Source: Flavobacterium sp. (lineage in GTDB: Bacteria; Bacteroidota; Bacteroidia; Flavobacteriales; Flavobacteriaceae). From it: a DNA stretch of 64,000 nt. Position numbers and translations under genes: made by a program. Shown piece by piece: positions 1 through 64,000 of this stretch. The first letter of the stretch is position 1. Each line of letters starts with the position of its first letter. The DNA lies in contig NZ_JASGHW010000003.1 in assembly GCF_047602195.1 (NCBI RefSeq), positions 167,173 through 231,172 of the forward strand, given 5' to 3'. The notes beneath the pieces were generated by a model. That model was not told where the DNA came from. It saw only the letters and a list, made by a program, of their open reading frames with translations, and made no database searches.

Positions 1-3000
1 GGTACCGGAACTACTTTTGTGGAAAGACTCAAGGTAGCTTATGGCACTTCTCCGGGTAACGCTGCGATGACCAATGCAATTGCAGACCATCCGAATGTGA
101 ACTTCTCTGTTCCGGTAACGAATACCGTAGATTTCACGCCTACTGCAACTGGCGTTTACTACATCGGATTCAATGCCTATTCAATTGCGGACAGATTCTA
201 TTTGTTCGTAGATGATATTTCCGTGATCGCTGCTCCGCCGGCCATTACCAGTTTCGCTCCTATGTCTGTTTGTCAAAATGCTGACGCAGCCGGAAGAACA
301 GTGGTAATTACTGGTACCATGTTGGCCAACGTAACAGGGGTAGACTTTAACGGTGTACCTGCTGTGAGCTTCAACGTGGACAGCAATACACAAATTACGG
401 CAGTAGCTCCGGCTTCTGTTGGCGCTACCGGATTCATCACGGTGACCGATCCGAACACGATGGCTGCAAGCACCGGTACATTTACGGTTAATGCAGCGCC
501 AACAGTGGCAGACATTACTGCACCTGGAGACGCAACCAACATCTGTATGCCAGATACGTTGACTTTGTCTAACGTAACGCCTACAGGGGTTTGGAGTTCA
601 TCGGATATCGACATCGCTACAGTAAGCGGATCTGGGGTTGTCACTCCGGTTGATACTGGTGCAGTGACCATCACCTACACCGTCACCGATGGGGTTACAG
701 GTTGCAGCACGGCTAAAACCTATGACCTTACCATCAGCGAGCCGGTTCAAATCGTTTCAAGTACACCAACGCAAACCACGACAATCGGGGGCAACACTTC
801 GTTCTCGGTAGTGGCTTCAGGTACTGGAAACCCAGGTTTGACTTACCAATGGCAAGTCAATACCGACGAAACCGGTGAAACGTTTACTGATGTGGTAGAC
901 GGAACCAATTTCAGTGGTGCTACAACGGCTACCTTGAACTTGACCGATGTACCAGCTTCATTCAACAACTATTTCTTCCAGTGTGTGGTTACCGGCGTTT
1001 GTAACTCGGTTATCTCTGACCTTGCAATCTTGATCGTGGGTGAGACTGGTATTGTAACACATCCTTCGAATGTAACGATCTGTGATTCAGGAACAGGTGA
1101 GGCCCAATTCACCGTAGAAGGTTCTCCAGATGTTGAAACTTACCAATGGCAAGAAGACCAAGGTGGGGACAACTGGCAAAACCTTTCTAATGCGGGCATG
1201 TATTCAGGAACTACTACGGCTACTTTGACATTGACAGGCGTAACTTCGGTTAACAACACCTGGAGATACAAATGTATCGTTACCGGAAACGGAACGGCAG
1301 AGTCTAACCCTGCATCGTTGTTCGTGATCGAATCGGCTTCTGTCGATACAGATCCTACTGCACAATCCGTATGTTACACAGGAGGTTCTGCGGTATTTAC
1401 CGTAGGTGCTTCAGGTGGAATCGCATCATACCAATGGCAATTGTCAACCAACGGAGGTGGTAGCTGGAACGCAGTGGCAAACGGCACACCAGTCGGAGCT
1501 ACTTACACCGGCGCTTCTTCTGCGAATTTGACCGTCAATACGACTGCGGCTACACCAGTAGCAAATTACTTGTACCGTGCAATGGTCAATGCTACGGCTC
1601 CATGTGCCAACGTACCGTCACAAGGCGCGCAATTGATCATCAACCAACCTGCTATTACCGGACAACCGGCCAATACTTCGGTTTTCGGTGGCAACACTGC
1701 TACTTTTACCGTAGGTACTTCTGCAGGTTCGCCAACTTACCAGTGGCAATATGCTACGGCATTGGCTGGTCCTTACAGCAACGTTGTAAACGGTACACCT
1801 GCTGGTGTAACCTACAACAACGCTACGACCGCGACTTTGTCAGTGGTGACCAGCGGTACCGTTGCGGTTAGCTCGGCACGTTACTACAGGGCTGTTGTTT
1901 CTTCACCGGTGGGCTGTTCTTCGAACTCTAACGGAGGACAATTGACCATCAACAACTACTGCTTGCCAACTTACGGCGCAGGACCTGGTACTGTGGATCA
2001 AATTGCCAACGTATCGGTAGGAACTTTGAACAACCCAACAGGTTCGTTGCCGTCTCCTTACTATACCGTTTATGAAAACGTCAATATTCCTGACTTTACC
2101 CGTTCGACTACGGTAAACGTTTCGGTTACTTTTGGTAACGATACGACCAACAACTGTGGTATCTGGGTGGATTTCAACCAAAATGGTGTTTTCGATACTT
2201 CGGAAGCGTTCTTGTCGACTGCAGCTTCTGCAGGAGCAACAACGGCCAACGGAACCAGCGTCATTGCTATTCCGATTCCAGCCGGAGCGGTTCTTGGAAA
2301 AACCAGAATGAGGGTTAGAGGTGGTGAAGACACTGTTTTGACTGCTACCCAAGCTTGTGGTGCTTCAAGTGACTCAGACGGTGAAGCCGAAGATTACTAT
2401 GTAAATATCGTTCCATTGCCAGAGTGTTCTACTCCGGTTGCCGGAACCATCAGCGCTTCTTTGGACAGCGTTTGTACCAGCGGTTCGGTTGTTTTGACTG
2501 CAACAGGCTACAGTACAAACCAAAATGGAATCAGCTTGCAGTGGTACAACTCAAGTGGTGCTATTGCGACTGCTACGAATCCAACATATACCACACCGGT
2601 ATTGACTGCTCCTGAGACTTATTACTTGAGAGTAACTTGTGCCAATGGTGGTGCTTTCGCAGATACTGCGTCTAAAACAATCGACGTGGTAACGCCAGCG
2701 GTATTGACCACCACTCCTGGAAGCCGTTGTGGAACCGGTACAGTGGCACTCAGCGCGACTGCTTCGCCTGGAACGGTGTTGAAATGGTATGCCGCCGCTT
2801 CAGGTGGTGCGCCATTATTTACAGGAACCAACTTCACTACACCTTCGATTGCAGCTTCTACCAACTACTACGTAGCGGCTGAAACGGCAGGAGGTGCAGG
2901 ATACGGACAAGTAGGTACAGCTACGACTTTGACAGTCGCAACCGAACAACCGACTGCTTTCTGTAACCGTTGGCCGCAATACCGTGCCCAGCATGTATTT

Positions 3001-5931
3001 ACTGCTGCAGAATTGACTGCTGCGGGTCTGACTGCTGGAAAAATCACATCGATTACCTTGAACATTTCAACATTAGGAGATTCTGCGAACAACGCAAACT
3101 TCATTGTAAAAATGGGAACTACCGCGAGTTCGACATTAACGACAACATTCGTAACTGGTTTGCCAACCGTATTTGGTCCTGCGACCTATACGCATGCAGT
3201 GGGATTGAATAAAATTACATTCAATACGCCATTCGACTGGAACGGTACGTCTAACGTAATTGTTGAGATTTCACACAGTGGAGCAGACAACATCAACAAC
3301 TCGCAAACGTATTATACAGCGACTGCAGGAAACACTGTAGTATGGTCGAATGCGGTTGCTCCAACAACAGGAACCACTTCGGTGAACCGTATGAACATCA
3401 TCTTCGACGGTACATTGTGTTCTTCTGCACGTTCGACAGTTGCCGCTACGGTAACTGCACCGCCTGCTTTGACCATCAGTGCTGCGGCTGCAACGATCTG
3501 TTCAGGAACGCCATCTAACTTGGTGACCATCACTTCGCCGTTGGCCAACTTCGACAGCTACTTCTGGACGCCTTCAACTGGTGTAACCGGAACGGCTGCT
3601 ACAGGTTATACTTTCAATGCTTCGTCATCGACTGCATATACGTTGACTGGGGTGCAATCTTCAGGTGACTTGTGTCAGAACATTGCGGCTTTCAACTTGA
3701 CAGTAAATCCTACGCCAGCGACGCCTGTGATTTCTCAGGCAAGTACTACCATCTGTAACGGTGATATTGTTCCGTTGAATATCGGTACGTCGAGTACTAC
3801 GACTGGAACTGGAATTTTTGGTGCGGGAACTACTTCACAGGGTACCTTGTCTTATCCAAACCCGTTCAGTGGTTTCTATGGTGGAGCCAAACACCAGATG
3901 ATCATCACGGCATCTGAATTGACTGCACAGGGATTGGCTGCTGGTTCAAACATCACCTCGGTGTCGTTCAACATCAGCGCATTTACTGCCGCTGCTTGTG
4001 CCAACCTCACCATCAGAATGGGTAACACGGCCTTGACTGCCTTGACCGGATTTGTTACAGGAACGACGGCAGTGTACGGTCCTACGACCTACACTCCTTC
4101 TGCTACAGGCTTGGTAACCTTTACATTGACTACGCCTTATACTTGGAACGGTACTTCAAACCTTGTTGTGGAAACAGTCCACAATGCTGGAAACGGAGGA
4201 AACGGTTCAGGTACAACAACCTTTAACACCACTACTGCAACCAATACGGTTTATTATGGTGCTAAAGACAGCGTGACTGGAGGTATTGCTGGATTTGATA
4301 GCCAAACTACTTATGGCGTCAATGGTGCTAGTAACCAAAGACCTAACATGAGATTCGGATTCACGACTTCGCTGATTCCTTCCTGGTCTCCTGCGGCGGG
4401 ACTTTACACCGACGCCGGTGCAACCGTTCCATACGTGAGCGGTCCGGCGGCTACGGTCTATGCCAAACCGGCGACGACGTCCTCTTATACGGCCACGGTA
4501 AGTTCATCGGCCGGATGTCCAGCGACCAGCGCTGCGACTACCATTACGGTGAACCAATTCTATCCGTTCTATGTGGATGTTGACGGTGACCACTACGGAA
4601 CCGGAGCCCCTGTATCATTGTGTGCTGCCAGCGCATCTACACCTCCTACGGGCTATGCAGCCGTAGGCGGCGACTGTAACGACGCCGTTGCTGCGATCAA
4701 CCCAGGCCATGCCGAGGTATTGTACAACGGAGTGGACGACAACTGCGACGGCAACCTCGACGAGGGCAACCAACTGGTGACCCAGTTATTGGCGGCCTCT
4801 TGCGGGGCGACCTTGACCTCTATCGGTTCACTGATCGGTATCCAGACGATCGCACCGGCCTCGACCATCACCAGATGGAGAATCCGTGCGACCAACGGAG
4901 CACAGGTACAGACCATAGAGACCAACGTGCCGCACTTCACCATGCCTCAGTTCCCATCGTATGCGTATGCGACCACGTATACCATCGCGATCGAACTGCA
5001 GCGCAACGGCGTGTGGCTGGGCTACTACGGCCCGAACTGTTTCGTGTCTACCCCAGCCATCCTCGAGGAAGGCGGAGCGGCGGCGGTATCTCCTTCGCAG
5101 TGTGGCATCACATTGCCTAAGATCAATACCTTGATCGCGACCACGAGCATCCAGGGCGTTACCGGATACCGTTTCCGCGTGACCAACCTGACCGACGTCT
5201 CTGGCCCTAATGCGGTGCAGACGATCGACCGTACGCAGAACTGGTTCAGCCTTCAGATGCTGACCCGTTACAACTACGGTACGACCTATCGCATCGAGGT
5301 GGCCGTGAAGACCACGGGAACCTATGGCGGATACGGATCTCCATGTGAGGTTTCATCCCCAGCGGTGCCTTCACTGGTGAACTGTGGTGGTGTTGCGACT
5401 TCCGGAACACAGACCATTGCCGCCACGAGCGTATCGGGTGCTACCCAGTACCGCTTCCAGATCACCAGACAGTCAGACAACGCATCGACCACGATCGACA
5501 GAAGTACCAACTACTTCGTCTTCAATGCAGTTCCGTCTTCAGCCTTCACGGCCGGCGCACTGTATACCGTACGTGTTGCGGTGATGACTACCGGTACCTG
5601 GTCGCCGTTCGGTGATGCCTGCGAGATCACGGCCCCAGGCGGAACGGCCAAGGTGGCTGCGGGAACAGGACAGAGCTCATCTGATCTGTTCAGGGCCCAG
5701 GCGATGCCGAACCCATTCACTGCCGACTTTGGCATCGATGTCATGACATCGAACAAGGGCAACGTGCAGTTGATGGTGTACGACATGCTCGGCAAGTTGA
5801 TCGAGTCGAGGGAAGTCAAGCTTGAGGACCTGAGCGTGGAGAAAATCGGATCGAACTATCCATCGGGCGTGTACAATGTGATTGTGACGCAGGATAATGT
5901 CGTGAAGACGCTTCGCGTGATCAAGAGATAA
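1..5931 (+). CDS. Giant T9SS-sorted surface protein/adhesin, 5' end truncated by the window edge. Contains IPT/TIG, Big_2 and repeated Ig-like 'YQWQ' domains, a GEVED domain, a MopE-like Cys-rich metal-binding motif and a T9SS C-terminal sorting domain.
   Basis: The frame is open from base 1 with no upstream stop. The [10 protein letters not shown] motif is GEVED-like. There are six or more YQWQ-containing Ig-like repeats. The motif DVDGDHYG...[26 protein letters not shown] is present. The C-terminal ~75 aa (NPFTADF...[21 protein letters not shown]) is typical of a type A Por/T9SS sorting domain. A terminator follows the stop. Confidence 0.85.
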
Positions 5932-5953
5932 AACCTAAATTATCTTTAATAGA

Positions 5954-5985
5954 AAGCCCCTTCGGAAACGGAGGGGCTTTTTTTA
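5954..5985 (+). terminator. Rho-independent terminator after the first adhesin gene
   Basis: An 8-bp stem AAGCCCCT/AGGGGCTT is followed by a T-run. Confidence 0.7.
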
Positions 5986-6413
5986 TTTGGTATGCTGGTG
6001 CAATGTAATTTCACGCTGCGGGATCGGATTGAGGCGTCGTATTTTTCGAATTTCATCAACTGAGCTAGGTTTTTCTTACAGGATTGGCAAAATCCACTCC
6101 TTAATAATATAGTCAATTTTTTGACATGAAGCCCCAAAAAACAAACGGAATAGGTGAAATGCATCTTTCGGGGGTTAAAGTGCTAACGCCCAGTGTTTAA
6201 ACGTGTTTTACGGTTTTTGGTCGAGTATTTTTTTTTGAGATTTCAATACGGAGTTACTTTACATTTAATTAGGAGAAAGTGCCTATTTGCAACGTATAAA
6301 TGAGTAATCCTCAAAATTAAATACCTATGAATATGAAAACTACATTACTACGAACCGGCAGGTTGTGGGAAAGTTCCCAGGATCGTGAGCCCAATTCCTT
6401 TTCATTAAGGAAA

Positions 6414-9400
6414 ATGAAATTCGTTGTATTTGTAATGTTGCTCGCCAGTTTGTTTTTTACGGACCATGCAGTCGCACAGATTGCGTTGAGGGCTTCATCT
6501 ACAGCTACAACCACAAGTACTACAGTGACCATTAACAAACCTGCGGGACTTGTTGTTGGTGATGTGATGCTTGCGCAAATTATGCAAAGCGGGACCGATG
6601 GTTCTGCCTTTAACGATGCCACGAGTTCCGGATGGACATTTGTCGCGGGAAGCAATATGAACCCTTCGGGAAATAGCAGATACCGCGGTACCATTTTGTA
6701 CAAAATCGCTACGGCTACCGATGTCGCGGCGACCAGCTTTGCTTTTACTTTAGATGGTGATTCAGACGACGGGCAAGGTGGTATTTCTGCCTTTTCCGGA
6801 GTAGACATTGCCGGAGGCTTGAATGAGAATGGCGCAGCGGGCGGTCCGTTTGATGTGGATCCAGGCAACGCTTACAACAACATTGCGGCTGACTCCCAGC
6901 TCAATGCGAACGGAATTACGACTTCGACGGCCAATGCGGCGGTTATTTTCTTCGGGATGATGGCCAATGACACCAATGGAGGTGTTGTTTCGGCTACAAA
7001 CCCTTCGAGCTGGACCGAATTGTATGACGAAGATTTTGACAACAGCAACCTCGATACGGGAATCATTTCTTCTTGGGGAACCAGAACAACCGCTGGAGCG
7101 ACCGGAAATGCCGCTTCTAATTTGGGTGCTTCAACCACTAACGGTGCGATATTGATTGCACTCAGAAGATTTACAGGAACGATTTCTACGGGAACGGTGA
7201 CCGGACCTATTTGCGCCGGAAGCAACATTTCGGTGCCTTATACCATCACAGGAACATATGCGACAGGAAACGTCTTTACTGCCCAGCTTTCAAGCTCGGC
7301 GGGAAGTTTCTCATCGCCGACCGCGATCGGAACCGCAACGGCTACTACTGCTGGTTCTATTTCGGCTACCATCCCTGCAGGACAGGGAGCAGGTTCAAAC
7401 TACAGGATCCGCGTGGTTTCCAATTTCCCACCGGCTACCGGATCGGATAATGGGGCTAACCTCACGATTGTAGTTGCTCCGACGGCATCTGCCGGATCAG
7501 CTTTCAATGCTTGTATCTCGAATACAAATATTGCTATTGGAACAGGGGCGACCGCCGGTAATAATTCTGGCGTCCTTTGGACTTCCAACGGAACAGGAAC
7601 CATCAACAGTGCGAGTTCTCTCAATGGCGCTACTTATACACCGGGTGTAGGCGAAGCGGCTACGGTTACGTTCACTTTGACTGCTTCAGGCAATTCACCA
7701 TGCGGGAATGCGACTTCCAATAAGGTCATGACTTTCTTCCAACAGCCAACGGCCACTGGAGGCGGAAGCGCGACAATTTGTGTGGGCCAGCCCCATGTGG
7801 TTTCTGGAATGACTTCATCAAACGGAGCCATTTCTTGGACTGAAAACGGCGCGGGATCGATTACGGCTAACGGAACCACTACTGCACCGACCTATACGCC
7901 GGCTGCTGGCGATGCCGGAAACACAGTTACGCTGACCATGACGGTTGCCAACAGCCCATGTACTTCTGCCCAGGCTACTTACACGATTCAGGTAAACGGT
8001 GCTGCGACTGCCAATGCAGGAACCGCCGTTTCGACTTGTGAAAATGCAGGAGCGGTCAATATTACTACCGGTGCTACTTCAACCAATAATGCAGGCGTGC
8101 TTTGGACTTCTAACGGTTCGGGTACTTTTACCAACGATACTTCACTCACTTTGGCGACCTATGAGCCGAGTGCTGCCGATATTTTGGCCGGAAGCGTAAC
8201 GCTTACCTTGACCGCTACCGGAAACAGCCCTTGTGCCAACGCGTCAAACAACAAGACATTGACCATCAGAAAACTTCCTACTGCATCTGCAGGCGGAAGC
8301 GTGACGATTTGTCAAAACCAAACCCACCAAGTAGTTGGGGCTACGGCATCCAACGGAACCATTTCATGGACTGAAAACGGGGCAGGATCGATTACTGCTG
8401 GTGGTACAACCACTTCGCCGACTTACACCGCTGCTGCGGGTGACGCCGGAAATACCGTGACCTTGACCATGACCGTGACCAACAACCCATGTCCTGCGGC
8501 ACAGGCTACGTACACGATTAATGTATTGGGTGCGGCTACGGCCAATGCAGGATCGGCACTTTCGATGTGTTCGAATGCAGGTGCAACCAACATTTCTTCT
8601 ACAGCAACGGCGACCAACTATTCTGCTGTGGCTTGGACGTCAAACGGAACAGGAACTTTTGCTGGCGACAATACTTTGAATGGGGCTACCTACAATCCAA
8701 GTGCTGCCGATATCTTGGCTGGAAGCGTTACTTTGACGTTGACCGCTTTTGGAAATTCGCCTTGCGGAAATATCACTTCAAACAAAGTGTTGACTATTCG
8801 TCCGGTACCGGTTGCTGCTGATGTGGTGATTTGTCAAGGACAACCAAGTGCAGCTTTCAACGCTTCAGGTTGTGGATCGTTCCCATCGGTGGATGCCGGG
8901 GCCAACTTCCCGACTGCAGCCAGCAATTCAGGAACTGGAACGGCTTGGAGTGCTACGAACAATGTTTATACAGACAATACTTCGTATACCACGATCACCG
9001 GTTCGACCTCTGGTAACACGACTTCGCAAACCCTCATCATTACAGGGTACAACTTTGCGATTCCTGCCAATGCCATCGTTGAAGGGGTATCGGCTACGGT
9101 TGGTAAATTCAGAAGCGGCGGTATTGTTGGAGGGGAAGCCCAGGACAATTCCATCCGATTGGTGAAAGGCGGATCGGCGGCCGGCGACAACAAAGCGGCC
9201 GGAGGCAACTGGTCTACGAGCTCTACCGCTACTGCAAGCTACGGCGGTGTTGCTGATTTGTGGAATGTAAGTTTGACTCCTGCCGATGTCAATGCGTCTA
9301 ACTTTGGTGTGGCTTTCGCGGCTACCGTTACACAAAGTACTTTTGGTAACAGAACGGCCAATTTGGATTACATCAGCTTGACCGTTACTTATAGAATTCC

Positions 9401-11783
9401 GGGGCAACTCGAATGGTATACTGTTTCTTCAGGTGGTACTGCCATCGGAACAGGTTCTTCTTTCAACCCGGTAGGTGTTGTTAACTCTGGCCTTGCCGAT
9501 ACCAATACACCAGGCATTACTACTTATTATGTAGAATGTACTTCGGTGGCTGGTTGCCGTACAGCGGTAAACTATGTGATCAATGCATTGCCTACCGTTA
9601 ATTTCACAGGATTGGCTGCTTCTTATTGCGAAGATGCTTCGGCGGTCACCTTGACCGGTAACCACGCAGGCGGAACATTCTCGGGTGCCGGCATCACCGA
9701 TAACGGCAACGGAACCGCAAGTTTCAACCCTGCCACTGCAGGTGTAGGACCGCACGCGATTACTTATACATATACGGATGGCAATACTTGCGTAAACAAC
9801 AATGTGCAAAATGTAAGCGTATTGCAAAATGTGACTTACTACCAGGATTTCGATAACGATGGTTTCGGAAACGCTGCGGTAAGCCAAGTATCTTGTACAG
9901 GTGCTCCTGTAGGTTATGTAGTCGACAACACCGATTGCAACGATAACAACAACGCCATCCACGCCACATTCTCGTTCTATGCAGATGTTGATGGCGATAG
10001 CTTCGGAGCAGGTGCTTTGGTGCCAGTTTGTGCAGTCGATGCCAATACACCGCCAGCCGGATATTCATTGGATGGAACCGATTGTAATGACAACAACGCC
10101 GCCATCCACGCGACATTCCCATTCTATGCGGATGTCGATGGTGATTCTTACGGAGCCGGAAGCTTGGTAGCGGTTTGTGCTATTGATGCCAACACGCCAC
10201 CAGCCGGATATTCATTGGACGGAACCGATTGCGACGACAACAACGCCGCCATCCACACCACATTCTCATTCTATGTGGATGCCGATAACGATACTTATGG
10301 AACAGGTGATTTGGTTAGCGTTTGTGCCGTTGATGCCAACACGCCACCAACCGGATATTCCTTGAACAACACCGATTGCAACGACAGCGATGCTGCGGCT
10401 TTCCAAAGCGCGACCTTGTATATTGATGCCGACAGCGATGGGTATTCCAATGGGGTAAGCCAAGTAGTGTGCTACGGCGCTACAATCCCAACCGGATATT
10501 TGGCGGCCAACACCATGCTTGATTGCAACGACTCTGTTGCAGCGATCAACCCGGGTCATGCAGAAGTATTGTACAATGGCGTCGATGACAACTGCGATGG
10601 CAACCTCGATGAAGGACATTTGTTGACTACAACTTTGTTGCCTGGATCATGCGGAGCGACCTTGGCTTCTATCGGATCATTGATCGGAATCCAAACCGTG
10701 GGCGGTCACAGCATCACCGGTTACAGAATCCGTGCTACTCTTGGTGCCGAAGTTCAGGTGATCGAGAAAAATGTACCACATTTCACGATGCCACAATTCC
10801 CTTCACATGCCTATGCAAGTACGTACAGCATCGAAATCCAATTGCAACGCAACGGGGTTTGGTTGGGCTATTACGGTCCTGCCTGCCAGGTATCTACTCC
10901 TGCCATCTTGGCTGAAGGCGGAGCGGCTTCGGTTTCTCCATCACAATGTGGGGTAACATTGAACCAAATCAATACGTTGATTGCCACTACCAGCATCCAG
11001 GGTGTTACCGGATACCGTTTCCGTGTAACCAACCTGACCGATCCTTCTGGGCCGAATGCGGTTCAAAGCATCGACCGTACACAAAACTGGTTCAGCTTGC
11101 AAATGCTGACCCGTTACAACTACGGAACGATCTACAGAATCGAAGTGGCGGTGAAAACCACAGGCGACTTCGGCGGTTTTGGTTCGCCATGTGAAATTAC
11201 TTCACCGGCGGTTCCATCATTGATCAACTGCGGCGGAACGGTTGCTTTGGGAACTACGAGAGTAGCGGCCAACAGCGTTTCGGGTGCAACCCAATACCGT
11301 TTCCAAATCGTCAGACAATTGGACAACGCAACGGCGACCATCGACAGAAACACGAACTACTTCTTGTTCAACTCGATTCCACCGGCAGCGTTCACTCCGG
11401 CCTCGCTCTACAGCGTTAGGGTTGCGGTGATGACGGCTGGAACTTGGTCTCCATTCGGTGATGTTTGCGAAATCACCTCTCCGGGTGCAACCGCAAGAGC
11501 CAATGGAAATATGATCGAGGAAACGGCCAACGAAAATGTATTCAAGGTATCGGCCTATCCGAATCCATTTACGTCCGACTTCAATATCGAACTGACTTCT
11601 TCAAGCCAAGAAAGCGTACAACTCAAAGTATACGATATGCTGGGCAAACTGATCGAGTCAAGAGAAGTGAAAGCCGAAGACCTGAACATGGAAAAAGTGG
11701 GCGCCCAATATCCTTCGGGAGTTTACAATGTGATTGTAACCCAAGGATCGGTGGTGAAAACACTGCGTACCGTGAAACGATAA
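6414..11783 (+). CDS. Giant T9SS-sorted surface protein/adhesin, paralogous to the upstream gene over its last ~420 aa. Contains internal 178-aa tandem repeats and five MopE-like putative metal-binding repeats.
   Basis: The ORF runs 6327-11783. The preferred start is the ATG at 6414, which gives the signal peptide MKFVVFVMLLASLFFTDHAVAQ. The C-terminal segment NPFTSDF...[21 protein letters not shown] is a T9SS CTD. A terminator hairpin lies at 11805-11836. Confidence 0.85.
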   Translation: MKFVVFVMLLASLFFTDHAVAQIALRASSTATTTSTTVTINKPAGLVVGDVMLAQIMQSGTDGSAFNDATSSGWTFVAGSNMNPSGNSRYRGTILYKIATATDVAATSFAFTLDGDSDDGQGGISAFSGVDIAGGLNENGAAGGPFDVDPGNAYNNIAADSQLNANGITTSTANAAVIFFGMMANDTNGGVVSATNPSSWTELYDEDFDNSNLDTGIISSWGTRTTAGATGNAASNLGASTTNGAILIALRRFTGTISTGTVTGPICAGSNISVPYTITGTYATGNVFTAQLSSSAGSFSSPTAIGTATATTAGSISATIPAGQGAGSNYRIRVVSNFPPATGSDNGANLTIVVAPTASAGSAFNACISNTNIAIGTGATAGNNSGVLWTSNGTGTINSASSLNGATYTPGVGEAATVTFTLTASGNSPCGNATSNKVMTFFQQPTATGGGSATICVGQPHVVSGMTSSNGAISWTENGAGSITANGTTTAPTYTPAAGDAGNTVTLTMTVANSPCTSAQATYTIQVNGAATANAGTAVSTCENAGAVNITTGATSTNNAGVLWTSNGSGTFTNDTSLTLATYEPSAADILAGSVTLTLTATGNSPCANASNNKTLTIRKLPTASAGGSVTICQNQTHQVVGATASNGTISWTENGAGSITAGGTTTSPTYTAAAGDAGNTVTLTMTVTNNPCPAAQATYTINVLGAATANAGSALSMCSNAGATNISSTATATNYSAVAWTSNGTGTFAGDNTLNGATYNPSAADILAGSVTLTLTAFGNSPCGNITSNKVLTIRPVPVAADVVICQGQPSAAFNASGCGSFPSVDAGANFPTAASNSGTGTAWSATNNVYTDNTSYTTITGSTSGNTTSQTLIITGYNFAIPANAIVEGVSATVGKFRSGGIVGGEAQDNSIRLVKGGSAAGDNKAAGGNWSTSSTATASYGGVADLWNVSLTPADVNASNFGVAFAATVTQSTFGNRTANLDYISLTVTYRIPGQLEWYTVSSGGTAIGTGSSFNPVGVVNSGLADTNTPGITTYYVECTSVAGCRTAVNYVINALPTVNFTGLAASYCEDASAVTLTGNHAGGTFSGAGITDNGNGTASFNPATAGVGPHAITYTYTDGNTCVNNNVQNVSVLQNVTYYQDFDNDGFGNAAVSQVSCTGAPVGYVVDNTDCNDNNNAIHATFSFYADVDGDSFGAGALVPVCAVDANTPPAGYSLDGTDCNDNNAAIHATFPFYADVDGDSYGAGSLVAVCAIDANTPPAGYSLDGTDCDDNNAAIHTTFSFYVDADNDTYGTGDLVSVCAVDANTPPTGYSLNNTDCNDSDAAAFQSATLYIDADSDGYSNGVSQVVCYGATIPTGYLAANTMLDCNDSVAAINPGHAEVLYNGVDDNCDGNLDEGHLLTTTLLPGSCGATLASIGSLIGIQTVGGHSITGYRIRATLGAEVQVIEKNVPHFTMPQFPSHAYASTYSIEIQLQRNGVWLGYYGPACQVSTPAILAEGGAASVSPSQCGVTLNQINTLIATTSIQGVTGYRFRVTNLTDPSGPNAVQSIDRTQNWFSLQMLTRYNYGTIYRIEVAVKTTGDFGGFGSPCEITSPAVPSLINCGGTVALGTTRVAANSVSGATQYRFQIVRQLDNATATIDRNTNYFLFNSIPPAAFTPASLYSVRVAVMTAGTWSPFGDVCEITSPGATARANGNMIEETANENVFKVSAYPNPFTSDFNIELTSSSQESVQLKVYDMLGKLIESREVKAEDLNMEKVGAQYPSGVYNVIVTQGSVVKTLRTVKR
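7480..8810 (+). repeat. About 2.5 tandem copies of a ~534-bp (178-aa) coding repeat inside the second adhesin gene
   Basis: Repeated protein blocks are ...NAG.A.S.C.N...VLWTSNG.GTF...LTLTA.GNSPC.N...ISWTENGAGSITA.GTTT.PTYT.AAGDAGNTVTLTMTV.N.PC..AQATYTI.V. Confidence 0.8.
9840..10620 (+). repeat. Five tandem ~144-bp coding repeats encoding MopE-like putative metal-binding motifs
   Basis: FYADVDGDS(F/Y)GAG.LV.VCA.DANTPPAGYSLDGTDC(N/D)DNNAAIH.TF is repeated. The central two copies are near-identical at DNA level. Confidence 0.85.
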
Positions 11784-11804
11784 ACGTTTAATCCTATAAA
11801 CAGA

Positions 11805-11836
11805 AAACCTTTCCTTAACCGGAAAGGTTTTTTTAT
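11805..11836 (+). terminator. Rho-independent terminator after the second adhesin gene
   Basis: A 10-bp stem AAACCTTTCC/GGAAAGGTTT with loop TTAACC is followed by T7. Confidence 0.75.
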
Positions 11837-11865
11837 GTCTTGTCTTTTTTTGAAAGTGAGGCAAA

Positions 11866-11899
11866 TAAAAAAGCCTTCCGTTTCGGGAAGGCTTTTTTG
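11866..11899. terminator. Bidirectional terminator between convergent genes
   Basis: The stem AGCCTTCC/GGAAGGCT is flanked by A6 on the left and T6 on the right. Confidence 0.65.
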
Positions 11900-11911
11900 A
11901 TATGTTGAAAA

Positions 11912-12133
11912 TTACGCTTTTTTGGCGCGTCTGTTTCTGTAATAGGTATGAGCTGCATAAAGCAAAGCGACAACCAACAACCAGATCAGCTTGCTGTTGA
12001 TTGGTGTTGCCGGCGGATCATCGTCCTCCAATCCTCCATCGTCATCATCGTCACCAGGGCCTTGGGCAAACATGATAAAATCAGACAAAATAAAGAAACT
12101 GAGCAGATATAATTTGAATAAATTTTGTTTCAT
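11912..12133 (-). CDS. 73-aa secreted or anchored mini-protein. It consists of a signal peptide, an acidic Asp/Gly stretch, a PATPIN motif, a C-terminal TM helix and a basic tail.
   Basis: The start is the ATG at 12133 (MKQNLFKLYLLSFFILSDFIMFAQG). The mature part is PGDDDDDGGLEDDDPPATPINSKLIWLLVVALLYAAHTYYRNRRAKKA. A bidirectional terminator lies downstream. Confidence 0.5.
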   Translation of the reverse strand: MKQNLFKLYLLSFFILSDFIMFAQGPGDDDDDGGLEDDDPPATPINSKLIWLLVVALLYAAHTYYRNRRAKKA

Positions 12134-12279
12134 CTTGGGTCGAATTGGGGGTAAAGATAGCAATCATTTTCTAAAATGAAAACAACAATCTCGATTTTTA
12201 CCTAAAAATTACACAAACGCAACTTTTGTAATCAACTGAGAATCGGCTTCCAAAAAATAAAAATACGCAAAATGCGAAT

Positions 12280-13869
12280 TTAATCAAACTCAGAGGTAAA
12301 AAATAATTTTACGCTCGGATATTTGCTCTGTGTCATCTGGATTGTAAAGTCGGAATCGGCCAAAAATACGAGCTGTCCGTACTTGTCCGTGGCCAAAAAC
12401 TTCTGCTTGATGCGCTTGAATTCCTTGAATTCTTCATTCTTTGGATCATCGGGTTTGACCCAACAAGCCTTGTGCACAGGGAAATTTTCATAGGTACATT
12501 TGGCGCCGTATTCGTGCTCCAATCGGTATTGGATGACTTCGTACTGCAGCGCGCCCACGGTTCCGATGACCTTTCGGTTGTTCATTTCCAAGGTAAACAA
12601 CTGCGCCACACCTTCGTCCATCAATTGGTCGATGCCTTTGTCGAGCTGCTTGGCCTTCATCGGGTCGGCGTTGTTGATGTAACGGAAATGCTCGGGCGAG
12701 AAGCTCGGGATTCCCTTGAAATTCATCTGTTCGCCTTCGGTCAAGGTGTCGCCGATCTTGAAGTTTCCGGTATCGTGCAAACCGACGATGTCGCCCGGAT
12801 ACGAAATATCTACGATCTCTTTTTTCTCGGCAAAGAACGCGTTCGGACTCGAGAATTTGAGGTTTTTCCCTTGACGGACATGCAGATACGGTTTGTTTCT
12901 TTCAAAAGTGCCCGACACGATTTTGACGAACGCCAGACGGTCGCGGTGTTTCGGGTCCATGTTCGCGTGGATCTTGAACACGAAGCCCGACATTTTGGTT
13001 TCGTCCGGTTTGACCGTACGCGTATCGGAATCCTTTTCGCGTGGTTCCGGAGCGATTTCGATAAAGCAATCGAGCAATTCGCGTACGCCGAAATTGTTCA
13101 AGGCCGAACCAAAAAATACGGGTTGCAAATGGCCGGCGAGGTATTCGTTTTGGTCGAATTTCGGATAGACTTCATCGATGAGTTCGAGTTCTTCGCGCAA
13201 TTTGTCGGCAGGTTTCTGTCCGATGATTTTTTCGAGTTCGGGACTTTGCACGTCGTCGAACGCAATCGTTTCTTCTATATTTTTTCGGCTGTCCCCGCTG
13301 AACAGGTTGATGTTCTTTTCCCACAGGTTGTAAATCCCTTGGAAATCATAACCCATCCCGATCGGGAAACTCAGCGGTGTGACTTTCAAACCTAATTTTT
13401 GTTCCACTTCATCCATCAAATCGAAGGCGTCTTTTCCTTCGCGGTCGAGCTTGTTGATGAACACAATCATCGGGATGTTGCGCATGCGGCACACCGAAAC
13501 GAGCTTTTCGGTTTGCTCCTCGACCCCTTTCGCCACGTCGATGACCACGATCACACTGTCCACGGCGGTCAAGGTCCTGAAGGTGTCCTCGGCAAAATCC
13601 TTGTGCCCGGGCGTATCAAGAATGTTGATTTTCTTGTCCTTGTAATTGAAGGCCAACACCGAGGTCGATACCGAAATTCCCCTCTGGCGCTCGATTTCCA
13701 TAAAGTCGGAGGTCGCGCCTTTCTTGATCTTGTTGTTCTTGACCGCGCCCGCTTCCTGGATCGCACCTCCAAAGAGGAGCAATTTCTCGGTTAAGGTGGT
13801 CTTTCCGGCATCGGGATGCGAGATGATTCCAAAGGTTCGGCGGCGCTGGATTTCTTTTAAAAAACTCAT
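12280..13869 (-). CDS. prfC: Peptide chain release factor 3 (GTPase)
   Basis: GTPase motifs HPDAGKTT, DTPGH and NKLD are present. From the ATG at 13869 (MSFLKEIQRRRTFGIISHPDAGKTT) the protein is 529 aa. The longer ORF-track start at 13926 is rejected. Confidence 0.95.
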   Translation of the reverse strand: MSFLKEIQRRRTFGIISHPDAGKTTLTEKLLLFGGAIQEAGAVKNNKIKKGATSDFMEIERQRGISVSTSVLAFNYKDKKINILDTPGHKDFAEDTFRTLTAVDSVIVVIDVAKGVEEQTEKLVSVCRMRNIPMIVFINKLDREGKDAFDLMDEVEQKLGLKVTPLSFPIGMGYDFQGIYNLWEKNINLFSGDSRKNIEETIAFDDVQSPELEKIIGQKPADKLREELELIDEVYPKFDQNEYLAGHLQPVFFGSALNNFGVRELLDCFIEIAPEPREKDSDTRTVKPDETKMSGFVFKIHANMDPKHRDRLAFVKIVSGTFERNKPYLHVRQGKNLKFSSPNAFFAEKKEIVDISYPGDIVGLHDTGNFKIGDTLTEGEQMNFKGIPSFSPEHFRYINNADPMKAKQLDKGIDQLMDEGVAQLFTLEMNNRKVIGTVGALQYEVIQYRLEHEYGAKCTYENFPVHKACWVKPDDPKNEEFKEFKRIKQKFLATDKYGQLVFLADSDFTIQMTQSKYPSVKLFFTSEFD

Positions 13870-13888
13870 AATTTCTGTAAATGGACTG

Positions 13889-13896
13889 CAAAAGTA
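13889..13896 (-). promoter_or_regulatory. Bacteroidetes-type -7 promoter box (TAnnTTTG) for prfC
   Basis: The minus strand reads TACTTTTG, 20-27 nt upstream of the ATG at 13869. Confidence 0.45.
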
Positions 13897-13992
13897 GTAC
13901 ATTTTACCTTTATTTCTTTGAACCATTGAGGGATTAAGTTTTATGAAGTGCTGCTTAATTATCTTAATTCCTATAATTGTTTTAAAATTTTC

Positions 13993-14105
13993 AGGAGCTT
14001 ATTCCCGCTTTCCGCTGCAATCTTTTACAAAAAGAAATTGCCCTTCGCTGCGCTTCGGGCAATCTTTTTTGTAAAAGGATTTCCACTTTAATCGGGGCTA
14101 GGGCA
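13993..14105. repeat. Intergenic palindromic repeat element, family 1, copy 1
   Basis: The left end is AGGAGCTTATTCCCGCTTTCCGCTGCAATCTTTTAC. A central hairpin lies between the ends. The right end is GTAAAAGGATTTCCACTTTAATCGGGGCTAG. The termini are shared with 49941-50024. Confidence 0.75.
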
Positions 14106-14266
14106 GTCGTTTCCAAATGAAAATCCGTAAAAAATCCACAATTGAATCCAACGGATGATAAAACCCTATTTTTTACCGTTTTTATAGCCGAAAATGTCGT
14201 AATATTGGGCGCTTATAATTTTTTGTTAATAGTATGGGCTATTCTTGCTTTGTGAGCGTGAATTGT

Positions 14267-14274
14267 TATTTTTG
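14267..14274 (+). promoter_or_regulatory. Candidate -7 box (TAnnTTTG) for the PPIase cluster
   Basis: TATTTTTG lies about 80 nt upstream of the ATG at 14354. Confidence 0.35.
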
Positions 14275-14353
14275 TTGGCTGAATTTTAACCAAGTACAAC
14301 CAAAACGCACTTATATTTTTTCGAATTTTATTAATCAAACTGGAATTAAAATA

Positions 14354-16321
14354 ATGAAAATGAAACAATTGTTGTTCGGATTATTACTCTCTTTTTCGGC
14401 AGTAACTTACGCACAGAATGTCAAAAAGGAAGTATTATTTACAATTGATAACAAACCTTATTATACGGACGAATTCGCCAGGGTTTACAATAAAAACCTT
14501 GACCTTGTAAAGGACGAATCGCAAAAAGACCTCACCCAGTACCTCGAATTGTTCATCGGGTACAAACTCAAAATCAACAAAGCCAATAAACTCGGATTGC
14601 AAAACGGGACGACTTACCAAAATGAGTTGAAGTCCTACCGCACCCAGCTTTCGAAAAACTATGTCACCGATTCCAAGGTGACCAAGGAATTGGTGGACGA
14701 GGCTTACCAACGTTCGCTCAAGGAAGTCAAGGCATCACACATCTTGATTACCGTTGATGAGAATGCCTCGCCCGAGGATACGCTCAAAGCCTACAACAAG
14801 ATCGTCGATTTGCGCAAACGCGTGATGGCAGGCGAGGACTTCGGTAAACTGGCGCAGGAAAATTCGCAGGACCCGTCGGCCAAGGAAAACAAAGGAGATT
14901 TGGGTTATTTCTCATCGTTTAGAATGGTGTATGCTTTCGAATCGGCGGCGTTCAAAACCCCGAAAGGCAAAATCTCGAATCCAATCCGCACCCGTTTTGG
15001 TTACCACATCGTCAAGGTCGACGACGTCCGTGACAACCGTGGCGAAATCCAGGTCGCGCACATCATGATCCTGAACCCGAAACCGGAAGATACCGACAAG
15101 GACAAAGCCAAAAATACCATCAACGAAATCTACAAGAAATTGCAGCAAGGCGAGAAATTCGAAGACCTGGCCAAGCAGTTTTCCGAAGACAAATCGTCGT
15201 CTTCCAAAGGCGGACAGTTGAATCGTTTCGGTTCGGGCCAATTGAGCTCGGAAGAATTCGAGAATGTGGCTTTTTCATTGACCAAAGACAAGCCGGTATC
15301 GCAGCCTTTCCAAACCAAATTCGGATGGCACATCGTCAAGCTGATCGAAAGATTCCCGCTCAAAACTTTCGACGAAATGAAGCCGGAACTCGAGAATAAA
15401 GTAGGCAAGGACGACCGTTCGCGTCTGATCACGAACTCGCTCAACGAAAAACTCAGAAAAAAATACCCAATCAAGAGAAACGAGAAACTGTATGCAGCGG
15501 CTGCCAAGGCCGTGACCGCCGATTTCTACGAAAACAAATGGGATTTGCCCAAAGATACCAAACCATTCGATGGCAAATTGTTCACGATCCAGGACAAAGA
15601 CGTCACCGGAACCGATTTCCTCAAATTCATCGCGACCCAGCAAAAAGCTGGAAGCGGCATCCGCCCGGTGGGTAAAATGGTCGACAAGATGTATGAGAAA
15701 TTCGTAGATGAACAGCTCAACGCTTATTACAACGACCACCTCGAAACCGAATTCCCTGAATTTGCGGCCGTGATGGAAGAATACCGCGACGGTTTGTTGC
15801 TGTTCGATTTGATGGAGAAAGAAATCTGGGAAAAATCGAAAACCGACACGATCGGGCTCAAGAATTTCTACGACACGCGCAAAACCAACTACCAGTGGAA
15901 AAACCGCGCCGATGTGGTGATCATTTCTTCGACCAATGAGAAAATGATCAAGGAAGTGCAAAAAATGCTCAAGAAAGGCAGCACGCCAGACCAGATCAAG
16001 GAAAAGCTCAACACCAAAGACAAAGTCGAGGTAATGACCAATGCCGGAACTTTCGAGGAAGGCAACGACGCTTTGCCCAAAGGACTCCAATTCAAGGAAG
16101 GCATTTCGGAAATCACCAAAGACGGACAGTATTATTTCGTGACCAAAGTCAACAAAGTTTTGCCGGCCGGAATCAAAACACTCGAGGAATGCAAAGGCAA
16201 GTGCATCAACGATTACCAGCAATACCTCGAACAGCGTTGGGTAGATGATCTCAAAACGGAATTTACCGTCAAGACCAATCCCGAAGTTTTCGAAAGGGTC
16301 AAAAAGGAACTCCAAAAATAA
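14354..16321 (+). CDS. Periplasmic peptidyl-prolyl cis-trans isomerase, PpiC/parvulin type with two rotamase domains (SurA/PpiD-like)
   Basis: The signal peptide is MKMKQLLFGLLLSFSAVTYAQ. Two parvulin signatures are present: SHILI...FGYHIVKV and AHIMIL...FGWHIVKL. Confidence 0.85.
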   Translation: MKMKQLLFGLLLSFSAVTYAQNVKKEVLFTIDNKPYYTDEFARVYNKNLDLVKDESQKDLTQYLELFIGYKLKINKANKLGLQNGTTYQNELKSYRTQLSKNYVTDSKVTKELVDEAYQRSLKEVKASHILITVDENASPEDTLKAYNKIVDLRKRVMAGEDFGKLAQENSQDPSAKENKGDLGYFSSFRMVYAFESAAFKTPKGKISNPIRTRFGYHIVKVDDVRDNRGEIQVAHIMILNPKPEDTDKDKAKNTINEIYKKLQQGEKFEDLAKQFSEDKSSSSKGGQLNRFGSGQLSSEEFENVAFSLTKDKPVSQPFQTKFGWHIVKLIERFPLKTFDEMKPELENKVGKDDRSRLITNSLNEKLRKKYPIKRNEKLYAAAAKAVTADFYENKWDLPKDTKPFDGKLFTIQDKDVTGTDFLKFIATQQKAGSGIRPVGKMVDKMYEKFVDEQLNAYYNDHLETEFPEFAAVMEEYRDGLLLFDLMEKEIWEKSKTDTIGLKNFYDTRKTNYQWKNRADVVIISSTNEKMIKEVQKMLKKGSTPDQIKEKLNTKDKVEVMTNAGTFEEGNDALPKGLQFKEGISEITKDGQYYFVTKVNKVLPAGIKTLEECKGKCINDYQQYLEQRWVDDLKTEFTVKTNPEVFERVKKELQK

Positions 16322-17169
16322 TGTCGAAGCTGCCTTATATAGGGTTGTGTCTATTACTGTTTTCCTGTAATTTTTTCAAGCCGGAAGCCAAGCCGCAGGC
16401 GATTGCAAGAGTAAATGACGCCTACCTGTTTAAGGACGACATCAAAAATTTGGTTCCGAAAGGGACTTCGAAAGAAGACAGCATCGCGATCGTCCGTGGT
16501 TTTATCGACCGCTGGGCCTCGCAAAAATTATTGATCAGCAAAGCCGAGGTTAACCTGAGCGATGCGCGCAAGGCCGATTTCGACGACCTGATCAAACAGT
16601 ACAAAATCGATTTGTATACCAAAGCATACCTCGAGGAAATTGTACAACGCTCGGTAGATACGGCGGTTTCGGAAACGGAATTGAAACAGTATTACCAGGC
16701 CAACAAAGAGAATTTTAGGACCAACGGCACCTTGGTCAGGTTGCGTTACATCAACCTGCCCAAAGAGAATCCGAGGTACGAAACCATCAAAAGCAAGTTC
16801 TTCGATTACCGGAAATCGGATCAGAAATTTTGGGATACCTATGCGCTGCAGCTCAAGAGCTTTGCGTTCAACGACTCGATTTGGGTTGAAATGAACCAAG
16901 TGTACAGCAAGCTGCCGTTCATCAATCCCGACAACCGCGACGAATATATTGTTTCGGGCAAGAGCATCCAGAAAGCCGATTCGCTCGATATGTATCTGGT
17001 GAAAATCCGCGCGGTAATCGACAAAAACCAGGTGGCGCCATTTGACTACCTCAAGCCGACGCTCAGGGAAGTGATATTGAACAAAAGGAAGTTAGAATTA
17101 ATTAAGAAATTTGAAAAGGAAATCATTGATGATGCCGTTAAAGACCAGAAGTATGAAATTTATAAATAA
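16321..17169 (+). CDS. Hypothetical lipoprotein of the SurA/PPIase cluster, with SurA-N-like chaperone character
   Basis: The lipobox LLLFSC is present. The start overlaps the upstream stop (ATAATG). The gene sits between two parvulin genes on the same strand. Confidence 0.6.
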   Translation: MSKLPYIGLCLLLFSCNFFKPEAKPQAIARVNDAYLFKDDIKNLVPKGTSKEDSIAIVRGFIDRWASQKLLISKAEVNLSDARKADFDDLIKQYKIDLYTKAYLEEIVQRSVDTAVSETELKQYYQANKENFRTNGTLVRLRYINLPKENPRYETIKSKFFDYRKSDQKFWDTYALQLKSFAFNDSIWVEMNQVYSKLPFINPDNRDEYIVSGKSIQKADSLDMYLVKIRAVIDKNQVAPFDYLKPTLREVILNKRKLELIKKFEKEIIDDAVKDQKYEIYK

Positions 17170-18565
17170 AAAAATGGCGTTTGCCCTTTGCCTTTTAATG
17201 TTGGCCACCACTTTCGTCCAGGCGCAGGAAATCATCAAGGATTCGGTTGCGGCCAAGCCTGAGAAAATGACGACGAGCCACAAGCGCCAAAAGATAGATG
17301 GAGTCATCGCCACGGTCGGTGATTACAATGTACTCGATTCGGATATCGACAAATCCTTTTTGGAAATGAGCAGCCAAGGCACTTCGATTGCCGGTATTTC
17401 GCGTTGCCAGATGCTCGGCAAATTGCTCGAAGACCGATTGTATGCGCACCAGGCCGTACAGGACAGTATCATCGTAACCGATGATGAGGTCAAGGGTAAA
17501 ATGGAAGAGCAGATCAGTTATATGGTCGAGCAAATCGGTTCGATGGAGAAGGTCATCAAGTATTTCAAGAAATCCAATGAGGAAGATTTCCGTACCGATT
17601 TGTTTGAAATCATCAAGATGAACCGACTCACCTCCGAGATGCAAAAGAAAATTGTCGACGGGGTCGAAATCACCCCAGAGGAAGTCCGCAATTTCTTCAA
17701 GAAAATTCCACAAAACGAACTCCCGGTTTTCGGGGCCGAAATGGAAGTGGCCCAAATCGTCATCGAACCCAAGATCACCGATGTCGAAAGACAAAAAGTA
17801 ATCGACCGCCTCAAGGAGTTCAAAAAAGAAGTACAGCAGGGATCGAGCTTTGCCACCAAGGCGGTTCTGTATTCCGAAGATCCGGGCTCGAGGGTCAATG
17901 GCGGGTTTTACAAAATGAACCGCAAAACCCCATTCGTCAAAGAATTCAAGGATGTCGCGTTCAGTCTGGCGGAAGGCGAGATTTCCGAACCGTTTGAAAC
18001 CACTTTCGGTTACCACATCATTTATGTAGAAAAAATCCGTGGACAGGAAGTGGATTTGCGCCACATCCTGTTGATTCCACAGGTGTCCGACCAATCGCTC
18101 AAGGATGCCAAGGCCAAGGCCGAGCAAATCCGCACCCGCATCATCAACAAGGAAATTTCGTTTGCCGATGCCGCACGTGCCGAATCGGATGAGAAGGAGA
18201 CCCGCAACAACGGTGGTTTGCTCGTCAATCCAAAAACACAGGATACGCATTTCGAATTGACCAAAATGGATCCGACCTTGTACTCGCAGGTTTCCAACCT
18301 CAAGGAAGGCGAAGTTTCGGTGCCGCAAATCGATGTGGACCAGGCCGGAAGAAAAAAATACAAACTCGTTACGGTAACCAACCGAATCGAACAGCACACC
18401 GCTGATTATTCCAAAGATTACATCAAGATCAAGGACCTCGCGCTCAAGGAAAAACAGTTCAACGCCATCGGCAAATGGTTTGATGAGAAAATCAAGGAAA
18501 CCTACATCCAGATCAACGGCGAATACAAGAATTGCGAATTCACGAACAACTGGCTTAAGAAATAA
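17153..18565 (+). CDS. Peptidyl-prolyl cis-trans isomerase, SurA-like
   Basis: The signal peptide is MKFINKKMAFALCLLMLATTFVQAQ, and the alternative ATG at 17174 is also possible. The parvulin signature RHILL...FGYHIIYVE and a SurA N-terminal-like region are present. Confidence 0.8.
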   Translation: MKFINKKMAFALCLLMLATTFVQAQEIIKDSVAAKPEKMTTSHKRQKIDGVIATVGDYNVLDSDIDKSFLEMSSQGTSIAGISRCQMLGKLLEDRLYAHQAVQDSIIVTDDEVKGKMEEQISYMVEQIGSMEKVIKYFKKSNEEDFRTDLFEIIKMNRLTSEMQKKIVDGVEITPEEVRNFFKKIPQNELPVFGAEMEVAQIVIEPKITDVERQKVIDRLKEFKKEVQQGSSFATKAVLYSEDPGSRVNGGFYKMNRKTPFVKEFKDVAFSLAEGEISEPFETTFGYHIIYVEKIRGQEVDLRHILLIPQVSDQSLKDAKAKAEQIRTRIINKEISFADAARAESDEKETRNNGGLLVNPKTQDTHFELTKMDPTLYSQVSNLKEGEVSVPQIDVDQAGRKKYKLVTVTNRIEQHTADYSKDYIKIKDLALKEKQFNAIGKWFDEKIKETYIQINGEYKNCEFTNNWLKK

Positions 18566-18635
18566 TTTCAGATTTATGATTTCAGATTTTAGAATTGCTA
18601 AATCTGAAATCTAAAATCCAAAAATCTAAAATCGA
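18566..18635. repeat. Heptamer-based (TTTCAGA)n palindromic element between surA-like and moxR
   Basis: A perfect 12-bp stem GATTTCAGATTT (18578-18589) / AAATCTGAAATC (18600-18611) is flanked by imperfect extensions. Confidence 0.8.
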
Positions 18636-18639
18636 CAAC

Positions 18640-19593
18640 ATGTCTGACGTAGCTGCAATACAAAACCTGGTTCAAAAAAGGGCCGAACTCAAAAAGGAAA
18701 TCGCCAAAATCATCGTTGGCCAGGAGGAAGTCGTCGACCAGATTTTGCTGAGCATCTTCTCGGGCGGGCACGCACTCTTGGTGGGCGTCCCGGGCTTGGC
18801 GAAAACACTCATGGTCAACACCATTGCACAGGCGCTCGGACTCGATTTCAAACGCATCCAGTTCACCCCCGATTTGATGCCTTCGGATATTTTGGGTAGT
18901 GAAATTCTCGATGAAAGCCGCAACTTCAAATTCATCAAAGGGCCGATTTTTTCGAACATCATCCTGGCCGACGAGATCAACCGTACCCCGCCAAAGACAC
19001 AGGCCGCCTTGCTCGAAGCGATGCAGGAACGCGCCGTGACGATTGCCGGACACAATTACAAACTCGATTTGCCTTACTTTGTTTTGGCGACACAGAACCC
19101 GATCGAACAGGAGGGAACCTATCCGTTGCCTGAAGCCCAGCTCGACCGTTTCATGTTTTCGATCAAGCTCGACTATCCGTCGTTTGCAGAGGAAGTACAG
19201 GTCGTCAAAAGCACGACTTCAGATGACAAGCCAGTCATCAATCCGTTGTTTTCAGCCCAGGAAATCATTGACTTCCAACACCTGATCCGCCGTGTGCCGG
19301 TAGCCGATAATGTAATCGAGTATGCCGTGACTTTGGTCAGCAAGACACGCCCGGAGAACGCCTTGTCGAACGAATACATCAAGAATTATATCGATTGGGG
19401 TGCAGGGCCAAGGGCTTCGCAAAACCTCATTTTGGCAGCCAAGGCCAATGCCGCATTCCATGGCAAATACTCACCGGACATCGAGGATGTCAAGGCGGTC
19501 GCGACCGGAATCCTTCGTCATCGTGTGGTAAAGAACTATAAAGCCGACGCCGAAGGAATCACGATCGAGAAGATCATCACTTCACTTTTCTAG
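18640..19593 (+). CDS. MoxR-family AAA+ ATPase
   Basis: Walker A is GVPGLAKT and Walker B is IILADEINR. The AAA_3/MoxR layout is present. The protein is 317 aa from the ATG at 18640. Confidence 0.9.
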   Translation: MSDVAAIQNLVQKRAELKKEIAKIIVGQEEVVDQILLSIFSGGHALLVGVPGLAKTLMVNTIAQALGLDFKRIQFTPDLMPSDILGSEILDESRNFKFIKGPIFSNIILADEINRTPPKTQAALLEAMQERAVTIAGHNYKLDLPYFVLATQNPIEQEGTYPLPEAQLDRFMFSIKLDYPSFAEEVQVVKSTTSDDKPVINPLFSAQEIIDFQHLIRRVPVADNVIEYAVTLVSKTRPENALSNEYIKNYIDWGAGPRASQNLILAAKANAAFHGKYSPDIEDVKAVATGILRHRVVKNYKADAEGITIEKIITSLF

Positions 19594-19595
19594 GG

Positions 19596-20822
19596 TCAAT
19601 TCACCAGCCATTTTTTCGAAGCCGAAATTTGGCCTTGCTTGAGCGTACACAAATACACGCCTTTGGGTAGGCTGTCGTTTGGGATGTTGAGTCGGTTTTC
19701 ACCTTTGGTTCCATTGACCGTTACCGTTTGGATGATGCGTCCGTGCAAATCATGGATGGTCGCTGTTGCCGGTTCATCCTGCGCGGAGCAAAAAACGATC
19801 TCAGATGCGGTGATTTGGAAATTCCGGATGGAGCAGCTTTTGTTTTCACCGATTCCCAAACCGTCTGCTTCGGTAAAAATTTCGGTCTGCGTCAGATAAC
19901 CGCCCGCATATCCAGCAGAACAAATCAGTTTCCATTCTCCACCCGCCAGTACACTGGCGCTGTTGCCCGTATTCCACGAAGTCGGCTTGGAAGGCAATTG
20001 CGTCCAGGTGTCGGTGTTGGTGTTGTAATGGTAGCATTCCGTAGAATGGGTGTCGAAGGTGTTGTCGGTGCTTCCGCCGGTCATGATAATGCCGTCTTTC
20101 CAGGCATGTGCATTGAAGAAAGTGCGTGTCGAACCCGGAAACGGCGTGCCTTCGCTCCAGGTAATGACGGCACGATCATTCGGGTCGATCGTGCCCACCA
20201 TCACCGTATTGAAATAGTTGGGAGAGAGGAATCCGTCGGTGCCGCACACATAGACCAATTTGTTGTCCTTGACCGCAAATCCACCCCAGGCAAGATCGCC
20301 GCTAGGCAGGATGGGCGTCGCATAACGCCATTGGTTGGTGTGGGTATTGTACAGGAAAGTCAGGCCGGTATAGCCACCGACAACATAAATGAGGCTGTCC
20401 TGATAGGTGACGGCCAATGCATCGGTGAGTCCTTGCGGCAGCATGGCCATCTGGGTCCAGTTGTTCTGGTGGATGCTGTATTTGTAGACGCGGCGGTTCA
20501 AGGTGCCGGGCGTCGTGACCAATCCGCCGATGGTATAAATACTGTCCTTTACGGTGGTCGATGCGGCTCCGAGCCGTCCCGTCGGATGATCGGCCATGTC
20601 GGTCCAGGTATTGGTGCTGATCTGGTAGCGTTGGTTTTTTTTGTTGATCAATCCGGCGGCGTTGCGGCCAGAAATGACAAACATAAATCCATCATCGGCG
20701 GTGGCATATGATGCGGTATTGCCGGCACGGACCGGTTCGGTCATGTCGGTTGCAGTAGTCCAGGTTTGTGCACCGGCCATGAGGGTAAACAATAAAATCG
20801 GAAAAAGTAACGGGTGTTTCAT
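19596..20822 (-). CDS. Kelch-repeat (beta-propeller) protein with a T9SS C-terminal sorting domain
   Basis: The signal peptide is MKHPLLFPILLFTLMAGAQ. Repeated Kelch-like blades of the form Y..GG...W are present. The C-terminal segment GENRLNIPNDSLPKGVYLCTLKQGQISASKKWLVN is a CTD. Confidence 0.75.
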   Translation of the reverse strand: MKHPLLFPILLFTLMAGAQTWTTATDMTEPVRAGNTASYATADDGFMFVISGRNAAGLINKKNQRYQISTNTWTDMADHPTGRLGAASTTVKDSIYTIGGLVTTPGTLNRRVYKYSIHQNNWTQMAMLPQGLTDALAVTYQDSLIYVVGGYTGLTFLYNTHTNQWRYATPILPSGDLAWGGFAVKDNKLVYVCGTDGFLSPNYFNTVMVGTIDPNDRAVITWSEGTPFPGSTRTFFNAHAWKDGIIMTGGSTDNTFDTHSTECYHYNTNTDTWTQLPSKPTSWNTGNSASVLAGGEWKLICSAGYAGGYLTQTEIFTEADGLGIGENKSCSIRNFQITASEIVFCSAQDEPATATIHDLHGRIIQTVTVNGTKGENRLNIPNDSLPKGVYLCTLKQGQISASKKWLVN

Positions 20823-21016
20823 GGTGTTTTTCTTTTGAAATTAGGGTTTAATCAGAAGCAAAATACCTGCTTTGGCCACACATCCAGAATCGGTACACCG
20901 AAAACCAATATTTGGAGATGAATGTTTTCAAGACCGATTTTGGGCAGTTCGTCAACAAAAAACGGTCGTTGGTAGCCAAAGCAAGGACTTGATGCCAAAA
21001 AATGTAACTTTAACCC

Positions 21017-22060
21017 ATGAAGCAACGGCACATCAACCACATCTTGTTTTGGACGCTTTACCTGGCCTTCGAGATTTACACCGAATTCGAGTGGGTCATG
21101 ATCCAACACCATTTTACGGTGCAGCACGCCTTTACCGCTGCGGCGACGGCCGAAACATTGTTGGTGGTTTTGGTCAAAATCCCGATGGTGTACCTGTTGT
21201 TTTACATGTTCAACCGCTATGCGGGCCGCAGATCGAACCGGCCAATGTTGGTGGGCAGTTGTTCGGTCATCTTGGTCGTGTTTTCTTTTCTGTCGCGGTC
21301 GATCATCGTGAATTATTTCTTTCCTGAGGTGTACCAGCTCGAAATCCCGCCTTATTTTTTCGAATTCCAAGGACTCATCAATGCGTTCATGGACATCATT
21401 TTCATTGCAGGCGTGGCCTTGGCACTCAAGATGCACAGCAACAACAACCGGCTCATCCAACGGGAAAAGGCTTTGATGCAGGAAAAACTCGAAACCGAAC
21501 TCAATTTTCTCAAGGCGCAGATCAATCCACATTTCCTGTTCAACACGCTCAACAGCATTTATGCGTTGGCACTCCAAAAATCAGATGATACTTCGGGCGT
21601 CGTGGTTAAGTTGTCCAAATTGCTGCGGTTTGTGTTGTATGAGGCGCAAGCCAGGAAAATTACGATTGGAAGGGAAATCCAATTCCTCAACGATTACATC
21701 GAGCTCGAAAAAATACGCTACGACAAGCGGTTGGAAGTTCAATTCGATTACAAGGCCGACCCGCCCGACGCACAAATCGTCCCGTTGATTTTGATTCCGC
21801 TGGTCGAAAATGCGTTCAAGCACGGCGCGAGCGAAACCACTTCGCAGGCATTCATCCGGATCGAACTCGAATTGGAGCAAAACCGTTTGGTGTTCAAGGT
21901 CGACAATTCTTTCGAATACGAAACCGAGGAAAAACCACAAGGCATCGGACTCAAAAACCTGCGCCGCCAGCTCGAAATCCTGTATCCCGATTTTGATTTG
22001 CAAACCGAAATAACGGGCCGTACTTTTAAGGCCAAACTCCTTTTAGACCTAAACCAGTAG
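21017..22060 (+). CDS. Sensor histidine kinase, LytS/YehU type (His_kinase PF06580 plus HATPase)
   Basis: Four N-terminal TM segments are present. The hallmark FLKAQINPHFLFNTLNSIYALAL and the N-box LIPLVENAFKHG are present. Confidence 0.88.
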   Translation: MKQRHINHILFWTLYLAFEIYTEFEWVMIQHHFTVQHAFTAAATAETLLVVLVKIPMVYLLFYMFNRYAGRRSNRPMLVGSCSVILVVFSFLSRSIIVNYFFPEVYQLEIPPYFFEFQGLINAFMDIIFIAGVALALKMHSNNNRLIQREKALMQEKLETELNFLKAQINPHFLFNTLNSIYALALQKSDDTSGVVVKLSKLLRFVLYEAQARKITIGREIQFLNDYIELEKIRYDKRLEVQFDYKADPPDAQIVPLILIPLVENAFKHGASETTSQAFIRIELELEQNRLVFKVDNSFEYETEEKPQGIGLKNLRRQLEILYPDFDLQTEITGRTFKAKLLLDLNQ

Positions 22061-22063
22061 CCG

Positions 22064-22765
22064 ATGACTATCAAATGCATTATTGTGGAAGACGAGCCGC
22101 TCGCGCTCGATGTCATGAAGGGTTTTGTGACACAGGTGCCGTTTCTGGAACTGGTGGGCGTGGCGGGCGATGCCTTTGCCGCGATGGAATTGCTCAATAC
22201 GACCCGGGTCGATTTGATGTTTCTCGACATCCATCTGCCCAAACTCAAGGGATTGGATTTCCTTTCGGCCATCAAGTCGCCGCCATTGGTCATCATCACT
22301 TCGGCCTATCACGAATTTGCGATCCAGAGTTACGAACACAGCGTGCTCGATTATCTGTTGAAGCCGATTGAGTTCAGCCGTTTTGTAGTGGCCGTCAACA
22401 AAGCGTTTGACCGACTCAATGTGGTTGTCCAACCGGTTTCGGTATCCGAGGAAAACCAGGATTTATTTTTTACCGTCAACAAAAAGAAGGCACGGATTCC
22501 GGTCAACACGATCCTGTACATCGAAAGCCAACGCGAAAATGTCAAGATCGTGACCGACCACAAGACCATCGTGACGCGTTACCCGATCAGCGAATTGGAA
22601 AATGAATTGCCGGCTTCGGTATTTCTGCGCATCCACCGTTCGTTTATCGTGAACCGTCTCAAGATCGATTTCATCGACGCCAACGATGTCGAAATTGCCG
22701 GAAAAGAAATCCCGATTGGGCGTAGTTACAAAGATTGGGTGCACCAAACTTTGGGCATCAAGTAG
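22064..22765 (+). CDS. LytTR/AlgR-family response regulator
   Basis: The receiver domain reads IIVEDEPLA...DLMFLDIHLP. The C-terminal LytTR DNA-binding domain reads IHRSFIVN. The start is 4 nt after the kinase stop. Confidence 0.9.
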   Translation: MTIKCIIVEDEPLALDVMKGFVTQVPFLELVGVAGDAFAAMELLNTTRVDLMFLDIHLPKLKGLDFLSAIKSPPLVIITSAYHEFAIQSYEHSVLDYLLKPIEFSRFVVAVNKAFDRLNVVVQPVSVSEENQDLFFTVNKKKARIPVNTILYIESQRENVKIVTDHKTIVTRYPISELENELPASVFLRIHRSFIVNRLKIDFIDANDVEIAGKEIPIGRSYKDWVHQTLGIK

Positions 22766-22768
22766 ATT

Positions 22769-23062
22769 TCAGACCCAAATGGTCACGTTGCTATTTTGAC
22801 CCATTTCAAGTTTTTCTTTTTTCCGGATGTCGGCTTTTAATGCAAGCAGGTAGGTGCTGTTCTTGGTGTCGAACCAGATGGCCGTTTGCCATTGGGTTGT
22901 GCCGATTTGTGCCGTCGCTTTCAATCTTCCCCAGCCTTCTTCCTGCCATCGGAGATGCTGTCTGATTTCGGCTGACATCACAATCGGAAGCGAAACGAAA
23001 TACCATCCGAAGCCGTGTTTCCAGATTTCGGCGGTGAATTCGTATTTGATTTTTCCTTCCAA
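22769..23062 (-). CDS. DUF1905 domain protein
   Basis: The 97-aa protein carries the WYFVSLP...RLKATAQIGTTQWQTAIW pattern typical of DUF1905. Confidence 0.7.
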   Translation of the reverse strand: MEGKIKYEFTAEIWKHGFGWYFVSLPIVMSAEIRQHLRWQEEGWGRLKATAQIGTTQWQTAIWFDTKNSTYLLALKADIRKKEKLEMGQNSNVTIWV

Positions 23063-23066
23063 GATT

Positions 23067-24203
23067 TTATGGTCGTTTCAAGATATCGTCGAGTTCCTGG
23101 TCGTAGAAAAACAAAAACATGCTGCCCATCATGTCCTGCTCGATGGCAGTGGTATTGTTCGTCTCGAGAACCAAATCGTACTGGTGGGTTTTGTACAGCC
23201 AGATGCCTTTCTCGGAACTGAAAGGTTCAATTTCCGAAAGCCCGATTTTGTCTTTGTGGTTGGTGATCTTGCTCGTGAAAATGGGTTGGTTTGTCGTCTT
23301 GTCGAACAAAGTGATCGAAGTCGCGAACGGATGCACATGGATAGCCGCGGCGTGCAAACGCAGACTATCCTTCATTTGCAATTGCGCATCGATCGAACTG
23401 CGGTAGGTTTTCTTGCCGCTCGGAATGACCCAATGTCCCGAGAGCATGTTCCCGTTTCCGTCGTCGTAACTGTGGTTTTTGGTTTCCACGGGCACGCATT
23501 GGTTCGAGGCCGGGTCGAGCGGTTCCTTGAACGGATCGTTTTTATCATACGGCAATTGGACAAACACCGTACGGCTCATGAGCGGCTTGGTGCGCTGGTC
23601 GGCTTTGTGGTATTCGATCGTGACTTCGTGCTTGATCAGGTAATTGGCATCGGGCAGGTTGTGGTTGAGCGATTGTGTGGTCACAAACAGCCAGTCGTTG
23701 CCTTTCATCGGGACGCCGTAACCTTTGGGAAAACGGAAATGTTCGAGTCCGTGCGAAAGCGAAGTCATCCTTGGATATTGCTTGCCGATCCGATTCTGCA
23801 GATGGAAATTGTTGAAATAATTGACATCGTTGAAATCGACATTGGTGTGGCAGATGAAATCGTTCGAAATGGGTTTCTTGGTTTTGGAATCCAAAGCCTT
23901 GACTTGAAAACCAGTAATCCAAAGCAAAGTCGAATCCTGCGACAATTGCACATAATTGGACGCTTTCGGGCCTTCCATCGATTTGTAGATGCCGTCGATG
24001 AGGAAAGCGGGCGAGATCATTTGGTATTGCTGTGTCGCGTTGTCCACGACCCATTGGTTGTCCACGAGTCCGGTCCGGAGCAGGAATTCAGTCTTGACAA
24101 TCGCCTTGTGGCGGGTCGGCAAAAGCGCATACCAGATGCTTCCGCCAATAATCAGCAGCAAAAGTAAAACTGTTAAAATTTTGTATATCTTTGGTTTCCT
24201 CAT
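23067..24203 (-). CDS. Hypothetical N-terminally membrane-anchored protein. There is a weak resemblance to the copper type II monooxygenase C-terminal fold.
   Basis: The start is the ATG at 24203 (MRKPKIYKILTVLLLLLIIGGSIWYALL). The motifs AIHVHPF and EQDMMGSMFLFFYD recall the HxH...M CuM site. This is by eye only, with no alignment run. Confidence 0.55.
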   Translation of the reverse strand: MRKPKIYKILTVLLLLLIIGGSIWYALLPTRHKAIVKTEFLLRTGLVDNQWVVDNATQQYQMISPAFLIDGIYKSMEGPKASNYVQLSQDSTLLWITGFQVKALDSKTKKPISNDFICHTNVDFNDVNYFNNFHLQNRIGKQYPRMTSLSHGLEHFRFPKGYGVPMKGNDWLFVTTQSLNHNLPDANYLIKHEVTIEYHKADQRTKPLMSRTVFVQLPYDKNDPFKEPLDPASNQCVPVETKNHSYDDGNGNMLSGHWVIPSGKKTYRSSIDAQLQMKDSLRLHAAAIHVHPFATSITLFDKTTNQPIFTSKITNHKDKIGLSEIEPFSSEKGIWLYKTHQYDLVLETNNTTAIEQDMMGSMFLFFYDQELDDILKRP

Positions 24204-24221
24204 AAAACAAAAATACACTTT

Positions 24222-25346
24222 TTGATGATTGACGACCAGTTGAAGGAAAAGAATAAAATCTTCGGGCTCGACCTCATGCGCGTGCTTGCGATCCTTTTGG
24301 TTTTGTGCGCGCACATTTTGTGGATTTACCAAGATTACAGCAATTTGCTCACGAAGGCGATTAATTTTTCGGGTTTCATCGGCGTCGAATTGTTTTTTGT
24401 GCTGAGCGGATTTTTGATCGGCAAATCCTTGCTCAAATTATTCCTTAATCCCGATTACAATTACAAACTCGCCTCGATTTTCCTCAGACGACGCTGGTTC
24501 CGCATCATGCCGAATTATTTGTTCGTGCTCATTTTGAACATTGCCGTGTTCAGTTACCTCGGTTATGAAGTCGTCGATGCTTGGAAATATTTCTTCTTTT
24601 TGCAGAATTTCATCCACCCGATGCTGCCGTTTTTTCCTGAATCCTGGAGCATGTCGATTAAGGAAATCCCTTATTTCCTGCTGCCGTTTGTATTTTTGGT
24701 TTTGGCACGCATCAAAAATGGCAACCGCAACCGATTGTTTTTGTGGACCATTTTAGGGTCGATTGCCGCGGTGATGTTGGCCAAGGTCGAATACAATTGG
24801 CACACCCGGAACCACAATTTGGCCGATTGGAACGTGTCGCTGCGATCGGTGGCTTTGTATAGAATCGATGCCGTGATGATTGGGATTTTGGCCAGTTGGA
24901 TCCAATACAATTTCTTGAAGTTTTGGATCAAAAGTGTCAAAATTGCTTTGGTTTTGAGTCAATTGATTTTGGCGACATTGGCGGTTTTGGTCGGTTTTAT
25001 CAAACTGCCGATCGCCGAATACCCGGTGTTTTGGAATATTTTTTTCCTACCGCTCATTTCAATCGCCTCTGCCTTGATGCTGCCATTCTTTTCCGAATGG
25101 AAATCGGGGCCCGAACGACTGCGCCAACCCGTTCAATTCCTCGGTGCGATCTCGTATTCGGTCTATTTGCTGCACTACAGTTTCGTGTTGTACCTGATGA
25201 AATATTTCATCGATTCGACTTATATGGACATCTGGCAATTGCATACCTTTACCGCGCTCTATTTGGCGTTGACCTTTGTGTTGAGTTGGAGTTTGTATGA
25301 ATTCTTCGAGAAACCACTCATGAAAATCAGGGAGGAAAAATTATGA
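24222..25346 (+). CDS. Acyltransferase family 3 (membrane O-acyltransferase)
   Basis: About 10 TM segments are present. The N-terminal motif is FGLDLMRVLAILLVLCAH. The C-terminal FFEKP motif is present. Confidence 0.85.
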   Translation: MMIDDQLKEKNKIFGLDLMRVLAILLVLCAHILWIYQDYSNLLTKAINFSGFIGVELFFVLSGFLIGKSLLKLFLNPDYNYKLASIFLRRRWFRIMPNYLFVLILNIAVFSYLGYEVVDAWKYFFFLQNFIHPMLPFFPESWSMSIKEIPYFLLPFVFLVLARIKNGNRNRLFLWTILGSIAAVMLAKVEYNWHTRNHNLADWNVSLRSVALYRIDAVMIGILASWIQYNFLKFWIKSVKIALVLSQLILATLAVLVGFIKLPIAEYPVFWNIFFLPLISIASALMLPFFSEWKSGPERLRQPVQFLGAISYSVYLLHYSFVLYLMKYFIDSTYMDIWQLHTFTALYLALTFVLSWSLYEFFEKPLMKIREEKL

Positions 25347-26443
25347 CAGACTATAGGATTTTTGGATTGGACTTGTACCGGGCAGCGGCCATTTTGTTGC
25401 TGTTGCTGGCCAATGTGCTCAATTCGTTTCAAATCGCCCATCCGGGCATGGCACAATTTGCGCCGATTCTGGGTTTGGTGTCGCTTGAAATCTTTTTTGT
25501 GTTGTGCGGTTTCCTGCTTGGGAATTCATTTTATGGTATTTTCATGGCAGAAAATTTTGCTGCGGCCGATGCAATCCGTTTTGTCAAAAGAAAACTGCTG
25601 CGCATTGTACCGCTGTATGTTTTGGTTTTGCTGGCCAATATCGGGATCGCCTACCTGATGGATTATGAAATCGGCAAGGTGTGGTCCTTTTTCTTTTTCC
25701 TGCAGAATTTTTCGCAGCCCATACCGGCCTTTTTTCCCGAATCCTGGGGATTGCCCGTGATTGTTTTTGGCGTGCTGATGTTGGTGCTTTTGATGACTTC
25801 GCTGTCGCGGATTTTTACCCAAAAGCAAAAACCGATGGTGTTTTTGATGGCAACCATCGGATTGATTCTCGTTTTTCTGTGGACCAAATGGCTGTACCAC
25901 AGTCAGCATGAAACGAATGAAATCACCAATTGGGACGTGACGCTCAAGACTGTCGCCATTTACCGTTTCGATTCGGTTTTTATCGGGACGCTTTTCAGTT
26001 GGATTTTTATGCAGCGGTCTGCGATATGGGAAAAGGCAAAATGGGCTTTGTTGTTTGTCGGTTTGGCCGGGATCGCATTTTTGGCATTCGGGATCAGTAT
26101 TTTACAGTTGCCTATTGAAACCCACCCGATGTTTTGGAACATCTTTTATTTGCCGTTGACTTCTTTGATTTTGGCCTGTTTTCTTCCGTTGCTGTCGGGT
26201 TGGCAAACGGCACCCGCTTTCTTGCAGCGTCCCGTTTCTTTGATGAGCCGGATGGCGTATGGCATTTACCTGGTTCATTTCAGCATCGTTTTGCTGCTGG
26301 CCGAATACTTGCTCAAAGTCGATTTCGGTAACCCGAGTGCAGTCATTTTAATGTCGGCGGTTTATGTTTGCTGCTCGATTTTATTCGGTTGGCTGCTGCA
26401 TCATTTCGTCGAAAAACGGCTCCTCGCACAAGCGCAACGCTAA
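25343..26443 (+). CDS. Acyltransferase family 3, tandem paralog
   Basis: FGLDLYRAAAILLLLLAN and the same FFLQNF...FFPESW block as the upstream gene are present. The two genes overlap by ATGA. Confidence 0.85.
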   Translation: MTDYRIFGLDLYRAAAILLLLLANVLNSFQIAHPGMAQFAPILGLVSLEIFFVLCGFLLGNSFYGIFMAENFAAADAIRFVKRKLLRIVPLYVLVLLANIGIAYLMDYEIGKVWSFFFFLQNFSQPIPAFFPESWGLPVIVFGVLMLVLLMTSLSRIFTQKQKPMVFLMATIGLILVFLWTKWLYHSQHETNEITNWDVTLKTVAIYRFDSVFIGTLFSWIFMQRSAIWEKAKWALLFVGLAGIAFLAFGISILQLPIETHPMFWNIFYLPLTSLILACFLPLLSGWQTAPAFLQRPVSLMSRMAYGIYLVHFSIVLLLAEYLLKVDFGNPSAVILMSAVYVCCSILFGWLLHHFVEKRLLAQAQR

Positions 26444-26644
26444 TTTAGAAACGTTCTAATTCGCGCGCAAACGATATCGATTTCGAATTTGGCAAAAAAA
26501 CTTCTTTAAATTAACAATCGCTTAATATTTTAAGTCATTTCCAAAAAGTATTTAATAATAATCACTAAAAATGCCGATTTGGGAATAATAATCTTCTGAA
26601 TCGTTAGTTTTATTCAAAATCTTTCATCTCTTATCGGAATTGCG

Positions 26645-26652
26645 TAAATTTG
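26645..26652 (+). promoter_or_regulatory. Candidate -7 box (TAnnTTTG) for acnA
   Basis: TAAATTTG lies 33 nt upstream of the ATG at 26685. Confidence 0.45.
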
Positions 26653-26684
26653 CATCACAAAAAACAAACAAATCCAAATTGATT

Positions 26685-28949
26685 ATGGCTTTTGATATTG
26701 AAATGATTAAAAAAGTGTACGCCAACATGACGACACGCGTGGACGCAGCCCGTCAAATCGTTGGCCGACCGCTTACACTGACCGAGAAAATTTTATACAA
26801 CCACCTTTGGGAAGGCATGCCTTCCAAAGCTTTTACACGAGGCAAGGATTATGTCGATTTTGCACCCGATCGTGTAGCCTGCCAGGACGCCACTGCGCAA
26901 ATGGCCTTACTCCAATTCATGCACGCCGGAAAGCCCAAAGTGGCCGTTCCAACGACCGTTCATTGCGACCACCTGATCCAGGCAAAAGTAGACGCAACCA
27001 CCGATTTGGCACGTGCCAAAACACAGAGCAGCGAAGTGTTCGACTTCCTGTCTTCGGTTTCTAATAAATATGGTATCGGTTTCTGGAAGCCGGGAGCCGG
27101 AATCATCCACCAGGTGGTTTTGGAGAATTATGCGTTCCCGGGCGGAATGATGATCGGGACGGATTCGCACACCGTAAATGCCGGAGGTCTCGGAATGGTG
27201 GCCATCGGAGTCGGTGGTGCCGATGCCGTTGACGTGATGTCGGGCATGGCTTGGGAATTGAAATTTCCAAAACTGATCGGAGTCAAATTGACCGGAAAAT
27301 TATCAGGTTGGACCGCTCCTAAAGATGTCATCTTGAAAGTTGCCGGAATTCTTACGGTTAAAGGTGGAACCGGAGCAATCGTAGAATATTTCGGGGAAGG
27401 CGCGACCGCAATGTCGTGTACCGGAAAAGGAACCATCTGTAACATGGGTGCCGAGATCGGGGCAACGACTTCGACTTTCGGATACGACGAATCGATGGAC
27501 CGCTACCTGCGTTCGACCGACCGTGCCGATGTAGCCGATGCGGCGAACCAAATCAAATCGTATTTGACAGGCGACCCGGAAGTATACGCTGAGCCAGAAA
27601 AATATTTCGACCAAGTGATTGAAATCAACTTGTCGGAATTGGAACCGCACCTGAACGGACCGTTTACGCCAGATTTGGCTACGCCGATTTCGAAAATGAA
27701 AGAAGAAGCGATCAAGAACAACTGGCCTTTGCAAATCGAGGTCGGACTCATCGGATCATGTACAAATTCATCTTACGAAGACATTGCCCGTTCGGCTTCA
27801 CTGGCCAAACAAGTTGCCGAGAAAAACCTCAAAACTAAAGCACAGTTCACGATTACGCCGGGTTCTGAGCAGGTAAGATATACGATTGAAAGGGACGGAT
27901 TCATCGACACGTTCGACAAGATCGGTGCAACGGTTTTCGCCAATGCGTGCGGACCTTGCATCGGGATGTGGGACAGGGAAGGAGCCGAGAAGGAAGAAAG
28001 AAACACGATTGTACACTCGTTCAACCGCAACTTCTCTAAACGTGCCGATGGTAACCCGAACACTTTGGCGTTCGTAGGTTCGCCGGAATTGGTGACGGCT
28101 TTGGCCATCGCCGGAGATTTATCCTTCAATCCACTCACCGATACCTTAATCAACGAAGACGGCATGGAAGTCAAACTCGACGAACCAACCGGAAACGAAT
28201 TGCCGCCACGCGGATTTGCCGTAGAGGACGCCGGTTTCCAGGCACCTGCCGCCGACGGTTCGAGTGTTCAGGTTCAGGTAAGCCCGACTTCGGAGCGTTT
28301 GCAATTGCTCGCGCCTTTCCAACCTTGGGACAGAAAGAACATTACCGGAGCGAAGTTGCTCATCAAAGCATTCGGAAAATGTACCACCGACCACATTTCG
28401 ATGGCCGGTCCTTGGTTGCGTTTCCGCGGACATTTGGACAACATTTCCAACAACATGCTCATCGGGGCGATCAATGCGTTCAACCACAAAGCCAATTCGG
28501 TGAAAAACCAATTGACAGGTGAATATGATGCAGTACCGGCGGTGCAACGTGCTTACAAGGCAGCAGGCATTCCATCGATCGTGGTGGGCGACCACAACTA
28601 TGGCGAAGGTTCATCGCGCGAGCATGCGGCGATGGAGCCGCGTTTCCTCGGTGTGAAAGCCGTTCTTGTGAAATCGTTCGCACGTATCCACGAAACGAAC
28701 TTGAAAAAACAAGGAATGTTGGCGTTGACTTTTGCCAATGAAGCCGATTATGACAAAATCCAGGAAGACGACACGATCAACTTCACGAACCTGACCGATT
28801 TTGCACCGGGCGTTCCGTTGACTTTGGAATTCACCCACGCCGATGGTACGACCGATATCATCATCGCAAACCATACCTACAACGAAGGCCAGATCGGTTG
28901 GTTTGTGGCTGGTTCTGCACTCAACCTGATTGCAGCCGAAGCGAAGTAA
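26685..28949 (+). CDS. acnA: Aconitate hydratase (about 754 aa, mitochondrial-type)
   Basis: Fe-S ligand motifs are present: [18 protein letters not shown] and ACGPCIGMW. The start is the ATG at 26685 ([12 protein letters not shown]). A TAAATTTG -7 box lies upstream. Confidence 0.93.
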
Positions 28950-28972
28950 TTCTTTTTAGATTTTTTATAGAG

Positions 28973-29003
28973 AAACTCCCGATTTAATCGGGAGTTTTTT
29001 ATT
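28973..29003. terminator. Bidirectional terminator between acnA and the convergent hypothetical gene
   Basis: The stem AACTCCCGAT/ATCGGGAGTT is followed by T-runs. Confidence 0.7.
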
Positions 29004-29667
29004 TGAGGTGTTTCTTGAGGTCAACGATTACTTGGTCATGCTGCCAATCTTCTTCTTTTTCAGATGTCTGGTAGCCATAAATCAAGGTCACTACGCCGTT
29101 TTCAAGTTTACTTTCAATAAACAGTCGTTCCGGAAATATGACGGCCGCATAACGCAAGGTATTGGCAATTCGGTTTCTGGGAAGTTTGACGCGAAAGGTT
29201 TTGCCAGAATCGAGGTGGAGGAACTGCAGGTTTCCATTGTCCAAAGTGACCACGAATGGGTAATCCATGTGTTCTGTTTGGTAGACAATCGGGCCGAGGT
29301 CTTTTTTTCTGGTTCCGGTATTTTTGTCGAATAGGATGCCGTTTGGTGGTTGGCAGCAGCCTGAAACCGTGCTTTCGATCATGAGGAATGTGCTGTTGTA
29401 TTCGGTCCAGTCGACAAATCCGATTCGTCCCGCCAAATACAAATCACCGCCGTATTCAGAGGTCAGTAACCGCTTGACTTTTTGCGGATTTTCAAAAACC
29501 AGCCACGACGAATCGCAATCGTATTGGCGGTAAATTTTAGCGCCGTTCTTAAAAAGGGTCGGTTTGCAGGAAAGAAGCTCCTGAAGGTCGGGCAAACTGT
29601 CGCATCGGCATTGCGCAATCATGATTTGCGAGAGAAACAATAAGAAAACGATCAAGTTACTTTTCAC
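28999..29667 (-). CDS. Hypothetical secreted Cys-rich protein
   Basis: The start is a GTG. The signal peptide is (M)KSNLIVFLLFLSQIMIAQ. No family was recognised. Confidence 0.5.
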   Translation of the reverse strand: MKSNLIVFLLFLSQIMIAQCRCDSLPDLQELLSCKPTLFKNGAKIYRQYDCDSSWLVFENPQKVKRLLTSEYGGDLYLAGRIGFVDWTEYNSTFLMIESTVSGCCQPPNGILFDKNTGTRKKDLGPIVYQTEHMDYPFVVTLDNGNLQFLHLDSGKTFRVKLPRNRIANTLRYAAVIFPERLFIESKLENGVVTLIYGYQTSEKEEDWQHDQVIVDLKKHLK

Positions 29668-30071
29668 TTTGTCAGAGAATTACCGACAAAAGATACGCAA
29701 CAGATTTCTAATTTTTGGGTTTTATAGAACCTTTTTCAATCTAACTGTAACAACTTTTTACCGGCTTTAACACCATTCGTCGACATTTTTACAAATTGTT
29801 GTGAATTATGGGAAAAATAATCCTGTTAAATTGATTACTAACTGCCATCAAACGAGTTAATTGTATGTACAAATGTTTAATCGAATTCCTACGAAATACA
29901 TCAATTTTGTGCACTTCATCGATTTAAATGTTAAAATCAACGCTTCGTCGATGAAATGTGCACTTAGTCGTGTAATTTGCACCCAAGTTATAATAGAAAC
30001 CCCCTACTCATTATAACTTGACTATGCCATAAATCTTTTTTTAAAACATTAAATCTTAACCTACTAGTATT

Positions 30072-31637
30072 ATGAAACAGTATTTCATGATGGCGCTGCT
30101 ATTTGCAGTGGGGGCGCATTCTCAGACTCAAACGTACACTGCAAGTACTGAAATTTTTGCCAATCCGGAACGCGGATTTTACCACTACAGATCAAGCGGC
30201 TCAGGTTCGTATCAGCCGTTGAACCAAACAGAACTCACGAATTTTAGGAAGAATGAAAAAGTGACACTCATCTGGCGCGAATTTCGCCTCGATGCGTTCA
30301 AGACCACCGCTATTTCACAAGACTTCCTGACCAAAATGCAAGCCGATTTTACGGCCTTGAAAAATGCCGGTGTAAAATGTATTGTTCGATTCAATTACAC
30401 CAATACCGATGGCACCGATGCCAAAAAGTCGCAAATCCTCGCGCACATTGCCCAACTCAAACCTGTTTTGCAAGCCAATGAATCGGTGATTTCCTCTGTA
30501 GAGGCCGGATTCATTGGGAACTATGGCGAATGGTACGCTTCGAACAACTTCGGGCAGGACAACCTGACTGCGGCGCAAATTGCCGACCGTGTAGAAGTGG
30601 GTACCAAGATCATGGAACTCGCACCCAACCGTATGGTCGCTTTCCGTACACCGACCATCCAACGCCAGATCGCCGGGACTGCTACTGTCACTGCGGCAAC
30701 TGCTTTTGACGGAAGCATCCGTTCAAGAGTAGCGGCGCACAACGACTGTTTCTTATCGAGTGCAGACGACTGGGGAACATACATCAACACGACCACCGAT
30801 TACACGTATCTTGAAAACCAAAGCAAATACACCTTCGACGGTGGTGAAACCTGCAGCCTGACCACATTTTCGGCTTGCGGAAATGCTGTGGCCACGATGG
30901 CCAAATTCCACTTCAATTACCTCAATGCCGATTACAACCAGACGGTGACCAACAACTGGCAGTCGAACGGTTGCCTCGATGAGGTCAAAAGAAGATTGGG
31001 TTACCGTTTTGAATTGCTCAACTCGAGCATCAATGCAGGCGTATTGACCCTGAACCTGCGCAACGTCGGTTTCGGAAACGTCATCAACGACCGCAAGGCT
31101 TACCTGGTTTGCCGCAATACGGCGACCGGGACAGAGACGCAATTCCAATTGAATACCAATGTAAGATTATGGATGGCCGGCGCCGAAACACGTATCGTGC
31201 ATACGCTGACTGGTTTGTCTGATGGTACCTATCAATTGTACCTCAATATCCCTGATCTGGCAATGGCAGCCAACCCAGTCTATTCGATCCGTTGCGCCAA
31301 CAATGGGCTTTGGGACGAAGCCAAAGGATACAACAATTTGAACCAGACCTATGTGGTAGGAAACGGAACAGTGGTAACGCCGCCGGTTACAGAACCGACA
31401 CAGCCGACGAATCCGCTGCCGGTGGAAATCATCCTGGGCGCGAACGATATCATCCAGGTATCGAACCTGTCTTGTACCGTTGGAAACTACTCGGTTGCGG
31501 TATACAACACCAGCGGCCGTTTGAAAGCCACCACGATGGATATTTCACACCTCAAGAAAGGCTATTGGATCATCAAGATCACCTGCAATGGGCAAGTCTA
31601 TACCAAAAAAGTCTACAAATCGACCGGAAGCTGGTAA
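30072..31637 (+). CDS. DUF4874/DUF4832-type (glycoside-hydrolase-like TIM barrel) secreted protein with a T9SS-like C-terminal domain
   Basis: The signal peptide is MKQYFMMALLFAVGAHSQ. The ANPERGFYHY motif is present. The C-terminus is YSVAVYNTSGRLKAT...YWIIKITCNGQVYTKKVYK. Confidence 0.6.
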   Translation: MKQYFMMALLFAVGAHSQTQTYTASTEIFANPERGFYHYRSSGSGSYQPLNQTELTNFRKNEKVTLIWREFRLDAFKTTAISQDFLTKMQADFTALKNAGVKCIVRFNYTNTDGTDAKKSQILAHIAQLKPVLQANESVISSVEAGFIGNYGEWYASNNFGQDNLTAAQIADRVEVGTKIMELAPNRMVAFRTPTIQRQIAGTATVTAATAFDGSIRSRVAAHNDCFLSSADDWGTYINTTTDYTYLENQSKYTFDGGETCSLTTFSACGNAVATMAKFHFNYLNADYNQTVTNNWQSNGCLDEVKRRLGYRFELLNSSINAGVLTLNLRNVGFGNVINDRKAYLVCRNTATGTETQFQLNTNVRLWMAGAETRIVHTLTGLSDGTYQLYLNIPDLAMAANPVYSIRCANNGLWDEAKGYNNLNQTYVVGNGTVVTPPVTEPTQPTNPLPVEIILGANDIIQVSNLSCTVGNYSVAVYNTSGRLKATTMDISHLKKGYWIIKITCNGQVYTKKVYKSTGSW

Positions 31638-31659
31638 TCGACCGGCACCGACAGCATAT

Positions 31660-31689
31660 AAACTCCTGGGTAACCGGGAGTTTTTTTTA
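31660..31689 (+). terminator. Rho-independent terminator after the DUF4832 gene
   Basis: The stem ACTCCTGG/CCGGGAGT (one G:U pair) is followed by T8. Confidence 0.7.
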
Positions 31690-31691
31690 TG

Positions 31692-32879
31692 CTATTTTTT
31701 GATGTAATTGAAAGGAATGTAGCCCTGCCATTGCCAAGGCGTTTCATAATCGCCGATGATTTTTTCGAGCAATTCCTTGAAAATCTGTTCGGCATTTGTG
31801 CTGTTGGTCATGATGATGATTGCGGTATTCTTGTCTGGGAAGTTGACATTGTAATGGCGCCAGGCACCGTCATGGCTTTCTATGAAAAACGCCCGTCCGA
31901 ATTTGCTCTTGAAAAATCCCCAACCCAATGCATACGACAACTGGATGTCTTTGTTGTCTTCGGTTGTTTCGGGATGGTCCGATGGAAATTGGTATTTCGA
32001 ATTGATGGCAATCTGCGGCGCAATCATCTCGTTGCGCACTTTGGGGTGAAGCCCTTGGTGAAGCAAAATCTTTTGGATGAAGCGCGTGTAATCGGCAACC
32101 GTTGTCACCATGGAATTGGCGGCGTTGGGCGTCGAGGTTTTCTTTTTGGCCATCGGTTTGCCTTTTTCATCATAACCCATGGCGTAATTTTCATCAAAAT
32201 CAGAATGCCAGACAAAACCCGAATGGAACATTTCCAATGGCTTGAATACTTTTTCAATGGCCAATTCCTCCAGATTTTTTCCCGTAATCTTTTCGACGGT
32301 CAACTGCAACAACTTAAAACCTTCGTTCGAATAGACGTACTTTGTCTCGGGTTTGTAATACAATTTGAGCGCGGCGGTTTGGTCTTCGGCACCGGTTTGC
32401 GGATTGGTGAAGCGCGAATAAGGCAAACCTGAGGTATGGCTCAAACACATGCGGGGCGTGATCAATTTCCAACTTTCATCTTCGGCCAAGGGAGACCAAT
32501 TGGGGTATTGTGAAATATCGCCCAGATACTCGAAAAGCGGTTTGTCGAGATCGAGTATTTTTTCCTCCACGAGTTTCATCGAAAGATAGGCGAAAACCGC
32601 CTTGCTCAAAGAACCGGCTTCGAATGCCGTTTCGGGATCGAGCAATTGGTCTTTTTCCTTGTCCTTGAACCCGTACGGTTTGATGTAAGCCTTGTTGCCG
32701 TTGATGACCGAAATACACAAACCATCGACCTTACCATAAACAATCAATTTCTCGGCGATGCCGTCAATTTGTTTGGGCGTGATGGTGCTGCCGTCCAATT
32801 TCTTGAGATCGGCGGTAGGTCTTTGCGCCAGTATCGGCCCTGCGAGAAGGCAGGCAAAAAAAAGCGCGGTTTTTTTCAT
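31692..32879 (-). CDS. Serine hydrolase, beta-lactamase/transpeptidase-like (class C-type fold)
   Basis: The SxxK motif (GSLSKAV) and the YxN motif (YVYSNEG) are present. The signal peptide is MKKTALFFACLLAGPILAQ from the ATG at 32879. The longer ORF-track start is rejected because it overlaps the neighbouring gene. Confidence 0.8.
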   Translation of the reverse strand: MKKTALFFACLLAGPILAQRPTADLKKLDGSTITPKQIDGIAEKLIVYGKVDGLCISVINGNKAYIKPYGFKDKEKDQLLDPETAFEAGSLSKAVFAYLSMKLVEEKILDLDKPLFEYLGDISQYPNWSPLAEDESWKLITPRMCLSHTSGLPYSRFTNPQTGAEDQTAALKLYYKPETKYVYSNEGFKLLQLTVEKITGKNLEELAIEKVFKPLEMFHSGFVWHSDFDENYAMGYDEKGKPMAKKKTSTPNAANSMVTTVADYTRFIQKILLHQGLHPKVRNEMIAPQIAINSKYQFPSDHPETTEDNKDIQLSYALGWGFFKSKFGRAFFIESHDGAWRHYNVNFPDKNTAIIIMTNSTNAEQIFKELLEKIIGDYETPWQWQGYIPFNYIKK

Positions 32880-32889
32880 AACAGTAAAT

Positions 32890-33231
32890 TTATCGGGCAA
32901 TACGACGCACTTCGACCGAGTTGTGCTGGCCTTGTAAAACCGGGCTTCCCTTGGCAAATTCAATGGCTTCCTCGATCGATTCGGCGCGCACGATGATGTA
33001 GCCGCCGATCGTCTCGTGCAGGTTGCCAAAAGCCTTCTCGGAAACGCGTTTGTCGCCGCCATGCACGACGCGTGCCTCGTCAAACAGCAGTCCTTTGCCG
33101 TCGCTGAATTTGTTCTGTGCAGCGATGTCGTTGATCCAGTCCATGGTTTGCTGCATCCATTGCTGCATTTGTTCCTGCGAGATGGATTTGCTCGCGTCTT
33201 CGTGCCTAAAAATTAAAATGTATTCGTTCAT
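32890..33231 (-). CDS. YciI-family (DGPF-like) protein
   Basis: The protein is 113 aa. The GGYIIVRAESIEEAIEFAKGSP pattern is typical of YciI-like proteins. Confidence 0.65.
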   Translation of the reverse strand: MNEYILIFRHEDASKSISQEQMQQWMQQTMDWINDIAAQNKFSDGKGLLFDEARVVHGGDKRVSEKAFGNLHETIGGYIIVRAESIEEAIEFAKGSPVLQGQHNSVEVRRIAR

Positions 33232-33599
33232 TATGCGGTGGGGTTGGTGATGGATATTTGCATGAGGTAACTCGTAAGTTTCTTGATTTTTTCGTCGCGC
33301 ATTTCAAACACGTCACAGAAAACCGCATCGAGGATGTCGCCGTTCTTGAAGGAACAAGTCACATGTCCTTCGGCTACGACGATGTCATTTTCCTCGATCA
33401 TCTTGAAAATTTTGATCACGGGCGTTCCGGTGAAATTAGGGTTTTCGATTTCCTTGTCAAATGCCGCTTTGCCTTCATGGTGGTAGGTGCCGGGCATGAC
33501 CCAAACGACATCGTCGGTCAGGCAGTCGAGGATTTTTTGATGGTCGGTGGTGTTGAACCCGTCCATGTATTGCTGTACGGTTCTTTTATTGGCTGACAT
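33231..33599 (-). CDS. NTF2/SnoaL-like (ketosteroid isomerase-like) protein
   Basis: The protein is 122 aa. The N-terminal pattern is VQQYMDGFNTTDHQKILDCLTDDVVW. Confidence 0.65.
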   Translation of the reverse strand: MSANKRTVQQYMDGFNTTDHQKILDCLTDDVVWVMPGTYHHEGKAAFDKEIENPNFTGTPVIKIFKMIEENDIVVAEGHVTCSFKNGDILDAVFCDVFEMRDEKIKKLTSYLMQISITNPTA

Positions 33600-33726
33600 A
33601 TTTTCGATTTTGGAACCTAAAAGTAATCAAATTCCCAAACTTTCATTTACAAATATTCCATTTAGTGTTTCGACTTTGAAACTTTAAAACTTTTTCTATC
33701 TTTAAACCAACTAACCAAACCAAAAT

Positions 33727-35142
33727 ATGGAAAACCACGAAAACGAACATTTCAAACGCGAACTCGGATTATTAGACGGAACCATGCTGGTCGTGGGCTC
33801 GATGATCGGTTCGGGTATTTTTATCGTCAGTTCCGACATGATCCGCAACGTCGGCTCGGCCGGAATGCTCATTGCGATGTGGGTCATCACCGGACTGATC
33901 ACGATCATAGCCGCCGTCAGTTATGGGGAACTCAGTGCGATGTTTCCCAAGGCGGGCGGACAATACGTCTACCTCAAGGAAGCCTATGGAAAACTAACCG
34001 CTTTTTTGTACGGCTGGAGTTTTTTCGCTGTGATTCAAACCGGTACGATTGCCGCTGTGGGTGTGGCTTTTTCCAAGTTCGCCGCCTATTTGTACGAACC
34101 GTTCAGCGATCAAAATGTATTGTATGAAATGGGCAGCTTCAATCTCAATGCGGCGCAGCTCGTTTCGATCGTGACCATTATTTTGCTGTCGTATTTCAAC
34201 AGCCGCGGCGTAAAGAACAGCAAGACTTTGCAGACTTTTCTGTCGATCATCAAGATCGCATCCTTGCTGGGTTTGATTGTTTTCGGATTTATACTCGGCG
34301 CCAAAGCCGAAATCTGGGACGCCAACTGGACCGATGCTTGGGCCAACCGCAATTTCGTCAAGGATACCGGCGAATGGATGACCATCGGCGGATCGACGAT
34401 TGTGGCCGGAATCGCTGCAGCAATGGTCGGCTCGGTATTTTCGAGCGATGCGTGGAACGGCGTGACATTTATCGCAGGCGAAATCAAGAACCCGAAACGC
34501 AACGTGGGATTGAGTTTGTTTCTCGGGACTTTGATTGTAAGCATCCTGTATATTCTGGCCAATCTGATGTACCTCGCCGTCGTGCCGCTGACCGAAATGG
34601 CAACCGCCGAATCGGATCGGGTAGCGGTAGTGGCTTCGCAACATATTTTCGGAAGCATCGGGACTTACATCATCGCGGTCATGATCATGATTTCGACTTT
34701 CGCGTGCAACAACGGACTCATCATGGCCGGTGCGCGTGTTTATTACACGATGGCCAATGACGGACTGTTTTTCAAAAAAGCCGGGCATCTCAATGAAGCG
34801 GGCGTGCCCGCCTGGGCATTGTGGGCACAATGCATCTGGGCATCGGCTTTGTGCTTGACCGGAAAATACGGCGATTTGCTCGATTTCGTCGTCATCATCG
34901 TTTTGATTTTCTATATCCTGACGATTTACGGCATCTTCAAATTGCGGCAAACCATGCCCGATGCCGAACGACCTTACAAGGCTTTTGGTTATCCATTCCT
35001 GCCGATGCTCTATATTGTTTTGGCGGCGGCTTTGTCGGTGGCGTTGTTGGTTTTCAAGACCAGTACGTGCGGTTGGGGCGTAGCGATTATGTTGGCCGGA
35101 ATCCCGGTGTATTACCTTACCAAATCCCGTCAAATCGGATAA
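33727..35142 (+). CDS. APC-family amino acid permease
   Basis: There are 12 predicted TM segments. The N-terminal block GLLDGTMLVVGSMIGSGIF is present. Confidence 0.88.
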   Translation: MENHENEHFKRELGLLDGTMLVVGSMIGSGIFIVSSDMIRNVGSAGMLIAMWVITGLITIIAAVSYGELSAMFPKAGGQYVYLKEAYGKLTAFLYGWSFFAVIQTGTIAAVGVAFSKFAAYLYEPFSDQNVLYEMGSFNLNAAQLVSIVTIILLSYFNSRGVKNSKTLQTFLSIIKIASLLGLIVFGFILGAKAEIWDANWTDAWANRNFVKDTGEWMTIGGSTIVAGIAAAMVGSVFSSDAWNGVTFIAGEIKNPKRNVGLSLFLGTLIVSILYILANLMYLAVVPLTEMATAESDRVAVVASQHIFGSIGTYIIAVMIMISTFACNNGLIMAGARVYYTMANDGLFFKKAGHLNEAGVPAWALWAQCIWASALCLTGKYGDLLDFVVIIVLIFYILTIYGIFKLRQTMPDAERPYKAFGYPFLPMLYIVLAAALSVALLVFKTSTCGWGVAIMLAGIPVYYLTKSRQIG

Positions 35143-35152
35143 ATTGAAGGCA

Positions 35153-35845
35153 ATGAAAAAGTATCTGTTTATTTTTTGCGTGGCTTTATTGGGGGGTTGC
35201 GCCGAATTCCAAAATTTATCCAAAGCGGCAACTGCGATAGCTGAATATGCCGGAACATCCGACGTGACTGTCGGCACGTCGAATTTTGCCAGTACCAACA
35301 AAGGCAGTAAGGAATCATTCAAAATCGTGATGAAGAATGTGCCTCAAATTGACAAAAACAGTTACAATCCGGAACTGTTGGCTTCGTACTCGGCCAAAAT
35401 CCTCTACGACAACCTGAGCGATGAAGAACGTGCAGAACGCGAGGTCATCGATGTCCAGATAGTATCCCAAAGCCGTACTGTCGAATACCGATACAAACAA
35501 GAGGATCTAAAGGCCGTCGAAAAATACGCAGAAGTGTCGAAGGCTTTCTTTTCGAACCTAAAGACCAAGCAATATGACAAGATGTATGATGATTTTGTCG
35601 ACACGACCGCTTTTCCCAAACAGGCTTTCGTTACTGATTTTGTCGGTGCGTTGGTGGCCAAGAACGAATCGGTTTTTGCGGATATCGTTGCGCTAGAGTT
35701 CACGGGATTTCACGTTGGGGAATTCAAAGGCAAATCGCTTTTTGAAGTGGTGATTTTCGGCAAACTTAAAAACGGCCAGCATTTGACCATGTTGGCGCGT
35801 TTCCTTAAAGGGAGCGACAAGGTGGTCGGGCTTAAGATTGATTAA
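35153..35845 (+). CDS. Hypothetical lipoprotein
   Basis: The lipobox is ALLGGC. The start is the ATG at 35153, just after the permease stop. Confidence 0.55.
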   Translation: MKKYLFIFCVALLGGCAEFQNLSKAATAIAEYAGTSDVTVGTSNFASTNKGSKESFKIVMKNVPQIDKNSYNPELLASYSAKILYDNLSDEERAEREVIDVQIVSQSRTVEYRYKQEDLKAVEKYAEVSKAFFSNLKTKQYDKMYDDFVDTTAFPKQAFVTDFVGALVAKNESVFADIVALEFTGFHVGEFKGKSLFEVVIFGKLKNGQHLTMLARFLKGSDKVVGLKID

Positions 35846-36308
35846 TTTTTGAGGCGTGTTTGGCCAGCATCACAATCTGTCCCAAATGATACGCATCGTG
35901 TTGGATGATCCCATGGATGTGGTCGGCGTAGGTCATGTGGTTGATCGAATAAACCTTTTCCATTTTTTCTTCGCGCATCTGGTCGAGAAAAGCGATCCAT
36001 GCTTGTTGCGTATTTTGTAATTGTTGGAGTGTGGATTCCCAGGCGCGATCGGAAGTATCGGCCACGGGGCGAAAATAATTGTCCTCGGGCGAAACCATCG
36101 TTTGGCCTTTGATGCGTTCCAGTACATTTTCGCGCCAAAGGATCAGGTGATTCGTGATTTCCCAAATCGAATTCCAGTTTTCACCGGGGCGGTAAGTCGC
36201 CTGCTGGGCGTTGAGGTTGGACAATGTCCCGGTAATCGTGACATCGAGCCACGGGTCGCCGGCATACAGATCGGCAAACATTTTTTGGAGTCGGGCGGTT
36301 TCTTTCAT
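35832..36308 (-). CDS. DinB-family protein
   Basis: The four-helix DinB_2 pattern is present, including DAYHLGQIVMLAK. Confidence 0.75.
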   Translation of the reverse strand: MKETARLQKMFADLYAGDPWLDVTITGTLSNLNAQQATYRPGENWNSIWEITNHLILWRENVLERIKGQTMVSPEDNYFRPVADTSDRAWESTLQQLQNTQQAWIAFLDQMREEKMEKVYSINHMTYADHIHGIIQHDAYHLGQIVMLAKHASKINQS

Positions 36309-36385
36309 GTTTCTTTTTTGATGAATTTTTAAAAGTAACGAAAATCGGTTTGCACTTTCCGCTCATTAACTGATTTTTAAGACAA

Positions 36386-36420
36386 CAAAAAAGCGCTTCT
36401 GTTTCCAAAAGCGCTTTTTG
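36386..36420 (-). terminator. Terminator downstream of gap
   Basis: The stem AAAGCGCTT/AAGCGCTTT has A/T runs on both sides. Confidence 0.65.
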
Positions 36421-36438
36421 CAGTTAAGTATAAAAATC

Positions 36439-37887
36439 CTAGTAATAGGTATATCTTCTTACTTTGGCGATGTATTTCGCAAGGCGGATGACCTGATGAC
36501 TGTAGCCGTATTCGTTGTCGTACCACACATACATCACGATGTTTTTGCCGTCGCCCGAAACAATCGTCGCGTTGCTGTCGTAGATCGACGGGGCAGAAGT
36601 GCCTACGATGTCCGAAGAAACCAATTCGTTGTTCAACGAATATTTGATCTGCTCCACGAGTTCGCCTTCGAGTGCGTATTTTTTCATGATGGCGTTGACT
36701 TCCTCGACAGAAGTTTCTTTGCCCACTTCCAAGTTCAACACCACGAGTGAACCGTTCGGTACAGGAACACGGATCGCATTCGAAGTCAACTTTCCAGCCA
36801 AAGACGGCAAGGCTTTCGCCACAGCGCTTCCGGCTCCGGTTTCGGTGATGACCATGTTCAATGCCGCGGCACGTCCACGACGGTATTTCTTGTGCATGTT
36901 GTCGACCAAATTCTGGTCATTCGTATACGCGTGAATTGTTTCGAGGTGGCCTTTTACCACGCCCAACGTATCTTCTACGGCTTTCAAAATCGGAGTGATG
37001 GCATTGGTTGTACAAGAAGCCGCAGAGAAAATCGTCACTTCGTCCGGGTTGTGCTCGTTTTGGTTGACGCCGTGAACGATGTTCGGAACGCCTTTTCCAG
37101 GTGCGGTGAGCAATACTTTATCGGTTCCTTTGGAAGTCAAGTGTCTTTCCAAAGCTTCTTTAGTAGTGAAAGCACCGGTGTTGTCGATGACCAAAGCTTC
37201 GTCGATGCCATATTTGGTGTAATCGATGTCTTCCGGGCCATTTGCAGTGATGACGTGAACCGTAGTTCCGTTGATGATGAGTGCTTGATTTTCCACATCG
37301 GCTACAACCGAACCGTTGAAATCACCGTGGATTGAATCGTAACGCAACAATGACGCTCTTTTTTCGAGAGAAACCGCATCGTTTTTATCGCGTGTCACGA
37401 TGGCACGAAGGCGCAATTGCGTTCCTTTTCCGGTTCTTGACATCAATTCTCTCGCGAGCAAACGTCCGATACGACCGAATCCGTACAATACGACATCTTT
37501 CGGCTTGTTGCTTTTCGAATCCTTGGCGTTGGCCAATTTGTCGATCACGAATCTTTTGGCGTCGTCGTGCTTGTTGTCGTCGAGGCGGAATTCGTAAGTC
37601 AGTTTGCCCAAATCGAGTTTGGCCGGTGGCAAATCCAATGAATAAATGGCACGTGCAATTTCGACCGAATCAAAAACAGAAATCGGTTTGCCGACGAATT
37701 CGCCCGCATATTCGTGCAGGTTGATGATCTCGCTCACGTTTCTGTCGATCAATTGGTTTCTGAAAAGAACCATTTCGATGGACTTGTCATACCATAAATC
37801 GCTGATGATTTTAATTAGTTCAACGCCCGCTCTTCTGCGCGCCGCTTGGGAAGAAACCTCCTTTTCGTATAAAATCGTGTTACTCAT
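36439..37887 (-). CDS. gap: Glyceraldehyde-3-phosphate dehydrogenase (long ~480-aa form)
   Basis: The NAD-binding motif GFGRIGR and the active site SCTTN (AASCTTNAITP) are present. A terminator lies downstream. Confidence 0.92.
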   Translation of the reverse strand: MSNTILYEKEVSSQAARRRAGVELIKIISDLWYDKSIEMVLFRNQLIDRNVSEIINLHEYAGEFVGKPISVFDSVEIARAIYSLDLPPAKLDLGKLTYEFRLDDNKHDDAKRFVIDKLANAKDSKSNKPKDVVLYGFGRIGRLLARELMSRTGKGTQLRLRAIVTRDKNDAVSLEKRASLLRYDSIHGDFNGSVVADVENQALIINGTTVHVITANGPEDIDYTKYGIDEALVIDNTGAFTTKEALERHLTSKGTDKVLLTAPGKGVPNIVHGVNQNEHNPDEVTIFSAASCTTNAITPILKAVEDTLGVVKGHLETIHAYTNDQNLVDNMHKKYRRGRAAALNMVITETGAGSAVAKALPSLAGKLTSNAIRVPVPNGSLVVLNLEVGKETSVEEVNAIMKKYALEGELVEQIKYSLNNELVSSDIVGTSAPSIYDSNATIVSGDGKNIVMYVWYDNEYGYSHQVIRLAKYIAKVRRYTYY

Positions 37888-37926
37888 TGGGTTAAAATAT
37901 TTAAGTGTGTTATTTTAAAATTGCTG

Positions 37927-37934
37927 CAAAACTA
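37927..37934 (-). promoter_or_regulatory. Candidate -7 box (TAnnTTTG) for gap
   Basis: The minus strand reads TAGTTTTG, about 40 nt upstream of the ATG at 37887. Confidence 0.4.
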
Positions 37935-38002
37935 CTGAATAATAGTAATTGACGAAAACGTTTTCGTTGTTTTTTATCAAATATCCGTTGAAGTGCCCGA
38001 AA

Positions 38003-38031
38003 TAAAAAAAGCCACCCGAAAAAGGCGGCTT
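38003..38031 (-). terminator. Terminator downstream of the htrA-like gene
   Basis: On the minus strand the stem is AGCCGCC/GGTGGCT (one G:U pair), followed by T7. Confidence 0.6.
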
Positions 38032-38060
38032 TGATTGAATATAATAACTAACTTAAACGC

Positions 38061-39455
38061 TTAGATAATAATGCGGATGCGTTGTCCGGCTTTGTTGATC
38101 ATTTCGATACTAACGCTTTGGTTCTCGTCTTTATTGCCCAGGATTCTCGAAACGGTTTCGACATCGGTAGCCTTGACATTGTCGACGCTAAGGATGATGT
38201 TGTTGATGAGTTCATCGTAATACGGCTTGAGGTTGTCGTTGTTGATCTCGCGGATGCGCACGCCATAATTGATGCGGAATTTTTTCTTGTCCGTAGCGTC
38301 GATGTTTTCCAATTGCATGCCCTTAAGTTCGGTGCTCACGAATTCATTTTTGGTCAGCGTCACCGGAACCGCGTAAGTTTTACCGCCACGGATGTAAGTC
38401 ACCTGGACTTTATCATTCGGACGTTTGGTGTTGATGTATGCAGCCAATTCGGAATAGGTCGAAATGCTTCTGTCATCCAATTTCACGATGATGTCGCCTT
38501 TGGCCAAGCCCGATTTCTCGGCTCCCGAATTCTTGGTCACGCGGTTGATGTAAAAACCTTGGGTTTCCGCAACGCCGAGTTCTTTGGAGGCTTTGCTGTT
38601 GAGTTCGCCGCCTTCTACGCCCAAAATTCCACGTTGGACATTGCCGTATTCCATGATGTCCTCGATGATTTTACGCGCGATGTTCGACGGAACCGCAAAC
38701 GAATAACCCACATACGAACCGGTCATCGAAGAAATCATCGTGTTGATACCGACGAGTTCGCCTTTGGTATTGACGAGCGCACCACCTGAATTTCCTGGGT
38801 TGACGGCTGCATCGGTTTGGATGAACGATTGGATGCCGGAAGAATCTAAATTTCTCGCTTTCGCAGAAACAATTCCAGCCGTTACGGTCGAAGTCAAATT
38901 GTACGGGTTACCGACAGCCAAAACCCATTCGCCGACTTTTACATTGTCCGAATCGGCGAAAACGGTGTATTCCAATTTGGTATCGGCATCGATTTTGAGA
39001 AGCGCGATGTCCATTTTAGAATCGGTTCCGATCAATTTGGCCTTGTAGGTTTTCTTGTTGTTGAGTGTGATTTCGATCTCGGAGGCGTCCTGGACCACAT
39101 GGTTGTTGGTCACAATGTAACCGTCTTCCGAAATGATGACGCCCGATCCGGTACCGACCTGTTCTTGCTGCTGGCCGCCTTTGTAGCCGTAGAAAAACTC
39201 GAGCATCGGGTTGGAAACCGTACGGTAAGAAGTGTTTTTTACGTGGACGACCGAGTGGACGGTCTTGTCGGCGGCTTCGGTAAAATCAACCGATTCGGCA
39301 CCGAGTCCGACGTTTTTGGTATAATTGGGTTCTGCAACAGTGACGATATTTTTTTTAGACGAAAGCCCGTCATTTTCAATAAACAATTTATAAGCACCGA
39401 GCGTTGTTGCACCACTCAGCAAGGACACTAAAAATAAACTCGAAAAATTCTTCAT
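38061..39455 (-). CDS. HtrA/DegP/DegQ-family periplasmic serine protease with two PDZ domains
   Basis: Triad contexts TNNHVV, DIALLKI and GNSGGALVN are present. The signal peptide is taken from the ATG at 39455 (MKNFSSLFLVSLLSGATTLGA). Confidence 0.92.
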   Translation of the reverse strand: MKNFSSLFLVSLLSGATTLGAYKLFIENDGLSSKKNIVTVAEPNYTKNVGLGAESVDFTEAADKTVHSVVHVKNTSYRTVSNPMLEFFYGYKGGQQQEQVGTGSGVIISEDGYIVTNNHVVQDASEIEITLNNKKTYKAKLIGTDSKMDIALLKIDADTKLEYTVFADSDNVKVGEWVLAVGNPYNLTSTVTAGIVSAKARNLDSSGIQSFIQTDAAVNPGNSGGALVNTKGELVGINTMISSMTGSYVGYSFAVPSNIARKIIEDIMEYGNVQRGILGVEGGELNSKASKELGVAETQGFYINRVTKNSGAEKSGLAKGDIIVKLDDRSISTYSELAAYINTKRPNDKVQVTYIRGGKTYAVPVTLTKNEFVSTELKGMQLENIDATDKKKFRINYGVRIREINNDNLKPYYDELINNIILSVDNVKATDVETVSRILGNKDENQSVSIEMINKAGQRIRIII

Positions 39456-39639
39456 TTTTAAATTAACTTTGGGTTGAACAATGTCTGTTATAATTTTTGG
39501 TAGCGTAAAATTAGCAAACAAAAATTTTCGAAAAAGCAGTTTAACGCTCGTTTAACAGGGATTAACTTTTTGTTGGCAATCGTTGGTTCACAAAGGCTTG
39601 CGAACGATTTTAACAGAACGCAATTGAAGGTTTTATTCG

Positions 39640-39647
39640 TATCTTTG
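39640..39647 (+). promoter_or_regulatory. Candidate -7 box (TAnnTTTG) for dapF
   Basis: TATCTTTG lies 18 nt upstream of the ATG at 39665. Confidence 0.45.
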
Positions 39648-39664
39648 CATACATTTTTTTACTG

Positions 39665-40447
39665 ATGGAATTTACTTTTTACAAATACCAGGGCACCGGG
39701 AACGACTTTGTCATGATCGACAACCGCGACCAATTTTTCCCCAAAGACAACACCGCGCTCGTCGAAAAACTATGCGACCGCCGCTTCGGCATCGGGGCGG
39801 ATGGCTTGATTTTGCTTGAAAACGACACCGAAACCGATTTTCGGATGGTCTATTACAATTCCGACGGCAACCCGAGTTCGATGTGCGGCAATGGCGGACG
39901 TTGTATCGTTTCATTCGCCAAAAGCCTCGGCATGATCGAAAGGCAAACGACTTTTATTGCTGCCGACGGTTTGCACGACGCCACGATTCTGGACAACGGC
40001 AATGTGTCACTCCACATGAAAGATGTCGATACGGTTGACATCACCGCCGAATATGTGTTCCTCGATACCGGTTCGCCGCACCATGTGCAGATAGAAGACG
40101 ATTTGGCGCATCTCGATGTCAAAACGCTCGGCGCCAAAATCCGCTACAGTGATTTGTACGGCAAGGCCGGAAGCAATGTCAATTTTGTGCACCAGGAAAA
40201 TGAAGATACATTTTCGATCCGCACTTATGAACGCGGCGTGGAAGACGAAACTTTGTCTTGCGGAACCGGCGCGACTGCCGCTGCGATTGCGATGAAAGCG
40301 ATCGGGAAAACCAACGCCGAATCGGTCAATTTAAATGTCGAAGGCGGAAAACTCGTGGTTTCGTTTCATGAAAAAGACGGTAAATTCACCGACGTTTTTC
40401 TCAAAGGCCCGGCCGATTTTGTCTTTAAAGGAACCGCAGAATGCTAA
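39665..40447 (+). CDS. dapF: Diaminopimelate epimerase
   Basis: YQGTGNDF is present. Catalytic Cys motifs SMCGNGGRC and LSCGTGA are present. Confidence 0.95.
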   Translation: MEFTFYKYQGTGNDFVMIDNRDQFFPKDNTALVEKLCDRRFGIGADGLILLENDTETDFRMVYYNSDGNPSSMCGNGGRCIVSFAKSLGMIERQTTFIAADGLHDATILDNGNVSLHMKDVDTVDITAEYVFLDTGSPHHVQIEDDLAHLDVKTLGAKIRYSDLYGKAGSNVNFVHQENEDTFSIRTYERGVEDETLSCGTGATAAAIAMKAIGKTNAESVNLNVEGGKLVVSFHEKDGKFTDVFLKGPADFVFKGTAEC

Positions 40448-40971
40448 CCTTGTCGGGCAAACATATTTTCCTGCGTGCGCTCGAGCCTGAAGACCTCGAG
40501 TTTGTCTACGCGATCGAGAATGACGAGAACATTTGGGAAGTCAGCAATACACAAACGCCTTACAGCCGGTTTTTGATCCGCGAATATTTAAAGAATGCGC
40601 GTCAGGATATTTATGAGGCCAAGCAATTGCGACTCGCGATTTGCCGCCAAAACAGTTTCCAGCCGATCGGGTTGATCGATGTTTTCGATTTCGATCCGAA
40701 GAACAACCGCGCCGGAATCGGGATTTTGATCAAGGACGAAGCCGACCGGAATTCGGGCGTGGGTTCGGAAAGCCTCGAACTGTTGATCCGGTATTGTTTT
40801 TCCAAATTGGAGCTTCACCAACTTTATGCGAATATTGATACACAAAATAGCGCCAGTCTGAAGCTTTTTACTAATTTTGGATTTCAGGAAATCGGCGTCA
40901 AGAAACAATGGAATCTCGTTGGCGGAATCTACAAGGATGAAGCGCTGTTCCAGTTAATCAAACCAAAATAA
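40441..40971 (+). CDS. GNAT-family N-acetyltransferase
   Basis: The RimJ/RimL-like pattern is present (NSGVGSESLELLIRYCF, LYANIDTQNSASLKLFTNFGF). The gene overlaps dapF by 7 nt. Confidence 0.8.
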   Translation: MLTLSGKHIFLRALEPEDLEFVYAIENDENIWEVSNTQTPYSRFLIREYLKNARQDIYEAKQLRLAICRQNSFQPIGLIDVFDFDPKNNRAGIGILIKDEADRNSGVGSESLELLIRYCFSKLELHQLYANIDTQNSASLKLFTNFGFQEIGVKKQWNLVGGIYKDEALFQLIKPK

Positions 40972-40977
40972 ATTGCA

Positions 40978-42021
40978 TTGAAAGCTAAAAGAATTATCGG
41001 AATCGCTTCCGTTGTTATTGTCACCGGCCTTATTGTTTATGGCTATATCATGTACCGCAACATCTTCGCGGACAACACCAAATTTACTGATAGTATAGCT
41101 TACGTAACTATTCCGAGCGGCTCCGATTATGAAGCCGTCAAGAAAATCATGGCCGGTTATGTCGACAATATGGAGCGTTTCGAAAGTGTGGCGGAAAAGA
41201 AATCCTATCCGCAACGCGACAACAAAGCTGGCCGGTTTTTGCTCAAGAAAGGCATGAACAGCAATGATATTGTCAATGCCTTGCGTGTGAATGTGCCGGT
41301 CGATTTGACATTCAACAACCAGGAAAGATTGGAAGATTTCTGTGGCAGGATTTCGCACCAGATCGAAGCCGACAGCCTGAGCCTGCTCACCGCTTTCAAA
41401 GATCCTGAATTTCTCAAGGAAAACGGATTTACCGAAGACAACGTACTGGCGATGTGCATCCCGAATTCGTACGAATTTTTCTGGGACACCAATGCCAACA
41501 AATTCCGTGACCGCATGGCCAAGGAATTTCGCAAGTTCTGGACAGAGGAACGCGTCAAGAAAGCCGAAGCGCAAAATTTGACTCCAATTCAGGCAACCAT
41601 CCTGGCTTCGATTGTACACAAGGAAACCGTCAAGAAAGACGAGCGTCCGCGCGTGGCCGGTGTTTATTTGAACCGTTTGGGCAAAGGCATGAAACTCGAG
41701 GCCGACCCGACGGTGATTTATGCGGTCAAGAAAAATTCGGGCGACTGGAACCAGGTCATCAAACGCGTGTTGAACAAGGATTTGGCGACCGATTCGCCTT
41801 ACAATACCTATATGTACGCGACCTTGCCGCCGGGCCCGATTGCGATGCCTGATATCACTGCAATCGACGCCGTACTCAATCCGGAAAAGCACAATTACAT
41901 TTATTTTTGCGCGAGTGTGACCAATTTCGGCTACCATGAATTTGCCGTAACGCCGGCGCAGCATGAAGTCAACCGACAAAAATATGTGGCCTGGATCAGC
42001 AGCCAGGGCATTACCAGATAA
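40978..42021 (+). CDS. mltG: Endolytic murein transglycosylase MltG (YceG-like)
   Basis: An N-terminal TM anchor is present. The block ILASIVHKET...RPRVAGVYLNRL...LEADPTVIY...YNTY is typical of YceG/MltG. The start is probably TTG. Confidence 0.85.
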   Translation: MKAKRIIGIASVVIVTGLIVYGYIMYRNIFADNTKFTDSIAYVTIPSGSDYEAVKKIMAGYVDNMERFESVAEKKSYPQRDNKAGRFLLKKGMNSNDIVNALRVNVPVDLTFNNQERLEDFCGRISHQIEADSLSLLTAFKDPEFLKENGFTEDNVLAMCIPNSYEFFWDTNANKFRDRMAKEFRKFWTEERVKKAEAQNLTPIQATILASIVHKETVKKDERPRVAGVYLNRLGKGMKLEADPTVIYAVKKNSGDWNQVIKRVLNKDLATDSPYNTYMYATLPPGPIAMPDITAIDAVLNPEKHNYIYFCASVTNFGYHEFAVTPAQHEVNRQKYVAWISSQGITR

Positions 42022-42025
42022 TTAT

Positions 42026-42950
42026 TTGAGACCAAACAGACCCATATTCGTTTTGATCCTGCTTTTCGCAATGGCCACTTCCTTTGCACAAAGCGGGCTA
42101 AACCGTTTCCTAACCCCGGCTGATACCTTAAGCAAACCCCGTGCTTTGGGCGTGACCATTTCTATGGGTGTTTTGGCCGGTGGCTCGATTGCTTTGCTCA
42201 ACCAGTCTTGGTATTCCGATTACGACAAAACCGATTTCCATACCGTCAACGACAATGCCGAGTGGCTGCAGGTCGATAAGGCCGGACATGTTTTCTCGGC
42301 TTACCACCTCGGAAGACTGGGCAAGGAAGCCTTGCAATGGTCGGGCGAAACGCGGACCAAACAATTGGTTTACGGCCCCGGACTGGGTTTGCTCTATTTG
42401 AGCGCGGTCGAAATCATGGACGGCTATTCTTCGAACTGGGGATTTTCGTATGGTGATATGGCGGCCAATGTTGGCGGGACGGCTTTGTTTGTCGGCCAGG
42501 AATTGCTGTGGAAAGAGCAGCGCATCACGCCAAAATTTTCATTCCATACGACCGAATATGCTTCGGCGCGCCCGAACGTGCTCGGAGAAAACTTGCCCGA
42601 ACAAATCCTCAAGGACTACAATGGACAGACTTATTGGCTGTCTGCCAATGTGCATTCGTTTCTCAAAAACACCAGTGTCAAAGTACCCAAATGGCTCAAT
42701 GTCGCGATCGGTTATGGAGGCGAAGGGATGATCACCGGCGAGGATGTTTTGGTCAATACCGTTTTTCTCGAAAGAAAAGGAAAGAACGCGCCAATTTTAC
42801 TTCAGTTTTGACGCCGACCTGACCAAAATCGAAACCAAATCGCACGTGTTGAAGACCCTTTTTTCGGTTTTCAATACCGTCAAAATCCCCGCGCCGACTA
42901 TTGAATTGCGCGGTGACGGCAAGGCAAAATTCCGCTACCTTTATTTTTAG
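42026..42950 (+). pseudogene. DUF2279-family outer-membrane or lipoprotein-like gene interrupted by one extra A at 42767-42776 (CTCGAAAGAA)
   Basis: ORF 41963-42811 ends ...NTVFLERKGKNAPILLQF*. The +1 frame continues EKERTRQFYFSFDADLTKIETKSHVLKTLFSVFNTVKIPAPTIELRGDGKAKFRYLYF* to 42950. Removing one A joins the two pieces as ...VFLEEKERTRQFYF... A probable TTG start at 42026 gives the signal peptide MRPNRPIFVLILLFAMATSFAQ. Confidence 0.7.
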
Positions 42951-42992
42951 AAAACTTTAACTGATTGATTTTCAGTAACTAGTTATTTGTCG

Positions 42993-43000
42993 TATATTTG
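42993..43000 (+). promoter_or_regulatory. Candidate -7 box (TAnnTTTG) for the 43049 gene
   Basis: TATATTTG lies about 49 nt upstream of the ATG at 43049. Confidence 0.4.
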
Positions 43001-43048
43001 CACCGCAGAAATTTCCGCAACGTGACAGGTTCGGAAGAAAACCAAAGT

Positions 43049-43684
43049 ATGATTAAAAAATGGTGTTTTTATATTGCAATTCTCTTTTCAGTCGCTTATT
43101 TGAGTTCGGGTTTTAAGCCTTCAAGGCTCCAAAATCAAGAATGGTTGCAGACCCATTCGAATGAGCAAATCACCTATTCGCTTCCTTCCAAAGAACAAAA
43201 CGATTACATCCGCCTCAACGTTCCTTTTACCGGTAAATTCTTTATCGGTTTTAAAGAAGCACTTGCTTTCAAGGAATCACAAGGCAAATACCATAAAGTC
43301 AACACGCTCGGTTATCTGGGGAAATACCAATTCGGCCGTGAAACCTTAAAATCGATCGGCATCCACGACAGCCTCGCTTTTTTGCGCAGTCCCAAATTGC
43401 AGGAAAAAGCGTTCGTGGCCCTGTTGTCCAAAAACAAATGGGAATTGCGCGACGAGATCAAGAAATATTCCGGCAGGATCATCAGCGGCGTCAAGATCAC
43501 CGAGTCGGGAATCCTTGCGGCGGCCCACCTCGGCGGTGTCGGCTCGGTCAAGAAATTTCTGTGCAGCAATGGCGAAAAGAAATGCAAGGACGATTACGGC
43601 ACTTCGGTCAAAAGTTATATGAAAATGTTCGGCGGGTATGAAACCCAGGGAATCATCGCCGACAGTTCTGCCAAGGCCAAATAA
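43049..43684 (+). CDS. Hypothetical membrane-anchored protein with a possible lysozyme or lytic-transglycosylase-like domain
   Basis: An N-terminal TM segment is present (MIKKWCFYIAILFSVAYLSS). The pattern FKESQGKY...GYLGKYQFG...ILAAAHLGGVG resembles the SLT-type pattern ES...G.xQ...AYN.G. This is by eye only. Confidence 0.5.
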   Translation: MIKKWCFYIAILFSVAYLSSGFKPSRLQNQEWLQTHSNEQITYSLPSKEQNDYIRLNVPFTGKFFIGFKEALAFKESQGKYHKVNTLGYLGKYQFGRETLKSIGIHDSLAFLRSPKLQEKAFVALLSKNKWELRDEIKKYSGRIISGVKITESGILAAAHLGGVGSVKKFLCSNGEKKCKDDYGTSVKSYMKMFGGYETQGIIADSSAKAK

Positions 43685-43703
43685 TTTTGAAACAAAATTG
43701 ATA

Positions 43704-43733
43704 CAAACCTGTCAGCAATGGCAGGTTTTTTTA
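43704..43733. terminator. Bidirectional terminator between convergent genes
   Basis: The stem AACCTGTCA/TGGCAGGTT with loop GCAA is followed by T7. Confidence 0.65.
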
Positions 43734-44201
43734 TTTTTGAAAGGTTAGGACTTTAATGAGTTCCTTTTCCTCCGGCGTCAGTCCCTTGAGGGTAATTCCT
43801 ACGCAAGTTGTTGTAAACCCTGCTTCTCCAAATTCAAAAAAGACATTTCCGGAATCGGAATTCAGGTCAAATTTTTTGAGCGCCCCAATCGCAGTCAGGC
43901 TGTTGTCACTGATGCTCATAGGATAATCCATCACCTTATATTTTCCAATCCTATAAAACGGCAAGATGACCAAACCCTTTTCGAGGAAAATCAAATCGCA
44001 GCGCCGGAACAAATAACGGCTATTTTTGAGCCCTACCGTGTAGGTCGAACAGGCTACCGATTTTTTTTCTGCGAGAATTTGGTCTTTGCACCGCTCGTAA
44101 AATTGGTCCAGTTGAAATTTTGCCCGATCATGGGCTTGTTTGGTGCTCCAAATGAGAATGGCCAACAGTCCGCCAATCATTATAAAAGGAATCGGAGTCA
44201 T
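43731..44201 (-). CDS. Hypothetical protein with an N-terminal TM helix
   Basis: The N-terminus is MTPIPFIMIGGLLAILIW. No family was recognised. Confidence 0.5.
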   Translation of the reverse strand: MTPIPFIMIGGLLAILIWSTKQAHDRAKFQLDQFYERCKDQILAEKKSVACSTYTVGLKNSRYLFRRCDLIFLEKGLVILPFYRIGKYKVMDYPMSISDNSLTAIGALKKFDLNSDSGNVFFEFGEAGFTTTCVGITLKGLTPEEKELIKVLTFQK

Positions 44202-44216
44202 ATTGATTAATTTTTA

Positions 44217-44325
44217 TTGGGCGTGCCCCTGCGGGTCGCGCTTTTCGCTTTATCTTTTACGGCTTCGTCCCGTAGAGTCGGGACTGCGTCCGCAAAAGGA
44301 TACCGCTGCAATCGCTCACGCGCCC
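44217..44325. repeat. Intergenic palindromic repeat element, family 1-related, copy 3
   Basis: The left end is GGGCGTG...GCGCTTTTCGCTTTATCTTTTAC. The central hairpin is GTCCCG/CGGGAC. The right end is GCAAAAGGATACCGCTGCAATCGCTCACGCGCCC. Confidence 0.6.
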
Positions 44326-44330
44326 TCGAA

Positions 44331-45068
44331 TCAAAACTTGTGGATGATAAAAATCGCCGGCCTGTTGTGCAAATCCACCTTGATTTTTTTCCAATCCTGC
44401 ACGCGCAACGTTTTGATGAATTCGGTCGGCAAGGTCAGGTCGGCAGCGACACACAAATGCGTGTTGGGTTGCAAGGTTTGCAGTAAATCTTCCAATAGTT
44501 TGTTGTTGCGGTACGGCGTTTCTATAAACAACTGCGACTGGTTTTTATTTTGGGAAAGTGTTTCAAAATTTTTCAAGGCCGACTTCTTTTCGCCTTTGTC
44601 GATCGGCAAATAACCATTGAATGCAAAACTCTGCCCGTTCATTCCTGAACCCATTACCGCCAATAGGATAGAGGATGGCCCGACTAGCGGCACGACCTGG
44701 ATCCCTTTTTCATGCGCGAGCTTGACAATCGCCGCACCCGGATCGGCCACGCCAGGACAACCCGCTTCGCTCATCAGTCCCACGTTTTTGCCTTCGAGGC
44801 AAGGTTGGATCATCGCGTTGTACTCGGAAGTTTCAGTGTGTTTGTTTAAGGCAGAAAGCCGTAATGTTGCTTGTACTTTGGCCGGTTCGATGGCCTTGAT
44901 GAAACGGCGTGCGGTTTTTTCGTTCTCCACGATATAATCGTCGATAAAACCAATCGTGCGTTGGATGGTTTGCGGCAAGACTTCCGCGGCGTTTTGCTTG
45001 GCCAGTTCGCTGTCGTTCGGGTCGCAGAGCGGAACCGGAATCAAGTAGAGTTTGCCTAAAGCTTTCAT
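44331..45068 (-). CDS. SAM-dependent methyltransferase of the tetrapyrrole-methylase (RsmI-like) superfamily
   Basis: LYLIPVPL, GLMSEAGCPGVADPG and ETPYRN blocks are present. The gene is the third of a dnaA-PTP-methylase string, as in Flavobacterium. Confidence 0.75.
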   Translation of the reverse strand: MKALGKLYLIPVPLCDPNDSELAKQNAAEVLPQTIQRTIGFIDDYIVENEKTARRFIKAIEPAKVQATLRLSALNKHTETSEYNAMIQPCLEGKNVGLMSEAGCPGVADPGAAIVKLAHEKGIQVVPLVGPSSILLAVMGSGMNGQSFAFNGYLPIDKGEKKSALKNFETLSQNKNQSQLFIETPYRNNKLLEDLLQTLQPNTHLCVAADLTLPTEFIKTLRVQDWKKIKVDLHNRPAIFIIHKF

Positions 45069-45532
45069 GGGTGTTGGGCCATCAATTTTTTGGCAATGAT
45101 GTCGCAGGTTTCGTTGAGCATTTGGTAAACGTTGTCGAAACCGTTCGCCAATCCATAATAAGGATCGGGTACGTCTACATTTTCACCCGGAAACAATTCG
45201 TTGAGGATCATTTTGACCTTGGCTTTGTGTTCGTCGGATTTGGCCATACGCAGCACATCGTCATAATTGGTGCTGTCCATCACATAGATGTAATCGAAAG
45301 CGTCAAAATCGGAAACAGAGAACAATTTGCCGCGTTGGCCCGAAATGTCCAATCCATTTCTTTTGGCCACATCGATCGAACGGCTGTCGGGTTGTTTGCC
45401 CACATGCCAATGACCGGTTCCGGCCGAATCGACGAGGAATTGGTCTTTCGGAAGTTTGGATGCCAACAGTCCTTCTGCCAAAGGCGAACGACAAATATTA
45501 CCCAGGCAAACCATTAAAATCTTAACAGGCAT
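45065..45532 (-). CDS. Low-molecular-weight protein-tyrosine phosphatase
   Basis: The P-loop is VCLGNICRSP (CX5R-S). The DSAGT and DPYY motifs are present. Confidence 0.92.
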   Translation of the reverse strand: MPVKILMVCLGNICRSPLAEGLLASKLPKDQFLVDSAGTGHWHVGKQPDSRSIDVAKRNGLDISGQRGKLFSVSDFDAFDYIYVMDSTNYDDVLRMAKSDEHKAKVKMILNELFPGENVDVPDPYYGLANGFDNVYQMLNETCDIIAKKLMAQHP

Positions 45533-45534
45533 TG

Positions 45535-46962
45535 TTAAAGCGAGAGTTTCTTGTTGATGTCTTCAACGAATTTCTTGAACTGCTTGTCGGTGGCGACGAG
45601 GTTATCGACGGTCTTGCAAGCGTGCAATACCGTAGCGTGGTCGCGGTCCCCGATTTGCGAACCGATGTTGGCCAGTGAAGCCTTCGTGAATTTCTTCGCA
45701 AAGAACATCGCCAATTGTCTGGCCTGCACCACGTGGCGTTTTCTGGTTTTCGATTGCAGGGTTTCGAGGTCCAACTGGAAATAATCGGATACGATTTTCT
45801 GGATGTAATCGATCGAGATTTCGCGTTTGACATTCTTGACGAATTTCTCGACCACGTGTTTGGCGAGCTCGATCGTCACTTCTTTTTTGTTGAAAGAAGA
45901 CTGCGCAATCAAGGAGATAATCGCGCCCTCGAGCTCACGAACATTCGATTTGATGTTGCGCGCGACGTATTCGATGATTTCCTCGGGCATGTCCACACCG
46001 TCGCGGTACAAGATGTTCTTGAGGATCGAGATACGCGTTTCGTAATCGGGTTGGTGCAATTCGGCAGACAATCCCCATTTGAAACGCGAGAGCAAACGTT
46101 GCTCGATGTCCTGCATGTCCACCGGCGCCTTGTCTGAAGTCAGGATGACCTGTTTGCCGTTTTGGTGCAGGTAATTGAAGATGTGGAAAAACACATCCTG
46201 TGTTCCTGATTTTCCGGAAAGGAATTGCACGTCATCGATAATCAACACATCGATCAATTGATAGAAGTGGATGAAATCGTTGCGGTTGTTTTTCTTGACC
46301 GAATCAATATACTGTTGCGTGAAAATCTCGGCTGAAATGTACAGCACGGTTTTCTCGGGATATTTGTCCTTGATTTCGACCCCAATCGCGTGCGCCAAAT
46401 GTGTCTTTCCGAGACCGACGCCTCCGAAAATGAGCAATGGGTTAAACGAGGTTCCGCCCGGTTTGTTGGCTACGGCCATACCGGCAGAGCGCGCGAGTCG
46501 GTTCGAATCGCCTTCGAGGAAATTGTCGAAACTGTAATTCGCGTTGAGCTGGGATTCGATTTTGAGGTTCCGGATGCCGGGAATCACAAACGGATTCTTG
46601 AGTTCCGGACTTAGGTTTTTGAATGGAGCATCGACTTCCTGCGACTTGACAGGCGAGCGGTGCGCACTGGGCAACTGTTCGGTGAACGGTTGTTTGTTGC
46701 CGTAAGTGTTTTCCATCTTGATTTTATAGAGTAACTTTGCGTTTTTTCCGAGTTCTTTCGTAAGCGCCACTTTCAACAATTTGACGTAATGTTCTTCCAG
46801 CCATTCATAGAAAAATTTACTAGGAACTTGGATGTACAAAGCATTATCGGTGAGCTCAACAGACTTAATCGGTTCAAACCAGGTTTTGTAAGCCTGATCC
46901 TGGATATTGTCCTTTATGAATAAGAGACAATTTTCCCATACTGATTGCGCAGTTTTGCTCAT
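45535..46962 (-). CDS. dnaA: Chromosomal replication initiator protein DnaA
   Basis: Walker A is GGVGLGKTHL and Walker B is LIIDDVQFL. The C-terminal DNA-binding domain reads RKRHVVQARQLAMFF...GDRDHATVLHA. The protein is 475 aa from the ATG at 46962. Confidence 0.96.
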   Translation of the reverse strand: MSKTAQSVWENCLLFIKDNIQDQAYKTWFEPIKSVELTDNALYIQVPSKFFYEWLEEHYVKLLKVALTKELGKNAKLLYKIKMENTYGNKQPFTEQLPSAHRSPVKSQEVDAPFKNLSPELKNPFVIPGIRNLKIESQLNANYSFDNFLEGDSNRLARSAGMAVANKPGGTSFNPLLIFGGVGLGKTHLAHAIGVEIKDKYPEKTVLYISAEIFTQQYIDSVKKNNRNDFIHFYQLIDVLIIDDVQFLSGKSGTQDVFFHIFNYLHQNGKQVILTSDKAPVDMQDIEQRLLSRFKWGLSAELHQPDYETRISILKNILYRDGVDMPEEIIEYVARNIKSNVRELEGAIISLIAQSSFNKKEVTIELAKHVVEKFVKNVKREISIDYIQKIVSDYFQLDLETLQSKTRKRHVVQARQLAMFFAKKFTKASLANIGSQIGDRDHATVLHACKTVDNLVATDKQFKKFVEDINKKLSL

Positions 46963-47163
46963 AAATTGTAATAAATTAGTGTTTTTATTAAAGGTTCTCT
47001 TACAAGAAAAACAGTGGGTTTTTGCTTGTTTTTCGGGGTAACAAATATGTGAACAAAAATCGTTAAAAAAAAATAAAAATCGAGTTGATTTTTTAAAATT
47101 ATTATTGTAAGACGACATTTCTTACCCTATTGCAATGTACTAAATTTCTAATTAAAAAACCAT

Positions 47164-47577
47164 ATGAAAACATCCGAAGTTCAAGTTCGCGTAAGATATT
47201 CTGAGACAGACCAAATGGGGGTCGTTTACCACGGCAATTACTTGCCGTACTTCGAAATTGGCCGTGTCGAATGGTTGCGCGAAAAGGGCGTTTCCTACAA
47301 ATGGATGGAAGAAAATGGTGTCGGATTGCCGATTGCCTCGCTGACTTTGAACTACAAAAAACCGGCGCGCTATGATGAGTTATTAACAGTCAAGACGACC
47401 TTCAAAAGTCAAAGTTCTGTCAAGATCGAATTCGACTGTGAAATCGTCAATGAGCAGGGTGAATTATTGACGACGATGTACATTATGTTGGTCTTTGTCA
47501 ATTTCCAAACCGGGCGTCCGATTCCACCGCCGGATTACATCAAATCGATACTCGAAAAAATAGAAAAAGAAGCGTAA
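47164..47577 (+). CDS. Acyl-CoA thioesterase, YbgC/4HBT hot-dog family
   Basis: VRVRYSETDQMGVVYHGNY is the typical N-terminal catalytic Asp context. Confidence 0.82.
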   Translation: MKTSEVQVRVRYSETDQMGVVYHGNYLPYFEIGRVEWLREKGVSYKWMEENGVGLPIASLTLNYKKPARYDELLTVKTTFKSQSSVKIEFDCEIVNEQGELLTTMYIMLVFVNFQTGRPIPPPDYIKSILEKIEKEA

Positions 47578-47582
47578 AAATT

Positions 47583-48194
47583 TTAAGGTTTGGGTTGGAT
47601 CGAAACTTCAAACATCGACTCGAAAATTTCCTGGATCATCGCCGCATTTTTTTGACGCGTCGCGATTTCGATCTCGCAGCTCATCTCCATTTTCTGGCCG
47701 ATGATCTCGAGGTTCTTTTCCTTGACCACACGCATGACCTTGTTCATGTTTTTGTAGTCGAATAAAACCAGGAAATGCACATCGATGGTGCGCTCGACGA
47801 TAGCGGCATTTTCCAAAGCCATTTGCGCCGCCGTACGGTAAGCCGTAATCAATCCGCCGACGCCGAGCTTGACGCCTCCGAAAAACCGGACGACCACAAT
47901 CAGGATATTGGTCAGCCCAAACGATTGGATCTGTCCGTAAATGGGCATGCCGGCCGAATTCGATGGTTCGCCGTCGTCGTTGGCGCGAAAGGCAATTTTC
48001 GTCGTGCCCATCTGCCAGGCATAACAAAAATGTACCGCGCCGAAATGGCGTTTGCGCAATGTCTCGAGATGGTTCTTGATTTCATCCTCCGAAGTCACGG
48101 GAAAAGCATAGCCGAAAAACTTGCTGTTCTTCTCCTTGTATAATATCTCATCGGAAGGTTCGGAAAGGGTTTGGTAAGTATCTTCAGGTTTCAA
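47583..48194 (-). CDS. YigZ/IMPACT-family protein (UPF0029)
   Basis: The block KNSKFFGYAFPV...HFCYAW...DDGEPSNSAGMPI is present. Confidence 0.82.
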   Translation of the reverse strand: MKPEDTYQTLSEPSDEILYKEKNSKFFGYAFPVTSEDEIKNHLETLRKRHFGAVHFCYAWQMGTTKIAFRANDDGEPSNSAGMPIYGQIQSFGLTNILIVVVRFFGGVKLGVGGLITAYRTAAQMALENAAIVERTIDVHFLVLFDYKNMNKVMRVVKEKNLEIIGQKMEMSCEIEIATRQKNAAMIQEIFESMFEVSIQPKP

Positions 48195-48200
48195 ATGCGG

Positions 48201-48803
48201 TTACAGTAGTTTTTTGTCGAACAAATGTACGACATCTTCCACACCTGGCTGCAAATTCCAGACTTGTAACCCGCATTCGGCCGCAGCATCGCAGTTTTCC
48301 TTCTTGTCATCGACGAACAAGGTCTTGCGCGGCGACAGATCATGCTTCCTTATAATGTAGTTGAAAATCTCGCAATCGGGTTTGCGCATGCCCATTTCAT
48401 ACGAATAGTAGACTTTCTCAAAGCACTGATAGAACGCGCTTGCAAACGATTCTCCCACCAATTCCTCGAACTGGCGGATGTGGATCGCGTCGGTATTGGT
48501 CAACAAAAACAAGCGGTATTTGTGTGAAAGCAATTGCAGGAACTCAAGCCGCTCGAGCGGAAATTCACCAATAATGGCATTCCATGCGTCGCGGATCGCC
48601 TCGATGTCGGCTTCGGGCAAATGCTTGCGGAAGCCATCCATGAATTGGTTTTCGGAAATCCTGCCCCTTTCAAATTCGTCGTTGAGCGCGAGCAATTCAT
48701 CATTCGGGCCGTTGAGCCCGAGTTTGCGGAACTGGTCGAGCGACTTTTCCTTCTCGAGGTTTACAAATACATCACCAAAATCAAAGATAATTGTGTTAAT
48801 CAT
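48201..48803 (-). CDS. HAD-superfamily hydrolase (subfamily IA-like phosphatase)
   Basis: Motif I is IIFDFGDV, motif II is LLTNT and motif IV is FVDDKKEN. Confidence 0.8.
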   Translation of the reverse strand: MINTIIFDFGDVFVNLEKEKSLDQFRKLGLNGPNDELLALNDEFERGRISENQFMDGFRKHLPEADIEAIRDAWNAIIGEFPLERLEFLQLLSHKYRLFLLTNTDAIHIRQFEELVGESFASAFYQCFEKVYYSYEMGMRKPDCEIFNYIIRKHDLSPRKTLFVDDKKENCDAAAECGLQVWNLQPGVEDVVHLFDKKLL

Positions 48804-49872
48804 ACTGCCTGAATATTAAAAGTTCGTCGCTGCCGATGGTTTGTCTGTGCTGCCAATTGGCGTTGAAATCCGGGGCCGGGATGCCGTCGCCCAAAACAAT
48901 CGGGCTCTTGAAAACCCGCGCCTCGTCCCACAATCCCGAATCGATGAAAGACTGTAGTGTTTGGCGTCCGCCTTCCACAATCACCGATTGCAGGTTTTGC
49001 CTGTAAAGGACATCCGCAATTTGCTGCGGAATAGCCGTGACCTCGACTGGATTCAAACCCGTAACCTTCTGGGCCGCAAAGTCAATGGCAATCCAATCGA
49101 CATTGTCTTTTTTCCAATCGAAATCGTTCTCGCCAAACACGATGGTTCGTACCTGACTATCAAATATATAACTTTCTTTCGAAATCCGGTTGCTTTTGTC
49201 AATAACTAATCTGACGGGATTTGGACCACTCCAATCGCGCACGTCCAATTTCGGGTTGTCGTCAACAACAGTCTGGGTTCCCACGAGAATTGCCTGTTCT
49301 TTCGAACGCCATTTGTGCACCAATTGGCGCGCATAAATACCAGAAATCCACACCGGTTTTTGTTCATATCTTTTTTTCGGGGCAATCAATCCATCGGCAC
49401 TTTCGGCCCATTTCAAGATGATATAAGGCCGTTTCCTGTTATGGAACGTAAAAAAACGTTTGTTGAGTTCGCGGCATTCTTTTTCCAAAACGCCGACGAT
49501 CACATTTTTACCCGAAGCCTTGAGTTTGGCAATTCCGCTTCCGGCCACTTTTTCATTCGGGTCGACACAGCCCACGACGACATTCGGGATTTGATGGGCG
49601 ATGATCAAATCGCAACAGGGAGGCGTCTTGCCGAAATGCGAACAAGGCTCGAGGCTCACATAAATCGTCGCTTCTTTCAAAAGCGATTTGTCTTTGACCG
49701 CGTTTACGGCATTGACCTCGGCATGCGGTTCGCCTGATTTTTGGTGCCAGCCTTCGCCGATGATTTTGCCGTTGTGCACGATCACGCTGCCCACCATCGG
49801 GTTCGGATAAGTCGTCCCCAGCCCATTTTGGGCCAGTTCGATGCAGCGTTGCATATACAGTTGGTGGTTCAT
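48796..49872 (-). CDS. ribD: Bifunctional riboflavin biosynthesis protein RibD (pyrimidine deaminase/reductase)
   Basis: Zn-deaminase motifs HAEVNA and PCSHFGKTPPC are present, with a C-terminal RibD_C reductase domain. Confidence 0.93.
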   Translation of the reverse strand: MNHQLYMQRCIELAQNGLGTTYPNPMVGSVIVHNGKIIGEGWHQKSGEPHAEVNAVNAVKDKSLLKEATIYVSLEPCSHFGKTPPCCDLIIAHQIPNVVVGCVDPNEKVAGSGIAKLKASGKNVIVGVLEKECRELNKRFFTFHNRKRPYIILKWAESADGLIAPKKRYEQKPVWISGIYARQLVHKWRSKEQAILVGTQTVVDDNPKLDVRDWSGPNPVRLVIDKSNRISKESYIFDSQVRTIVFGENDFDWKKDNVDWIAIDFAAQKVTGLNPVEVTAIPQQIADVLYRQNLQSVIVEGGRQTLQSFIDSGLWDEARVFKSPIVLGDGIPAPDFNANWQHRQTIGSDELLIFRQYD

Positions 49873-49892
49873 GTGTGTAAAAATACTTCAAA

Positions 49893-49925
49893 ATTCGCTA
49901 TTCGTTGTTCGATGTTCGACATTTA
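49893..49925. repeat. TGTTCGA-heptamer repeat, left copy
   Basis: The sequence is TTCGTTGTTCGATGTTCGACATTT. It is a direct repeat of 50047-50064 and the inverted partner of 50095-50110. Confidence 0.65.
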
Positions 49926-49940
49926 AATATAATTTTGTTT

Positions 49941-50024
49941 AGGAGCTTTTCCGGCTTTCCACTGCAATCTTTTTAAAACTCCTTTCGTCGTTTCAAAAAG
50001 GATTTCCGTTTCAATCCGGGCTAG
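49941..50024. repeat. Intergenic palindromic repeat element, family 1, copy 2
   Basis: The element runs AGGAGCTTTTCCGGCTTTCCACTGCAATCTTTTT...AAAAAGGATTTCCGTTTCAATCCGGGCTAG. Confidence 0.75.
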
Positions 50025-50043
50025 TGCATCTGTTCAATATTCA

Positions 50044-50112
50044 GTGTTCGTTGTTCGACATTTGACATTCATTTTTGAATAACGAATGATGATTAACGAA
50101 CATCGAACAAAG
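50044..50112. repeat. TGTTCGA-heptamer palindrome upstream of prmC
   Basis: GTGTTCGTTGTTCGACATTTGACATTC...GAATG...TTAACGAACATCGAACAA forms a ~14-bp stem with one mismatch, and an inner CATTC/GAATG pair is present. Confidence 0.65.
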
Positions 50113-50120
50113 AAGTTCAA

Positions 50121-50963
50121 ATGAAGATTATAGATTACAGGAATTATTTCATCCAAACCCTTACGCCGCTCTACGATGCCGCCGAAGCGGAAAGTTTTTT
50201 CTATCTGATTCTCGAACACCAAACGGGAATGAAACGCATCGATTTGGCGCTCGATCGCGACCGCGAATTTTCGCAAACAGAAATCGAAACCTGGAACCCA
50301 ATTCTCGAACAACTCAAACAGTTCGTCCCGATACAATATATAATAGGTACAACCGAATTCTTCGGACTCGAATTCGAGGTCAACCCCAACGTACTGATTC
50401 CACGTCCCGAAACCGAGGAACTCGTACAGTGGATTTTGTCGAACAATCCCAATGGCAATGTCAAAATACTCGACATCGGAACCGGTTCGGGTTGCATCGC
50501 CATTTCGCTCGCCAAAAATTTACCCGATGCGCAGGTGTCGGCCATCGATGTCTCCGAAGAAGCTTTGGAAACTGCAAAGCGCAACGCCCAGCGCAATGAA
50601 ACAAAAGTGAATTTCATTCAAAGAAATATTTTACAGACCGAAAATCTGGAAGAAACTTTCGACATCATTGTTTCCAACCCGCCTTATGTGCGAAACCTCG
50701 AAAAAGAAGAAATCAAAAAGAACGTACTCGAGCACGAACCACACCTGGCATTATTCGTCGACGACCACGATGCGCTGTTGTTCTACCGCAAAATTGCAGA
50801 TCTCGCGCTTCAAAATCTTTCGCCCAAAGGCCAACTGTACTTTGAAATCAACCAATACCTGGGCAAAGAAATGATGGATCTACTCGAGCAGAAAGGTTTC
50901 TCCCAACTCGAATTGCGGGCAGACATTTACGGAAACCACCGGATGGTTTTCGGCAGGATTTAA
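50121..50963 (+). CDS. prmC: Release factor glutamine N5-methyltransferase PrmC/HemK
   Basis: The SAM motif is ILDIGTGSGCI. The catalytic motif is NPPY (IVSNPPYV). Confidence 0.92.
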   Translation: MKIIDYRNYFIQTLTPLYDAAEAESFFYLILEHQTGMKRIDLALDRDREFSQTEIETWNPILEQLKQFVPIQYIIGTTEFFGLEFEVNPNVLIPRPETEELVQWILSNNPNGNVKILDIGTGSGCIAISLAKNLPDAQVSAIDVSEEALETAKRNAQRNETKVNFIQRNILQTENLEETFDIIVSNPPYVRNLEKEEIKKNVLEHEPHLALFVDDHDALLFYRKIADLALQNLSPKGQLYFEINQYLGKEMMDLLEQKGFSQLELRADIYGNHRMVFGRI

Positions 50964-51326
50964 TTATTTAAACCGTTCGGGATGGTCCATCATGTGTTGG
51001 ATCATGGTTCCAATGGCGGTACAACGGTTGAGCATCGGCGCTAAAGTTTCGGCATCGATGTAGTTGCAATTGGCCGCCAGCTCGAGCCAGGTATACGTTT
51101 GGCCGTTCGCAGAATTGGCGTCGATGAGCGTGGTCTGGTAATACTTGACGAATTTTGTCCGGTGCATCGCCTCAGACAAATGCACACAGACATTCCGCGA
51201 AGAAAGCCGCATGGGTTTGGTGACGATTTCGAATTCCTCTTGCGGAAACTGTTTGGAAATCTCAAAAATGGATTGCGCCAATTTAGCGGCCGATCGGTAG
51301 GCGGGTAAATCTTGAACTTTCATCAT
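50964..51326 (-). CDS. Four-helix-bundle protein (23S rRNA intervening-sequence protein family)
   Basis: The protein is 120 aa. It shows the AYRSAAKLAQSIFEISKQFPQEE...RLSSRNVCVHLSEA pattern typical of TIGR02436-like proteins. Confidence 0.75.
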   Translation of the reverse strand: MMKVQDLPAYRSAAKLAQSIFEISKQFPQEEFEIVTKPMRLSSRNVCVHLSEAMHRTKFVKYYQTTLIDANSANGQTYTWLELAANCNYIDAETLAPMLNRCTAIGTMIQHMMDHPERFK

Positions 51327-51411
51327 TCGGAATAATTGCGGTAGGCTAATTTCGCAACTTGAAATGAAATCGGATTACAGATTTTCTGCCGTAAATCTTA
51401 AATTTTTATCG

Positions 51412-52653
51412 TCATTCATACCGCAAAGCCTCGATCGGATCCAACCTCGACGCTTTCACCGCCGGATACGAACCCGAAACAATCGCCACAATAAACGTCG
51501 TTACGAATGCAGAAATGATGGCGGTCCAAGGAGTCACAAAACTAAATTCCAGCAAGAAGGCAATGCCGAAACCGGCCGAAATTCCGAGGATGACCCCGAG
51601 CAATCCGCCCATTTGCCCAATGACGAGTGTTTCGATGAAAAATTGCATCGCAATCGTGCTGCGTTTGGCGCCCAATGCTTTGCGGACACCAATTTCGCGT
51701 GTGCGTTCGGTGACCGAAACCAGCATGATATTCATCAATGCAATCGAGGAACCGAAAATCGTGATGATACCGATGACCCAGGCCGAAATGCCGAGGTACT
51801 GCGTGATGTCGAGGATCTTGTTGATGAGGTCGTCGCTGCGCGAAATCCCGAAATTGTTTTCCTGCACCGGGCTCAACTTGCGCACGCGCCGCATCGTGCC
51901 GATGGCGTTGTCGATGGCGTAATCGAGCAATTCCTTTTTTTCGATCATCGAACTGATCGTGTAGTTGATGTTGGGTGCGGTAAACAGCGAACGCGCGACT
52001 TGGATTGGAATCAACACACGCAAATCCTGGCTGTTGCCAAAGGTCGAGCCTTTTTCCTTGAGCACGCCGATGACCTTGAAACGCGCGCCGCGGATCGAGA
52101 TGATCTTGTCGATCGGGTTGACATCCTTGAGCAAATCCTTTTCAAAATCAGACCCGACGACGCAAACATAAGCGTTGTTTTGGATGTCGAAAGCGGTGAA
52201 ATTTCGGCCCTGTGTCGTTTCTGAACCCGAATTCAACAAAAAATATTCATCGACGCCCATGACGGTGATTTGCGGATCGGTTTTTTTCGATTCAAACTTG
52301 GCCTCGGCCTTGGTGGTGGCAGTAAATGACAAGGAAGTATGCGTAAACGGGTAACGGAATTTTTCCTTGAAAGCCACGGCTTCGGGCCACGAAATAATCG
52401 GGTTGATTTTCTTCTTGCGGTTGCCGCCGTGCATGCGTTCGGAAATGTCGTATTGCTCGATCCGGAAGGTATTCGAGCCCATCGAGGCAAAATCGCTCGA
52501 AATCGTGTGCTCGAGCGCCGCCACGACCGTCAGGATGCAAACCAATGCCGTGATGCCGATGGCGATGATCAAAACCGTGAGAATGGTACGCAGCAACTGG
52601 GTCTTGATCGAACCCATCGCAATCCGGATATTCTCTTTGAACAATTTAAACAT
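51412..52653 (-). CDS. ABC transporter permease, MacB/FtsX-like
   Basis: An N-terminal TM segment, a periplasmic MacB_PCD-like domain and a C-terminal FtsX 3-TM block (RTREIGVRKALGA) are present. The start is the ATG at 52653. Confidence 0.88.
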   Translation of the reverse strand: MFKLFKENIRIAMGSIKTQLLRTILTVLIIAIGITALVCILTVVAALEHTISSDFASMGSNTFRIEQYDISERMHGGNRKKKINPIISWPEAVAFKEKFRYPFTHTSLSFTATTKAEAKFESKKTDPQITVMGVDEYFLLNSGSETTQGRNFTAFDIQNNAYVCVVGSDFEKDLLKDVNPIDKIISIRGARFKVIGVLKEKGSTFGNSQDLRVLIPIQVARSLFTAPNINYTISSMIEKKELLDYAIDNAIGTMRRVRKLSPVQENNFGISRSDDLINKILDITQYLGISAWVIGIITIFGSSIALMNIMLVSVTERTREIGVRKALGAKRSTIAMQFFIETLVIGQMGGLLGVILGISAGFGIAFLLEFSFVTPWTAIISAFVTTFIVAIVSGSYPAVKASRLDPIEALRYE

Positions 52654-52737
52654 GGCTGGTTTTTGTTCTGCTAAAGTAAGCAAAACTGCCGCAATTTTGC
52701 ATAAAAAGCGGTATTATTGTAGCTTAATTCTATTCCA

Positions 52738-55414
52738 ATGAAAGGTTTCTTTTTTCAAGCGGCGTTGCTGTTTTTGGTTTTCGCTTCCGCGGCTATTGTG
52801 CAAGGACAAAATGGCGCAATCATCCACCAAACCAGCGATTACACTATTTTTTCGGATGGCGTCAAGCAAGGGGCATTCTCGGCCAAAGCAGTTTCGTCCA
52901 CTGAATTGGTGTCGAATTACCAAAGCCCCAAAAACGAATCGGTTTCTTCGCTGGTCGAGTTCAAATTCAGCATCAACCAGAAAGACAATGAAATGAAACC
53001 GGGCCTCAACCATTGGTTCAACCTTTCCGGAAAAACAGAAACGCCGCTGATTCAATTCGGCCAGCCGTTAACAATGACCGATAAAAATGAAACTTCGATT
53101 CCATCGGATACGCCGCTTAAAGTGCGGTTAGACCTGCGTCCCGTTTTGGCCGAAATTAAATCCAAAGGCTATTTCACGACCTTCAACGGCGACCGGATTT
53201 TCAAGGCCGATTTCAAACACGTCTACATTGCCGGGGCCACCGCACCGTTGACTTGGGATTTCGACAATTTGCACCAGAAGCCCGAACTCGAAATGAAAGA
53301 CCCGGATGGCGATGGCATTTATGAAACGAAATTGGTATTCAATTCCAAAAAGGACCAAAAGACCACCGACGGGAACTGGAAAATGACCCGAAACACCACG
53401 GCTTTTCCACAGTACCAATCAGACCACGTTTTGGCCGATGCGATCTACAACCTTTCGCTCGAAAGAAATGATCAACGCCGTAGAACCCGACGGCACTTTC
53501 CGTACCGGGAAAGAATGGGCGGGCGTGTGGACACGCGACATCAGTTACAGCATCATCTTGTCGATGGCTTACTTGCAACCGCAGGTGGCGATGAACAGTT
53601 TGATGCGCAAGGTCAACGAAAACAAGCGAATCATCCAGGATACGGGAACCGGCGGCGCTTATCCGTGTTCAACCGACCGTGCGATTTGGGCCACGGCAGC
53701 CTGGGAAGTTTACAAGGCGACGGGTGACCAAAAGTGGCTCGAAAGTACTTATGAAATTATCAAAAATTCGGTCGACGACGATTACTGGATGGCATTTGAT
53801 GATGAAACCAACCTCATGCGCGGCGAGTCGTCTTTCCTAGATTGGCGCGAGCAAACCTATCCCAAATGGATGCAGCCGGCCGATATCTTCGAATCGCAAA
53901 ACCTGGGGACCAATGCCGTGCATTACCAAGCCAATATGGTTTTGTCTAAAATGGCGCGTGCCTTGGGACACGAAGCCATCGCAGCCAAACACGAGCGCAC
54001 CGCCGAATCGATCAAGAAAGGCATCAACGACCATTTGTGGATTACCGACAAAGGCTATTACGGCCAATATTTGTACGGCAGGAATTACAAAATGCTGTCG
54101 CCGCGTGCCGAGGCATTGGGCGAGGCACTGTGTATTCTATTCGGTATAGCTGATGCAGAAAAAGCGGCTTCGATTGTTGCCCAATCACCACAGTTGGCGT
54201 ATGGGATTCCGTGTATCTATCCGCAGATTCCGGGCCTGCCGCCGTACCACAACGACGCAGTCTGGCCGTTCGTGCAATCCTATTGGGCACTGGCTTCGGC
54301 CAAGGCGGGCAATGAGGCTTCGGCGATGGAATCGATTGCGGCGATTTACAGACCGGCGGCTTTGTTTTTGACCAACAAGGAAAATTTTGTCGCGGGCAAT
54401 GGCGATTTTGCGGGTACGGTCATCAATTCGAGCAATATGTTGTGGAGCCTTTCCGGGAATATCGCACTCGTGCACAAATTGCTTTTCGGGATCGAGTTGC
54501 AGGCGGACCGTTTGGTTTTCCATCCGTTTGTACCCAAACCATTGGCGGGCCAACGCAGACTAAACAATTTCAAATACCGCAACGCCATTTTAGACATCAG
54601 CCTGTCGGGTTACGGAAACCAGATCAAGAAGTTCACGGTCGATGGCAAAAAGGCCCAAACCGAAATCTTGGCCAGCTTAACCGGGAAGCACAAGATAGAC
54701 ATCGTTTTGAACAATGATTTGAAACCTTCTTCGATCAACAAAACGGAGAATTATTTTTCGCTCCCGACGCCTTTGGTCACTTTGGAAAACAATAAAATTT
54801 CCTGGGCCAGTATTCCCAATGCGGTCGCGTATGCGGTCATCCAAAATGGAAAAATCGTTGCCCGAATAACGGCCAATGCATACGACATTGCCATGGGAAA
54901 TTACGCCGAATACCAAGTCGTTGCCATCGATAAAAGCAACATGGCTTCTTTCGCGAGCGAACCCATTGCGGTTTTCAAACCCGAATCGGCCCACATTTAC
55001 GAAGCCGAAGATTTTGCTCCCAAAGCGAATTATGATTACAAAGGTTTTTCAGGAACTGGGTTTGTCGAAACCGCCAAATCGTCCAAAGGCCAATCCGAAC
55101 CAATGCGTTTTACGATTGACGTCGCCCAAAGCGGGACTTATGCGATCGATTTCCGTTACGCCAACGGAAACGGCCCGACGAACACCGAGAATAAATGTGC
55201 CATCCGCGATTTGAGTTTGGGCAATTCAAATTTGGGAACATTTGTTTTTCCACAACGCGGGGTGCAGGAGTGGAGCAATTGGGGTTTTTCGAACAGTGTG
55301 AAAGTTCATTTGCCCGAAGGGAAGCAAGCGCTCCAGCTCGATTGGCAGGAAAATATGAACGGTGCCATCAATCAGGCGATGATCGATTATTTACGCATCA
55401 TCAAATTGGATTGA
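52738..55414 (+). pseudogene. Secreted glycoside-hydrolase-like protein ((alpha/alpha)6-type catalytic region plus a C-terminal CBM6/35-like module), interrupted by one extra A at 53458-53467 (CTCGAAAGAA)
   Basis: ORF 52738-53727 has a signal peptide (MKGFFFQAALLFLVFASAAIVQGQ) and loses sense after ...AIYNLSLE. ORF 53438-55414 carries the continuation EMINAVEPDGTFRTGKEWAGVWTRDISYS... The C-terminus (YEAEDF...GFSGTGFVE...MIDYLRII) is CBM-like. Removal of one A gives an 891-aa protein. Confidence 0.75.
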
Positions 55415-55458
55415 TTCGCGCTTTCAACTTCGCCCAAAAAACAAGATATTTGCACATT

Positions 55459-55534
55459 ATTTCAGATTTTAGATTTCAGATTTCAGATTGAAACCAATCG
55501 AAAATCTGAAATCTGAAATCATAAATCTAAAATT
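55459..55534. repeat. Heptamer-based (TTTCAGA)n palindromic element immediately upstream of hisS
   Basis: A perfect 18-bp stem GATTTCAGATTTCAGATT (55472-55489) / AATCTGAAATCTGAAATC (55503-55520) is present. It shares TTTCAGATTTTAGA and AAATCTAAAAT with the 18566-18635 copy. Confidence 0.8.
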
Positions 55535-55538
55535 ACAC

Positions 55539-56910
55539 ATGGCCCAGAAACCCAGTACCGCAAGAGGCACGAGAGACTTTTCGCCCACAGAAGTTGCAAA
55601 AAGGCAATTCATTATCGACATCATGAAAGGTAATTTCGAGAAATTCGGATTTCTTCCCATCGAAACGCCGTCATTTGAAAATTCGGAAACCTTGATGGGA
55701 AAATATGGAGAAGAAGGCGACCGGTTGATTTTTAAGATATTGAACAGCGGTGATTTTTTGGACAAGGCAGATGAAAAGCACCTGGTCAATCGCGACAGTT
55801 TAAAATTGGCCGCGCAGATTTCAGAAAAGGCGTTGCGTTACGACCTGACCGTTCCGTTTGCCCGGTATGTGGTACAGCATCAAAATGAGATCGAATTTCC
55901 GTTCAAACGCTACCAGATCCAACCGGTTTGGCGAGCCGACCGTCCCGCGAAAGGCCGATTCAGGGAATTCTACCAATGCGATGCCGATGCCATCGGTTCC
56001 CAAAGCCTGTGGCAGGAAGTCGAATTGGTGCAATTGTACGATTCAACCTTTAGCCAGCTCGGACTCAAAGGCACAACGATCAAGATCAACAACCGCAAGA
56101 TATTATCGGGAATCGCTGAAGTCATCGGCGCTTCGGATAAACTGATCGATTTTACCGTGGCACTCGACAAGCTCGACAAAATCGGCGAAGACGGTGTCAA
56201 GAAAGAAATGATCGAAAAAGGCATTTCGGCCGAAGCGATTGAAAAAGTACAGCCATTGTTCAACTTCACCGGAACGATTTCGGAAAAAATAGAAAAATTG
56301 TCGCTATTGCTTTCAGCTTCGGAAGAAGGCAAAAAAGGCATCAGGGAACTGCGTTTCATTTGTGACCATGTGCAGACCTTGGGACTCAAGGATTCGAATC
56401 TCGACCTTGATGTGACCTTGGCGCGCGGGCTCAACTATTACACCGGTGCGATTTTCGAAGTCGCGGCCCCGGCAACAGTGTCCATGGGCTCGATTGGCGG
56501 CGGCGGACGATACGACGACCTGACCGGAATTTTCGGACGCCCGAATTTGAGCGGCGTCGGGATTTCGTTTGGCCTGGACCGGATTTACCTCGTGCTCGAA
56601 AGAACTCAGCTTGTTTCCCGAAACGGTCACTTCTAGCTCGAAAGCGCTATTTGTGAACTATGGCGAGAAAGAAGCCTTGTATGCGATGAAAGCCATCGGC
56701 CAATTGCGAGACAAAGGCATCAAGGTCGAACTGTATCCGGACAACGTCAAGCTCGGCAAACAGTTCATGCACGCCGAGAAACGCGGCATCCGCTATGCGG
56801 TCATCGCCGGCGAAACAGAGATGGCAGCGGCACAATTTGGACTGAAGGATTTGGTTTCCGGCGAGCAGACTTCAGTGAATTTAGCAGAATTAATAGACAG
56901 ATTAGCATAG
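55539..56910 (+). pseudogene. hisS: Histidine--tRNA ligase, with the reading frame interrupted by one extra A at 56595-56604 (CTCGAAAGAA). It is likely functional if the A is an artefact or is bypassed.
   Basis: N-terminal ARGTRDF, motif 2 REFYQCDAD and motif 3 GGGGRYD are present. The frame breaks after [14 protein letters not shown]. The +1 frame continues [29 protein letters not shown]..., which is the anticodon-binding domain. The corrected length is 456 aa. Confidence 0.85.
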
Positions 56911-56930
56911 TAGGGCTGGTTTGGTTCGAT

Positions 56931-56962
56931 AAAAAAAGGCTTCTCTTCGCGGAGAAGCCTTT
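56931..56962. terminator. Bidirectional terminator between hisS and the convergent LamG gene
   Basis: The stem AGGCTTCTC/GAGAAGCCT is preceded by A7. Confidence 0.7.
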
Positions 56963-56985
56963 ACTTTTTCTTGGGGAAAAAAGGG

Positions 56986-59583
56986 TTACTTGATGATAAT
57001 CTTTTTGGAGATATCGCCATGGGTGGTCAGCGCTTTCACCACATAGGTTCCGGTACTGATAGGAGGTACAAGGATTTGCATCTTGGATTGGTCTTTTGCA
57101 TGAACGTCCCACAGCGCCAACGATTGGCCGAGCATGTCGAAGATCTGTACCGATTGTACATTGACCTCGGGTTTGCCGTTTTCGATCGTAAGCATGTTGT
57201 CATTGGTCGCAAAAGTCAATGCAATGTCGTGGGTCGGTGCGGTAAAAGTCCCGGTGCCGAGCGGTGCGCCCGTAAAGCGAAGCGAGAAACGTTCGGTATA
57301 GGTGCCTTGCGGCAGGTAAATCTGGAACGGTGCCCAACGCAGGTTGTGGTATTGGTTGGTGACGTTGTCGTAAATATAGATTGGTTGGTCTTCGTCGAAG
57401 TTTTGTACATCGTCCAGGATAAATTCGACATTGCCCACGCCCAGGGTTTTCACACCGAGTCTGTAAATGTTGTTCGCGTTGAAATAACCTTCTCCTTCGA
57501 TGATCAGTTTGTAGTTGAGGTTCATCAGGTACAAGTCGTTGGGCTGCGTATCGATGTTGTGTGCGTCGTAACCCATGTCCATGCCGCTGGTCGCAAATTC
57601 GTTCATGAAACCCAACAAGACTTGTCGGTGGAATGAACCGGCGTTGAATCCCAATCGGATGCGCGCAAAATTGTCGTCTTCTACCGGGTCATTGCTGTTG
57701 TCGTATTGTTCGGAGATCGGGTCGGTGCCATTCTTGAACAGCACGTTCGAATGCGTGGCATCTTCTTTCATGAAAGCCCTTTGGTCGTTGTTGAACGTCA
57801 GGCTTCCGCCGACGGTGTTGGCATTGACAAAGAATGCCTGTCCAACGGGAATGAAACGGCCCGGAATTTTTTTACTCGCCGCGGTCATACTCGTTCCGAC
57901 GGGCGATACCGGCGCAGTTCCGCCAACGAGGTTCCGCACGGCATAACCGCCTTGATAATCGGCCAGGTTGTGCGAATTGTTCGTGCTGAAATGTTCCCAG
58001 AAATACAAACTTCCATTGATCACCGAATTGTTGGCCATGATGAACGCATTGGCATCGAGTGCCGATGGATACGGATTGCCCGATAAATTCAGGTTCCCAG
58101 CCGCGATGGGCGAGGTAATCGTTCCGTTATTGGGTTTGCCGACGAAAGCGAAATTCTGTTTCGGAGTCGATGCGCCGCATCCCTTGAGGGTAAACCCTTG
58201 GGCTGGGAGCAGGGTTCCGTTGGGACCTACCGCTGTCCAGTTGGCATAAATCGGGGTCGTATTCTGGAATTTGAAGATCCAGAAACCGCTCAGCGTAATC
58301 GGTGAAGTCGGTGCCCCGTTGAGGTCGTTGGTCCAGTTGATGTTGAGCAGGTTGTCGGGATTGGTGGCGTCGCGCAAAATGCTGTTGACGCTGTAACTGT
58401 TGTTGTTCGAACTGGTGTTGGTATTGCCCACAGGCGAGCACCAATAATTGTAATTGTACAGGTTGGACTGGCCCTGTTGGTCCCTTTCGATATAGCCGGC
58501 ACTTGTAGGGTCAAGTTCGCTATCGATCGTCTGGACCAACTGGGATTTGCCCTTGAGGTCGAGTTTTCCGTCGAGTTTGAGGTACCACGTATTCTCGAGT
58601 TTGTTGTCGTTGGTGAGGTTCACCGATACCTCCGGGTCGATGATCATCCCGAGGTTGATCTGGTTCGAAGGAATATTGATGTTGTGGTGCACCTGGATGA
58701 TCGACCAGTTGTAGGTCGATAGGTCGCGGCCGTTGACAAAGTTATTCTGTCCCACGACTGCATCGATGCGGCCTGCTGCCGAAGTTTCGAATGGCATCGG
58801 CGCCATTTGTGTTTCGAAGACCGGCGCATTGTACAATTGGGCCTGGGCCGTTGATGCGCGGTTGAACAATTTGTCGTCGGCCGAAACATCCATGCGGAAG
58901 TAGGCCAGTAGCGAACTCCAGTTGGTTCCTTCGATATCACGTGGTACGACTTCCCCACGGATCCGGGTGCCGTTGGGCTTGATTTCCTGGTAGACCATTT
59001 TCTGGATCATGGCATCGGTGAGCGCGGTATTGAAGACACGCACTTCGTCCATCGCACCTTTAAAATAATCGGTATTGGACAATGGATTTTTGCCCATCGT
59101 AAATTTGGCCGCGCTCGCAGATAAGGCGCCCGTTAAGACATTGGGCGCAGCGGCCGCTTCCTGTCGCCCGTTGACGTAGAGCTTGAGTTTCTCGGTTGCT
59201 GATTGGTTGTAGACCACACAGATGTGGTACCAACGGTCTGCCGATAAGGCTTGGTCAAAAGCAATGCTATGGTTCTTTGCGGTGGCCACCAATGTTTTGC
59301 CGTTTGCATCGGCTACGATCTTGAGGTTGAAATTGTCCTGGCCCATGATGAAACTGGTGGCGGTCAGGTCGGCGTTGATCCGAATCCAACCCATGAGTGT
59401 GGCTTGGCTGAGTCCGCCGAGCATTTGTGGCACATCGGCATATTGGTTCAGGCCATTCAAAACCAAACTTTGTTTTGCGTTGGGATTTTCAATCTCCAGC
59501 GGCGGCTTGTTTGCGGCAGAAACAGAAACTGTAATCCACAGCATGGCAATAGTGAAAAGTAGATTTTGGGTAAAGGTCTTCAT
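56986..59583 (-). CDS. LamG-like jellyroll domain surface protein with a T9SS C-terminal sorting domain
   Basis: The signal peptide is MKTFTQNLLFTIAMLWITVSVSA. The LamG-type block is LVLNGLNQYADVP...WYHICVVYN...LYVNG...DEVRVFNTAL. The C-terminus is VQIFDMLGQ...TGTYVVKALTTHGDISKKIIIK. The protein is collinear with the C-terminal ~840 aa of the next gene. Confidence 0.82.
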   Translation of the reverse strand: MKTFTQNLLFTIAMLWITVSVSAANKPPLEIENPNAKQSLVLNGLNQYADVPQMLGGLSQATLMGWIRINADLTATSFIMGQDNFNLKIVADANGKTLVATAKNHSIAFDQALSADRWYHICVVYNQSATEKLKLYVNGRQEAAAAPNVLTGALSASAAKFTMGKNPLSNTDYFKGAMDEVRVFNTALTDAMIQKMVYQEIKPNGTRIRGEVVPRDIEGTNWSSLLAYFRMDVSADDKLFNRASTAQAQLYNAPVFETQMAPMPFETSAAGRIDAVVGQNNFVNGRDLSTYNWSIIQVHHNINIPSNQINLGMIIDPEVSVNLTNDNKLENTWYLKLDGKLDLKGKSQLVQTIDSELDPTSAGYIERDQQGQSNLYNYNYWCSPVGNTNTSSNNNSYSVNSILRDATNPDNLLNINWTNDLNGAPTSPITLSGFWIFKFQNTTPIYANWTAVGPNGTLLPAQGFTLKGCGASTPKQNFAFVGKPNNGTITSPIAAGNLNLSGNPYPSALDANAFIMANNSVINGSLYFWEHFSTNNSHNLADYQGGYAVRNLVGGTAPVSPVGTSMTAASKKIPGRFIPVGQAFFVNANTVGGSLTFNNDQRAFMKEDATHSNVLFKNGTDPISEQYDNSNDPVEDDNFARIRLGFNAGSFHRQVLLGFMNEFATSGMDMGYDAHNIDTQPNDLYLMNLNYKLIIEGEGYFNANNIYRLGVKTLGVGNVEFILDDVQNFDEDQPIYIYDNVTNQYHNLRWAPFQIYLPQGTYTERFSLRFTGAPLGTGTFTAPTHDIALTFATNDNMLTIENGKPEVNVQSVQIFDMLGQSLALWDVHAKDQSKMQILVPPISTGTYVVKALTTHGDISKKIIIK

Positions 59584-59740
59584 AACTGATTCAGTTTATG
59601 CAGACTGAGTTTTCTCAATCCTTTTGTTTGACGATTCAAAAGTAGAATTATCAATCGAAAGAAAAAAGTTTTTTATCGATAAAATGCATAAATCATCGTT
59701 AAAATACACTTTTTTATCGAATTTGTAAAAATAATCTTAT

Positions 59741-59771
59741 AATAAAAAAAGCTTCCTGTTGGGGAAGCTTC
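59741..59771 (-). terminator. Terminator downstream of the giant LamG/TSP3 gene
   Basis: The stem AAGCTTCC/GGAAGCTT has a T-run on the minus strand. Confidence 0.65.
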
Positions 59772-59795
59772 TTTCTTTTTTGGGGAAAAAGGGCG

Positions 59796-62700
59796 TTACT
59801 TGATAATGATCTTTCTAGATAAATCGCCTTTCGAGGTGTGCACTTTCACTATGTACGTTCCGGTGCTGATTGTTTGGACCGGTAACTGGATTTTCTTTTG
59901 GTTGACATCGGTGACGTCCCAAGTCGTTACGACCTGGCCGAGCATGTTGAACAACATTACTTCTTCAACTTCTGCATCGGTGCCGTTGAGTACCGTAATC
60001 ATGCGGTCATCGCTGGTGAAGAAAGCATTGATGTTGGCGTTGGCAACGAAATCATCGGTATGCAATGAAGTGCCGTCGGTGAATCGCAACGAGAAACGGT
60101 TGTCGATGGTGCCGGCCGGAAGCTCGATGCTGAACTTCTCTTCGCCACGGATCGAATGGTACAGATCGGTTACATTGTCATAGATGTACACTTCCTGCGA
60201 TTCTTCGAAACTTTCGGTATTGTCGAGCATGAACTTGATGGTTCCCGCTGCGGCCACTTTGACCCCGATCGGGTAGATGTTGTTCACGTTGAAGAAACCG
60301 TCACCTTGGATGTTCAATTTGGTTTCACCGTTGATGAAATACATATCGCTCGGTTGGTTGTCGATATGCGGCGCATCATAGCCCACATCGATTCCGCTGG
60401 TCGCGTGTTCGTCCATAAAACCGAGCAGCAATTGTCTGTGGAAATTCTCCGGCGAAGTGTACCCGAGACGGATTCTGGCAAAAGTATCCGCTTCGAAATA
60501 ATCCTCCTCGTTGTTGAATTCGGCCACTGAAGCCCTGGTCAAAGGCGCACCGCTGTTGGTATTGGCCTCACGGAACATAAAGTTCGAGCTCGCGTTGTCT
60601 TCCTTGACGAACAAACGTTGGCTGTTGTTGAAGGTGATGGTTCCACCAGTCGCGCTACCGTTGACGAAGAATCCTTGTCCAACCGGGATGAATCTTCCCG
60701 GAATTCTCGTACTGGTTCCTGCACCGCTGATGCCGGCCGGAGCTACCGGAGGTGTTCCACCCGTCAAGTTTCTGACGGCATAACCTCCTTGGTAATTCAC
60801 CAAAACGTGCGAGTTGTTGGTGCTGTAATGCTCCCAGAAATACAGGGCGCCGGTTGTCGAAGCCGCGTTGGCCAGGATGAACGCATCCGAATCGAGTGCC
60901 GAAGCATATGGGTTTCCGCTCAGGTTCAGGTTGTTGGCTGCAATCGGGCTGGTGATGGTCGCGTTGTGCGGCTTGCCAGAGAACGTGAAGTTTTGGGTAG
61001 CCGTAGCCGCGCCGCTTCCTTTCATGGTGTAGCCTTGTCCGGCGAGCAAAGTGCCGTTGGCACCGACCGATGTCCAGTTCGCATAGACCGGCGAGGTGTT
61101 CTGGAACTTGAAGATCCAGTAGTTCGCGATCGAGATAGGCGAGGTAGCCGAACCGTTGTAGCCTGTGACAAAGTTGATGTTCTGTACGTTTGATGGCGTA
61201 GTTCCGTCTTTCATGACCCCGTTTACCGTATAATTGTTGTTGTTGGTAGTCGCACTGATTGCTCCAACAGGGGCACACCAATAATTGTAATTGTAGATGT
61301 TCGATTGTCCTTGTTGGTCTCTTTCGAGTGAACCGGCACTGGTCGGGTCGAGGTCGCTCTGCGCAGTCTGCACCAATTGCGATTTGCCCACGAGGTCAAT
61401 TTTTCCGTCGAGTTTCAAGTACCAGTCGTTCTGGATCTTGATGTCGTTGGTTGCCGAAATGGTAGCGGTCGGGTTGACGAACATGCCCAAATCGACATTG
61501 TTGGCCGTCTCGGTGATGTTGTGTCTCACTTCTACAATCGACCAGTCCTGGTCCATGATGTCGAGTCCGCGGATTTCACGTGTCGGGCTGTTGACCGCAA
61601 CTGCGAAGTTTCCTGGTCTTTCGGTTTGGAATGGCATCGGGGCCTGCTGTACCTGGATGATTTTGTTGTTGTAGATTCTCATACCAGTGGCCACGTCAAT
61701 CGAGGCGGTAGTCAAGTCGTCGATGATGTCGTCTTTGTACGCATCCATTCTGTAATAGCGCAATACGTTGGCCCATGGAAGCGATCCCACATCTTTCGGG
61801 ATGATGGCACCCCTGACCTGTGAGCTGTTGTTTTGCATCTCTTGGTAAACGATTCTCTGGAACTGCGCATCGGTCAGGTTCTTGTTGAAAATACGTACTT
61901 CGTCGATTTTGCCTTTGAAATAATTGTTATTGGCCGTTGGGTTTTTACCGATGGTCAACAGCGAGGCATCGGCTTGTACGCTTCCTGATTCAGAATGTGT
62001 AGACACGTTGACCCCGTTGAGGTACAATTTGAGCAAACCGCCACCCAATGTAGCACCCACATGGTACCATTGGCCCGTATTCAAGGCAACACTGCTGTAG
62101 GTTATGCTGCTTCCGTTCATGGTCACTTGCAAGTTTCTGTTGCTGTCGATCTTGAGTTGGAATTTGTCCTGGCCAATTACCACACCCTCGCCATTAAAGG
62201 CGCTGTTGAGGTCTACCCAGGCCATTATTGTCAAGGTAGACAATCCACCCATGACACCAGTGCCGCTGCCGTAATCGTTTCTTCCGTCGAATTCGAGGAA
62301 CAATTTTCTGTTCAAATCCCTTGGCGAGCCAATCGCCGAAGTATTGGTGTCGAAAGTATCGGTAATACCGTCTTTGTCCATATCCGATGAACCGTCAATC
62401 ATACCGTCGTTGTTGGCGTCAAGGCTCAAATACAAACTGTTGAAGATGTCGAAATAACCATCGCCATCCGAGTCAAGCTGCAAATAATCCGGGGTGTTGT
62501 CGTTGTTGGTGTCCTGCGCAAATGCCCTAGGATTGGTTCCAAAACCGGTATTGTTGTCATACAGGTCGAGGATTCCGTCACGGTCGGTATCCACGAGGTC
62601 GCCTTTTCCGTCGCCGTTGATGTCGCCATCACCGTTGTAGATGCCCGCCTCGTCCACATCAAACCATGAATCGTTGTCAGAATCGAGGTCGAGGTAATCC

Positions 62701-64000
62701 GGCACACCGTCATAGTCTGTATCCGGAATCGAATAAGATCCACCGCTGATGTAGCTGTCGATGATGTCGTTCAATCCGTTGCCGTTGGCATCGCTCCAGG
62801 TCAATGGGCTGCTCAAATCCATTTTCGACAAATAGTTGCTGAAATGTTTGAAGCCTGCTTCTTCCACATCTGGAATACCGTCGTTGTCGTCATCGAGGTC
62901 GAAGATGTTGGCAATGCCGTCACCGTCCGTATCGATGTAATTCTGTACGATCTTGATGTCGTCGATGGCCAAGTCATTACCACCACCACCGGTCGAGTTG
63001 TTCTTGAATCGGATGATGAATGAAGTCACGTTGCCTAAGTTGACCGAAGTCGAGAATGGCAACCAGTTGGTCGTCGCACAAGAGTTGTCGTTCGGATCCA
63101 TCGTACATCTTCCGATGTAACCGGTGTTGAACGAAGACAACAAGTTGTTGTTCAAATCGACGAACTCCACCGTGATGTTCGGACGGATACTGCCGCTGTA
63201 ATTGCTTTGTCTCATGATGTTGAGTACAAAGAAGCTGTACGAGATCGGTACGTTCGGGATCACCCCGTCGATCCTGGTTTCGTAGAAAGTACCCGCAGCG
63301 AAACTCGCGTTGAATACGGCCATCCTTCCGTTGACGTCGCTTGGTGTGTGGTCCAAACCATCGTACCAGGCCAAGTCGCCGTGGATGTTTTCAGGATCGG
63401 ATGCAACCGGGCCCGTAATTTTGTAGTTCACACAGTATTCACCGTCTTCCAGCGTTACCGAAGCATCGCAGGCAGAACCGTATCCGTCTTCATAGCAATA
63501 GCTACAAGTCGCACCCGGCGTATTGACGTTGATTTGGCCCTTGGTGGTTCCCGCACCGAAAGTTTCGTTGAGGAACACATACTCCACCAGACCGGTCAAT
63601 GGGTAGGCCAGACCGTCGGTTTGCTCCTGGATATCGATGATGCCGTCGTTGTCGTCGTCGATGTCTTTGTTGTCGGTAATGCCGTCACCGTCGGTATCCT
63701 TATAGGTTTGTACACCGGTTCCAGAAAGGGCGAAGTTGTATGGATTTTCGTCGCTGTCGTTGTTCACGATAGAGAACATCGCGTTTTTGACCCCGATGGT
63801 AGTCGGCGTAAAGGCAATCTTGAAGCGCGAGTTTCCACCGGCCGCAATGGTAGAGGCCGGAGCAGAAATGACACTGAAGTTGGAAGCGTTCACGCCACTA
63901 AAGCTGGCTGCCCCGATTGCCAAGGCACCGGTTCCCGTGTTTTCGATGATGAGGTTTACGTATACGCTACCGCCGTCCATCGAAACCTCGCCGAAATTGG
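59796..64000 (-). CDS. Giant surface protein, N-terminus outside the window. Contains thrombospondin type-3-like Ca-binding repeats, a LamG-like domain and a T9SS C-terminal sorting domain.
   Basis: The frame stays open to the window edge (…NFGEVSMDGG…). Many DTDGDGI.D..D.DDDNDGI motifs are present. The LamG block is LFLEFDGRNDY...WYHVGATL...LYLNG...DEVRIFNKNL. The C-terminus is VMLFNMLGQ...TGTYIVKVHTSKGDLSRKIIIK. Confidence 0.82.
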   Translation of the reverse strand, partial: NFGEVSMDGGSVYVNLIIENTGTGALAIGAASFSGVNASNFSVISAPASTIAAGGNSRFKIAFTPTTIGVKNAMFSIVNNDSDENPYNFALSGTGVQTYKDTDGDGITDNKDIDDDNDGIIDIQEQTDGLAYPLTGLVEYVFLNETFGAGTTKGQINVNTPGATCSYCYEDGYGSACDASVTLEDGEYCVNYKITGPVASDPENIHGDLAWYDGLDHTPSDVNGRMAVFNASFAAGTFYETRIDGVIPNVPISYSFFVLNIMRQSNYSGSIRPNITVEFVDLNNNLLSSFNTGYIGRCTMDPNDNSCATTNWLPFSTSVNLGNVTSFIIRFKNNSTGGGGNDLAIDDIKIVQNYIDTDGDGIANIFDLDDDNDGIPDVEEAGFKHFSNYLSKMDLSSPLTWSDANGNGLNDIIDSYISGGSYSIPDTDYDGVPDYLDLDSDNDSWFDVDEAGIYNGDGDINGDGKGDLVDTDRDGILDLYDNNTGFGTNPRAFAQDTNNDNTPDYLQLDSDGDGYFDIFNSLYLSLDANNDGMIDGSSDMDKDGITDTFDTNTSAIGSPRDLNRKLFLEFDGRNDYGSGTGVMGGLSTLTIMAWVDLNSAFNGEGVVIGQDKFQLKIDSNRNLQVTMNGSSITYSSVALNTGQWYHVGATLGGGLLKLYLNGVNVSTHSESGSVQADASLLTIGKNPTANNNYFKGKIDEVRIFNKNLTDAQFQRIVYQEMQNNSSQVRGAIIPKDVGSLPWANVLRYYRMDAYKDDIIDDLTTASIDVATGMRIYNNKIIQVQQAPMPFQTERPGNFAVAVNSPTREIRGLDIMDQDWSIVEVRHNITETANNVDLGMFVNPTATISATNDIKIQNDWYLKLDGKIDLVGKSQLVQTAQSDLDPTSAGSLERDQQGQSNIYNYNYWCAPVGAISATTNNNNYTVNGVMKDGTTPSNVQNINFVTGYNGSATSPISIANYWIFKFQNTSPVYANWTSVGANGTLLAGQGYTMKGSGAATATQNFTFSGKPHNATITSPIAANNLNLSGNPYASALDSDAFILANAASTTGALYFWEHYSTNNSHVLVNYQGGYAVRNLTGGTPPVAPAGISGAGTSTRIPGRFIPVGQGFFVNGSATGGTITFNNSQRLFVKEDNASSNFMFREANTNSGAPLTRASVAEFNNEEDYFEADTFARIRLGYTSPENFHRQLLLGFMDEHATSGIDVGYDAPHIDNQPSDMYFINGETKLNIQGDGFFNVNNIYPIGVKVAAAGTIKFMLDNTESFEESQEVYIYDNVTDLYHSIRGEEKFSIELPAGTIDNRFSLRFTDGTSLHTDDFVANANINAFFTSDDRMITVLNGTDAEVEEVMLFNMLGQVVTTWDVTDVNQKKIQLPVQTISTGTYIVKVHTSKGDLSRKIIIK

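Follow-up and report, generated by a model that had tools for sequence, protein, structure and literature searches.

Three unrelated genes of a Flavobacterium sp. contig change frame at one identical 10-mer, probably through a 9-mer-specific consensus artefact

In the window analysed here, a 64-kb stretch of Flavobacterium sp. DNA, three mutually unrelated plus-strand genes, coding for a DUF2279 protein, a secreted glycoside hydrolase and HisS, each switch to the +1 frame exactly at a copy of one 10-mer, CTCGAAAGAA, raising the question of whether the base responsible belongs to the organism or to its record. In the DUF2279 gene, the copy at bp 42767-42776 (+) has one A too many relative to L-E-E; the zero-frame coding sequence as given in RefSeq (WP_415035199.1, 252 aa; bp 42053-42811, +) ends in an out-of-frame tail, RKGKNAPILLQF, and the 57 C-terminal codons, conserved in homologues (EKERTRQFYFSFDADLTKIE...), are located in the +1 frame at bp 42777-42950 (+). 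The copy in the glycoside hydrolase gene occupies bp 53458-53467 (+), where the closest relative, L081, has CTCGAGGAA; the zero-frame ORF (bp 52738-53727, +) is genuine to bp 53466 and out of frame thereafter, and the remainder, with Bac_rhamnosid6H/MGH1-like domains, follows in the +1 frame at bp 53468-55414 (+). In hisS, which is an essential gene, the copy at bp 56595-56604 (+) corresponds to CTCGAGGAA in L081 and CTTGAGGAA in L082; the zero-frame ORF containing the class II core (bp 55539-56636, +) is genuine to bp 56603, and the anticodon-binding domain lies in the +1 frame at bp 56605-56910 (+). The frameshift is not peculiar to the copy of the sequence analysed here and is present in the public record, where the shortened DUF2279 protein is listed as RefSeq WP_415035199.1, its end (...VFLERKGKNAPILLQF) being the zero-frame read-through.

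Counting of both strands gave three copies of CTCGAAAGAA in the window, all on the plus strand (starting at bp 42767, 53458 and 56595) and all in frame with the upstream gene as CTC GAA AGA A, which bears out the first-pass annotation in its claims that the three split genes break at the same 10-mer and that no further plus-strand copy is present. Dinucleotide shuffles of the window gave a chance expectation of 0.14 copies, with three copies in 0/100 shuffles, and only three copies occurred in 2.59 Mb of related DNA. Zero-frame stops are located 11-87 codons downstream of the sites, and nothing common was found in the flanks of the three sites outside the 10-mer. It had also been proposed that removing one A from the AAA run would give L-E-E joined to the conserved downstream part; upon this deletion, all three genes indeed became continuous ORFs with L-E-E at the junction, as encoded by all examined relatives, and the junctions aligned to homologues gap-free. 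The repaired junctions were VNTVF[LF]EEKER[TV]RQFYF for DUF2279, YNLSLEEMINAVEPD for the hydrolase, the same as in L081, and IYLVLEEL[SG]LFPETV for HisS.

Among the relatives compared were L081, which is syntenic and has 47% GC, and loci for DUF2279 that share 83-87% of their nucleotides with the window. The frameshift was found in 0/82 hisS, 0/80 hydrolase and 0/5 DUF2279 relatives, and all hisS relatives from the genome search (80/80) had x-E-E at the site. No second copy of the strain was detected by exact-protein look-ups (window ORFs and 10 small proteins), a genome scan for HisS, a metagenome scan for the hydrolase or protein searches, the nearest relatives having 83-87% nucleotide identity. 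Judged by these comparisons, the insertion is confined to the present record. Relative to L081, dN/dS was 0.088 for the hydrolase (0.087 past the site) and 0.099 for HisS (0.135 past the site), with neighbouring genes at 0.04-0.20, and no extra stops or indels were found in the 647 (hydrolase) and 103 (HisS) codons downstream of the break. By this measure (dN/dS about 0.09-0.14), the parts of the hydrolase and hisS genes past the break are still under purifying selection. Relaxed selection on hisS was considered and rejected, since the 13 lineage-private substitutions of HisS at highly conserved columns are matched in other long-branch relatives (15 in L003 and 9 in L081) and its dN/dS is normal.

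Careful examination of the window revealed that the insertion saturates its targets. Nine L-E-E tripeptides are encoded, three of them by CTC GAA GAA, and these are precisely the expanded sites; the three encoded by CTC GAG GAA (intact and in frame at bp 5062-5070, +, and likewise at bp 16181-16189 and 16630-16638) and the three encoded by CTG GAR GAA are normal. With 3/3 CTC-GAA-GAA triplets expanded and no CTCGAAGAA left on the plus strand of the window, the pattern is that expected of a k-mer-rewriting rule, unlike that of independent rare insertions. Among the one-mismatch neighbours of the 9-mer, 0/35 were expanded (e.g. TTCGAAGAA, ATCGAAGAA, CGCGAAGAA, CTGGAAGAA and CTCGAAGAC), all being located in intact ORFs, as are the 8 copies of CTCGAAG and 8 copies of TCGAAGAA. 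The specificity spans the whole 9-mer.

Several simpler determinants were tried and rejected: 1) a shorter methylation motif alone, of which numerous copies are unexpanded (8 CTCGAAG, 54 TCGAAG, 61 CTCGAA and 565 TCGA), 2) a true sequence CTCGAGGAA (XhoI-type, as in L081) miscalled as CTCGAAAGAA, given that 3 in-frame plus-strand copies of CTCGAGGAA and 23 CTCGAG sites are intact, 3) a bipartite (Type I-like) motif or common flanks, none of which were visible, and 4) a generic long-read homopolymer error, as about 120 runs of 6-9 nt (about 30 of 7-9 nt and about 90 of 6 nt) occur in the window without a frame break. The earlier view of the pattern as systematic, as opposed to random homopolymer error, is upheld by the 3/3 expanded triplets, the 0/35 neighbours and these intact runs. 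The three sites did not cluster significantly around dnaA when judged simply by their span (about 0.12), and a switch in GC skew was not seen.

No further split genes were found in the window, where the ORF map is continuous and Pfam domains are whole in the 30 other ORFs scanned. The only unexpanded CTCGAAGAA is on the minus strand (bp 25302-25310), antisense to an intact plus-strand acyltransferase gene, and the control sites that the first-pass annotation had described as normal were likewise found in frame, namely ATC GAA AGA TTC (bp 15350), GTC GAA AGA CAA (bp 17789) and CTC GAA AGA GAC (bp 61322, -), the last belonging to the CTC GAA AGA G at bp 61319-61328 (-), which is read in zero frame. 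Other zero-frame readings are TTT GAA AGA AAC in prfC (RF3; bp 12897-12903, -), with Pfam domains running on both sides, and GAA GAA AGA AAC in the aconitase gene (bp 27996-28002, +). In addition, AAG GAA AGA ACG, situated 4 nt 3′ of the DUF2279 site (bp 42780-42786, +), is read as K-E-R-T in the (+1) gene frame, homologues being alike.

Based on these observations, it is quite probable that the frameshifts stem from a consensus or base-calling artefact in the deposited assembly that is deterministic and specific to the 9-mer, possibly linked to DNA modification. The extra A would then be absent from the organism's DNA, and the 9-mer CTCGAAGAA on this contig strand would be written as CTCGAAAGAA by base-calling or polishing. 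The trigger could lie either in a modification of the DNA within this 9-mer or in a neural base-caller or polisher whose blind spot is not symmetric between strands. Such an error would become visible as frameshifts in unrelated healthy genes because CTC-GAA-GAA is in-frame L-E-E in about half of the 9-mer occurrences. Unlike the sites, their saturation and specificity, the absence of the insertion from relatives and the selection downstream, the technical nature of the A-adding step is what we infer as most likely; likewise, the length of the contig (661,552 bp) points to long reads as the most likely platform of the assembly. All expanded copies are in sense frame 0, for which the chance is about 0.52^3 = 0.14 if the process is frame-blind, the sole unexpanded copy lies antisense to a gene, on the minus strand, and no plus-strand copy falls inside a minus-strand gene in the window; after correction, the window would contain 4 copies of CTCGAAGAA versus about 1.6 expected from codon usage. 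A frame-blind artefact must additionally have incomplete penetrance or be restricted to one contig strand. If driven by the k-mer regardless of gene orientation, it would break minus-strand genes at TTCTTTCGAG.

Systematic errors that are strain-specific, modification-linked and strand-specific have been described for long-read (nanopore or PacBio) assemblies of bacteria and MAGs, and polishers are able to introduce hundreds of new errors per genome (PMC11610603, PMC12392509, PMC11649196, 10.1101/2024.01.12.575342). The present case resembles such consensus errors, which recur in one context, vary from strain to strain, may be strand-specific, persist through polishing or arise from it, and show up as frameshifts where the assembly is otherwise accurate (PMC11610603, PMC12392509, PMC11649196). 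However, modification-linked nanopore errors are chiefly G>A and C>T substitutions (PMC11610603, 10.1101/2024.01.12.575342), and the documented errors occur mostly at 4-6-nt motifs, whereas here one A is added to a 2-nt run and the full 9-mer is needed. Searching the literature for the motif as a text string returned primer sequences only.

The first-pass annotation had not decided between artefact and recoding; of the two, the artefact appears to be the better fit, and recoding did not hold up in the tests applied here. In the latter case the DNA would truly read CTC GAA AGA A, and the ribosomes of this lineage would shift +1 to make L-E-E and full-length proteins in many genes, essential ones included, through tRNA-Glu in the P site with an A skipped and GAA read next, through quadruplet decoding, or through transcripts that have lost one A. 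This is compatible with a 10-mer that starts and ends on codon boundaries (the E, P and A sites plus one base), with three copies that are all sense and in frame while the sole unexpanded 9-mer is antisense, with an essential gene among the three and purifying selection on the downstream parts, and with the finding that the 10-mer encodes no genuine in-frame L-E-R-x within the window. We nevertheless regard it as very improbable. For +1 shifting, slow decoding in the A site generally matters (PMC5009743), but AGA makes up 116 of the 696 Arg codons in the window (17%) and, being common, does not leave the A site "hungry". GAA-AGA-A is read in zero frame three times elsewhere (in prfC, in the aconitase gene and 4 nt past the DUF2279 site) and CTC-GAA-AGA-G once, and a related bacterium, L104, has an in-frame CTC GAA AGA A inside a 618-codon ORF. 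By inspection, re-pairing of tRNA-Glu from GAA to AAA is impossible at the first codon position, no RNA structure was detected at the sites (fold z = 0.98, -0.49 and 0.78), neither a common flank nor a cis stimulator, be it an upstream rRNA-pairing element or a downstream structure, was found, and in all three genes the site is missing from every relative. The same rare insertion could become fixed at 3/3 CTC-GAA-GAA sites only under strong selection in its favour, of which no sign was seen, and the A3 run is much too short for transcriptional slippage, for which a homopolymer of about 7 nt or more is required.

Among known recoding systems, programmed +1 frameshifting in bacterial prfB (CUU_UGA_C) and yeast Ty1 (CUU_AGG_C) and Ty3 (GCG_AGU_U) likewise skips one base at a short site resembling a heptamer. 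In these systems the A site is occupied by a stop or by a rare, slow codon, the sites are shared between species, and each regulates a single gene, whereas here the A-site codon is common, the P/A codon pair is decoded normally elsewhere, the site is missing from all relatives and no cis stimulator accompanies it. In Ty3-type +1 shifting no P-site re-pairing is needed, and the E-site codon may modulate efficiency (PMC5009743). The frameshifting of Euplotes (AAA_UAA/UAG) and of some mitochondria (+1, at rare codons) is similar in that one shift motif recurs across many unrelated genes with a single-base-insertion origin, but their motifs depend on an A site filled by a stop codon or by one that is extremely rare, together with an altered termination or tRNA apparatus, nothing comparable being seen here, and we know of no bacterial precedent for genome-wide frameshifting of the Euplotes style. 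Poly(A) transcriptional slippage in endosymbionts also rescues broken ORFs of essential genes after the DNA level, but requires about 7-10 or more identical bases.

There is also little to recommend the view that the three genes are true and very recent pseudogenes produced by a context-specific mutational hotspot, with no recoding involved. The deposited sequence does read so, and the 13 private substitutions of HisS might be taken as decay; these, however, are paralleled in L003 and L081, and the 647 and 103 downstream codons are free of defects at a dN/dS of 0.087 for the hydrolase and 0.135 for HisS, so that neither relaxed selection nor any additional defect past the break was found. Moreover, hisS is essential and has no second copy in the window, and three breaks in 64 kb would mean that about 5% of genes are broken. 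To our knowledge, no mutational process combines 9-nt specificity with 3-of-3 saturation. Finally, three independent random indel errors or mutations that happen to share a 10-mer have a negligible probability, this coincidence being effectively refuted already by the counts (0.14 copies expected, three in none of the shuffles and three in the related DNA) and by the longer homopolymers left unaffected.

Were the extra A real, with CUC-GAA-A-GAA decoded as Leu-Glu-Glu by an efficient +1 shift specific to this context, free-living bacteria would have their first example of motif-defined +1 recoding on a genome-wide scale, against the present rule that a slow A-site codon is required for +1 shifting; provided that the window is typical, about 1 gene in 15-20 would be affected, giving a bacterial counterpart of Euplotes in which the site contains neither a stop nor a rare codon. 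In the likely case of a consensus artefact, the finding is a matter of data quality, in which a public RefSeq record would contain a rule-like error disrupting perhaps 5% of its genes, with one or more spurious truncated proteins, among them WP_415035199.1, already entered as a result. The motif itself may mark a DNA modification or a blind spot of the base-caller or polisher, and is worth reporting.

The 10-mer CTCGAAAGAA was found three times in the 64-kb window, at 42767-42776, 53458-53467 and 56595-56604, on the + strand every time, against an expectation of 0.14 copies from dinucleotide-preserving shuffles (0/100 had three copies); the 2.59 Mb of related bacterial DNA compared had just three copies in all. 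At every copy, the zero frame, in which the upstream part of the gene is encoded, read CTC GAA AGA A, and it was in the +1 frame that the conserved protein resumed. Removal of one A from the AAA run left the three ORFs unbroken, at 328, 891 and 456 codons, and placed L-E-E at each junction; all three repaired junctions aligned to homologues without gaps. Pfam assigned the genes, respectively, to DUF2279, to a glycoside hydrolase of the Bac_rhamnosid6H / MGH1-like type that has a signal peptide, and to histidyl-tRNA synthetase (hisS), the anticodon-binding domain of which is encoded in the downstream frame. The 10-mer counts, ORFs and gapless junctions bear out the first-pass annotation, which had three genes breaking at one 10-mer. 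No further split genes were seen in the window, the ORF map being continuous and the domain architectures whole in the 30 other ORFs scanned, and the flanks of the three sites had nothing in common outside the 10-mer. In RNA or single-stranded DNA, the motif can fold into a mini-hairpin, UC-GAAA-GA, whose GNRA-type tetraloop is closed by a C-G pair; the version lacking the extra A, TC-GAA-GA, is similar to the very stable d(C-GAA-G) mini-hairpins, and such a structure might have a bearing on how a polymerase or pore behaves there.

Nine L-E-E tripeptides are encoded in the window: six are normal (three CTC GAG GAA and three CTG GAR GAA), and the other three, CTC GAA GAA if repaired, are precisely the expanded sites. 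The 9-mer lacking the extra A, CTCGAAGAA, no longer occurs on the + strand of the window; its lone copy, on the minus strand at 25302-25310, was re-found, and the control sites proposed earlier as being read in zero frame were so on re-inspection. One-mismatch neighbours, 35/35 for the 9-mer and 17 for the 10-mer, lay in intact ORFs and included TTCGAAGAA, ATCGAAGAA, CGCGAAGAA, CTGGAAGAA and CTCGAAGAC; CTCGAAG and TCGAAGAA (8 copies each) were also within intact ORFs. Together with the lack of CTCGAAGAA on the + strand, these neighbours indicate that the whole 9-mer is required and that every available sense copy is affected. The TCGA palindrome was strongly over-represented in the whole window rather than avoided (565 versus 355 +/- 16 in dinucleotide-preserving shuffles), and CTCGAG had 23 sites.

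In relatives, the hisS site was x-E-E and unshifted in all 80 species-representative genome loci and in two closer metagenomic loci, HisS being 79-86% identical to Flavobacterium proteins. The closest syntenic relative locus, L081 (47% GC), shares the window's gene order between dnaA and the T9SS surface proteins, and its hydrolase (890 aa) and HisS (456 aa) are intact with CTC GAG GAA at both sites. Hydrolase homologues from metagenomes matched the query through the site in 80/80 cases, and DUF2279 loci of 83-87% nucleotide identity had TTC GAG GAG or CTG GAA GAG there. By these comparisons, the extra base is private to the source record. Ten small window proteins matched exactly GenBank MFT37938xx-939xx / RefSeq WP_4150351xx-2xx entries of Flavobacterium sp. 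(taxid 239), all from one contig and without any further source, and WP_415035199.1 (RefSeq, 252 aa; window 42053-42811) is the zero-frame DUF2279 product, with a C-terminal out-of-frame 12-residue tail (...VFLERKGKNAPILLQF); the frameshift therefore belongs to the public record. RefSeq presents this truncated product as an ordinary protein, and GenBank has no MFT accession for its sequence, which suggests that the two annotations handle the gene differently. No other, independently made assembly of this strain or its species came up in the genome, metagenome and protein collections searched.

It is likely that the breaks represent a sequence-specific consensus error in the assembly and not the DNA of the organism. 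A rule-like error would turn CTCGAAGAA into CTCGAAAGAA on a single strand of what is probably a long-read assembly, and the trigger could be a DNA modification within the 9-mer or a blind spot of the base-caller or polisher. A fully penetrant artefact acting alike on both strands would not have left the minus-strand copy unexpanded, so that either its penetrance would be incomplete or its action confined to the contig strand; restriction to one contig strand is plausible, because neither neural polishers nor left-aligned indel pile-ups are symmetric under reverse complementation. Modification-induced nanopore errors that are strand-specific and strain-dependent have been described (PMC11610603; 10.1101/2024.01.12.575342), differences that disappear with unmethylated PCR libraries have been documented (PMC11649196), and a methylation-aware polisher introduced 374 new errors in one genome (PMC12392509). 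However, the modification-linked errors documented in these papers are mainly substitutions, and a +A insertion specific to a 9-mer is unusual even for an artefact.

Ribosomal recoding, in which the extra A is real and ribosomes shift +1 at CTCGAAAGAA, appears very improbable. In its favour, the motif amounts to exactly three codons and one skipped base, the expanded copies are all sense and in frame, and the sole unexpanded CTCGAAGAA copy is antisense. From the codon usage of the window, the probability that a CTCGAAGAA copy lies in sense frame 0 is ~0.52, so that a frame-blind process would yield 3/3 with a probability of ~0.14, and the likelihood ratio that the pattern contributes in favour of recoding is perhaps 10. 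For +1 shifting, slow decoding at the A site generally matters (PMC5009743), but the A-site codon AGA is not rare, as a programmed site would require, accounting for 116 of the 696 Arg codons in the window. The identical P/A configuration, GAA AGA A, is decoded unshifted, in zero frame, in the prfC and aconitase genes and 4 nt past the site at 42767-42776, as is one copy of CTC GAA AGA G, and in a related bacterium a 618-codon ORF contains the 10-mer, read in frame; conservation in orthologues is likewise lacking, the site being missing from all relatives examined. By inspection, re-pairing of tRNA-Glu from GAA to AAA puts a mismatch in the first codon position. Transcriptional slippage cannot be sustained by a run of only A3, and no RNA structure or common stimulator was found around the three sites (fold z-scores 0.98, -0.49 and 0.78). 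Real insertions would also demand independent fixation at 3/3 available CTC-GAA-GAA sites since the split from site-less relatives, which is beyond neutral evolution. We know of no bacterial precedent for such recoding, and a likelihood ratio of ~10 is far too small against this and the mechanistic failures. Real insertions at the three sites that are not recoded are similarly hard to credit, and the remaining probability falls to other explanations. Ordinary long-read homopolymer noise was ruled out by ~120 unbroken runs (~30 of 7-9 nt and ~90 of 6 nt); these intact runs, with the 9-mer specificity and saturation, support the earlier view that the breaks are systematic and not random homopolymer error.

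Between the three 10-mer sites lies dnaA (45535-47118, - strand), so the window may cover the replication origin; no GC-skew switch was detected at 4-kb resolution. Four very large surface proteins bear Por_Secre_tail sorting domains for type IX secretion at the C-terminus (19-5931 and 6327-11783, + strand; 56986-59583 and 59796-63980, - strand, the last extending past the window end), two with MopE-like metal-binding motifs and two with Laminin_G_3 domains. On the + strand at 14234-18565, two multi-domain PpiC-type peptidyl-prolyl isomerase genes lie either side of a 282-aa ORF without a Pfam match (16321-17169), which has an A7 run at its end and a 58-nt overlap with the following ORF that looks like ordinary start-codon ambiguity rather than a frameshift.

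HisS (55539-56910) carries 13 lineage-private substitutions at columns at least 95% conserved among 82 relatives (median 1; 15 and 9 in two further relatives on long branches), including, near the N-terminus, S-I-P-K-G-T-R-D to S-T-A-R-G-T-R-D and, in the motif-2 loop, R-P-Q-K-G-R to R-P-A-K-G-R. Relative to L081, dN/dS was 0.088 for the hydrolase (0.087 over its 647 post-site codons) and 0.099 for HisS (0.135 over its 103 post-site codons), with 0.04 to 0.20 for eight neighbouring genes. Judged by these ratios, the broken genes are not decaying.

Follow-up and report, generated by a model that had tools for sequence, protein, structure and literature searches.

A recurrent 10-base context behind three +1 frameshifts, including one in hisS, in a Flavobacterium assembly: a probable systematic sequence error

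In a deposited Flavobacterium sequence the essential gene hisS is out of frame between its catalytic core and its anticodon-binding domain, and the question is whether the base responsible belongs to the organism or to the record. We refer to the whole stretch of DNA that was analyzed, 64 kb in length, as the window. The gene opens on the plus strand with an ATG at 55539, and the zero frame holds class II motifs 1-3 (…REFYQCDAD…GGGGRYD…, with GISFGLDR also in the same frame) through the GAA at 56598-56600. This catalytic part (55539..56600) matches the Pfam family tRNA-synt_His (PF13393) over profile positions 1-308 of 308 with an E value of 2e-36, and is thus the full-length catalytic core of a class IIa histidyl-tRNA synthetase (HisRS). 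The frame breaks on the plus strand at CTC GAA A GAA, 56595-56604. Past the break the zero frame reads AGA ACT CAG CTT GTT TCC CGA AAC GGT CAC TTC TAG, which is 11 sense codons followed by a TAG stop at 56634-56636, while the +1 frame from the GAA at 56602 encodes the HisRS anticodon-binding domain and stops at 56908-56910. This second piece (56602..56910, plus strand) matches HGTP_anticodon (PF03129, E 2e-16) and corresponds by tblastn to residues 354-456 of the repaired protein at 99% identity. As deposited, the C-terminal HGTP domain of a class IIa HisRS is therefore not fused in frame to the core, but lies in the +1 frame.

An earlier note, made from the letters of this DNA, had placed motifs 1-3 in one frame and the anticodon-binding domain in the +1 frame, had put the zero-frame stop 11 codons past the site at 56636, and had seen no second hisS in the window. 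The reading of the open reading frames and Pfam agree on the first point, the TAG at 56634-56636 bears out the second, and tblastn with the repaired protein found these two pieces and no second hisS in the 64-kb window. No further lesion was found in either piece. The downstream open reading frame has a single start, a TTG at 56569, which falls within the upstream reading frame and is not credible as an independent start.

Removal of one A from the AAA at 56599-56601 converts CTC GAA A GAA CTC into CTC GAA GAA CTC and yields a HisRS of 456 amino acids. The best 120 homologues are Flavobacterium HisRS proteins at 79-86% identity, nearly all of 456-458 amino acids, and both domains are present in all of them. 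The hisS junction was readable in 119/120 of these proteins, and in all 119 it is a gap-free [LIVM]-E-E-[LM]. At the DNA level, xxx-GAR-GAR is in frame at 71/71 related genome loci at which the hisS site could be located, from a set of 80 loci, and three of those 71 carry exactly the 9-mer CTCGAAGAA at this position. Searching the JGI metagenome collection with a degenerate pattern for the hisS junction returned 26 contigs with CTCGAAGAA and 0 with the 10-mer CTCGAAAGAA of the deposited sequence. A second assembly of the same species was not found in the collections searched, the best HisRS relative being 86% identical, and the HisRS product of the source record itself is absent from the protein collection. 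One of the related loci, L055, lies on a contig (CALPPA020000246.1) titled "MAG: Klebsiella pneumoniae" that was probably binned into this MAG by mistake; its Flavobacterium-type hisS has 79% identity to the query.

The 10-mer is not confined to hisS. The window contains exactly three copies of CTCGAAAGAA (42767, 53458 and 56595). All are plus-strand copies in which CTC is in frame, and each is a +1 frameshift, so that three unrelated genes are broken within 14 kb. In all three, deletion of one A gives a gap-free Leu-Glu-Glu junction as in the homologues. The earlier note had described the hisS site correctly, but had missed that an identical 10-mer, in the same codon phase, frameshifts two other genes of the window.

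The second copy (53458..53467, plus strand) lies in a gene for an MGH1-like/trehalase-family glycoside hydrolase, which is split into 52738-53463 and 53465-55414 with TCG CTC GAA A GAA ATG between the two parts. The repaired protein is 891 amino acids long, and its homologues are single proteins, mostly of 875-920 amino acids, with near-complete coverage of the query. Their junction is a gap-free x-E-E-M in 40/40 aligned homologues and L-E-E-M in 28/40. The deposited product, P0287 (53684..55414), is a C-terminal fragment only, of 576 amino acids with an ATT start. Between the stop of the hydrolase gene at 55414 and the hisS ATG at 55539 sits an inverted repeat (55459-55533) with 31-nt arms that are 90% complementary, 13 nt between them, and 7-nt ATTTCAG units; it could serve as a terminator or as a hairpin with a regulatory role.

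The third copy (42767..42776, plus strand) lies in a gene for a DUF2279 lipoprotein, split into about 42026/42053-42772 and 42774-42950. Once repaired, the protein is 307 amino acids long, and homologues of 290-318 amino acids run uninterrupted through …TVFLEEKERTRQFYFSFD…. The deposited product, P0149, is truncated at 252 amino acids (42053..42811). For this gene the alignment with the nearest relative at the DNA level, a Logan contig at 83% nucleotide identity, places a 1-nt gap precisely at this position. A syntenic relative, L096, has the same order of glycoside hydrolase gene and hisS at 74-78% nucleotide identity, and there both genes are intact, with CTCGAGGAA in the hydrolase gene and CTCGAAGAA in hisS at the corresponding positions. 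The order of the large open reading frames downstream of hisS is likewise common to the window and L096.

Both P0149 and P0287 match the window exactly, and by exact-sequence look-up its intact proteins belong to one NCBI record (MFT3793917-25 / WP_4150352xx). Because the record's own products P0149 and P0287 are truncated accordingly, the frameshifts belong to the deposited sequence. Their presence in the record is what could be said for taking them as true mutations, in which hisS and the DUF2279 and glycoside hydrolase genes would be genuine pseudogenes or split genes, with HisRS supplied by a second hisS elsewhere or by two cooperating fragments. We consider this very unlikely. Three independent insertions would not choose one 10-mer in one phase, each hisS piece still matches its domain over the full length, is about 80-86% identical to intact orthologues and is otherwise undamaged, the downstream piece has only the TTG inside the upstream frame to start from, and the neighboring genes are intact. 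The genuine pseudogene that the earlier note had entertained as one outcome is likewise unlikely for the same reasons, namely the threefold recurrence of the 10-mer and hisS halves that are sound apart from it.

The surplus base lies within a homopolymer, the AAA at 56599-56601, and one could therefore imagine that RNA polymerase drops an A in the run and so restores the frame. Productive transcriptional slippage, however, needs roughly 7-9 or more identical bases, as in dnaX, IS elements and endosymbiont poly(A) tracts, and the run here is of three, far below that length. Many other A3 runs in coding frames of the window give no sign of a shift, and slippage would leave the requirement for the full 10-mer unexplained. 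We give this explanation next to no credence.

The distribution of the uninterrupted 9-mer offers a further view of the same pattern. A motif search of the window gave one copy of unshifted CTCGAAGAA, on the minus strand at 25302-25310, where it runs antisense to acyltransferase genes of the plus strand. These are tandem, full-length Acyl_transf_3 paralogues at 24177-25346 and 25301-26443, and the 9-mer is located at their junction. The ratio of 10-mer to 9-mer is accordingly 3:1 in the window, versus 0:13 in 554 kb of DNA from 80 related Flavobacterium genomes, among which the source genome is not included. Genes of the window encode six other L-E-E tripeptides, none of which is written CTC-GAA-GAA; since these remaining tripeptides use other codons, every in-frame CTC-GAA-GAA of the window has the extra A. 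The uncorrupted k-mer is thus depleted, colinearity with the homologues returns once the extra A is taken out, and recurrence at the same context in unrelated loci extends to 3/3 copies, all of which are features of a systematic context-specific error. No frameshift in the window was linked to sequences that differ from the motif at one position (TTCGAAAGAA, present four times, ATCGAAAGAA, CTCGAAAGAG and others).

These counts also hold what can be said for recoding, in which the DNA is real and ribosomes shift +1, or read a quadruplet GAAA or AGAA, at CUC-GAA-A-GAA to give full-length products. All 10-mer copies are in the sense orientation with CTC in frame and a one-base skip gives the conserved L-E-E, the lone unshifted 9-mer is antisense, and hisS is essential with no second copy in the window. 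If true, many genes, the essential hisS among them, would yield their products from frameshifted templates through an efficient shift or a quadruplet-reading tRNA, as a bacterial counterpart of the genome-wide frameshifting of Euplotes. The site itself, however, has little to commend it for such a role. Re-pairing of tRNA-Glu from GAA to AAA leaves a first-position mismatch, and the A-site codon is neither a stop nor hungry, AGA accounting for 102/625 Arg codons in the window and so not being rare. Nine in-frame GAA-AGA dicodons, including CTC GAA AGA G, TTT GAA AGA A and GAA GAA AGA A, are decoded with no shift. Beyond the 10-mer the three sites have no flanking sequence in common, upstream or downstream, and the 70 nt downstream of each fold no better than shuffles (z = +0.84, -0.91 and -1.15), so that there is neither a common cis stimulator sequence nor a common structure. 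Rfam returned no recoding element in the window, and the window has no tRNA genes, so there is no expanded anticodon loop to inspect there. Nor is the site conserved: no orthologue has the shift, whether among the HisRS proteins (119/120), the 71 genome loci or the metagenome contigs (26 versus 0), and the nearest relatives are intact at the sites (HisRS 86% identical, DUF2279 protein 92% identical). Recoding would furthermore demand independent A insertions at every in-frame CTC-GAA-GAA of one lineage. We therefore regard it as highly improbable, on a level with true mutation.

Apart from the three sites, the window was scanned for frameshifts with a six-frame coding-potential scan based on codon usage and with Pfam on adjacent open reading frames, and none beyond the three was found in the 64 kb. 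The scan gave two candidates, one on the minus strand at 32816-32908 and one on the plus strand at 42015-42113. Both were rejected, being ordinary neighboring genes that have starts and signal peptides of their own, and overlapping same-strand pairs of open reading frames were rejected as split genes given that Pfam shows distinct, complete genes. The genes neighboring hisS are intact. The assembly is clean apart from one k-mer. A census of homopolymer lengths was uninformative, as the window is 48% G+C versus about 35% in most relatives.

The window contains several other features. There are three intergenic matches to the Rfam Flavo-1 RNA (RF01705), all on the minus strand, at 13997-14103, 44230-44335 and 49944-50026, scoring 65.9, 45.2 and 70.8 bits, respectively, above the gathering score. 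A dnaA gene at 45535-47118 (minus strand) has DnaA_N, Bac_DnaA and Bac_DnaA_C all present, and its presence indicates that the window adjoins a probable replication origin region. Four very large open reading frames, of 865 to more than 1,900 amino acids, are located at 1-5931, 6321-11783, 56986-59583 (minus strand) and 59796-63998 (minus strand), and two of the four run off the ends of the window.

Because one 9-mer is converted into a 10-mer in unrelated genes, with exact repair in each and the rest of the sequence clean, we conclude that the extra A is very probably not biology but a systematic error of sequencing or consensus in the public assembly, tied to its sequence context. A true CTCGAAGAA on the plus strand would have been written by the consensus as CTCGAAAGAA. 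The organism most likely has an ordinary intact class IIa HisRS gene of 456 codons' worth of protein, its DUF2279 and glycoside hydrolase genes are likewise most likely intact, and there is almost certainly no biology to explain beyond a normal hisS. The earlier note had held that the extra A was either not real or bypassed during expression. The first of these is strongly favored, since the same 10-base context breaks three genes, each repair is exact and relatives show the 9-mer only, whereas nothing supports a bypass.

We infer the error from this pattern. Most likely, basecalling or polishing of long reads (nanopore-type) would have failed on one k-mer, and a base in or near that k-mer could, more speculatively, be methylated. 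The platform was probably a long-read one, the sole hint being the length of the contig (661,552 bp). Recurrent nanopore basecalling errors that are bound to a motif and not removable by read consensus have been documented, and often stem from base modifications outside the basecaller's training (PMC10687267), and indels in long-read assemblies inflate CDS counts through frameshifts (PMC11649196). The unaltered CTCGAAGAA at 25302-25310 counts against this explanation, as it makes the error either incompletely penetrant or specific to one contig strand. The altered sites (3/3) all lie on the plus strand, in the sense orientation and in phase; the lone unaltered 9-mer is on the minus strand. Within the window, gene-sense specificity, which would speak for biology, is inseparable from contig-strand specificity, which would speak for a basecaller or polisher, and from incomplete penetrance.

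A systematic error of this kind has consequences for how such records are read. In an assembly that is clean elsewhere, an insertion error tied to a single k-mer can disrupt about one gene in every 20 kb and so produce false pseudogenes of essential genes, and the truncated "proteins" P0149 and P0287 are already in NCBI and UniRef. Screens for recoding or pseudogenization must first test whether their candidate sites have a common sequence context. Should a modified base be behind the error, CTCGAAGAA may mark an uncharacterized methylation motif in this Flavobacterium.

Set beside known systems, the repaired gene resembles the class IIa HisRS of Flavobacterium in length (456 amino acids), in its full tRNA-synt_His core and HGTP_anticodon domain, in its 79-86% identity and in a gene neighborhood that is the same as in L096, and differs in being split over two frames as deposited. 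The +1 frameshift of prfB, encoding RF2, takes place at CUU UGA C, where the P-site codon re-pairs (CUU to UUU), the A site is occupied by an in-frame stop and a Shine-Dalgarno-like stimulator lies upstream, and it is widely conserved in orthologues. The hisS site is like it in that a one-base +1 skip is needed for an essential translation-related gene and in that the zero frame ends soon after, but re-pairing, A-site stop, Shine-Dalgarno-like stimulator and conservation in orthologues are all missing. In Euplotes, genome-wide +1 frameshifting at AAA-UAA/UAG relies on a stop codon in the A site, is lineage-wide, and has been confirmed in transcripts and proteins. Were the DNA real, the likeness would be one short shift motif common to many unrelated genes; the motif here, however, lacks a stop and is found in a single record and in none of the relatives. 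There is also a parallel with the systematic or modification-mediated nanopore errors of Chiou et al. (2023, Commun Biol, PMC10687267), which recur at one motif genome-wide. Like the insertions described here, they persist through read consensus and polishing and have no counterpart in close relatives, and the true sequence can be recovered from conserved homologues. The published errors are mostly substitutions at methylated motifs of 5 nt (GCAGC, GCTGG), whereas the change here adds 1 nt within a 9-nt context, making it at best a variant of that modification-linked phenomenon.
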